From IMG/VR virus record IMGVR_UViG_3300017774_007187, positions 1 through 37,361 of that record: a stretch of DNA of 37,361 nt; one strand, written 5' to 3'. Source of the stretch: a virus (taxonomy: Duplodnaviria; Caudoviricetes). Positions 1 to 37,361 of the stretch are shown here, one piece after another. The notes beneath the pieces were generated by a model, which saw only the letters and a list, made by a program, of their open reading frames with translations, was not told where the DNA came from and made no database searches. Both the position numbers and the translations under genes were made by a program. Within the stretch, counting starts at the first letter, position 1. Each line of letters begins with the position of its first letter.

Positions 1-1
1 A

Positions 2-790
2 GAAAGTAAAAAAAAAAGAATAAATATTGGTAAAAAAAAAATAGATGAAAATATAACAGCAAATATTAATCAAGGAATAGCAAATATTTTTTCAAATGTT
101 TTAAAAAAACCTGTAAATGCTAATCAAATAAATCAAATCCCAACTGCAAATAAACAAAACACACAAAATGCAAATAATGTACAAACACAAACTGTAACTA
201 GTGAAGATTTTGGTGCATCTGCATTGGGTATTGCATTGCTACTTCCAACTGTTTTAAGTAGTGCTGGACAACTTATTAATTTTTTGAAAATGAAATTTGG
301 TTTAAATAAAGAAAAGAAAGCAGAATTAAATACATTAAATAAACAGATTCAAAGAAAAAAACTTTACATTAAAAAATTAGATGCAAAAAATTCACCAAAA
401 GAATTTCAAGAGTTAAAAAAATTAGAAGCCTTGTATCATCAAAAAAACGAGGAATATGGTACTTTGATTGGTAATTCTCTTCAAGAACTTGGACATAGCT
501 TACACGAAACGTATGTTGCACCAATAAATTATGGTTTAACTAAAATTTCTGATACTGCTGCTTATTTTAAAATGAAACAACCTGAATGGCTTTCTAATCC
601 ACGAAAAAGACAACATATTGCAAATATTTTGTATGCTATATTTTGTTTGGTTTTTACTGGTATTCAAGGATGGCAACATTTAAAACATTTACCTGGTCTT
701 ACTGAGGCAATTTTTACTATAATTAAAGAAGGAATTGAAGTTGGTAAAAGTATAAAAGATATGTTTACAAGTGCTGCTGCTGTAGTTTAA
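2..790 (+). CDS. Hypothetical protein, 5'-truncated by the window edge (possible virion/internal protein with hydrophobic segments)
   Basis: The frame of track ORF 224..790 is open back to position 2 (ESKKKRINIG...VTSEDFGASALGIALLLP), so the true start lies outside the window. It is followed by a terminator hairpin. Confidence 0.7.
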   Translation, partial: ESKKKRINIGKKKIDENITANINQGIANIFSNVLKKPVNANQINQIPTANKQNTQNANNVQTQTVTSEDFGASALGIALLLPTVLSSAGQLINFLKMKFGLNKEKKAELNTLNKQIQRKKLYIKKLDAKNSPKEFQELKKLEALYHQKNEEYGTLIGNSLQELGHSLHETYVAPINYGLTKISDTAAYFKMKQPEWLSNPRKRQHIANILYAIFCLVFTGIQGWQHLKHLPGLTEAIFTIIKEGIEVGKSIKDMFTSAAAVV

Positions 791-804
791 AAGTAATCTT
801 AATT

Positions 805-840
805 AAAAAAAGAAACCCCGACTAATAATCGGGGTTTTTT
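805..840. terminator. Bidirectional intrinsic terminator
   Basis: Stem AAACCCCGA (813-821) / TCGGGGTTT (829-837), with an A-run on the left and a T-run on the right, between convergent ORFs. Confidence 0.85.
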
Positions 841-841
841 A

Positions 842-1324
842 TTATAAGACATTTATTTTAATCTTTATATCATGAGGCGCAACACTTGTACCACCAAAAT
901 ATGGTTTTAGTATTAACTTGAATGGAAAGAGTTTTTTACTTTCTTTTTGCAAGATAATAGAATCATCTCTAAAAAATAAGTAGAAATTATGCCTTGAGAT
1001 AATTATTCTTGCACCATGAAAGGTGTCATAAGATAAATTAATTTCTCTACTAATTGTTCTTATTCCATTGTCATATACATAAAGACATACTTGAAATTCT
1101 TCTTCATTTAATCTTCTCCAACATAATCTTGCAGATGATTCATGTGCGCTCCAACTATTGGATAGACCAAATAATTTATTCCAATCATAATCATCTTCAT
1201 TATTAAGAGTATAGTGAGAGGATGAATCAATCATAAATTGAAACTTAATACTTCTTCTTGTTGTAAAGAATGGAAAGTTAAACCAATTGGAATAATGCTT
1301 TCCCCTTTTAATTATATATTCCAT
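842..1324 (-). CDS. Hypothetical beta-sandwich protein, possibly polysaccharide lyase family 14-like
   Basis: 160 aa. Motifs NKLFG, SARLCWR, LYVY and PYFGG. Starts 2 nt after the purA stop. Confidence 0.55.
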   Translation of the reverse strand: MEYIIKRGKHYSNWFNFPFFTTRRSIKFQFMIDSSSHYTLNNEDDYDWNKLFGLSNSWSAHESSARLCWRRLNEEEFQVCLYVYDNGIRTISREINLSYDTFHGARIIISRHNFYLFFRDDSIILQKESKKLFPFKLILKPYFGGTSVAPHDIKIKINVL

Positions 1325-1325
1325 G

Positions 1326-2333
1326 TTAAATTTCGTATGGGCTTCCTGAATAAATAATATTTAAAAAAAATGGTATTTCATTTATTAAAGTATCCTCAAT
1401 AAATCTTTTCATATCAATGAATGAATCAAATATTATTATTTCATTTTTATAAATAACTTTAAAAATATTTAATTGCTGAATTACATCAACTTTATTAAAT
1501 ATAATATCAGTTACTCCATTAATTCTAATGGCAGGAATTAATGTATCAAGATTCAGATAATTGCATTGTCTTTTTCTTCCTGTTGTTGAACCAATCTCTT
1601 GACCAACTTCTTGGAATCTTGGTAGTTCATTATTTTCAATTGGTTGAAATTCTTTACTTCCAACATATGTTTCATATATCTTGGCAATGCCATATACTGT
1701 TCCAATCATGTTATGATTTATTCCTGATGCGATTACACCTGCAATACCACAATGTGATGATGTTACATATGGATAATCTCCAAAGTCAATATCTAATCCC
1801 CATCCTTGCGCTCCTTCAAATAGTAACTTAGCTTTTTCTTCATGAAAGACTTTATATGTATCAATACAAGTAAATCCATAAACTGATGATTCATATCTAA
1901 TACCATTTCTTAAATACTTATCACCATAAGCATAAGCAATACCAGATTTAGTTGAACCAATGGTTGAACCATCAGAATCAGATTTAATATGATTGGTAGT
2001 AATCATATGCGCTCTTTTATCAATTAGTATAAGATTGGAAATATTTTTACCTAAGAATTTTGAAAGTTCATGTACTTCTTTTTCAAGTTTAAATAAATCA
2101 ATAACTGAACAAGGACCAATGATAGATGGTATATCAAAGAATATACCTACAGGAACTTGATGAGTCACAAATTTACGACCTTCATGGTAAATGGTATGAC
2201 CTGCATTTGGTCCACCATTAAATCTTACCACATAATTGTAATAATTTTTATTTTCTTTACAAATGGAATAGGCGCACTTTGCTTTTGCCTCATCCCCATG
2301 TTGTAAACCAATGATTACATCTACTTTGTTCAT
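1326..2333 (-). CDS. purA: Adenylosuccinate synthetase (short form)
   Basis: GLQHGDEAKAK P-loop with catalytic Asp, RFNGGPNAGHT, EGAQGWGLDIDFGDYPYVTSS, GSTTGRKR and NKVD GTP motif. Confidence 0.95.
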   Translation of the reverse strand: MNKVDVIIGLQHGDEAKAKCAYSICKENKNYYNYVVRFNGGPNAGHTIYHEGRKFVTHQVPVGIFFDIPSIIGPCSVIDLFKLEKEVHELSKFLGKNISNLILIDKRAHMITTNHIKSDSDGSTIGSTKSGIAYAYGDKYLRNGIRYESSVYGFTCIDTYKVFHEEKAKLLFEGAQGWGLDIDFGDYPYVTSSHCGIAGVIASGINHNMIGTVYGIAKIYETYVGSKEFQPIENNELPRFQEVGQEIGSTTGRKRQCNYLNLDTLIPAIRINGVTDIIFNKVDVIQQLNIFKVIYKNEIIIFDSFIDMKRFIEDTLINEIPFFLNIIYSGSPYEI

Positions 2334-2337
2334 AGTT

Positions 2338-2345
2338 CAAATATA
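2338..2345 (-). promoter_or_regulatory. Bacteroidota-type -7 promoter element (TATATTTG) upstream of purA
   Basis: Exact TAnnTTTG match 4 nt upstream of the ATG, just downstream of the parB terminator. Confidence 0.5.
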
Positions 2346-2356
2346 ATTTTTTTTAA

Positions 2357-2381
2357 TAAAAAAGGGAGGTTTCCCTCCCTT
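2357..2381 (-). terminator. Intrinsic terminator of the ParB-like gene
   Basis: Minus strand reads AAGGGAGG-GAAA-CCTCCCTT followed by a T-run. Confidence 0.85.
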
Positions 2382-2386
2382 AATAT

Positions 2387-3382
2387 TTATTTTTCGTCTA
2401 AAAAATAATCACAGAGATTATCCATACTCATTAAACCATCTTGGTAATCCATAATCGCTTTAAGTATTTGAATTTTCTCAAGATTTGGATTAAGTACATT
2501 TTTAAGTTTTTCATCTGTAAGATAATCATAGATTTTCATTAATGATGATACTTTTGTTTTAGGTTCACCTTTAGGTGTTTTAATACCCATAAATGCCTTT
2601 ACCTCATCAAGAGAAAGATTATCATCAGGATTTGGAAGTTCTGATGCTGTGATTGTGGGTATGTTTTCATCATCGACAACATTTTTTGCTTTGATGTTAT
2701 TGGTGATATTAGTTTGCACATTTTTAATTTCGTCATCATCGCTTGTTGCAACTAATTCTTTAATATCTCTTGAGTATATTTTATTACCTCCTTTGTTGTC
2801 AATGGCTTGATTAATGATTTTCTCAAGGGTTTTTATACTTGACACTTGTTCCATCAATTTAACAGTTTCGCTAAATGAAATAAGTTCATCATCAATCTTA
2901 ACTTGCAATGAAACAGGAATCTTTTCAAACTTTTTAAGGATTGAAATATTTGCTTGTGTGATTTGCATCATATCAGCAATCTTTTTATTATCGTAACCAA
3001 AACTATAAAGTTTGGCAATTGCTCTTGCTTTTTCAGATGTTTTAAGTTGCTTACCTGTTACACCAAGAGTTAGAGCCTTCATTAGTAGTTCATCTTCAGT
3101 CATCTTTTCAAAAATACGAACAGGGATGTCTCTCTTTGTATTTTCTTCATTTTCAATGATAGAAAGAGTTTTAAATCTTCTATGACCTTCAAATAATTTA
3201 TAGACAGGTCTACCATCCTCTAATGTCTTACTTGATTCCATTACAAGGATTGGAGTTAGGATGTTCTGTTGCTTTATTGATTCATAAAGATTTTCAACAT
3301 CATAGTTCTCTTCTCTACGAGGATTGAATTGGTCAATCACTTCGATTTGGTCCGAAAGGACATACTTGAATTGTTCGTTCAT
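2387..3382 (-). CDS. ParB/Srx-family protein with HTH
   Basis: NPR...LYESIKQQNILTPILV...YKLFEGHRR ParB N-domain. HTH-like segment DNKKIADMMQITQANIS. Confidence 0.85.
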   Translation of the reverse strand: MNEQFKYVLSDQIEVIDQFNPRREENYDVENLYESIKQQNILTPILVMESSKTLEDGRPVYKLFEGHRRFKTLSIIENEENTKRDIPVRIFEKMTEDELLMKALTLGVTGKQLKTSEKARAIAKLYSFGYDNKKIADMMQITQANISILKKFEKIPVSLQVKIDDELISFSETVKLMEQVSSIKTLEKIINQAIDNKGGNKIYSRDIKELVATSDDDEIKNVQTNITNNIKAKNVVDDENIPTITASELPNPDDNLSLDEVKAFMGIKTPKGEPKTKVSSLMKIYDYLTDEKLKNVLNPNLEKIQILKAIMDYQDGLMSMDNLCDYFLDEK

Positions 3383-3406
3383 AAAATTATTGTTTTAAAA
3401 TTTTTA

Positions 3407-3436
3407 CAAATGTAGAAAGGGAAATCGGATTAACAA
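3407..3436 (-). promoter_or_regulatory. Bacteroidota housekeeping-sigma promoter (TTG-N19-TACATTTG)
   Basis: -7 TACATTTG at 3414-3407 and TTG at 3436-3434 with 19-nt spacing, 24 nt upstream of the parB ATG. Confidence 0.7.
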
Positions 3437-3489
3437 CAAAAATTTTTAAAAATTCAGGGATTCTATTTTTTCTTTCTGTTCGGGCAGAA

Positions 3490-4020
3490 TTAAATATTGT
3501 TAATTAAAGCCAATTCAAATTGCCTTGCCCTAACAAGGCTTTCAGCCTTAATGTAACGATTATTTTTTTTATAATAAATATATTTATGAAGTGTTTTGTT
3601 TTTAATTGCTGTTGTAGCATTTCCAATACCTAAACAAAAAACAAAATGTGCGTGTGCAAGTTTCCACTTGTAAGTGCTGTCTTTAAATTTATTATTTACT
3701 TCTGCTATTGCTTTGTTAAAATCTTCTTTTAGTATTTCTAATGCTTTAGTAGAGTCAATCTTTTTATACCTTTCTTCTTTTAATAATTTATGTCCATATC
3801 CTATAGTTTTATAACCTGCTGGACATCTATATACTTTAGGCATAAATTTTTCTCTTTGTTTTAACTCTTCAATACATAGATTGTAAGTCTTTAAACTATC
3901 ATTTTCTTCAAATGTGTAATAACATTTTGTTTTACATCTTTTTTGAAGTTTATTATTTTCAATTTTAAAAAATAATAAAATTATAAGTATTGCACATACT
4001 TTATTAAATCTATTTCTCAT
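3490..4020 (-). CDS. GH24 lysozyme/endolysin with N-terminal membrane segment
   Basis: E-KFMPKVYR-C-PAGYK-T-IGYGH gives the E-X8-C-X5-T triad. Hydrophobic VCAILIILLFF. ATG at 4020 preferred over the track's TTG at 4068. Confidence 0.85.
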   Translation of the reverse strand: MRNRFNKVCAILIILLFFKIENNKLQKRCKTKCYYTFEENDSLKTYNLCIEELKQREKFMPKVYRCPAGYKTIGYGHKLLKEERYKKIDSTKALEILKEDFNKAIAEVNNKFKDSTYKWKLAHAHFVFCLGIGNATTAIKNKTLHKYIYYKKNNRYIKAESLVRARQFELALINNI

Positions 4021-4098
4021 AAAATTTTTGTTTTTTTGTAAATGTATGGGAATTTTGGGAAACTCCAAGAATTTGGAGAAAAAAAATTAACTTTTTAT

Positions 4099-4117
4099 TT
4101 TAAATAGTCTATTTATA
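4099..4117. promoter_or_regulatory. Back-to-back putative late promoters (CTATTTAAA on -, CTATTTATA on +)
   Basis: TTTAAATAG-T-CTATTTATA between divergent lysozyme and small membrane-protein genes. Confidence 0.55.
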
Positions 4118-4146
4118 AAAAAAATACTATATTTATAAAAATTTAT

Positions 4147-4356
4147 ATGAAAATGAAAGATATTAAAAAATTTGGACTTGTTGTAGTGTTTGCAGTAGCA
4201 ATTTGCTCACTAGTATACTACTTTGCAAGCCTTCCAAAACAACAATCATCAACTAATGTTGATTCTACAACTGTACAATGCGATTCGGCTTGTCTTATTG
4301 ATTCAACTAGTAAGGCTTGTTGTAATTCCGCTAAAGTTGATAGTGTATCTAAATAA
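4147..4356 (+). CDS. Small membrane-anchored/exported Cys- and D-S-rich protein
   Basis: 69 aa. Basic N-terminus, one hydrophobic helix, tail VDSTTVQCDSACLIDSTSKACCNSAKVDSV. Has its own promoter motif and terminator. Confidence 0.8.
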   Translation: MKMKDIKKFGLVVVFAVAICSLVYYFASLPKQQSSTNVDSTTVQCDSACLIDSTSKACCNSAKVDSVSK

Positions 4357-4380
4357 TATACTAACTTAAACAATTATTTT

Positions 4381-4406
4381 AACCTCTGAGAAATCAGGGG
4401 TTTTTT
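4381..4406 (+). terminator. Intrinsic terminator
   Basis: AACCTCTGA-GAAA-TCAGGGGTT followed by TTTT. Confidence 0.85.
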
Positions 4407-4409
4407 ATT

Positions 4410-4913
4410 TTAATTTTGGCAGATATTATCTTCTGTCACCAATAATTCAATTTTAAATTTTGAAACCATTTCATTTTTTAAGAATAATGTATAATTCTTA
4501 AAAAAGTGTTTGATTTTCATAGTATTTTGATGTTCATTCATTATATTAAATGAATAATTTCTAATTTCTTCTAAGGTTTTATAATCAAAATCAAATAAAT
4601 CAAACTCTTTAGTTAATTTAAAAAAATCATCATCTTCATTTGTTGATAATAGTATTTCACTTATAAGATTTTCTGATAGTCTAGGGTTCACATCAATTTG
4701 TTCTGAAAATTCCCATATACTATCAAATAAATCAGATATAAACTTTTTGTCTATATAATAATTATTATTTTCTAAAGTTTCTAAATATTTATTATCAACA
4801 TCATCTGTTTCAGATACCTTTGAATAAAATTCACCATATAAAAATGATTCAAATAAATGATAAGTATTTAATGTACGATGATACTTTCTTCTTATAAATA
4901 CACTTTGTTGCAT
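4410..4913 (-). CDS. Hypothetical protein
   Basis: 167-aa acidic ORF in a minus-strand run, no recognised motif. Confidence 0.7.
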   Translation of the reverse strand: MQQSVFIRRKYHRTLNTYHLFESFLYGEFYSKVSETDDVDNKYLETLENNNYYIDKKFISDLFDSIWEFSEQIDVNPRLSENLISEILLSTNEDDDFFKLTKEFDLFDFDYKTLEEIRNYSFNIMNEHQNTMKIKHFFKNYTLFLKNEMVSKFKIELLVTEDNICQN

Positions 4914-4932
4914 TTGTCTTCATTTATTATAA

Positions 4933-5439
4933 TTAGACTAATCTTGTGTGAAGAGCATTTACAGCTACCAATTTATTATCTTTTACAGATGATAAAATCA
5001 AATCCTGTACTAAACTAATGTTTTCATTTAGTTGCATAATACCGCTATATTCAATATCATAAACCATTAGCTTACCAAAATTATCTTTATCTTCATCTGA
5101 AAGATGACAAAGTGGTTCAACTTGTTGATATTGACTGTCCTCTGTTTTGGTAACATAGGATGCTGATGTGAAATCCCAAATAGTTACAAAGTCACCTTCA
5201 TTCTTTTGTTCATTATCTAATAATTTCTCATAGGATTCTACTTTCTCCATAAAGAATTTTTGCGCTGAAATTGAATGCATAATTTGACCGATTTTTGCTT
5301 TTTTCTCTTCCTGAACAAATTCCCTTAACGCTTCAAGAAATCTTTCTTTAGGAATTTGTTTTACAATTATAGCAATTAATTCCTCAGTATCAAAAAACAA
5401 AAGAAGAAAATTTTTCACAAAATTTAGTAAGTATCTCAT
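4933..5439 (-). CDS. Hypothetical protein
   Basis: 168-aa ORF closely spaced with its neighbours. Confidence 0.7.
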   Translation of the reverse strand: MRYLLNFVKNFLLLFFDTEELIAIIVKQIPKERFLEALREFVQEEKKAKIGQIMHSISAQKFFMEKVESYEKLLDNEQKNEGDFVTIWDFTSASYVTKTEDSQYQQVEPLCHLSDEDKDNFGKLMVYDIEYSGIMQLNENISLVQDLILSSVKDNKLVAVNALHTRLV

Positions 5440-5445
5440 AATCAG

Positions 5446-5751
5446 TTAGTAAAATTTAAAATTTTTAACTATTTTAATATTGTTGTCTATCTTTTGACAA
5501 TATTGGGGAAATGAAATTACATCATCATTGGACAACTCAAACCATTCACCATTAATTTTATTAAATTTGTATCTATTATGTAATGCTTTCTCAACATCAC
5601 TATAGTATTCACAAAGAATTTTATGAACAATTTTTAATTTATTATCATTTCCTGTTTGAAGTGTCTTTACTCTTCTCTCAGGATTATTGGATATACCAAT
5701 TTTATAATTATATGTATTTGAATCTGATATCAAATAAACGTACTTTTTCAT
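5446..5751 (-). CDS. GIY-YIG-like nuclease (T5orf172/MUG113 family)
   Basis: YVYLI...YKIGISNNPERRVKTLQTGN...VEKALH...GEWF. Confidence 0.88.
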   Translation of the reverse strand: MKKYVYLISDSNTYNYKIGISNNPERRVKTLQTGNDNKLKIVHKILCEYYSDVEKALHNRYKFNKINGEWFELSNDDVISFPQYCQKIDNNIKIVKNFKFY

Positions 5752-5770
5752 TTACATAAAATACGTCTAA

Positions 5771-5944
5771 TTACTGTTTATTGAATTCATCAAATCCACC
5801 TTTACCTGCATTAAATTCATCTCTCCTTGCAAGTTCTTCTTTTAATTCTTTAATAAAAGAATTAATAGCACTTCTTGACAAATTTTTTGCAATATATTTA
5901 AAATTCATTGAAACCAACTTCCTCTTCGTTTTAAAATCTTCCAT
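5771..5944 (-). CDS. Small hypothetical protein (57 aa, not in the ORF track)
   Basis: MEDFKTKRKLVSMNFKYIAKNLSRSAINSFIKELKEELARRDEFNAGKGGFDEFNKQ. Preceded by CTATTTATA and fills the gap on the co-directional strand. Confidence 0.7.
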   Translation of the reverse strand: MEDFKTKRKLVSMNFKYIAKNLSRSAINSFIKELKEELARRDEFNAGKGGFDEFNKQ

Positions 5945-5960
5945 TTATATATTAATTTTA

Positions 5961-5969
5961 TATAAATAG
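5961..5969 (-). promoter_or_regulatory. Putative late promoter CTATTTATA
   Basis: 16 nt upstream of ATG 5944. Confidence 0.55.
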
Positions 5970-5982
5970 GTAATTAAGATTA

Positions 5983-6423
5983 TTAACTATAGTTTTTAAC
6001 TAAACTTTCTTTCTTATCAAGCATTAATCTAGCACAATGTTCTTTATCTTTTGTATGTATTTTAAATTTAACTTGGTCACCATCATGAAAAATAGATTTT
6101 AATACTTCTTCGGCATTACAATTTGGATTAACTAAATTTATAGTTTTATAGGCATCATCAAAATCTACTTTAATAGTCTTTGGATTATTCTTATATTTGT
6201 TTTTAAGCATTAAAAAGATTGATGTGGCAAACTCATCCATTTTCATTAATTTCTTATCAACACGCATATTATCAAATGGATTATAAATGATAATCCATTT
6301 ATCTTCCTCAATACTTAACTTACCCCACATAGGGTTATAGGTCTGTCTACCAAAATAATTATCATTTTCTTCTGATGCTTTTGTTTTAGCAGCCTCTTTT
6401 AATAAATCTTCAAAATTTTCCAT
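5983..6423 (-). CDS. Hypothetical protein
   Basis: 146-aa ORF whose start overlaps the SNF2 stop. Confidence 0.7.
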   Translation of the reverse strand: MENFEDLLKEAAKTKASEENDNYFGRQTYNPMWGKLSIEEDKWIIIYNPFDNMRVDKKLMKMDEFATSIFLMLKNKYKNNPKTIKVDFDDAYKTINLVNPNCNAEEVLKSIFHDGDQVKFKIHTKDKEHCARLMLDKKESLVKNYS

Positions 6424-8194
6424 ATTTCTTTTTAAATGTTTTAACTAATTCCTTGATAACATCAATTTTTACATTATCATCAATATAGTCTTTATTGTCA
6501 ATTACTTTATCAATTATCTTTTTCTTTTCTTTTAGAATCCTATTCACATCCTCATCAATTGAATCACGAATGATAAGGTTATAAACCATTACATGGCTCT
6601 CCTGACCAATCCTGTGCGCCCTTGCATAGCATTGCTCATTGATTGATGGAACGTAGTTCTGAGTAATCATAAACACGTTTGACGCTCTTGTCAATGTAAG
6701 TCCTGCATTGCCTGTCTGAACGGTTAATAATAGGTTCATTACATCGCTATTGTCTTTTTGAAATTCATCAAGGTATTCTTGCCTTGTTTCTACATCTACA
6801 TCACCTGTAAAGAGTCTTGAGTTGTCAGGAGAATATTCATGAACCTTTTTTAGTGTTGCTTTGAATTCATCAAATATAATTAATTTTTGACCTTCTTCAT
6901 TGTATGATTTAATAATATCATTTAGGTAATCTGTTTTTAATGATGATGTGTATTGTCTAAGTTTTTGTAAGACAGTTAAAAAGTGCATCTTATCATTTAA
7001 ATTATCAGATACTTCAAGTTTAGATAAATCAAGAGTCTTTATACCGTTTTCAATATCAGCATATTCAGTCATTTGTTCATCGCTCATATCAATGTAAACT
7101 TCATTAACAAGCAATGATGGTAAATCTTTTAAAACGTCAGTCTTCTTAACCCTAAACATTACTCCATCCATTTTATTGAATAAAATATCTAAACTAATAT
7201 CTTTATGGGATTCATATCCAAATCTACCTCTTTGCATTCCGCAATAATTCTCATAGAAATTCTTTTTATTCTTTATTTCATATGGAGAAAGGAGATTTAG
7301 TTGTGTATAGAGTTCAGTTACCCTTGAAGGCATTGGTGTACCTGTGAGTAAGAAAATGAATGCAAAATCAATAGATTTAATTGTGTATAGCAAATTCTTT
7401 GTTTGATTTGCTTTTTCATTCTTAATATTTTGAGATTCATCAAGAATAATTGCATCAAAATTTGGAAATGCTTTTTTAAATTTCTTTTCAAATGAATTTT
7501 TAAATACCGATGGTTTATTTCTAAAGAAATTATAATTTACAATGATATATTTTGCATCTTTAATTTCACAGTCGTTCTTTTTATAACCATAGATAAAAAC
7601 TTTTTTATGTTTGGTAAATTTTCTAATTTCATTTTGATAATTGAACTTTAGACTGTTTGGTACAACTACTAATACTTTTTTAATTTGTTTTGACATTTCA
7701 CAAGCTAATATACTTGTGATTGATTTACCACAACCTTGTTCGAATCCAAGCATTGCTTTCTTTCTGAATAAAAGAAAATCAGCACCTATGCATTGATAAT
7801 TGAATGGGTTAATACCATCTTCCAAAAACTTCTTATAATGATTTACATCAACTTCTCTATCAAGTTTTTTTATCTTCTTAGATTGTTCATCTAATGATTT
7901 TTCACTATCACCTTTCTTATTTTTTTCTAATCTTTCTTCAAGAAGTTTATCTTTTAATTTGATAAAATCATTTCTGTCTTCAAATGAATTAAATTTGAAA
8001 AATATATCTTTTTCACCTTTATAAGATTTAATTAATTCAAATAAATCCAAACAATGAACTTCCCAAGAATTATCAGACTTTTCAAACTTTGCGTTCTCAA
8101 ATTGTTTAATTCTTTGGATTAATTCTAAAACATAAGGAAAAGATAGGGAAAAGTTTCTGCTCTTCCCTATCCTTTTTACTTTGATATTAGTCAT
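6410..8194 (-). CDS. SNF2-family helicase with N-terminal HARP-like domain
   Basis: EQGCGKS (motif I), VVVPNSL (Ia), LDESQ (II), LTGTP (III), GLTLTRA (V), QCYARAHRIGQ (VI). N-terminal FPY..LI..IK.F...FEK....W. ATG 8194 preferred over TTG 8233. Confidence 0.9.
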   Translation of the reverse strand: MTNIKVKRIGKSRNFSLSFPYVLELIQRIKQFENAKFEKSDNSWEVHCLDLFELIKSYKGEKDIFFKFNSFEDRNDFIKLKDKLLEERLEKNKKGDSEKSLDEQSKKIKKLDREVDVNHYKKFLEDGINPFNYQCIGADFLLFRKKAMLGFEQGCGKSITSILACEMSKQIKKVLVVVPNSLKFNYQNEIRKFTKHKKVFIYGYKKNDCEIKDAKYIIVNYNFFRNKPSVFKNSFEKKFKKAFPNFDAIILDESQNIKNEKANQTKNLLYTIKSIDFAFIFLLTGTPMPSRVTELYTQLNLLSPYEIKNKKNFYENYCGMQRGRFGYESHKDISLDILFNKMDGVMFRVKKTDVLKDLPSLLVNEVYIDMSDEQMTEYADIENGIKTLDLSKLEVSDNLNDKMHFLTVLQKLRQYTSSLKTDYLNDIIKSYNEEGQKLIIFDEFKATLKKVHEYSPDNSRLFTGDVDVETRQEYLDEFQKDNSDVMNLLLTVQTGNAGLTLTRASNVFMITQNYVPSINEQCYARAHRIGQESHVMVYNLIIRDSIDEDVNRILKEKKKIIDKVIDNKDYIDDNVKIDVIKELVKTFKKKYGKF

Positions 8195-8198
8195 CTTA

Positions 8199-8861
8199 TT
8201 AAGATTGCCCTTTCTTTCTTTTGAAGGTTTCAATCAATATTTCTTTAGCTTTCCTTTCGATAACATCTTTGAAAGCACTTTCAATTAAAATTTTTAACCT
8301 ATCTTCTGAGAAAATTTCATTAAATAATATTGAGTTTACTTCTTGACTTACAAGTCCTCTAATAGACCTTTTAATTCTACCTAACTCTTCTTTCAAGATA
8401 GTCCTATTATCATCGTTTATAGGCTCTTCATATCTTGGAGTTGGTATTGATTTTGTTACTTCTTTTGATTCTTTGATGAATTCTTCGTATTGTGTTTCTA
8501 TATTTCTTGTAGGAACTTTTTGTTGTGTTTGCCCTCTACTGCCTGATAATAATGCTTGAATGTCATCGGGTGATACTTGTTTTTTATTAAGACCAATCTT
8601 ATCTGATTTAGTTCTTGCTAAAATTTCTGTAATTGGGACTTGTCTTTCCCTTTGCTCTATAATAGGGGCAGCTTGTGTTTGTGGGTTTTTATTTGATGTT
8701 GGTTTCTTTTTGACAACACCGTTATTAGTATCCATATTATCAGCAACTTGATTGATTTTTTGAATTTTCTTTAACCAAGCCTCAGATAACTGAGCGGTAT
8801 TTTCTGTTGGGCTTTCTGCACCACCTAATACCTTTAATGCTTTTAATCCTATTTGACTCAT
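8199..8861 (-). CDS. Hypothetical protein
   Basis: 220-aa ORF with a low-complexity middle and helical C-terminus. Confidence 0.75.
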   Translation of the reverse strand: MSQIGLKALKVLGGAESPTENTAQLSEAWLKKIQKINQVADNMDTNNGVVKKKPTSNKNPQTQAAPIIEQRERQVPITEILARTKSDKIGLNKKQVSPDDIQALLSGSRGQTQQKVPTRNIETQYEEFIKESKEVTKSIPTPRYEEPINDDNRTILKEELGRIKRSIRGLVSQEVNSILFNEIFSEDRLKILIESAFKDVIERKAKEILIETFKRKKGQS

Positions 8862-8875
8862 GATATATAATACGT

Positions 8876-9361
8876 TTATTTTTTCATTTGTAAATCAAAA
8901 ATACTAATAACGTCCTTTAATGATTTACTATATGTTTTATTTAATTTTTGTTTATTTGGGTCAATTTCAAATGTGTTAGTTGTGTAGTTTAGACTTTTTA
9001 TACCATCCAAACGAAACATTCTCCATTTAACTCTATCTCTTTGTGTACCTATGAGATATCTTGATTTTGTTTTTCTTGGACCTTGTGCATTCAATGTTTT
9101 TGATGAACTATTTCTTATCCAAGCGTAAATAACTCTTTTACCAAATTTATTTGTACCAATAGCATAAATCTCAACGTCTCTATAGAAGGTTGGTGGTTTA
9201 TCTGGGTCTTGAGGTGGTGTATAGGAGAATTTCATCACTCTTTGTGATTTCATTGCATCTATTATCCTCTTTTCTAAACCTGCTATATTTTGTTGTTCGG
9301 TAATTAGTTTCCGTAATACTAAATGTTCTAAGTATAATAATTTACTTTTAATATTTAACAT
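8876..9361 (-). CDS. Stand-alone WYL-domain protein
   Basis: IIDAM...VMKFSY...RDVEIYAIG...IYAW...WRMFRLDGIKSL matches the WYL pattern, including R.FRLDRI. Confidence 0.75.
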   Translation of the reverse strand: MLNIKSKLLYLEHLVLRKLITEQQNIAGLEKRIIDAMKSQRVMKFSYTPPQDPDKPPTFYRDVEIYAIGTNKFGKRVIYAWIRNSSSKTLNAQGPRKTKSRYLIGTQRDRVKWRMFRLDGIKSLNYTTNTFEIDPNKQKLNKTYSKSLKDVISIFDLQMKK

Positions 9362-9363
9362 AA

Positions 9364-9663
9364 TTATGGATATTGAACATCATTTAAATCATATTCATTA
9401 GCTGGTCCTCTTTGATATTTATTTTGTGTTATTCTACCTGGAGAATTAACACCTATTCTGGCATTTATATCAGCTAAATCACCTACTTTATTATAGGTGT
9501 TTAAATCATTTGGACTAACAGGGTCTTTTCCATATTTATCACCATCCGATTTTGCATTAGGATGATTTTTATCATATGGAAAGTTTTCTTTAGTTCTGTA
9601 AGTGCCAATATTACCCAATTGAGGTCTTCTTTGGTCACCTATTTGCATTAATTTAGTTGCCAT
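9364..9663 (-). CDS. Hypothetical protein (possible virion protein)
   Basis: 99-aa G/P/N-rich ORF in a putative late operon. Confidence 0.7.
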   Translation of the reverse strand: MATKLMQIGDQRRPQLGNIGTYRTKENFPYDKNHPNAKSDGDKYGKDPVSPNDLNTYNKVGDLADINARIGVNSPGRITQNKYQRGPANEYDLNDVQYP

Positions 9664-9664
9664 A

Positions 9665-9868
9665 TTATTTTTTGTCTATTTGTTTTTCCAATTTGTTAAG
9701 TTCTTCATCAAGTAGATTTTTAACAAATCCAATTGTGTTGTCCTTTATTGTTTCATTCATTGTTTGCCTATTTTCTGAGAAAGTACGATTTTGCTTTCCC
9801 TTAAAATTTAAAAGATAATCAAGTCTTTTGGCATTGTACTCTTGTGAATTATAAGATTTTTTTTTCAT
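9665..9868 (-). CDS. Hypothetical protein
   Basis: 67-aa ORF directly downstream of CTATTTATA. Confidence 0.65.
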   Translation of the reverse strand: MKKKSYNSQEYNAKRLDYLLNFKGKQNRTFSENRQTMNETIKDNTIGFVKNLLDEELNKLEKQIDKK

Positions 9869-9879
9869 ATGAGTTTTAA

Positions 9880-9909
9880 TATAAATAGATAGAATTAAAA
9901 CTATTTACA
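9880..9909. promoter_or_regulatory. Divergent putative late promoters (CTATTTATA on - at 9888-9880, CTATTTACA on + at 9901-9909)
   Basis: 11 nt upstream of ATG 9868 and 5 nt upstream of ATG 9915. Confidence 0.6.
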
Positions 9910-9914
9910 ATAAA

Positions 9915-10715
9915 ATGATTCCAAAAGGTGCTAAATATGGAAATAAAGTTTTTATACCTAACATAGGTGTAGAAAGAGTACGAGAATTATTAGATGATAC
10001 TGACCCTAAAACAACGTTCTTACCTGAAACAATTTCAATAATTGATTTAGATACTGAAATAGTGAATGTTTTAAATGAAGGTAATCTTGCAATTGTTTCT
10101 GATTCAAGAAAACAAAAAGTACCTGCTTATATTTTTGGTGCTGAAAAATGGAGTGAATTTGCTAAAACTTGGCAGTATACAGATGATGATAAAAATCTTG
10201 TATTTCCAATTATTACTATTCGTAAAACAGAAACTAAATTTGGTTCAAGATTAGGTGATAATAGGTCTTTCATATCCAATGAAAGAACTTTTGAATATAC
10301 AAGAGTTCCTGTAAAGGATAAAAATAATGGTATTATTGGTTATGAGATTTTTAAAATTCCTAACCCAACACCAATTGATATTGATTATGAAATAAGAATG
10401 TTTAGTGACTTTTCAAGAGATATTAATAAATTTGATGAAAAATTTATGCGTAAATTTCAGGATAAACAATTCTATATCAATGTAAAAGGACATTATATGC
10501 CTGTATTTCTTAAAGGAAGTTCTGAAGAACATGAAACTGATATGGAAAAAACAAACTTCTTAGTTAGAATACATAATATAAGTTTGAGAGGTTTCATTAT
10601 TGATGAAAATGATTTTGAAATTATTCGTGCTAATGAAAGGATAATTAAAGTTACCGAAATTGACGGTAATGAAGTGGAAAGAAAAACTTATCAAATAAAA
10701 AATGGCAGCGATTAA
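9915..10715 (+). CDS. Putative tail terminator / tail completion protein (T4 gp15-like)
   Basis: KVPAYIFGAEKW...FPIITI...PNPTPIDIDYEIRMF...DINKFDEKF resembles the gp15-family pattern. Lies in a late-promoter context. Confidence 0.6.
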   Translation: MIPKGAKYGNKVFIPNIGVERVRELLDDTDPKTTFLPETISIIDLDTEIVNVLNEGNLAIVSDSRKQKVPAYIFGAEKWSEFAKTWQYTDDDKNLVFPIITIRKTETKFGSRLGDNRSFISNERTFEYTRVPVKDKNNGIIGYEIFKIPNPTPIDIDYEIRMFSDFSRDINKFDEKFMRKFQDKQFYINVKGHYMPVFLKGSSEEHETDMEKTNFLVRIHNISLRGFIIDENDFEIIRANERIIKVTEIDGNEVERKTYQIKNGSD

Positions 10716-11250
10716 TCCTAAAAATACTTTTGAAATATATTATTATTTTGATATTTTTTTAACTGAAACTTATAAAAGTTTAGGTCAACTTGAAGCTATT
10801 ACAAATAACCAAATAATTGGTCAATTAACAGCTATAACTTTTAATCAAAATCAATTACAATTATATGATACTATACCACAAACAAATATAACAGTTTCAG
10901 GTCTTACTACTTCAAGATTAGCTGAAGTAAAAAGTTTTGACCCAATTGTACCTTATAAAGTTGGTGTAAATGGTGTTATATTGGTATTGGATAGTTTAAT
11001 TATCTATGAAATTGATGGTATAACATATCAAACTTTATTAGATGGTTCTAATACAACTTATTATTCTGTAACAAAACCAACAAATAATTTTGATTATCAA
11101 AATGTTATTAGAAATGATGATTCAGTATTTGTTGATTTAAAAAAGACTTTAAATGCAATGGTCATAAACAGAAATAATATACCTGTTTATGAATATATGG
11201 ATAAAATAAATAATTGTGATGAATTAGCTGATTTACTTGACATTTTTTAG
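10702..11250 (+). CDS. Hypothetical protein (likely structural)
   Basis: 182 aa, overlaps the upstream stop. Confidence 0.7.
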   Translation: MAAINPKNTFEIYYYFDIFLTETYKSLGQLEAITNNQIIGQLTAITFNQNQLQLYDTIPQTNITVSGLTTSRLAEVKSFDPIVPYKVGVNGVILVLDSLIIYEIDGITYQTLLDGSNTTYYSVTKPTNNFDYQNVIRNDDSVFVDLKKTLNAMVINRNNIPVYEYMDKINNCDELADLLDIF

Positions 11251-11251
11251 T

Positions 11252-11260
11252 CTATTTAAA
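11252..11260 (+). promoter_or_regulatory. Putative late promoter CTATTTAAA
   Basis: 11 nt upstream of ATG 11272. Confidence 0.5.
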
Positions 11261-11271
11261 GAAAAACATAA

Positions 11272-12177
11272 ATGGCTTTAGGTGTTACAGGTATTATTAG
11301 ACCTTCTACGGTAGATTTAGCAGATATTGAAGTATTATATTCTTTCACTCCTGATAGAATAACAAAACCTGACGTTTTCTCCTTTTTAGTTACTGAAAAT
11401 GTACTTGAAAAAAGATTTGTTGCATTAGGTTCAAGTCAAGTGCTACAAGGAATGTACACTTTGAAATTACCCTCTGATGTATTTAAAGAAGTTGGGTATT
11501 ATACCATAATGATTAGACCTAAACAAATTAGTACCACTATTTTAGATTGTGGTGTCTTATCTCAATTACCTGACCAAAAAGGACTTATTCTTGATACTAA
11601 TGAAGCAAATATTATTAATTTAACTCAATCTTTTAGTCCTGGTGGTTTATGTGGTTATAGAATAGAATATATAAATTCAACAGATGGTAGTATAACTCCA
11701 AATTTATTTACAACTGTTGCGTATTCTAATAGATGTGAAGCAGTTTCACAACCATCTAATGGAGCAACTCAGAAATCTGTTGTATATAAATTTAATGATG
11801 CAGGTAGTTTATTATTTTTATCAGTAACCCCTTCTTCTAGCCCATCTATTAAACCAAATGCATTACCTTATATTGGTGTGGCAGGTCAACAAATAATTAT
11901 ATCAAATACTTATTTTGACCCACAAGTTATTGATATTGAATTAACAGAATATGACCTTAAAAAGATTGCTCTTCTTGTTAATGGTGAAAGAACACTTAAT
12001 ATTGAAACAGGTATTGAGAATATTTATGATGATAGTAGAAATATCTTGGCTCAATCAACTCTTTACGATATTAAAGATGAAACTCAAAATCCTCTTTATA
12101 AAGTTAAACAAAATAACACTACTATTGATACAGAAGAATCTTGGGAAAGTATCAATAATAATGTTGAAAATGGTTAA
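11272..12177 (+). CDS. Hypothetical protein (likely virion structural)
   Basis: 301-aa beta-rich ORF behind the late motif. Confidence 0.75.
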   Translation: MALGVTGIIRPSTVDLADIEVLYSFTPDRITKPDVFSFLVTENVLEKRFVALGSSQVLQGMYTLKLPSDVFKEVGYYTIMIRPKQISTTILDCGVLSQLPDQKGLILDTNEANIINLTQSFSPGGLCGYRIEYINSTDGSITPNLFTTVAYSNRCEAVSQPSNGATQKSVVYKFNDAGSLLFLSVTPSSSPSIKPNALPYIGVAGQQIIISNTYFDPQVIDIELTEYDLKKIALLVNGERTLNIETGIENIYDDSRNILAQSTLYDIKDETQNPLYKVKQNNTTIDTEESWESINNNVENG

Positions 12178-12185
12178 TTAAAAAA

Positions 12186-12674
12186 TTATTTTAAATCAGC
12201 ATCTGATTTATATGGAATGTATTTTGTAGCACCATTAACTTTTCTTGCAACTAAAATCTGTTTTCTTTGCTTACCTGTTGATTCATAACTAACATGAACC
12301 CAATCGGGTTGTAAAGCATTACCAAATTCATATATTAATTGGTCGAATGTTAAATTAGCTTTAATATAATCAAATATTTGTTTATTTGTAACTTTGCTTC
12401 CATGACCATCCATATCAATGTCAATTGCCTCACCACTAGAGTGTTGTGATGTTGCTGATGCTCCTGGAGTTGCTTTATTTAAAGCTGCGCTTCTATAACC
12501 TGAAGAAATATAAATTGGTACGCCAAAATGTTTTCTAATTGGTTCAAATACATTCTCAGCCAATTTTTTAAAGTTTTCGATATGTTCAGGTGTAGGTTCA
12601 TTTGAGATACCTAATCTTTTTGCTGTGTTACTTCTTGTAACTTCATACAGTTCTAAATTATCCGATAATTTCAT
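12186..12674 (-). CDS. Peptidase M15A (Zn D-Ala-D-Ala carboxypeptidase-like endolysin)
   Basis: ISSGYRS..LN, SQHSSGEAID and WVHVSY zinc-ligand motifs. Confidence 0.92.
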   Translation of the reverse strand: MKLSDNLELYEVTRSNTAKRLGISNEPTPEHIENFKKLAENVFEPIRKHFGVPIYISSGYRSAALNKATPGASATSQHSSGEAIDIDMDGHGSKVTNKQIFDYIKANLTFDQLIYEFGNALQPDWVHVSYESTGKQRKQILVARKVNGATKYIPYKSDADLK

Positions 12675-12678
12675 ATAT

Positions 12679-13584
12679 TTATGTGTTATTTGCGATTAAA
12701 ATTTCATGTACTCTTTTGACCATATCCATTATATTTGGTACAGTATCATGTGTTGATATTTCGGAACTGTTTACCCAAACATAACCTGTATGTTCATCAT
12801 TTATTTTTATTCTATCGCTATTATTTGTTTTTGCGATAAAAACATAAACAAATGTATTTCCTTCTATTGTTGAATACACTAACTTTGGTTTTTTGACAGA
12901 TAAGTTAGTTTCTTCTTTTATCTCTCTAATGATTGTTTCTTCAGGTATCTCATGTTCTTCACAACCCCCACCAACTAATGCAAATTTTCCTGCCATCCAT
13001 TCATCACTTTCTGACCTCTTTAATAAAAGAATTTTATTTTCTTCATTAAAAAGAATACATACACAAGCAAATCTTAATTTCATCGGGAAATCTAATTCAT
13101 CATTTTCCATTAGTTTTTTTGGTTTTAATTCACTTAATATTTTATTTTTAATTGATTGTTGTTTTGGTGCTTTTAAAAATGATTTACTATGTTCACTTCT
13201 AAATTGATTTTTAAAACCTGCAAAATTTGATTTTACTTTTTTGCTTCTTTGAATAGGATTTCTTAATTCTTTTAATTGAGATTCAACCCAATTCTTCATC
13301 TTATTACCACCCATTATCATAAAATCAATTTTATTTTGTTGGCGGTGTCTTTCTCTTTGTCTAGATTCTAAATCTAAATCTACTTCATCAATAGTATCAA
13401 AAAAGTTTTTAACTCTTTTTAAATTTTCATATGTTAAAAACTTATTTTTAATAACATTACTGGCTTTTTGTTTTACAGATGACTCTTTATCTTTATTTTT
13501 TAATAAATTCTTACTTATTTCCTCAATTACATGTTGAGGAACTGCATATTTTTTATCTTTTTTTTCTAAATTAGAATTAGCCAT
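12679..13584 (-). CDS. NUDIX hydrolase fused to an uncharacterised basic N-terminal domain
   Basis: GGGCEEHEIPEETIIREIKEETNL Nudix box, ILLLKRS and EHTGYVWV. Confidence 0.88.
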   Translation of the reverse strand: MANSNLEKKDKKYAVPQHVIEEISKNLLKNKDKESSVKQKASNVIKNKFLTYENLKRVKNFFDTIDEVDLDLESRQRERHRQQNKIDFMIMGGNKMKNWVESQLKELRNPIQRSKKVKSNFAGFKNQFRSEHSKSFLKAPKQQSIKNKILSELKPKKLMENDELDFPMKLRFACVCILFNEENKILLLKRSESDEWMAGKFALVGGGCEEHEIPEETIIREIKEETNLSVKKPKLVYSTIEGNTFVYVFIAKTNNSDRIKINDEHTGYVWVNSSEISTHDTVPNIMDMVKRVHEILIANNT

Positions 13585-14102
13585 TAATTATCATCAATTA
13601 ATCTACTATTTTTTTTCATTATTTTTTTGCACAACTTATATTTAGCTTCTGTTGGTAAATCCTCAATATCAATATTTTGAATCAATTGAACAAAAACATT
13701 ATACATTGTTTTAAATTTCTTAGGTTCATCTTTAAGAATTTTTACAATGTTTTCAATTGATGAAACTAAATCATCATTATCAATATGTGTATCATCAATT
13801 AAATCACCATTATCATCATAATCTTTACCCATAATTGAATCTTCAGATACCATACCTAAATATAAACCAGGATATGTAAGAATTGATGACCTTTGTGCAG
13901 GGTTTGCTACTTGTCTTGCTGATTTATCTTGTGTATTTGCTGCATATATTTCACTATTTCCCATAGGAAATCCTTCTGTATCGGGTATACTATAGGTATC
14001 ATCCAAAATACCTTCTTCTATTTCTAGTTTAGGTTTTTTGATTTTTTTTTCAACCTTTTTATTAAATTTTTCGGCAATCTTCTTTAATTTATCTTTATCC
14101 AT
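13584..14102 (-). CDS. Hypothetical protein
   Basis: 172 aa. Its stop overlaps the NUDIX start and the late motif lies upstream. Confidence 0.75.
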   Translation of the reverse strand: MDKDKLKKIAEKFNKKVEKKIKKPKLEIEEGILDDTYSIPDTEGFPMGNSEIYAANTQDKSARQVANPAQRSSILTYPGLYLGMVSEDSIMGKDYDDNGDLIDDTHIDNDDLVSSIENIVKILKDEPKKFKTMYNVFVQLIQNIDIEDLPTEAKYKLCKKIMKKNSRLIDDN

Positions 14103-14118
14103 TAGATAACTATTTTTA

Positions 14119-14127
14119 TATAAATAG
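14119..14127 (-). promoter_or_regulatory. Putative late promoter CTATTTATA
   Basis: 16 nt upstream of ATG 14102. Confidence 0.6.
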
Positions 14128-14130
14128 TTG

Positions 14131-14577
14131 TTATCTCAATGTTTTCAAAAGATAATTAGGTTTTGTTTTCCACCACTCTTTATGGTTAAGTATAAATCCA
14201 ATAGATTGAAAACAATTTACGCTTTCTTTATTGTGTTTCTTATCCAATAAATATTTTAAATACCTTGCATTATAATTTGCACCTAATATTTCATTAAATC
14301 TACCAATAGTACCAAGTGTTACTTTAAATCTTTTAACTAATAATTTTCTTTCATAAACTTCTTGCTCCTTTAAAAATCTATCAAGAGTTTTTGAAACAAC
14401 AAATCCTGAACCTATTGCCTCACATATATATAATTTACTATTAAAATCTCTAACTAAAACACAATGATTGTATTCAGATTTTAAAAAAAATCTTATCAAC
14501 CAATAATAAATCTTATTAATGATTGACACACCCTTTTCATTCCTAACAAATACGATATCCCAATCTTTAAATGTCAT
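14131..14577 (-). CDS. Permuted papain-like (NlpC/P60, YiiX/YaeF-like) amidase
   Basis: DIVFVR...SEYNHCVL...ICEAIGSG...GANY...NCFQ, with His before Cys in permuted order. Confidence 0.7.
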   Translation of the reverse strand: MTFKDWDIVFVRNEKGVSIINKIYYWLIRFFLKSEYNHCVLVRDFNSKLYICEAIGSGFVVSKTLDRFLKEQEVYERKLLVKRFKVTLGTIGRFNEILGANYNARYLKYLLDKKHNKESVNCFQSIGFILNHKEWWKTKPNYLLKTLR

Positions 14578-14578
14578 T

Positions 14579-14989
14579 TTATAACCAAGTTACAATTTGT
14601 GCTATGCCGTAATTGTTAAATCTTTCATAGATATCACCCCTAGTTATCATTTGTGATGATAAATTATCAATAGCTACAGGGTTTGCTGCAATAATATCAA
14701 TAAAATAATCTGCTTCACCCATCGCATTTGGAAATGATGAATCTACATATTCTCCTGTTGCAGGATTAACATGTGTTGAATTATCTGCCCTTAATGTAAA
14801 AATATAATCAGGTATTAATGTATATTCAACATCAATACCATTTTCTTCTTTAAAATGTTTAACCAGAACTCTTAAATCAATAAATATTAATTCATTGGCA
14901 TTATATTCATCAGTAATTATTCCTGACCTTTTTGCTTTTCTTTTTATGTCACCATCTAATGGATGATTTGATATATTTATTAAGTTCAT
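14579..14989 (-). CDS. Hypothetical protein (tail-cluster associated)
   Basis: 136 aa, downstream of the tail-fibre genes with its own late motif. Confidence 0.7.
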   Translation of the reverse strand: MNLINISNHPLDGDIKRKAKRSGIITDEYNANELIFIDLRVLVKHFKEENGIDVEYTLIPDYIFTLRADNSTHVNPATGEYVDSSFPNAMGEADYFIDIIAANPVAIDNLSSQMITRGDIYERFNNYGIAQIVTWL

Positions 14990-14999
14990 GTTAGTTTTT

Positions 15000-15008
15000 T
15001 ATAAATAG
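15000..15008 (-). promoter_or_regulatory. Putative late promoter CTATTTATA
   Basis: 10 nt upstream of ATG 14989. Confidence 0.6.
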
Positions 15009-15009
15009 T

Positions 15010-15912
15010 CTATCTATAATTACCTGTTTTATTTTTGAATTTGGTTGTAAAATAATTATAAAGAAGATTTACTTGTTGAGGTGTTGTATATGAATGTGAT
15101 ATAAAACCTTCATGTGTTTTAGTTGCGGAAAATGCAGGACTAGAACCTATAGAACAATCAAGGGTATAACCACCTACATTATTAGAACCAGTTATGGGAT
15201 ACACACCACTGGTCATTGTTCCACTCGTTATTAAGGTATCATTGATATAAAAATAATAAGTGTTTCCTGTTATTGTATACAAAAATAAAGATGTTTTTTG
15301 TGCATATGCGGATATATTAAAAGTAAATTGTGAAACATTTTTTATATAAAAATTTAAAATAGTTGAAGTAACACTTTGACCGAAATTAAATAATCCTTGA
15401 AAACTATATCCTCTGCCTAACCCTAAAACAGGCGAACCAGCAGCTTGACCCGCCCAATAAAGATAAGAACAAAGAGTAGCTGCTGAATTGGGTGCAGTAA
15501 CAAACGTATTTATAAGGGGTGATATCATAACAATAACACCTCCAGTAGTACCAATACCAAATACACCTTTATTAGTATCAAAACTTGACCCTGAGAATTG
15601 GTTTGTAGTTGTTGATGTAAAGGTTTCTTGAATTGTGCTACCATTTATTGTTACACCCTCTATAGAAGTTACACCTGTAAAATAATAAAATTTTCTACCA
15701 TTTCCCGATATATCGTCAATTCTTTTTACTTGTGTTTGACCTGTTAGTGATACATTGGTTGACCCTGTTGCAGTTGAAAACATATTTCTATAATCTGTGG
15801 TATCTACATGGACTTGTAAGGAATCTCCATATATTTGTCTTGGTCCAACTAATATTGTTGGTACTGTATTTCCTAAACTTGAAAAAGTATTTCCTGAGAT
15901 ATCTAATAACAT
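15010..15912 (-). CDS. Putative LamG/concanavalin-like tail or receptor-binding protein
   Basis: DDISGNGR near the N-terminus, YFYIND, and C-terminal QQVNLLYNYFTTKF, typical of phage LamG-like domains. S/T/G-rich. Confidence 0.6.
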   Translation of the reverse strand: MLLDISGNTFSSLGNTVPTILVGPRQIYGDSLQVHVDTTDYRNMFSTATGSTNVSLTGQTQVKRIDDISGNGRKFYYFTGVTSIEGVTINGSTIQETFTSTTTNQFSGSSFDTNKGVFGIGTTGGVIVMISPLINTFVTAPNSAATLCSYLYWAGQAAGSPVLGLGRGYSFQGLFNFGQSVTSTILNFYIKNVSQFTFNISAYAQKTSLFLYTITGNTYYFYINDTLITSGTMTSGVYPITGSNNVGGYTLDCSIGSSPAFSATKTHEGFISHSYTTPQQVNLLYNYFTTKFKNKTGNYR

Positions 15913-15918
15913 ATATTT

Positions 15919-17256
15919 TTAATTTAAAATTTCTAAAGTTGATTCGTTTATTGTTATTGTGTTTAATGGGTCTGCTACATCTAATGTAGCCGTACAATCA
16001 AATACTTTGTCAGATATTGTATCAATTGTTGCATCCTGAGAATAAATACCAAATATAACAGGGTCACCATCAAGTGTTGATGGTGGTCCTGTTAAAAATA
16101 ATATTTTACCACTACAAATAACCAATCCTGAATTTCTTATTGTAAATGTAGAATCAATTTCAATTTCTGATACATAAGCACCGCCAACACTAATAGTTGA
16201 TGAACTAGAGATTACAGTTGACCCTATTTTTAATCTAATAGTTAAAGTTACAAAATCTCCTGAATCTATAGTTCCCCTTGCATTAAATCTATATTTTCTT
16301 CCAACCCCTAATTCGGGATTATAAGGATTTGTTGATGCAAGTAATGTTGTTGACCCTGTTAAAACAGGTGATATAATTGATGTCTCTGATGCCGTATTTG
16401 CGATTGTTAGAGATGATAAGGCATTAAATAAACCAAATGAATTAATGTATTTTGTTGATAAAGTACCTGCTGTATCAGTTTGTAAAATTGAGTTAGATAA
16501 ACCTGTTAAACTAATATTATTATCTTTAAAAATAAAATCAGTAGATATATTATTTTTATAAAATTTTAATGTATTACCTGATGTGCTATACCATATACTA
16601 CCATCAGATGGATTTGTTGGTTCACTTGAAAACGCTGTAAATCTTAAATGTGAAATAGTTGTACTAGATTCAATCAATAATCTTGTTGTTGTTGGTGCTG
16701 CCACATTACCAATTACCATTGACCCTATTGTCGTATCAAGTCTGAAAAAACCACTAGTTGTTAAAAAAAATGACGCATTAGATATATAAAATCTAGATGC
16801 TGTTGTGGGTGGTGAAATAAGTACTATTGTTGGGGATGCAGGTGTTGATATAGTAAAACCTCTATCACCTAATAATGTTCTTGCGGCAAGCAGCCTTGTT
16901 GTTGTAATTGATGATAATACACTAGCACCACCACCTATATTTAATAATTGATTTACAAGGGTTGGTGAACCTCTACTAATTAAAATATCACCATCATTAG
17001 TAGTTGATGGTGCAATAGTAATATTTGGACCTTCTAATAAATTTCTAAAAACTAATGTATCATTTGGGTTTATTGTGGTTGATAACCCTGAAAAAAAACC
17101 GATACTATTGGCATTTGTACCAATATTTATTCCACTTATAATTGTACCACTTCCTGTTGATGATGCTGATATAGCATATTGAGTATCTGAACTATAAATA
17201 GTTACACTTGGTGTTGAAATAAATGTATTTCCTAATTGTTTATAACTTAATGGCAT
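15919..17256 (-). CDS. Tail fibre-like protein (paralog B)
   Basis: 445 aa, S/T/G-rich, collinear paralog of 17272..18615. Confidence 0.7.
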   Translation of the reverse strand: MPLSYKQLGNTFISTPSVTIYSSDTQYAISASSTGSGTIISGINIGTNANSIGFFSGLSTTINPNDTLVFRNLLEGPNITIAPSTTNDGDILISRGSPTLVNQLLNIGGGASVLSSITTTRLLAARTLLGDRGFTISTPASPTIVLISPPTTASRFYISNASFFLTTSGFFRLDTTIGSMVIGNVAAPTTTRLLIESSTTISHLRFTAFSSEPTNPSDGSIWYSTSGNTLKFYKNNISTDFIFKDNNISLTGLSNSILQTDTAGTLSTKYINSFGLFNALSSLTIANTASETSIISPVLTGSTTLLASTNPYNPELGVGRKYRFNARGTIDSGDFVTLTIRLKIGSTVISSSSTISVGGAYVSEIEIDSTFTIRNSGLVICSGKILFLTGPPSTLDGDPVIFGIYSQDATIDTISDKVFDCTATLDVADPLNTITINESTLEILN

Positions 17257-17262
17257 CTTAAC

Positions 17263-17271
17263 TATAAATAG
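17263..17271 (-). promoter_or_regulatory. Putative late promoter CTATTTATA
   Basis: 6 nt upstream of ATG 17256. Confidence 0.55.
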
Positions 17272-18615
17272 TTAATTTAAATACTCTAGTGTTGCTTCAT
17301 TAATTATATAAATATTATTGGCATTAGTTTCATTTTGTAATGTTAAATCAAATGCCATATCATTAGTTGTATTAATTGTTACTTCACCTAAAGAAGTTAT
17401 TGGTGCTATTGGAGATTTACCTGAAACTAAATATTGATTATCTGTTAACATTTTACCACTACCAATAACCTTTCCTGATACACCAGTATTTCTAATTGTA
17501 AAAGTACAATCTATTTCAAAGTATTTTGAAGAAATATTACTTTCTAGTATTGTCGTAGAACTTGCAATAAGAACCGAACCCAATTCCATTTTTGCAATTA
17601 GATTCCCTGTTGATGTTGCCGTAGTTGTAATTAAACCTTTAGTATTAAATCTGTATTTTTTACCAGTTAATAACTGAGGATTTGTCCCATGAGATGACCT
17701 ATTTAATATAGTTGACCCCAAAATAAAACTATTATTTGTATTTATTGTAGAGAGTTCACTTAAACCTGATATTGTTGTTGAAGTTATAACATTAAATACA
17801 CCTAAAGAATTAAAAAATCTTGTAGCATTTAATGTACCACCTGTATCAACTTCAAGCAATCTATTTCCTACTGTTGCTGATGTTAAAATATAGTTATTAT
17901 CCTTAAAAATAAATGGTGTTGGTGCTGATGTTGATTTATTAAAAAATAAACTATTACCACTTGTTGTATTATACCAAACATCACCTGCTGTTGCGCCTGC
18001 ATAAGCTGTTGCAAAAGCTGTAAATCTTAATTGTGAAATAGTTGAACTACCTGCTGCAATTAATAATCTTGATGTTGCATTAGAGGTTGGTGTATTAAAA
18101 CCAATTGTCATTGTACCATTAGTTGCATCAATTTGATAAAAATCATTTGTTGTTAATAAACCACCAGTACCTGCAATAAATAATCTATTTGCTGTTGTAT
18201 TTGAAGGTCTTACTAAAACATTACTACCTGATTCCACAGCTTCAATTCCATTAGAACCTGATATTGTTCTTGCAATTAAAACACCTGATGTAACTGAGGA
18301 TAAAACATTTGAACCACCACCAATATTTGTTATACCTGTAACACCATTAATAGCACCTGTTGCTCCCGATATCACAATATCATTACCCGAAAGATAAACA
18401 CCAATATTTGAACCTGATAATATTCTTCTAAATACTAAATTTGAACCACTAGCAGCAGAAAATATGGCAACACCTGTTCCTGCATTTGTTCCACTTATAA
18501 TTGTTCCACTTCCACTTGCTGATGCTGAAATAGCATATTGAGTGCCTGAACTATAAATATTAATATTTGGTCCTGCTACGAATAAATTTCCTGCTTGTCT
18601 AAAACTTAATGGCAT
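17272..18615 (-). CDS. Tail fibre-like protein (paralog A)
   Basis: 447 aa. Shares MPLS.Q.GN.F, TQYAISAS.GSGTIISG, LRFTAF, FIFKDNN, KYRFN, FTIRN and INE.TLE.LN with the neighbour. Confidence 0.7.
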   Translation of the reverse strand: MPLSFRQAGNLFVAGPNINIYSSGTQYAISASASGSGTIISGTNAGTGVAIFSAASGSNLVFRRILSGSNIGVYLSGNDIVISGATGAINGVTGITNIGGGSNVLSSVTSGVLIARTISGSNGIEAVESGSNVLVRPSNTTANRLFIAGTGGLLTTNDFYQIDATNGTMTIGFNTPTSNATSRLLIAAGSSTISQLRFTAFATAYAGATAGDVWYNTTSGNSLFFNKSTSAPTPFIFKDNNYILTSATVGNRLLEVDTGGTLNATRFFNSLGVFNVITSTTISGLSELSTINTNNSFILGSTILNRSSHGTNPQLLTGKKYRFNTKGLITTTATSTGNLIAKMELGSVLIASSTTILESNISSKYFEIDCTFTIRNTGVSGKVIGSGKMLTDNQYLVSGKSPIAPITSLGEVTINTTNDMAFDLTLQNETNANNIYIINEATLEYLN

Positions 18616-21600
18616 TAGATATAATTATTTATATTTGTTTGATAAAACTTAGTTGTTGCTGTATTATATTCAAATGTTATACTATCATAATTAGAACCAT
18701 TAATTATTGCATCTAAACCACCTTCTGTTTTTATGATATTACTGTTTTGAAACGTAACAATTAATCCTGTTTGTGCAAAAAATCTAATAGATGGTGTTGG
18801 TAGATATGAACCAATAGAAGCATCAGCAGTAAATGCAGTAACAGTATCTGTTGATGTTAAAGATGTTAATATAATATTATCATATGTATAATTTGGACCA
18901 AGATTAACACTTTTTGAAGCTGAAGTTATACCTGTAGTAAAATAGGTATTACTCCTGCTAAAAATTATCGTACCATTTGATTCACTAATTGCAACTCCTG
19001 TTCCTGCTGATATTGTTTTATAAATTAATACATTATTTGTTATTGATGATAATATTTGAATATTACCTGTACCTGCTGAAGTTATTCCACTAACATATGT
19101 TCCAATTATACCACCTCCGCTACCTGTTGTAGCACTAAAAAGTATTACACCTGTTGAGGATGATATAATTCTTAAAGTTGATGGTGTTTGAGAACTTAAA
19201 GTTGCAAATGATAGACTTGTTGTATCTGAAGAAAATAAAACTTTTACACCATCACCTAAACTTGTGCCTGATGTTGTTCCTGAACCGCTAGTAATGCTTC
19301 CTGTACCACCTGATAAAAGATTAACACTTGTTGAACTATCTTTTCTAAAATAAAGTTGAGTACCATTCCACCATAAGTCACCAATTTGTGGAGATGATGG
19401 GTCTGTTCCTGCGCTAAGATTGATATGTGGCCTAGTTGTTTGTGATACACCAATATCTAACCATGCACCTCTTGTTGTTGATGATAAAGTTACACCTGAT
19501 GCTAAAACTAATGTACTACCAATATATGCTCTATCGCTTTCAGCAAATAAAGACCAAGGTGCATTAGTAAAAGATGTATTACCTGATTGTTTTATATTTC
19601 TTTTAAAAACATCTGGATTTGGTAATGTGGTTTTACCTTCAATATATATGGATGCAAAACTACCTATTAGTGGTGCGCTGAAAGGTCCACCAAGTGGTTC
19701 AGTTCCATCAACCAATGGCTTTGTAATATATATATCATACGCTTTTTTAATTGGTGAATTAGCGTATACACTATTAAAATAGCCTAATTGAATAGTTTTA
19801 AAACTTTCTATTGTTTGTGCTACAAATGCTGTTTTTACTCTTGATTCAAAATAATTACCAACTAATTTAGAATTATAGTTTGAAGGTGGATTGTCATAAA
19901 AATTATAAATATTGTATTTACCAACAATATTTGTATCATATCCATTTGATTCAACATAAATGTTTTCTAAATTACTTACAACAGTACCACTAACATTAGA
20001 ATTTAGGACAGACTGATAGTAACTATTTTTTAAAACAGTAAGACCACTAATAGATTCTGCTAATAAATTTGTACCAGCATCGGCGTAAATTTTTTCACTA
20101 ATATAACTTACTCCACTTATTGTTTCAAAAAAATCTAATTGACTATCATTTGGTTGAAATAGATTATATATATTATGGTCAAATGGTGAGTCAAATACAT
20201 CTAATGATGTTTGTGGGTCATTTCCTATGGTTATACCACTAATAAATTCTTTTTTACCATTAATAGTTTGATTACCTTCGGTCATTACAAAATTAGCATC
20301 TTTTTTTACATCAGGTATTGTATATGTTCTTGATGTAATTGGTGTTGTATGTGTGCCTAATTTTACTGTAATACCTGAATTATTAGATGATGTATATGAA
20401 CTATAAACAATAGGACTTGATGTTCTATAAATTGATAATGCACCTTCATTACCTGTATCAACTTCTATTGGGCTATTAATTGTAATTAAATCTGTTGCTT
20501 GAGTTATGGTTACCCTATTTGTACCTGTTAATGCTCTTCCAACTATATTTTTATTACTAACACTAGCTAAAACACCAATGCCACCTGTTGCATTTGTAGA
20601 ACCTGTAATTGTTGAAGTTGAAGATGAAGTTGAAGAATCACTATAAATAATTAATTTTCCATTAATTAAATTAACACTTGTAGCACCACTACCTTGTAAT
20701 GGATATAAAAAGTAAGTTGAACCAGTTTTTCCACTAATAATACTTGTACCACCTGTAAGTGATACAATATCTGTTACAGCATTTGTTCCTGAAAAGTTTA
20801 AACCTATACTAATTAAACCATTAGATTCTGTTATTGTAATTCCTGTACCACCTGTTAATGCTTTTACAAGTAAACTATTACTTGTAATTGATGATATAAA
20901 GTTTGTTCCACCTGAAAATAATGTTAAACCTGTTATGGTTTCAAGTTGTGGTGTAAATTTACTTCCGTTAAATTTTAAAACTTGACCATTACTTGCTCCT
21001 GTTGTTTCAATTTCAACATTTGTAACAAAAAGTTTATTTTGAACATATGAACTACCACTTGTTGTAACTCTAAATGCATTTGCTCTTGAACCATCTGATG
21101 TTCCATTACCAACAATAAAATAATCAGTTGTATTTGGGTTATTATATTGACCAACAACTGTTTGTGAATTACCTGATGCTTTTGCTCCAAGACCCATAGC
21201 AATTGAATCTTGTCCTATTGCTTTTGATTCTCTTGATGGTGCAAATGAATATTGTCCTATTGCTTCTGCATTATATGCTACTGCTCTTTGAATACCTGTA
21301 CCACCTGGGTAATAATCAAATACAGTATTTGATGTTATTTGGCTTATTGATGAGCCTGTACCACCTGTAAAATTAACAGGTACATTAATGATTCCAACAG
21401 ATAATTGACCATTAAATAATCCTGGTATAATAGGTGTTACTGAAGGTGTACCACTTTTAACAAATGTATTTATTGTACCACCTGTTACATATACATTATC
21501 AAATCTTGCATATACGGAGTTCCCTGATGAAATAGTTACACTACCACCTGTATATTCATATAATACATTAGAAATACGATATCTACCTAAAGAAACCTTG

Positions 21601-21860
21601 TATGTTAAACCTGTAAAATATGATAAAATCATACCATTTAATATGGTATCACTATATGCATCAGAAGAAGCAGCTTTAAATTTAGAACCATCATATATTA
21701 ATACATTGCCAACTGATGGACTACTGGGGTCAATCTCAACAGATTTTACTTGCAATGTACCTAATATATTGGTAGTACCTGAAAGAGTTGCTGTTGTACC
21801 TGAATACTGCTTTACTTGGGTTGAAAAATCAGTTTGAGTATTAAAATTACTAGATGGCAT
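18615..21860 (-). CDS. Long tail fibre / adhesin-like protein
   Basis: 1081 aa. YadA-head-like repeats (AIGQYSFA..ESKAIGQDSIAMGLGAKASG), FIVGNG...RANAF, a duplicated VEI....GxVLxxxGSKF motif, and modules shared with the downstream paralogs. Confidence 0.75.
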   Translation of the reverse strand: MPSSNFNTQTDFSTQVKQYSGTTATLSGTTNILGTLQVKSVEIDPSSPSVGNVLIYDGSKFKAASSDAYSDTILNGMILSYFTGLTYKVSLGRYRISNVLYEYTGGSVTISSGNSVYARFDNVYVTGGTINTFVKSGTPSVTPIIPGLFNGQLSVGIINVPVNFTGGTGSSISQITSNTVFDYYPGGTGIQRAVAYNAEAIGQYSFAPSRESKAIGQDSIAMGLGAKASGNSQTVVGQYNNPNTTDYFIVGNGTSDGSRANAFRVTTSGSSYVQNKLFVTNVEIETTGASNGQVLKFNGSKFTPQLETITGLTLFSGGTNFISSITSNSLLVKALTGGTGITITESNGLISIGLNFSGTNAVTDIVSLTGGTSIISGKTGSTYFLYPLQGSGATSVNLINGKLIIYSDSSTSSSTSTITGSTNATGGIGVLASVSNKNIVGRALTGTNRVTITQATDLITINSPIEVDTGNEGALSIYRTSSPIVYSSYTSSNNSGITVKLGTHTTPITSRTYTIPDVKKDANFVMTEGNQTINGKKEFISGITIGNDPQTSLDVFDSPFDHNIYNLFQPNDSQLDFFETISGVSYISEKIYADAGTNLLAESISGLTVLKNSYYQSVLNSNVSGTVVSNLENIYVESNGYDTNIVGKYNIYNFYDNPPSNYNSKLVGNYFESRVKTAFVAQTIESFKTIQLGYFNSVYANSPIKKAYDIYITKPLVDGTEPLGGPFSAPLIGSFASIYIEGKTTLPNPDVFKRNIKQSGNTSFTNAPWSLFAESDRAYIGSTLVLASGVTLSSTTRGAWLDIGVSQTTRPHINLSAGTDPSSPQIGDLWWNGTQLYFRKDSSTSVNLLSGGTGSITSGSGTTSGTSLGDGVKVLFSSDTTSLSFATLSSQTPSTLRIISSSTGVILFSATTGSGGGIIGTYVSGITSAGTGNIQILSSITNNVLIYKTISAGTGVAISESNGTIIFSRSNTYFTTGITSASKSVNLGPNYTYDNIILTSLTSTDTVTAFTADASIGSYLPTPSIRFFAQTGLIVTFQNSNIIKTEGGLDAIINGSNYDSITFEYNTATTKFYQTNINNYI

Positions 21861-21871
21861 TATTTAGTATT

Positions 21872-22309
21872 TTATGGTGTAATGATGATATTTAATTTAT
21901 TGTTAATTGGTACAATCAAGGTTTTTTCCTCATTATCTTGTGTGAATGTAAATTTAAATTCACCACTATAAAAACCTACCTTAGAAGTTTCTTTATTTTT
22001 AAATTTATATTGTAAAGTAAAATCCGCAAATTCCTTGCAAGTATCATCTTGATTGATAAATTCATTAGTTGGTGTATCAAGATTAATTGTAGCACTTTCA
22101 TTTAAAATCTTATAACAATCATTATTATCAATCATTGAAAATGAAACAACTGAATTCTTGATTAATTCAAGCAATTCATTATAATTACTAGTCTTGATTG
22201 GTCTCAATTCAAGTATGGGCAGTTCGCTATTTTGTTTTATTACAAAATCCATTTTATTTTTTGTTGTAAAATCAAAATATGATGAATTATCTAATACAAA
22301 TTCAAACAT
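21872..22309 (-). CDS. BppU-N-like baseplate/fibre adaptor (paralog 2)
   Basis: MDFVIKQNSELPILEL...V.FSM...LQYKF...TSKVGFYSGEFKFTF...IVP. Confidence 0.6.
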   Translation of the reverse strand: MFEFVLDNSSYFDFTTKNKMDFVIKQNSELPILELRPIKTSNYNELLELIKNSVVSFSMIDNNDCYKILNESATINLDTPTNEFINQDDTCKEFADFTLQYKFKNKETSKVGFYSGEFKFTFTQDNEEKTLIVPINNKLNIIITP

Positions 22310-22322
22310 TATTTATATTTCT

Positions 22323-22331
22323 TATAAATAG
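22323..22331 (-). promoter_or_regulatory. Putative late promoter CTATTTATA
   Basis: 13 nt upstream of ATG 22309. Confidence 0.6.
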
Positions 22332-22372
22332 AAGATAATATTTGAATTTGTATTATAGTTTACGAATAAACT

Positions 22373-22774
22373 CTAAGTTGTTGTTTTTGTAAAAGATGGT
22401 AAAACTTCAATATCAAGTCTATAATTTAAAGGAACAATAATTGTTTTTTGTTCTCCATATTTTTCAAATATAATTTTAAATTCACCTTTATATTTTCCTA
22501 TATTTTTTGTATCCTTTTTTGTAAAATGATATTGTATTGTAAAGTCTATTATTTCTCTACAAGTATCTATACCATCATTGATATTATTTGCTTTAGTATT
22601 TGTATTTATTATACCTGCTTTATCTTTTATAATAAAACAATTTTTATCATCATACATTGAGAATGTAACACTTGCATTTTGAATAATATTTAATAATTCA
22701 TTAAAATATTTATCCTTGTATGGCTTTAATTCTAATATTGGTAACTCACTATTTTGTTTTATTGTAAAATCCAT
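22373..22774 (-). CDS. BppU-N-like baseplate/fibre adaptor (paralog 1)
   Basis: MDFTIKQNSELPILEL...VTFSM...IQYHF...TKNIGKYKGEFKIIF...IVP. Confidence 0.6.
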   Translation of the reverse strand: MDFTIKQNSELPILELKPYKDKYFNELLNIIQNASVTFSMYDDKNCFIIKDKAGIINTNTKANNINDGIDTCREIIDFTIQYHFTKKDTKNIGKYKGEFKIIFEKYGEQKTIIVPLNYRLDIEVLPSFTKTTT

Positions 22775-22775
22775 A

Positions 22776-25700
22776 TTATTTTAATTTAGTGAAACCATAT
22801 TTTGTAGAATGAAAATTATAATTTTTCTTAATTTCAGGAAACTGAAGGTCAATATCATACATTCTTAATTTTTGAATCTTACCATAAAAAGAGCCATCAA
22901 AATTATCTTTTATTATAGATTTTACACCTCTATTATATAGAATTTCATTTGTTAATGTATAAGAACTTAATCCTGTAAGTTGTATTACATCATATTGACG
23001 GAATTTTATTTCATCAAAATAAAAATTATAATAATATGTTATACCTGTAGGATTTTCAAATTTAATAACAGGTGTATATGATGTTAATCCTGTTATTTGA
23101 ATTGGTGTTACAAAATCAATTGATAAATAAACCCAAGTATTTGCTGATGTGGTTGTTGTGTATGTTGTTGATGATAATATCTCAATTTCATTGTTTAATG
23201 GATTTATGAAATCAAAATATATTCCCTTTTCAGAACCTGAATAATAACCATTATTATCATAAAAATAACCATCCAAAATGTATCTTTTATTTGGTTTTAT
23301 TTCCAAATCATTATCAAAAATTAATAAATTATCTGTATTTGAACTAAATGGTCTTATAGTAACCGTTGATAATGAATCAGGTAATAAATCATAGGTTTCA
23401 AAATTATAATTGTCAATATAAAATTTATAACTTTCGGTTATTGCAGTTGGATTTCCAACTTTTATTACAGGTGTATATGATGTTGTTGATGTTAAAGCAG
23501 TCGGTGTTGTAAATTCAATTCTTAAATCAACCCAAGTATTTGAAGATGTAGATGTTGTATATGTTATTGATGTTAATACAGTATTATTGTTAGATAATGA
23601 AGGTATAAAATCAAAATAAACATTTTTACTTTGCCCACTTAAATAACTATTATCATCATAAAATTTGGTAGATAATGCATATTTCTTATTTGTTTTAATA
23701 TTTATATTTTCAAATACAAAAATGTTATTTGTTGCTGATGAATAAGTTAAACCTGTTATTATATTCTGTTCAATTAATTTAAAGTTATCAAATCTAAAAT
23801 TATAAATTGATGGTGGACAATCTTCAAAGTCAACTATAGCTGCTAATGTATATGAAGTGCTACCTGTTATTGCAGAAGGTGTTCTAATTTCTGTTCTTAA
23901 AGTATACCAAGTATTAAAAGAATTAGAATCAGTATATGCTGTTTTACCAATAACTTGATTTTCTGGATTTAAGTTCAAGAAATTTAATTCAACATTTTTA
24001 TGATGACCAACAAAACTAAAAAAATCATTAAATCTTGATTCTATCTGATATAATTTATTTGGTAATATTGTTTTTTGATTTGTAAAACTAAATATTGTAT
24101 TTGTTGCAGATGAATATGTATTTCCTGTTAAATTTGTATTTCTTACATTTAATACAAATTTTGATGGATTACCTACCTCATTAAATGGTATTGTCTCTAA
24201 AGTGCCACCTGAAATATCTATTGTTAAACCTGATGTTACACCACTTGTATGACCACTATTTTCAAATTCACCAAAATTAGCATCATTTATTGTTAATGTA
24301 TTTGCTGTAAATTGTGTTATAACAAGTGGTTTTAATGAAAGTTTAAGTGAGGAATTTCCTGAATATTTTTCTTGATTTGAAATTTGTAATAAACCATTTA
24401 TTGTATCACTTGAAACATTTTCAATACTTGTTTCAAATGTTTTTGTTATTGAACTTGAAATAACATAACTAAATCCTGATAAGGATACAACAGGTAATAG
24501 ATTATAATCTTCAAAATAAATTTCATCAAAATAAAATTTATAATTTTGATTTATACCACTTGGATTTTCAATAAAAATATAAGGAGTATATGAACTATTT
24601 CCTGTTATTTGTAAAATAGGTGCATTAATATCAATCTTTAAATCATTCCAAGTATTTGCAGATGTGGTAGTTGTATATGTTAATGATGAAACAACTTTAT
24701 GTTCTGAATTTAATGGTGGTATAAATCCTATATAAACACCTTTAGTTTCTCCTGATTTATAACTATTATTATCATAAAATTTAGCACCAATAACATATTT
24801 TTTATTTATTTGTGGTATAAAACTTGATAATGTCAATAAAGAATTTGTTGTTGAACTAAATGTAAAAGATGTAAATGGTGTAAGAGGATAATTTGTAATT
24901 GTAAAATTATCAAAATAAAATTTATATCCTGAACTTATCCCACTTTTATTATAAAGTTTTGCTATTGGTGTATAAGTTGTTGAACCTGTTAATGCGCTTG
25001 GTGTTGTAAATGCAAATGTTAAATCAACCCAAGTATTTGCTGATGTGGTAGTTGTATATGTTAGTGAAGAAATTATAATATTTTCAGAATTCAAACCACC
25101 TGATATTTCTAATTTAACACCCTTATTTTGACCCGTTAAATAACTATTATTGTCAAAAAATTCAGTACTTAAAAAGTATTGAGTATTTGTTGTTATTGTA
25201 AAAGAACTAAATTTAACTAAAATATCTGTGGTTGATGATAAAGTAAACGAACTGAAACTATCTATTTTTTCATAATATAAATAATAATTATCGAAAAAGA
25301 ATTGATAACCTTGATTATATATTGTTAATGATGTTACACTCTCTCCACTTGTTCCACCTGTAAATATTAAAGTTGTTGTTGATGGTTCTGCTAATTCATC
25401 CTCATGGTCAATACTTGTTGAAAATCTATATTTGGTTGCACCTGTAATTACAGCAGGTGTTTTAAATGCAATTTTCAATTGCGCCCAAGTATTGGCAGAT
25501 GTTGTAGATGTATATGTTTGAGCAGATAAAATAGTAATTTCAGGATTTAATGGAGGGATTGTATCCAAATAAATTCCTTTGTTTGAACCAGTAAAAGTTT
25601 GTGCTATATTTTTTGTATAAGCAGAAATATTTATTACATTGCCACTAGAATTTGTACCTGTATAGGCAGTAACAAATGTATTTTGAGTTGACGAAGTAAA

Positions 25701-27479
25701 ATCATAAACATATCCTTCATAATAATAAAAACTATTTGGTAATAATGTTATTTCATCATTAAAATAAAATAGATTTTTATTAACACTAAAGAATGGGGCA
25801 TAACTATCTTTCTGTGGATATGGTGCTATTCTAAGGCTTACAGAACCACTCAATACAGGTGACAATTCAAAAAAGTATGCTGCCGTATTATTTGTATCAA
25901 AATCTAGTGGTGTTAAATATTCAAATGTGCCACTATTTCCATTTGTAATAACATTACCTGAGTAAAGTGTTAATCCTGTGGTAATTGTAATACCTGATGC
26001 ATCACCAAATAATTTTAATGATGTCGCACTTGAGTAATATTTATTTGAAAATTGTTCTGTGCTTGATGTTAATGTTGCTGCGCTTATTTCTGTAGTAAAA
26101 CCACTTATACTACCCTCAAAATTATATAATATTGTTCCACCTGATATATATTTAAATATTGTTTTAGTGGATGATGAGGATGCTGAAAGTAATAATGAAC
26201 TAAAACCTGAAAAAGTTTGTGCTGTTGTTGATGTTATTACAACATCAAGAATATTTGTACTAACTCCACTAGTAGAACCTGATTCAAATCCAATTGTTGT
26301 TCCAGTATTAAAAAAGTATGTGTAACTTGTTACATATCCTGACAAATATGTTATAGATGTAATTGGTTCAGTATTTTTTAATTTTAATGAATAATTTCCT
26401 GAATATGTTACTGCTGTACTTGATGTAATTATGATATTTAAAACATTACTTGTAACACCTGTTATTATGTTATTTTCAAATGTTCCATTGTTACCATCTA
26501 AAAAATAATTTGTATCACCTGTAAGCCTATATCTTTCAAAACTAAATTCATCAAAATAAAATTTATAATCTCTTCTTATACCACTTAGATTATTAAATTT
26601 AATAACAGGGATATATGATGTTAATCCAGTAATTGTTTTTGGTGAGAAGAATTCTAACCTTAAATCAACCCATGTATTTGCCGATGTACTTGTTGTATAT
26701 GTTAACGAAGAAACTATTGTGTTTTCAGAATCTAAATTACCTGATAATGCTAAATAAACACCCTTTGTTTGACCTGTGTTATAACTGTTTTCATCATAGA
26801 ATTTACCTTTATAAATATATTTTCTGTCAGGAATTAAATTTACTGAATTAAAAATTAATAAATTATCGCCTGTAGCACTAAATGTCAATCCTGAAGTAGA
26901 GACAATATTTTGCAAAATAGCAGGTGTATATTGTATCAAAGATACGTCATCAAAATAAAATTTATAATTTGAATTTAAACCACTTGTATTTGCTATTTTT
27001 ATTGTCGGAAAATAATTTGTATTTCCTGTTATTGCTGAAGGTGTAGAAAATTCTAAATATAAATCTACCCATTTTCTTTTATCAACAGTATTATCATATG
27101 TTTTAGATGTTAATATTGTTACTTCTGAATTTAAACTACCTGAAAATGTTAAAAATACAGATTTATTTACCCCCGAATAACTATTATCATCATAAAATTT
27201 AGCTGAATAAACATATTTCTTATCAGGTAAAATTGTTATACCTGATATTGGATTAAATAATAAAAGATTATTTGTATCTGATGTATATGGTATTGTTGAT
27301 GCGCTTGTATTAAATAATTTTAAAGTAGTTGAACATTGATAAGGATGGTCAGCACTAATTTGAACAGATGCATTATATATTTGAGTATTTACATTTGATA
27401 AATTATAAATATCACCAATTAAATTTGAACTCAGATTAAATGTTGCTGAAGTTGTTATTGCGGTTGGAATAATGTTCAT
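22776..27479 (-). CDS. C-terminal part of a giant LamG/CBM4_9-like repeat virion protein (joined to 27713..29215 across a frameshift)
   Basis: The frame stays open upstream to at least 27716. It carries eight KKY....KFYD...WVDL.LEF.TP...FYFD modules and ends in the LamG C-terminal strand FYGKIQKLRMY...L...EI..NY. Confidence 0.8.
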   Translation of the reverse strand: MNIIPTAITTSATFNLSSNLIGDIYNLSNVNTQIYNASVQISADHPYQCSTTLKLFNTSASTIPYTSDTNNLLLFNPISGITILPDKKYVYSAKFYDDNSYSGVNKSVFLTFSGSLNSEVTILTSKTYDNTVDKRKWVDLYLEFSTPSAITGNTNYFPTIKIANTSGLNSNYKFYFDDVSLIQYTPAILQNIVSTSGLTFSATGDNLLIFNSVNLIPDRKYIYKGKFYDENSYNTGQTKGVYLALSGNLDSENTIVSSLTYTTSTSANTWVDLRLEFFSPKTITGLTSYIPVIKFNNLSGIRRDYKFYFDEFSFERYRLTGDTNYFLDGNNGTFENNIITGVTSNVLNIIITSSTAVTYSGNYSLKLKNTEPITSITYLSGYVTSYTYFFNTGTTIGFESGSTSGVSTNILDVVITSTTAQTFSGFSSLLLSASSSSTKTIFKYISGGTILYNFEGSISGFTTEISAATLTSSTEQFSNKYYSSATSLKLFGDASGITITTGLTLYSGNVITNGNSGTFEYLTPLDFDTNNTAAYFFELSPVLSGSVSLRIAPYPQKDSYAPFFSVNKNLFYFNDEITLLPNSFYYYEGYVYDFTSSTQNTFVTAYTGTNSSGNVINISAYTKNIAQTFTGSNKGIYLDTIPPLNPEITILSAQTYTSTTSANTWAQLKIAFKTPAVITGATKYRFSTSIDHEDELAEPSTTTLIFTGGTSGESVTSLTIYNQGYQFFFDNYYLYYEKIDSFSSFTLSSTTDILVKFSSFTITTNTQYFLSTEFFDNNSYLTGQNKGVKLEISGGLNSENIIISSLTYTTTTSANTWVDLTFAFTTPSALTGSTTYTPIAKLYNKSGISSGYKFYFDNFTITNYPLTPFTSFTFSSTTNSLLTLSSFIPQINKKYVIGAKFYDNNSYKSGETKGVYIGFIPPLNSEHKVVSSLTYTTTTSANTWNDLKIDINAPILQITGNSSYTPYIFIENPSGINQNYKFYFDEIYFEDYNLLPVVSLSGFSYVISSSITKTFETSIENVSSDTINGLLQISNQEKYSGNSSLKLSLKPLVITQFTANTLTINDANFGEFENSGHTSGVTSGLTIDISGGTLETIPFNEVGNPSKFVLNVRNTNLTGNTYSSATNTIFSFTNQKTILPNKLYQIESRFNDFFSFVGHHKNVELNFLNLNPENQVIGKTAYTDSNSFNTWYTLRTEIRTPSAITGSTSYTLAAIVDFEDCPPSIYNFRFDNFKLIEQNIITGLTYSSATNNIFVFENINIKTNKKYALSTKFYDDNSYLSGQSKNVYFDFIPSLSNNNTVLTSITYTTSTSSNTWVDLRIEFTTPTALTSTTSYTPVIKVGNPTAITESYKFYIDNYNFETYDLLPDSLSTVTIRPFSSNTDNLLIFDNDLEIKPNKRYILDGYFYDNNGYYSGSEKGIYFDFINPLNNEIEILSSTTYTTTTSANTWVYLSIDFVTPIQITGLTSYTPVIKFENPTGITYYYNFYFDEIKFRQYDVIQLTGLSSYTLTNEILYNRGVKSIIKDNFDGSFYGKIQKLRMYDIDLQFPEIKKNYNFHSTKYGFTKLK
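23131..26705. repeat. Six dispersed ~35-bp intragenic repeats encoding TYTTxTSANTW
   Basis: CCAAGTATTTGCwGATGTrGTwGTTGTATATGTT-like copies start near 23131, 23531, 24648, 25028, 25484 and 26669. Confidence 0.75.
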
Positions 27480-27712
27480 TGAAAGAATAGAATTCCCCGA
27501 AACAAATGTTGTTGTAAAAACATTATTTAAAACATTTGTTGTTATTGCTGTTATAGAGGATGTTATAGTATTTGTATCACCATATTGTATTTGATTTGTA
27601 CCGCCTGTGATTAATATATTGTATTCATCAAATTTAAAATTATCAAAATAAAACTGATATAATCTTGTTGCTGCTGTTATGTCTTGTAATTTAACTACTG
27701 GTGTATATGATG

Positions 27713-29215
27713 TTAACCTGTAATTACTTGTGGTGTAATAAATTCTAATTTTAAATCAGACCAAACTTTTGGATTATCTGAATATGTTACTGATGTTACT
27801 ACTATATTTTCAGAATTTAAATTTTCAAAAAATCCAAGAGATAATTTATTATTATAACAATAGAAACTATCATTATCATAAAGTTTTGTATTAAAAATAT
27901 ATTTTTTATTTGCTTTAATTTCTACTTTATCATTAAATTTTAATAAATTTTTGCTTGTAGCAGAACTAAAAGTATATGCAGTATAATCGGTATATGTTAA
28001 TAATAATGATGTATTACCAGAATAAACTCTTGTTGAACTAGTTGTTATTAAACTATTAAATACATCGCTTGTAACACCTGTTATGCTACTAGATTCAAAT
28101 GTTCCAAATGTTCCACCGCTAAATAATGTTTGGCCTGTTACTAAATTATAAACATAGCCACTAGTATTTTCTAAAGTATAACCTGTTATATATTCAAAAG
28201 TTCTACCTGTAATAATATTCTGTGTATATGTTAATGATGAAATACCATCAACATATGAATGTTTTAATCCCCAAGTACCACCGCCCCAATTTATTGTGAA
28301 TGGAATGCCAATTTGTTTATCGGATTCAATGCTTAATGGCCTAAACCAAAAGAATTCTTCAGTATTATCCACTTCATGGAATAATTTACCATTTACAAAA
28401 ATTTTAAATGAACCATCTCTTCTTGGTGTACAATCAAGAAGATTTCCTGAATTATAATCTTTTATTTTTTTACAATATCTAAATGTTGTTACAATATTTG
28501 TCCAACCTGTTGTTTCAATTGGATTATCGCTTTTATATTCTGCTGCAAACCCAGATGTAATTAAATATCTTAATGATATTGTTTTATCATCATTGAATTT
28601 TAATCCTGCTGCATTATATTCTAAATCTTGAATATAGTTATTTGTATCATAACTTATTTTTGATGTATCGTCATTTGTTCCTGAAAATGCAACATTGAAT
28701 TTATTTTCAGATTTAGCACCTAAATACAAAAAGAAACCATCTGTAAATGAATTAATATTATCAAATGTATGTTGGTCAATATATAACCAAGTATCTATTG
28801 TAAATCCATTTTCGGTTCTGTATTTTGCAAGTTGATAGTTTTTACCATCTAATTTAAAAAATGTACTTAAATAACCTCCAGATAGTGATAATGAATTACC
28901 TTGAGTTATTCCCGTATTTAATTGTATCTGTGGAAATGTAGTATTTCCTTCTGAATCATTATATCCCAATCTTTGAAGGACTAGGTTTCTATCTCTTCTT
29001 GTAAAAGTTTTTGTTTCTGTTAAAGATGTTGCAAGACCAAAATCGTACATTGTTTGACCATATCCTGTTAAGGTAAGGTCAGACAAGATATAATTTTCCC
29101 AAAATGTTAAACTAGTTACAGAAAATCCTGCATTATTGTCAAATGACTTTATATTTGAAATGTCAAAATCAAATATAATGTTATCTTTGGTAAGTCCTGT
29201 ATTATTGAATATCAT
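27713..29215 (-). CDS. N-terminal part of the giant LamG/CBM-like repeat protein
   Basis: LamG-type FTIDTWL...WTNIV...FKIFVNGKL. Terminates mid-repeat at ITPQVITG-stop. Confidence 0.8.
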   Translation of the reverse strand: MIFNNTGLTKDNIIFDFDISNIKSFDNNAGFSVTSLTFWENYILSDLTLTGYGQTMYDFGLATSLTETKTFTRRDRNLVLQRLGYNDSEGNTTFPQIQLNTGITQGNSLSLSGGYLSTFFKLDGKNYQLAKYRTENGFTIDTWLYIDQHTFDNINSFTDGFFLYLGAKSENKFNVAFSGTNDDTSKISYDTNNYIQDLEYNAAGLKFNDDKTISLRYLITSGFAAEYKSDNPIETTGWTNIVTTFRYCKKIKDYNSGNLLDCTPRRDGSFKIFVNGKLFHEVDNTEEFFWFRPLSIESDKQIGIPFTINWGGGTWGLKHSYVDGISSLTYTQNIITGRTFEYITGYTLENTSGYVYNLVTGQTLFSGGTFGTFESSSITGVTSDVFNSLITTSSTRVYSGNTSLLLTYTDYTAYTFSSATSKNLLKFNDKVEIKANKKYIFNTKLYDNDSFYCYNNKLSLGFFENLNSENIVVTSVTYSDNPKVWSDLKLEFITPQVITG

Positions 29216-29226
29216 TCTATTTTATA

Positions 29227-29235
29227 TATAAATAG
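29227..29235 (-). promoter_or_regulatory. Putative late promoter CTATTTATA
   Basis: 11 nt upstream of ATG 29215. Confidence 0.6.
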
Positions 29236-29268
29236 AAAAATATTCAAAAAATGACATAAGTATTTAGT

Positions 29269-31797
29269 TTAATTTTGAAATTCTATGAAAGAATTTCCAT
29301 TTTCATCTTTATCAACCATAATTAGGTAATCAGGATTGATAATATCACCATATGCATGCTCAATAATTAGAATTTTATCAATATCTTGTTTTACTTTTGT
29401 CATTAGATTGATAAAATTGAAAGCATTTCTTTCAGAGAGTTTTCCAAAGAGTTCATCAAGTAAAAGAATATTTGGTCTTGACCTGTTATTCATATATCTT
29501 AATGCAAGTCTAAGACAAATACAAGCAAATACCCTTTCCATTCCTGACCCTGAAATAACATTTTGAATAATTTCAGGAGTATCTTTCTTTGACATTTGAT
29601 ATATTAAATCATTATCAAAAAATACATTGAAGTCAATATCTTCAGTATAACCTTGAAGATACATATTTACTTTTGGAATAAGTTTCTTTAATAGTGAAGT
29701 TGGAATGCCTTCTCTGTGAATACAATTCTGATATTCTTCTCTGATTAATTCTTGTCTTTGTTGCTCTAGATATTTCTCAATTGTGTCATTATAGTTTTTA
29801 ATTTCATTTTTAGCAAAATCAATATTATAATTAAATTGATTAACTTCCTTTACATATAATTCTTTTTCTTCTTTAAATTCTTGAACTTTTGTTTTATAAG
29901 TATCAATTTTAGATTGAATCTTTTTATTTTCTTCAACATAAACAACATTTATATCATATTTTGAAAGTATATCATTTTTTTGAGAAATCTTTAATTCAAT
30001 ATTTTCAATAAACATTGGAATATTATCATATTCCTGTTTGAATTTATTTCTTTTTTCAATCTCTTTAACGATTAATTCAATCTTAGCAATTTTCTCTTTT
30101 ACTTTTGTGATTGAAACACTTTCATTATTAACCTCATCTTCAAAATCTTTTATTGATGCCTTTTTATTTTCAATAATTAATTCTTTATCTTTAATTTCTT
30201 CTTTAATTTTAAAAATAATATCATTGCAATCATTTATTAAAGTTTTATATTTATTTTCATATAATTTATTTTCAATTTCTTTATTTAAGTTTTCAATCTT
30301 TTCCTTGATTACTTTAATTGCATTTTTATCCTTCTCACGATTACAAGTAGGACATATTTTACTATTTTCTAAACTATAGATTTCTTTTTCTATTACTCTT
30401 TTATCTATGTCAATACTTGCTTCAATTCTAGAAAGAGTTAATGTTTCTTTATGTATTTTACCATTTAAAATACCAATATCATTTGTAATATCATTAATTT
30501 CTTTATTTAAATCTTTAATTTGATTGTTTTTTGAAATTAACCAACCATTAAATGAATTTGATTTATCCTTTAAAGAATTATAAAGTTCTTCATCCAAAAC
30601 AAACTTATTGAGTTCTTCAATTTGTTTTAAAAGGTCTTTTTGCGACCTTTTTCTTTCTTCTTTATCATTAATAAGTTTATTAATTTCATTTTTAACATCA
30701 ACAATATTAAGATTAGTTATTTGAGAATCAATGGGTTTTAATGACTTAATTGTATTTTCAACATGAATTTCTCCATTTGAAATTCTTTCATTTAAAACTT
30801 CTATTTTATTTTTTCTGTCATCAATATTTATCTTATTTTCTTCAATAATAATTTTTGCATCCTCAATAAGTTGATTATATTTATCAACAGAGATATTTAA
30901 AAGACTTTCTTTTTTGTATTCATTCTTTTTATAATCTTTGAATGCGTTAAGTTTCTTTTCAAAGATGTCAAGACCTGTATCTCTAAGAATTGAATCTAAG
31001 AATTTTGCATGGTCAGTTGTGAGAATATCATTAAGCGTATCTGCATTAATCAATGATTTTGTAATAAACTCATCAAAATCACCAATTGATTGTTCGATTA
31101 GTCTTTGTGTATTAACTTTGTCCTGTTCTGATAAATTATTCTCATCAATTATTTCATTATTTGAATCTAATCTATTGAAATATGTTTTAGTTGAGCAAGA
31201 AGTTATTTCATTATGTGTCTTATTCCACTTTCTTTCAGTTCTTCTTCTAATGGCATAGTCTTCTCCATTGATTTCAACAATTAATTGAACTTCTGAGTAA
31301 TCTTTTTGATTATTGCTGTTGATAAATTTATTATCTCTGTTCTTCTCTTTTTTGAGAGTATCAAAGGTAGTACCATAAAGACCATATGTAACTGAATTTA
31401 AAATATTTGAATTGTGAACTAATATATTATTTGCGTAGTATTGACCAACTCCTTCAACTTGAATATCAACTAAGTCTTCATAAACATGAGAATTTAGTGA
31501 AATATATTTAATATCCTCTAAACCATCTTTTGTTTGTACTTTAATTTGACCAAATCCATATCTTAACTCTTCTAAAGTTTTGAATAATTTTAAGTCGGTC
31601 CTAAATAAATGTTTATTTGAAACAGATATACGTTTACCCTTTTCAGTTTCAAGAGTCCAATATTGAGAATTTTTTGCTGTTACACCATAAGAAAGTATTT
31701 TTGAAAAACCGAATGGTGATTCAACTTCAATATTTAATTCAGTAAGTAATTCTTTTAAGAATTTTAAATTTTCAATTTTTATCTGTTTCTCTTTCAT
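29269..31797 (-). CDS. sbcC: SbcC/Rad50 (gp46-like) C-terminal half, preceded by split intein C fragment
   Basis: After HN|S: SNILNSVTYGLYG, long coiled coils, CPTC zinc hook, SGSGMER signature, LLLDELFG Walker B and IIEH switch. No Walker A lysine. ATG 31797 preferred over TTG 31821. Confidence 0.92.
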   Translation of the reverse strand: MKEKQIKIENLKFLKELLTELNIEVESPFGFSKILSYGVTAKNSQYWTLETEKGKRISVSNKHLFRTDLKLFKTLEELRYGFGQIKVQTKDGLEDIKYISLNSHVYEDLVDIQVEGVGQYYANNILVHNSNILNSVTYGLYGTTFDTLKKEKNRDNKFINSNNQKDYSEVQLIVEINGEDYAIRRRTERKWNKTHNEITSCSTKTYFNRLDSNNEIIDENNLSEQDKVNTQRLIEQSIGDFDEFITKSLINADTLNDILTTDHAKFLDSILRDTGLDIFEKKLNAFKDYKKNEYKKESLLNISVDKYNQLIEDAKIIIEENKINIDDRKNKIEVLNERISNGEIHVENTIKSLKPIDSQITNLNIVDVKNEINKLINDKEERKRSQKDLLKQIEELNKFVLDEELYNSLKDKSNSFNGWLISKNNQIKDLNKEINDITNDIGILNGKIHKETLTLSRIEASIDIDKRVIEKEIYSLENSKICPTCNREKDKNAIKVIKEKIENLNKEIENKLYENKYKTLINDCNDIIFKIKEEIKDKELIIENKKASIKDFEDEVNNESVSITKVKEKIAKIELIVKEIEKRNKFKQEYDNIPMFIENIELKISQKNDILSKYDINVVYVEENKKIQSKIDTYKTKVQEFKEEKELYVKEVNQFNYNIDFAKNEIKNYNDTIEKYLEQQRQELIREEYQNCIHREGIPTSLLKKLIPKVNMYLQGYTEDIDFNVFFDNDLIYQMSKKDTPEIIQNVISGSGMERVFACICLRLALRYMNNRSRPNILLLDELFGKLSERNAFNFINLMTKVKQDIDKILIIEHAYGDIINPDYLIMVDKDENGNSFIEFQN
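31411..31797 (-). mobile_element. Split intein C fragment (IntC, ~129 aa, mini-intein without endonuclease)
   Basis: EVESPFGF, block B SVSNKHLF, VQTKDG, block F LVDIQVEGVGQYYAN, block G ILVHN followed by Ser+1. Block A is missing. Confidence 0.92.
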
Positions 31798-32347
31798 TTT
31801 CAATGATTTTAAATATTTCAATAATATTTGTTATTCTATTTTTAGAATCAAGATTTTTCTTTTCAGGGTCAAAAAGAATAATTTTTGTATTATCAAAAGA
31901 TAGTTCTGATAATTTTGGATTTGCAGTTAATATATAATCAAATTTATCATCAACATATTCCATAAACTTATTGTAGAATCTAATTTCATCAAAATAAAAT
32001 GATGCTGAAAAGTTTGATATATAAAAAGCAGTAAGACTTCTCATCTTAACACCCTCTCTTGAAATAATAACAATTCTAAAATTATTATCTTTCAATTCAG
32101 GATATAGTTGATTTAATTCTGCTATTACTTCTTTTGAAGGTAGTGTTGATTTTCCAAACAATTCATATGAATATTGAAAAATAAAATCTTCTAATTCATT
32201 CTCTTCAAAAGTGAATGATAGTAATGGATTAAAAGGGTCGATTGGTTCTTTAATATTTCTATCAGCAAATTCAATTTGATAATATGTTTGAAATTTTTTT
32301 ATAAAATCTCTAAGTATACCGTTTACTTCAATTGCAAAAGTTTTCAT
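31772..32347 (-). CDS. HAD-fold 5'(3')-deoxyribonucleotidase-like protein with degenerate motif I
   Basis: MKTFAIEVNGILRDF (cf. IxIDxDGVLxD), RIVIISRE, DYILTANP. ATG 32347. Stop overlaps the IntC-SbcC start. Confidence 0.6.
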   Translation of the reverse strand: MKTFAIEVNGILRDFIKKFQTYYQIEFADRNIKEPIDPFNPLLSFTFEENELEDFIFQYSYELFGKSTLPSKEVIAELNQLYPELKDNNFRIVIISREGVKMRSLTAFYISNFSASFYFDEIRFYNKFMEYVDDKFDYILTANPKLSELSFDNTKIILFDPEKKNLDSKNRITNIIEIFKIIENERETDKN

Positions 32348-32362
32348 TTTTTTGTCTTTTAA

Positions 32363-32370
32363 CAAATATA
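32363..32370 (-). promoter_or_regulatory. Bacteroidota-type -7 element TATATTTG for the HAD / IntC-SbcC unit
   Basis: Exact TAnnTTTG match 15 nt upstream of ATG 32347. Confidence 0.55.
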
Positions 32371-32409
32371 AAAGTTTTTGTCGTATTTTAGTTGAAATAT
32401 TAAAAAATA

Positions 32410-33492
32410 ATGAACAGACTAGAAAAATTAAATGAATTGCTAAATAATGTTAGTAGCAATAATTACAACATTTATTTGTATGTTCCTTCTATTCCTGACA
32501 CAGTTTATGCGATGGCAGTAGAGGAAATATACAATATCTGCCTTTTCTTGAGAAAAAACAATTACAATGCATTTTTGATTACAGGTGAAGATGAAAAAGA
32601 CTCTGAATTTAAAATCCCTGCTTTTCTTAATGAAGAATTAAGAGCATTACCACACCTTTCACCAAAGAAAGATAATATCTCAGTTTCTGCAAGTGATATA
32701 ATGATTGTGCCTGAATTCTTTGTCAATGTAATGCATCAAATTTCTGATGCTAAGATTCAATGTGAAAAGATTGTTCTTTGTCAATCTCAAACTTATATGC
32801 TTGATTCTCTACCACCAAATCATACTTGGGCTGCTTGGGGATTCAATACCATTCTTACAACATCTGACCAACTTAAAGAATTTATTCAAAGAAATAGTAG
32901 AGTAAATTATAACATTGAAACTTACACTATTGGTATTCCTGATTATTTTAAACCAAAGAAAATCAAAAAACCAATTATTATGTATTTTTCAAGAGAGGAT
33001 GCAAATATTAAGAGGTTATCAAAGATTTTCTTTATGAAATATCCTGAACTTTCTTGGGTTTTATTTGAAAGGGTTCAAGGTGCTGAAAACTTTTTAACAA
33101 GAGAACAACTTGCTGAAAAAATGGGTGAAATTCCTGTACTTCTCTGGCTTGATAAGGATGCAGGTTTTGGTACACTTCCACTTGAAGCAATGAAGAGTGG
33201 TGCTGTTGTAGTGGGTATGATTCCTGAGATTGAAAAGAATTATACAAAGAAAGATGATACGGCAATTTGGTCAAACTCAATTGAAATTCTTGCTGAACAA
33301 CTTGGTGTTGTTATTAAAGAATGGATGGTTGATAATATTCCATCAGTTGTTTATGAAAACATGGAAAAGATTACAACTGATTATACAGTTGAAAATCACG
33401 AAAAAACACTAATCTCTGCTTTTTCAAATATTATTGAAAGAAGAAGAACTTTAATCGAGCAAACTATAGAAAATATTCAAAATGAAAAATAA
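32410..33492 (+). CDS. GT-B (GT4-like) glycosyltransferase
   Basis: DIMIVPE, GIPDYFKP and AGFGTLPLEAMKSGAVVVG. Confidence 0.8.
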   Translation: MNRLEKLNELLNNVSSNNYNIYLYVPSIPDTVYAMAVEEIYNICLFLRKNNYNAFLITGEDEKDSEFKIPAFLNEELRALPHLSPKKDNISVSASDIMIVPEFFVNVMHQISDAKIQCEKIVLCQSQTYMLDSLPPNHTWAAWGFNTILTTSDQLKEFIQRNSRVNYNIETYTIGIPDYFKPKKIKKPIIMYFSREDANIKRLSKIFFMKYPELSWVLFERVQGAENFLTREQLAEKMGEIPVLLWLDKDAGFGTLPLEAMKSGAVVVGMIPEIEKNYTKKDDTAIWSNSIEILAEQLGVVIKEWMVDNIPSVVYENMEKITTDYTVENHEKTLISAFSNIIERRRTLIEQTIENIQNEK

Positions 33493-34291
33493 TACATTAG
33501 ATTTAACAGTAATCATTCCAATTAATAAATTGGAAAATGATTTGGATAAACAACTATTTGGTGAAGCAATCAAATCTGTTTTTAATCAAAACAATAGTAT
33601 TTTACCAAAAGAAGTAATTGTTATTACAAATACAGAAACAAGTAAATTAATTGATTTTAAAGAATTTGACTCTGTTAGATTTGTAATCAATGATGAAACT
33701 TCTGATAATGTTCAATCACAGATTAATAAAGCTGTAGCTGAAGTTAAAACATCTTTCTTTATGGTGTTAGATTCTGATGATGAACTTACAAACTTCTATA
33801 TGTCAAATCTATCAATACATATGGAAGAAATGACAAATGTGGATATGTTCTTGCCTTTAATTGCTGATGTAACTCTTGATAAAAAAATTCATCGCTATAT
33901 TAATGAAATTTGTTGGGCAAAGGATATGACCAATGATAGACATGGTTTTCTTACAATGGAAACATTGATGAATTATAATCTTGTATCAATCAATGGTGCT
34001 GCGATTAGAAAAGAAAAATTTGAAGAAGCAGGTGGTTTGAAGGAATCTATGAAACTTAGTTTTGTTTATGAATTCCTAATGCGTTTTACAAATATTGATG
34101 GTATTGCATATGCTGTTCCTAAGATTGGTTATTTAAGAAAGATGGGCAGAGAGAATTCATATCTTGCTCAACAAGCTGAGATGGAACTTGATGAGGTTAC
34201 TTTTTGGTGGAATCTAGCTAAAAAAGAATATGTTTGGCCTCATGATAGAAATAAACCATATGTAAAAAAGCAAGAAGCACCGATTATCTAA
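33482..34291 (+). CDS. GT-A (GT2-like) glycosyltransferase
   Basis: LTVIIP, AIKSV..Q, IN.AV, FMVLDSDDE (DxD) and FEEAGGL. Confidence 0.85.
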   Translation: MKNNTLDLTVIIPINKLENDLDKQLFGEAIKSVFNQNNSILPKEVIVITNTETSKLIDFKEFDSVRFVINDETSDNVQSQINKAVAEVKTSFFMVLDSDDELTNFYMSNLSIHMEEMTNVDMFLPLIADVTLDKKIHRYINEICWAKDMTNDRHGFLTMETLMNYNLVSINGAAIRKEKFEEAGGLKESMKLSFVYEFLMRFTNIDGIAYAVPKIGYLRKMGRENSYLAQQAEMELDEVTFWWNLAKKEYVWPHDRNKPYVKKQEAPII

Positions 34292-34293
34292 TA

Positions 34294-35091
34294 ATGGTAG
34301 AGGAAGTAAAAAAGGGTAGGCGTGGCAGAAAAGCAAAACCTGGGTCTATTAAGGAGTATTTTACTGATGTAACAGAAAAGGCTATTATCAAGTATAATAG
34401 CCCTGACTGTTCATTGGAAGAAAAAAATGAAATATATGAGAAAGAAATCCATAAGGCTCTTAAAAAACTTGCATATTTTACTGCTAAATCTTACTTTTTA
34501 TATTTTTCTAAGCGTTATACGATAGAAGATATGGAAAATGACCTTTTGATTTTTGCCTTCAATAACCTTCATATGTTTAATCCCGAAAAGATTAATAAAC
34601 ATGGTGTAAAATCAAAGGCATTTTCCTACTTCTCTACCATTTGTAAAAATGAAGCAAAACACATATCTGAGAGAAATTTTAACCAAGACAAATCAAGTGA
34701 TGATGTAGTTGAAAATATAGATTCATTTGAAAGGAACATAAACCTATCATATAAAATAAATGAAAATCTTGATGAAGATAATGATAATAATTATATTAAA
34801 ATTGTTTTCTTGGGGATGTGCAATGAAATTAAAAATAGAATAGAATCTGATAAAACTTTAAAAGAAATTGATGTAAATATTGGTTATTCTTTGATTTCTA
34901 TAATTGAAAATTTTAAATATATTAATGAACCAACTGAATCAAAAATGAGTTTGTTCTTTATTAATAATAAAGTTACAGACATGATTTGTGAAATAACAAA
35001 TAATAGATATAAAAAGCAAGAGATTAAGAAGTCATTGAAATCATTTAAGTGTTTATATCAAAAACTTAAAGATGACTATAATTCATTCTGA
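34294..35091 (+). CDS. Putative phage sigma factor (gp55-like late sigma)
   Basis: EYFTDVTEKAIIKYN...LKKLA...DME.D...FNPEK...KAFSYFSTICKN resembles gp55/sigma region 2 (F.PEK..N.FAYFT.I..N). Confidence 0.65.
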   Translation: MVEEVKKGRRGRKAKPGSIKEYFTDVTEKAIIKYNSPDCSLEEKNEIYEKEIHKALKKLAYFTAKSYFLYFSKRYTIEDMENDLLIFAFNNLHMFNPEKINKHGVKSKAFSYFSTICKNEAKHISERNFNQDKSSDDVVENIDSFERNINLSYKINENLDEDNDNNYIKIVFLGMCNEIKNRIESDKTLKEIDVNIGYSLISIIENFKYINEPTESKMSLFFINNKVTDMICEITNNRYKKQEIKKSLKSFKCLYQKLKDDYNSF

Positions 35092-35231
35092 GGTTTATTA
35101 CTAGAACAACCACAATCCTTGGTCCTTGATGTGTTTTTCCATACAAATACAATAAGAGCAGAAATACTACTAATCCAATAATTAGTAAAAAAATATTGTA
35201 ATCCAAAAAAAGTTAAAAGTGGGTATAACAT
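35076..35231 (-). CDS. Small membrane protein with CGC motif (51 aa, not in the ORF track)
   Basis: MLYPLLTFFGLQYFFTNYWISSISALIVFVWKNTSRTKDCGCSSNKPQNEL, with CTATTTATA 10 nt upstream. Confidence 0.6.
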   Translation of the reverse strand: MLYPLLTFFGLQYFFTNYWISSISALIVFVWKNTSRTKDCGCSSNKPQNEL

Positions 35232-35233
35232 GG

Positions 35234-35250
35234 CTATTTATTATAAATAG
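35234..35250. promoter_or_regulatory. Overlapping bidirectional putative late promoters
   Basis: Near-palindrome CTATTTATTATAAATAG gives CTATTTATT on + and CTATTTATA on -, between divergent starts 35231 and 35257. Confidence 0.6.
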
Positions 35251-35256
35251 AATATA

Positions 35257-35559
35257 ATGGATGAATTTAATATGTATGCAGATTTCATAACTGATAATAG
35301 TTTTGCAACTGTACCCTTTTTAAAAATACCTGAGACCGATGATGATGCATATGTTGAATGGACAGTTGGTAGTCGTTTAGATAAGATTGCATTTATATAC
35401 TATAATAATGCAGCATTAGGTAAATTTATTTTATTGGCTAATCCAGAATATATATCAGAGGCTGACTTTAATGTTGGTGATATTATTCGCATACCATTGC
35501 CAAAAGAAAATATGTTTAACTTTGTTCGTAGCAGAATAGCACAATCAGAACTTTTTTAA
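35257..35559 (+). CDS. LysM-like baseplate wedge protein (T4 gp53 / P2 gpX-like)
   Basis: GSRLDKIAFIYYNNAALGKFILLANP...VGDIIRIP. Confidence 0.75.
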   Translation: MDEFNMYADFITDNSFATVPFLKIPETDDDAYVEWTVGSRLDKIAFIYYNNAALGKFILLANPEYISEADFNVGDIIRIPLPKENMFNFVRSRIAQSELF

Positions 35560-35798
35560 ATCTTTTCTCCTTGATATCTACTCTTAATAAATTCTATAAA
35601 TGCTTTTCCTGTTGATTCGGCATTTTGTAACTGATTGTAATCATTGGGATTAACATTATCATATTGATACTTTAAACCACCCTTTACAAATGTTACTTGT
35701 AAAGTATTATTTGTTGTATTATATATTGTTGATAAAATGTTTGATGATTCATAAGTTGCTTCAATGATTCCATCTTCTTGTTTTACGTTTGTTGTCAT
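35556..35798 (-). CDS. KTSC domain protein
   Basis: SSNILSTIYN....TLQVTF..G..YQYDNV....Y..L.NAESTGKAF. Confidence 0.9.
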   Translation of the reverse strand: MTTNVKQEDGIIEATYESSNILSTIYNTTNNTLQVTFVKGGLKYQYDNVNPNDYNQLQNAESTGKAFIEFIKSRYQGEKI

Positions 35799-36895
35799 AA
35801 ATTTAGTAATTCTTCGTGTAGTTCTGATATATTATCAAAAGTTTTATTGTTTTCTATATTAAATTTTACTTTTAAATCTTCAATTAAATTATCACTTGGT
35901 TTTTGAATCTCCATCAAAACATCAGTTCTGCCCTTTCTTTTGATAGCATCATCAATTTTATCAAGTTCATTGGTTGTTATGATAAATATAACATCATTTG
36001 GCGTATAAATCCCATCCAATACATTTAAAATGCAAGAAAGTGATATTTTTACATCAGAATCTTTCTTTTCATCTTTCCTATTGATATCATCCAATAAACA
36101 ATCAATATCTTCGAATAATACAATTGATTTTTTGGGTCTATCAGAAATCAATGCAATCAGATTTGCATCTGTCATATCTTTTGATAGATTAACAGCCATT
36201 ATATCTCTTTTGGTATAGTTTGATATACCTAATGACAATGATGATTTACCTGTTCCTGGAGGTCCATAGAATAGATATGTTCTTTTATATCTAATACCAT
36301 ATTTATCATATTTTTCTTTTGAGCAATTAAATCTATCTAAATCTTTTTTAAGGAATTCAGATACATTATTATCAAGATAAATATTATCAAATGTCTTGTT
36401 TATAACCTTACCTGCACATCTAATTTCACCATTAAAGTTATAAAAGTATTTTATATATTTATTACCATATGTTATATCAACATAATCCATTAATTCTTTC
36501 AAAATAGACTTATTCCAACAAAAAATCATAAACATATGTTTATTATTCTTATATGGTGTCATACTATTTTGTATATTTTCAGCATTTTTCAATACTAAGA
36601 ACCTATTTCCTTTAAATTTAAAGTAAATAAATCCTGAGTTATAAAACATATTAACGTCAAAGTTATCTGAACTTATAAAATTATCATATAATGTCCTATA
36701 ATAAAGATTTTTAATAGAACTATTTTTTTCTGATAAAACAAAGTTTTGAAAAGAATAAAAGAAAAAAGAACTTTCTTCAATTTTCATTGAACAAATAATC
36801 CTATCTCTTAATGTAGTTAATACAAAAACAAAAAATTGTTTGAAGTAAACTAATGTACCTCCAAGAATGAGTGTTATTAATACTGTGTTATCCAT
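35795..36895 (-). CDS. BCS1-like membrane-anchored AAA+ ATPase
   Basis: N-terminal TM, GIRYKRTYLFYGPPGTGKSS, LFEDIDC, SLSCILNVLDG and TTN...IDDAIKRKGRTD. Confidence 0.85.
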   Translation of the reverse strand: MDNTVLITLILGGTLVYFKQFFVFVLTTLRDRIICSMKIEESSFFFYSFQNFVLSEKNSSIKNLYYRTLYDNFISSDNFDVNMFYNSGFIYFKFKGNRFLVLKNAENIQNSMTPYKNNKHMFMIFCWNKSILKELMDYVDITYGNKYIKYFYNFNGEIRCAGKVINKTFDNIYLDNNVSEFLKKDLDRFNCSKEKYDKYGIRYKRTYLFYGPPGTGKSSLSLGISNYTKRDIMAVNLSKDMTDANLIALISDRPKKSIVLFEDIDCLLDDINRKDEKKDSDVKISLSCILNVLDGIYTPNDVIFIITTNELDKIDDAIKRKGRTDVLMEIQKPSDNLIEDLKVKFNIENNKTFDNISELHEELLNL

Positions 36896-36896
36896 T

Positions 36897-37361
36897 TTAT
36901 TTTAAAAATTCAGGTAAATATCCAAGTTTTGCAATTATTTCTTCTTCATTGTATCTAATATTAATCTTTGTTTCAGGATGAACACATTTGCCAACCTGAT
37001 TCTCACCAAAAATTTGAATAATACCATTCTTATCACTTAAATCAAGTTCATATCTTTCTCCATGTGACTTGAAATTATCTAATACAATTTTCTTTATTTT
37101 CCAATCGTAGAATTGATTCTCAACATCTTTCTCAATGAGTGAACTAATTTCACTATCAAGTGTTAAAACATCATTAATAAAGTCTTCATTATGATTCTTT
37201 GCCTTTAAGAAACTAATGAATTCTTGTCTTACACTATCATTGTTGTTTAAATCAATAGTTTCATCAAATTGTTTAATCTTTAATGATTTATTTAAAATCT
37301 TTGATTTATCAAATTTAATTGTGGCGAATTCGCCATATTTAGATTCTAAATACTTCTTAAT
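36897..37361 (-). CDS. sbcC: SbcC/Rad50 N-terminal half fused to split intein N fragment (5'-truncated by the window edge, not in the ORF track)
   Basis: Hand translation: ...DWKIKKIVLDNFKSHGERYELDLSDKNGIIQIFGENQVGK-CVHPETKINIRYNEEEIIAKLGYLPEFLK-stop. The frame is open to the window end. Confidence 0.92.
   Translation of the reverse strand: MKKYLESKYGEFATIKFDKSKILNKSLKIKQFDETIDLNNNDSVRQEFISFLKAKNHNEDFINDVLTLDSEISSLIEKDVENQFYDWKIKKIVLDNFKSHGERYELDLSDKNGIIQIFGENQVGKCVHPETKINIRYNEEEIIAKLGYLPEFLK
36900..36986 (-). mobile_element. Split intein N fragment (IntN, 29 aa)
   Basis: Block A CVHPETKINI directly after the Walker A lysine, with a stop 29 codons later. Confidence 0.9.

Follow-up and report, generated by a model that had tools for sequence, protein, structure and literature searches.

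The window analysed here, a stretch of 37,361 nucleotides, carries the Mre11-Rad50 (SbcD-SbcC) of a large freshwater phage as two genes lying 5.1 kb apart, with the break within the ATP-binding loop. Read directly, the upstream half is a 5'-open ORF on the minus strand (37361-36897) in which GENQVGK is followed by exactly 29 residues, starting with CVHPETKINI, and then by a TAA stop. The downstream half is an 842-aa ORF starting at ATG 31797 (minus strand); its first 129 residues are the IntC, including SNKH (60-63), DLVDIQV and ILVHN, after which the frame continues with Ser, the hook CPTC (482), ISGSGMER (748), LLLDE (778) and IIEH (811). The two halves keep their original order and orientation and each is joined to an intein part, as in the fractured genes of Dassa et al. 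2009, while 5,099 bp with seven ORFs, four of them on the opposite strand, separate them (Table 1).

Table 1. Features of the split Mre11-Rad50 locus in window coordinates.
Feature	Position	Strand	Remark
N-extein, 3' part, 125 aa: post-Mre11/SbcD linker and first Rad50 strands; cut by contig end	36987..37361	-	phrog_77, E 2.8e-5
Walker A first part, GENQVGK	36987..37007	-	profile columns 405-411
IntN, 29 aa: Cys1, beta1-beta2 (about 11 aa), predicted helical tail	36900..36986	-	stop 36897-36899
Intervening AAA ATPase gene, weak BCS1_N match	35795..36895	-	missing from relative L003
Intervening KTSC domain protein gene	35556..35798	-	E 3e-15
Intervening LysM-like/baseplate-wedge-like protein gene, 100 aa	35257..35559	+	phrog_7145, E 3e-7
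Intervening gene, 265 aa, weak sigma-70-like match	34294..35091	+	TIGR02937, E 0.006, under cut-off
Intervening glycosyltransferase family 2 gene	33482..34291	+	E 2e-6
Intervening gene, 360 aa, glycosyltransferase-like by eye only	32410..33492	+	no convincing family match
Promoter-like motif AATACGA-N-TATATTTG ahead of IntC-carrying unit	32363..32387	-	putative function
Intervening gene, 191 aa, HAD/nucleotidase-like by eye only	31772..32347	-	no family match
IntC, 129 aa: beta3-alpha1 start, block B SNKH, block F Asp111, His128-Asn129	31411..31797	-	
C-extein, 713 aa: Ser+1, remaining Rad50/SbcC lobe I, coiled coil, CPTC zinc hook, signature, Walker B, H-loop	29269..31410	-	phrog_77, E 4e-28

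Regarding the intervening genes, the 191-aa gene and the start of the IntC gene share 26 nt, and the 360-aa gene is kept in all six related multi-gene loci. None of the glycosyltransferase, sigma-like, LysM-like and 191-aa genes was found within 10 kb at 17 loci encoding related fusions, where single weak KTSC and AAA matches were the only ones observed.

The start of the window's own N-half lies beyond the contig end, and this contig makes up the whole assembly. The 125 aa of N-extein that remain share 88-95% identity with the final part of SbcD fusions 445 aa in length. The N-half of relatives is a 445-aa SbcD/Mre11 nuclease plus the Rad50 start, thus the spliced product would here be an SbcD-SbcC fusion of ~1,130 aa; the five Mre11 phosphoesterase motifs are present in the N-half of the close relatives P0003 and P0004, in a region that falls off the window's contig. 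The initial annotation had described a missed ORF (36897..>37361) and a Rad50 host: the ORF does end in an IntN and the Rad50 parts are there, but the ORF runs off the contig, and the host, judging from the relatives, is a fused Mre11-Rad50 and not Rad50 alone. Walker A, a coiled coil with CxxC hook, the signature, Walker B/D-loop and the H-loop are all present, Walker A being whole solely across the splice junction. Placed on a profile built from 118 intein-free fusions, the N-extein ends with its Lys in column 411 and Ser+1 occupies column 412, in agreement with the earlier claim that joining the exteins at K|S gives an intact P-loop. Among 120 long homologues listed, 119 are intein-free SbcD-SbcC fusions with GxNxxGK[S/T], the remaining one (P0085) carrying the same intein in contiguous form. 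Three larger contigs from relatives (91-170 kb; 40-65% complete) yielded no sbcD-sbcC beyond the two halves. An unspliced intein between the Walker A Lys and Ser should disrupt the P-loop, and ATP binding is therefore expected to require splicing; the proposal that neither half binds ATP alone is supported as an expectation, Walker A being complete only across the junction.

The split recurs in related viruses. In all eight related viral loci the N-half finishes with an IntN, of 29 aa in seven and 32 aa in one, followed by a stop codon; two of these loci, L005 and L006, look like one phage, and in the six that reach far enough the IntC gene follows 4.0-5.8 kb further on. Misassembly, a possibility raised in the initial annotation, can be ruled out because the split recurs in 8/8 related loci. 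Among the contig pieces listed for four sequencing runs from four studies, the IntC start was bridged in 4/4 and the IntN stop in 2/4, and none covered the whole stretch; none of the 10 joints listed in contigs of these runs linked IntN to IntC. That the split is an artefact in a wider sense, through misassembly of a contiguous intein gene, recoding of its stop or trans-splicing of its RNA, is barely credible: three relatives (L079, L080 and L085) do appear split merely because TAG is read as Gln there, but the stop here is TAA, the 5.1-kb gap holds seven genes, the layout repeats in independent assemblies, and in 6/6 sequences IntC opens with an ATG of its own at the identical position.

Concerning the intein itself, the catalytic set is intact, with Cys1, the IntC residues His63, Asp111 and His128-Asn129, and Ser+1, as in class 1 inteins. 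Thus the split intein of 29 and 129 aa with block-B His, block-F Asp, His-Asn and Ser+1 that had been proposed initially was confirmed by sequence. The block-B His and block-F Asp are found in 139/139 members of a family alignment for which the closing His-Asn served as entry filter, and the +1 residue is Ser or Thr in all 110 SbcC-hosted members. IntC matched the gp41-1 intein (E 3.6e-5). A Hint-domain comparison had been suggested earlier. Scored by itself, IntC matched Pfam Intein_splicing (PF14890) with E 0.002, although its 18.5 bits are under the curated cut-off of 35.8, as are its 11.6 bits against TIGR01443 (cut-off 15.6), and IntN alone had no match in Pfam, NCBIfam or PHROG. Scoring IntN and IntC as separate fragments means that a full-length profile penalises them; the sensitivity of PF14890 is low, as three relative contigs that bear an IntC gave no match to it. 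No further intein was found in the window.

When modelled together as one intein, the window's IntN and IntC reached 0.79 versus 0.02 for the best control, with at least 93% contact agreement between runs and a partner pLDDT of at least 80; the mark was attained by 51 of 78 solved pairs and by 2 of 108 mismatched pairs, and the pass may stem from resemblance to solved inteins. The claim that the fragments form one Hint fold is thus upheld at the level of prediction. In the co-model, residues 5-8 of IntC are predicted to run antiparallel with residues 6-10 of IntN. The contiguous relative L080, read with TAG as Gln, gave a predicted fold with pLDDT 97; its best Foldseek match was VidaL (E 1e-10, TM 0.80), and comparison with VidaL (VIA) gave Z 21.4 and rmsd 1.7 over 137 aligned residues, the NrdJ-1 and RecA inteins being tied within 1 Z. 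The predicted models of L080 and of the window fragments both show the Hint horseshoe fold.

Strand beta3 and helix alpha1 were located on IntC by alignment to contiguous relatives, DSSP, contacts and alignment to 6vgv. As IntC opens with these two elements, the split is of the S1 type seen in VidaL and PolB16, following the S1/S2 definition in PMC13014065, and not of the TerL/S2 type. The likeness to TerL-type short-IntN inteins put forward at first therefore needs correction: AceL-TerL, GOS-TerL and the Cat inteins share with the window a short IntN (25-37 aa), a long IntC and a phage origin, but are split after helix alpha1 (S2), which in the window belongs to IntC. The IntN of 29 aa is longer than the 15-16 aa or so of VidaL and PolB16, and unique S1 IntN lengths in the family are 26-40 aa in 38/39 and 17 aa in one (L124).

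VidaL (PDB 6vgv/6vgw) is likewise of Cys1 type and naturally split directly after beta2; its chain aligns to the family profile over positions 6-144, with its 'MIEEKKVTVQEL' start in register with the window's IntC start. Identity between the two inteins is about 25%, the VidaL IntN being 16 aa long according to PMC13014065 whereas that of the window has an extra predicted helical tail of ~17 aa; the host in the window is Mre11-Rad50. PolB16 OarG is also a natural S1 split, but with Ser1/Ser+1, a 15-aa IntN, a DNA polymerase host and a dispensable block-B His (PMC10189870), whereas the window intein has Cys1/Ser+1 and an invariant block-B His. As for the host, the domains of the Mimivirus R555 Mre11/Rad50 fusion are arranged as predicted for the spliced product; the words 'intein' and 'split' do not occur in the main text describing it (PMC3175470).

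Alternatively, the intein might be vestigial or a mere dimerisation clip, with the halves operating as a non-covalent complex without splicing. This is highly unlikely, as the break separates two neighbouring Walker A residues, Lys and Ser, where an unspliced intein should disrupt the P-loop, and the splicing residues are all retained, including the +1 Ser/Thr throughout the SbcC-hosted members. In its favour, intein-less fractures of the same SbcD-SbcC fusion exist within the nuclease part (L151, L154), Dassa et al. described an SbcD-like fractured case without intein (PMC2677866), and IntC has a dN/dS above that of the exteins: over 15 non-independent pairs from six close relatives, pooled dN/dS was 0.15 for IntN, 0.27 for IntC and 0.05-0.08 for the exteins. 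IntC is 57-69% identical to the window's copy versus about 91% for the exteins, a fast drift that could reflect relaxed constraint.

The family comprises 82 of the 150 top clusters, and its members can be arranged in a series: contiguous inteins; inteins split round a homing-endonuclease-like gene; splits from which the endonuclease is gone; and splits with unrelated genes inserted, as in the window clade. In the 29 S1 loci with both halves, one nuclease-like ORF lies between them in 14 and a remnant ORF in one; seven have no ORF (gaps of 35-189 bp) and seven have several unrelated genes. These gap ORFs appear nuclease-like from weak profile matches and motifs (Pfam gave a nuclease match for 0/2, and PHROG a match with a nuclease-type label for 5/15). 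A 362-aa ORF ahead of IntC in L124 does not belong to the endonuclease family. The inteins of L042, which lacks the endonuclease, and of L051, which has one, are almost the same, and the gap of L042 brings its two flanks together. In the window, a six-frame search with a profile of 13 gap endonuclease-like ORFs gave no positive score for an endonuclease remnant.

As in the fractured genes of Dassa et al. (PMC2677866), a DNA-metabolism gene is cut by a split intein, and in the window's relatives a Vsr-like or other nuclease-like ORF separates the halves, in many cases overlapping the start of IntC. Their intein hosts were gp41, IMPDH, DnaE, NrdA, NrdJ, ligase, terminase and one unknown gene, and their gp41-7 shows that the endonuclease can disappear (PMC2677866). 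With no endonuclease and seven unrelated genes in the gap, the window stands between steps III and IV of their model.

On the extein tree, eight split N-halves are scattered amid intein-free fusions, and the window lineage (9 sequences) forms one all-split clade with support 1.0, its N-halves being 53-94% identical and no endonuclease being left in it. Split, contiguous and intein-free alleles are mixed on both extein and intein trees, the pattern expected for a selfish element, and the behaviour of the family is that of a homing element; the order of events comes from unrooted FastTree and other quick trees with many weak nodes. Other phages (L088, L096, L120) carry S2 splits at this very Walker A site and, on the intein tree, fall outside the S1 clade. 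In the incomplete contigs of L016 and L033 neither the IntC profile nor phrog_77 recovered a gp46 C-half, and no genomic locus was found for P0007. The junction pattern had no match in 185,579 prokaryote genomes, and IntC queries gave weak matches only in annotated phage records (3 records in one search, 162 in a second), the 30 listed of the 162 being terminase-labelled, hypothetical or unannotated and none labelled gp46.

The motif TATATTTG stands 4 nt ahead of the N-half ATG in 6/7 relatives; it also precedes the C-half unit, both in the window and in 4/5 relatives. It fits the Bacteroidetes -7 element TANNTTTG (consensus from PMC6847099), which across the window is weakly enriched (3 of 37 starts versus about 1.2 expected); a sigma-70 promoter scan, with 83 sites versus 65.6 +/- 8.5 in shuffles, was uninformative. 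The same promoter-like motif before both halves points to co-expression rather than gating, and this, together with the probable late motif being absent ahead of the C-half unit in the window, argues against a domesticated switch, in which the split would be retained to time or condition Mre11-Rad50 activation via separate expression or conditional splicing. We regard such a switch as quite improbable. The halves do belong to separate putative transcription units divided by a block of opposite-strand genes, the split has reached fixation in a deep clade where no endonuclease is left, and intein clustering in P-loops has been interpreted as functional (PMC4760082); however, the mingling of alleles is that of a selfish element, and the inserted genes alone account for fixation with no benefit needed. 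The AND gate of the initial annotation is a mere logical result of the split, opposed by the homing-element behaviour and the shared promoter-like motif.

We are thus fairly confident that Mre11-Rad50 is cut at the Walker A Lys/Ser, that the S1 split intein likely trans-splices and that the arrangement is likely a fixed remnant of a selfish element and not a switch; in our best reading of the sequence, trans-splicing would be obligatory in this phage. Each half would be transcribed from its own host-type promoter; IntN beta2 is predicted to pair with IntC beta3 and the IntN tail to pack on IntC, completing one Hint fold, and extein-extein contacts may assist the association. An N-S shift at Cys1, transfer to Ser+1, Asn cyclisation and an O-N shift would then give GENQVGK-SNIL, steps that follow established class-1 intein chemistry. 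From established Mre11-Rad50/gp46-gp47 biology, the role expected of the spliced product is DNA-end processing in the service of recombination and recombination-dependent replication. Historically, an endonuclease gene would have entered the beta2-beta3 loop of the intein and the cassette spread via homing; in the window lineage the endonuclease was presumably lost and 5-8 unrelated genes arrived between the halves, blocking simple re-fusion or precise loss. A bolder version, in which the helical tail is an evolved clamp that makes trans-splicing fast, tight and mutually orthogonal, split and re-fused states cycle, the split is domesticated in this clade as a separately controlled two-part Mre11-Rad50 activation and phage Rad50/gp46 genes are the largest natural S1 reservoir (at least 80 clusters at 50% identity), seems to us unlikely.

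The splicing mechanism has been described before; in the literature searched, neither this host nor the size of the family appears. We found no prior description of a split intein in SbcC, gp46 or Rad50 in the open literature, as judged mostly from titles and abstracts. In annotation, the halves are recorded as plain SbcD and plain SbcC, and gp46 N-halves of 60-70 aa are easily overlooked. Protein semisynthesis wants short IntN pieces, and the family supplies dozens of diverged pairs of natural origin, along with naturally occurring variants of the tail (17 to 40 aa), even if the native pair, proposed at the outset as a protein tool, may rely on extein-extein contacts. Few natural S1-split inteins have been published; PMC13014065 names VidaL and PolB16. 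Finally, one insertion site displays every gene-breaking stage of Dassa et al., together with probable re-fusion and three split positions, so the origin of split genes and the onset of irreversibility become testable within this family.

At the end of the contig, a minus-strand ORF closes with GENQVGK, a Cys-initial 29-residue peptide (IntN) and a TAA stop; 5,099 bp beyond it, the ATG at 31797 opens an 842-aa protein in which residues 1-129 (IntC) hold intein blocks B, F and G and a final His-Asn followed by Ser, the remaining 713 residues containing the Rad50 hook, signature, Walker B and H-loop. The coordinates in the initial annotation were correct, the class 1 pattern (Cys at 1, blocks B/F/G, His-Asn, and Ser+1 as first C-extein residue) is present across the two pieces, and the observation of a split intein is real. 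The window is the sole contig of its assembly; the split was found again in independent assemblies, and the gap between the halves holds 5-8 genes, partly turned over among related loci. When contigs from four sequencing runs were compared, the IntC start was bridged in 4/4 and the IntN stop by listed pieces from 2 of 4, with no IntN-IntC junction among the listed joints and no piece covering the full stretch; the split was upheld against misassembly. TAG recoding as a cause of the apparent split holds for a few relatives (L080) and does not apply to the window, whose stop is TAA; loci L079, L080 and L085 represent a phage that translates TAG as Gln and has the intein contiguous in its SbcD-SbcC fusion. 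Locus L003 lacks the AAA ATPase gene that follows IntN, a contig of run X5 bypasses it, and L005/L006 have an extra 202-aa gene at its position.

The remaining genes, including lysozyme, M15 peptidase, SNF2 helicase and adenylosuccinate synthetase, and relatives whose viral or metagenomic contigs reach 241 kb point to a large phage as the likely source; the runs holding the window are mostly freshwater metagenomes. In L003 and L009 a single longer ORF spans the region matching the window's two repeat proteins.

Rad50, initially proposed as the host protein, agrees with the C-half, but the N-half of relatives begins with a metallophosphoesterase and the host is an SbcD-SbcC fusion. This N-half measures 445-448 aa in 8/8 related loci, with the phosphoesterase at its N-terminus (Pfam E 4e-11; SbcD model E 3e-12, below that model's cut-off). 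A search for longer homologues returned 423 proteins; among the 120 listed, GxNxxGK[S/T] is uninterrupted in 119, and in P0085 the same intein sits undivided at the identical site. On a profile of 118 SbcD-SbcC fusions the N-half end and Ser+1 occupy adjacent columns (411 and 412), so the product of the predicted splicing would be a fusion of 416 + 713 = 1,129 aa. Two related proteins, P0034 and P0038, have a different, longer intein in the SbcD nuclease, inserted behind its GNHD motif, and the intein-less broken fusions of L151 and L154 contain a ~100-aa ORF within the gap.

Two natural atypical split sites have been described, S1 after beta2 (VidaL, PolB16) and S2 after alpha1 (AceL-TerL, GOS-TerL) (PMC13014065). 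The contiguous relative L080 was modelled at pLDDT 97.2 (beta2 7-11, inserted helix 14-21, beta3 34-36, alpha1 37-47), and the window's break aligns between inserted helix and beta3. VidaL was the best Foldseek match of this model and first within a near-tied group by VIA; the VidaL IntC begins in register with that of the window. As the initial annotation had suggested checking, IntN and IntC modelled together as a complex (score 0.79, best control 0.02; contact agreement between runs of 93% or more, partner pLDDT 80 or higher). The mark for this score is reached by 51/78 solved and 2/108 mismatched pairs; because halves of known folds tend to pass through likeness, the score speaks for a match to the Hint fold and not for binding. 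On this alignment and modelling the split is of S1 type: the atypical split stands, but the TerL-like S2 assignment does not, since the break precedes beta3 and alpha1. Unlike VidaL, which lacks a tail, the window's IntN devotes ~17 of its 29 residues to one; L124, a natural relative, has a 17-aa IntN without it.

The 66 different junction sequences obtained by pattern scans were sorted by eye into 39 S1-split SbcC/gp46 N-halves, 3 S2-split, 2 canonically split, 8 contiguous (2 TAG-recoded) and 1 truncated where its contig stops; SMC- or SbcC-like hosts account for another 2, and other hosts for 11 (10 MutS-like, 1 terminase-like). When 1.84 billion cluster representatives were searched with a profile, 1,478 matched; in the best 150, 82 start with IntC and continue into an SbcC-like extein (a few may be S2 instead of S1), 28 have the intein internal to SbcC, 39 are of another kind or unassigned and 1 is without domain, and the +1 residue of the 110 SbcC cases is Ser in 104 and Thr in 6. 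This Walker A site also hosts S2-split inteins (L088, L096, L120; IntN 36-39 aa) and canonically split ones (L115, L128; IntN about 100 aa), hence three split positions at a single insertion site. Contiguous inteins at Walker A of proteins named MutS-like by eye occur in L046, L047, L056, L062, L065, L070, L077, L105, L106 and L116, several on giant-virus contigs. In L026 an IntC-like match lies ~1 kb downstream of the helicase N-half. The gp46 N-halves of L016 and L033 lie on contigs of 139 and 212 kb (58% and 82% complete) that yielded no matching C-half, and these genes may therefore be fully uncoupled; ~8 kb away are a nuclease-like ORF and a RecA/UvsX C-half that starts like an IntC.

Coordinates of features in the window and in related loci
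Feature	Source	Positions	Strand	Description
IntN	window	36900-36986	minus	29 aa
IntC	window	31411-31797	minus	129 aa
AAA ATPase gene	window	35618-36895		after IntN; variable
Repeat proteins	window	22776-29215		two, Thr/Ser-rich, 500 and 1567 aa, no family match
Genes behind TATTTATA	window	9665-29215		6/37 genes
Helicase N-half	L026	9386-10102		DnaB/gp41-like, cut at Walker A; 30-aa IntN, S2 type
gp46 N-half	L016	9878-10096		29-aa IntN; immediately after gp47
gp46 N-half	L033	9935-10144		29-aa IntN; immediately after gp47
Broken SbcD-SbcC fusion	L151	10001-13767		no intein; break right after GDIH
Broken SbcD-SbcC fusion	L154	10001-13710		no intein; break right after GDIH
SbcD-SbcC fusion	L080	8813-12412		contiguous intein; TAG read as Gln

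In the 29 S1 loci for which both halves are present, the gap holds a single nuclease-like ORF (labelled from motifs and weak PHROG matches) in 14, a remnant ORF in 1, no ORF in 7 and several unrelated genes in 7, the window's clade. L042 and L051 have nearly identical inteins without and with the nuclease-like ORF, respectively, the L042 gap being its two flanks joined. In an N-extein tree of 141 sequences, 8 split halves are dispersed among intein-free fusions, the pattern predicted by homing; split P0014 is sister to contiguous P0085, the split half of L037 forms an isolated long branch, and the 9 members of the window's lineage, all split, make up a single clade. A quick intein tree under a simple model (89 of 145 sequences) required at least 20 changes between split and contiguous states and rejected a single clade of contiguous inteins (AU p 0.0002), which fits repeated re-fusion or repeated splitting equally well. 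Contiguous P0173 and P0188 retain the split IntN's end motif and a short linker, P0173 also having a Met where IntC usually begins, and look like products of re-fusion. The series of states in this family matches the stages outlined by Dassa et al. (invasion, fracture, endonuclease loss, uncoupling; PMC2677866); no endonuclease trace was found in the window, which lies between steps III and IV.

Two observations speak for function: pooled dN/dS among six close relatives was 0.15 for IntN and 0.27 for IntC, and 0.05 and 0.08 for the two exteins (pairs non-independent), and the block-B His and block-F Asp are invariant in 139 family members. Against function stand the divergence of IntC (57-69% identity to the window's among phages with exteins ~91% identical) and its scores below curated intein profile cut-offs.

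Four opposite-strand genes lie between the halves, which are therefore likely two transcription units. The motif TATATTTG stands directly before the N-half in 6/7 relatives and also precedes the C-half unit, both in the window and in 4/5 relatives; it agrees with the Bacteroidetes -7 element (PMC6847099) and is weakly enriched in the window (3/37 starts, about 1.2 expected), where 0/37 genes have a Shine-Dalgarno match. We infer a Bacteroidota host and co-expression of both halves. Nothing was found in favor of the regulated AND gate proposed initially, the same motif preceding both halves in relatives; splicing might nevertheless be conditional. Another motif, TATTTATA, lies upstream of more genes than expected by chance (~0.45), several probably structural, and probably serves as a late promoter of the phage.

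Trans-splicing, S1 splits, fractured genes, P-loop inteins (PMC4760082) and SbcD-SbcC fusions (PMC3175470) are already known. We found no published description of a split intein in SbcC/Rad50/gp46 in a search covering mainly the main text of open-access papers, nor a mention of gp46 in passages of PMC12707363 or PMC10189870; new here, as far as that search reaches, are the host protein of the intein, the IntN tail and the uncoupled gene layout. Altogether, there is good reason to believe that this phage encodes its fused Mre11-Rad50 as two genes whose products would be joined by trans-splicing of an S1 intein, the split being likely the fixed remnant of a selfish element and not a switch.
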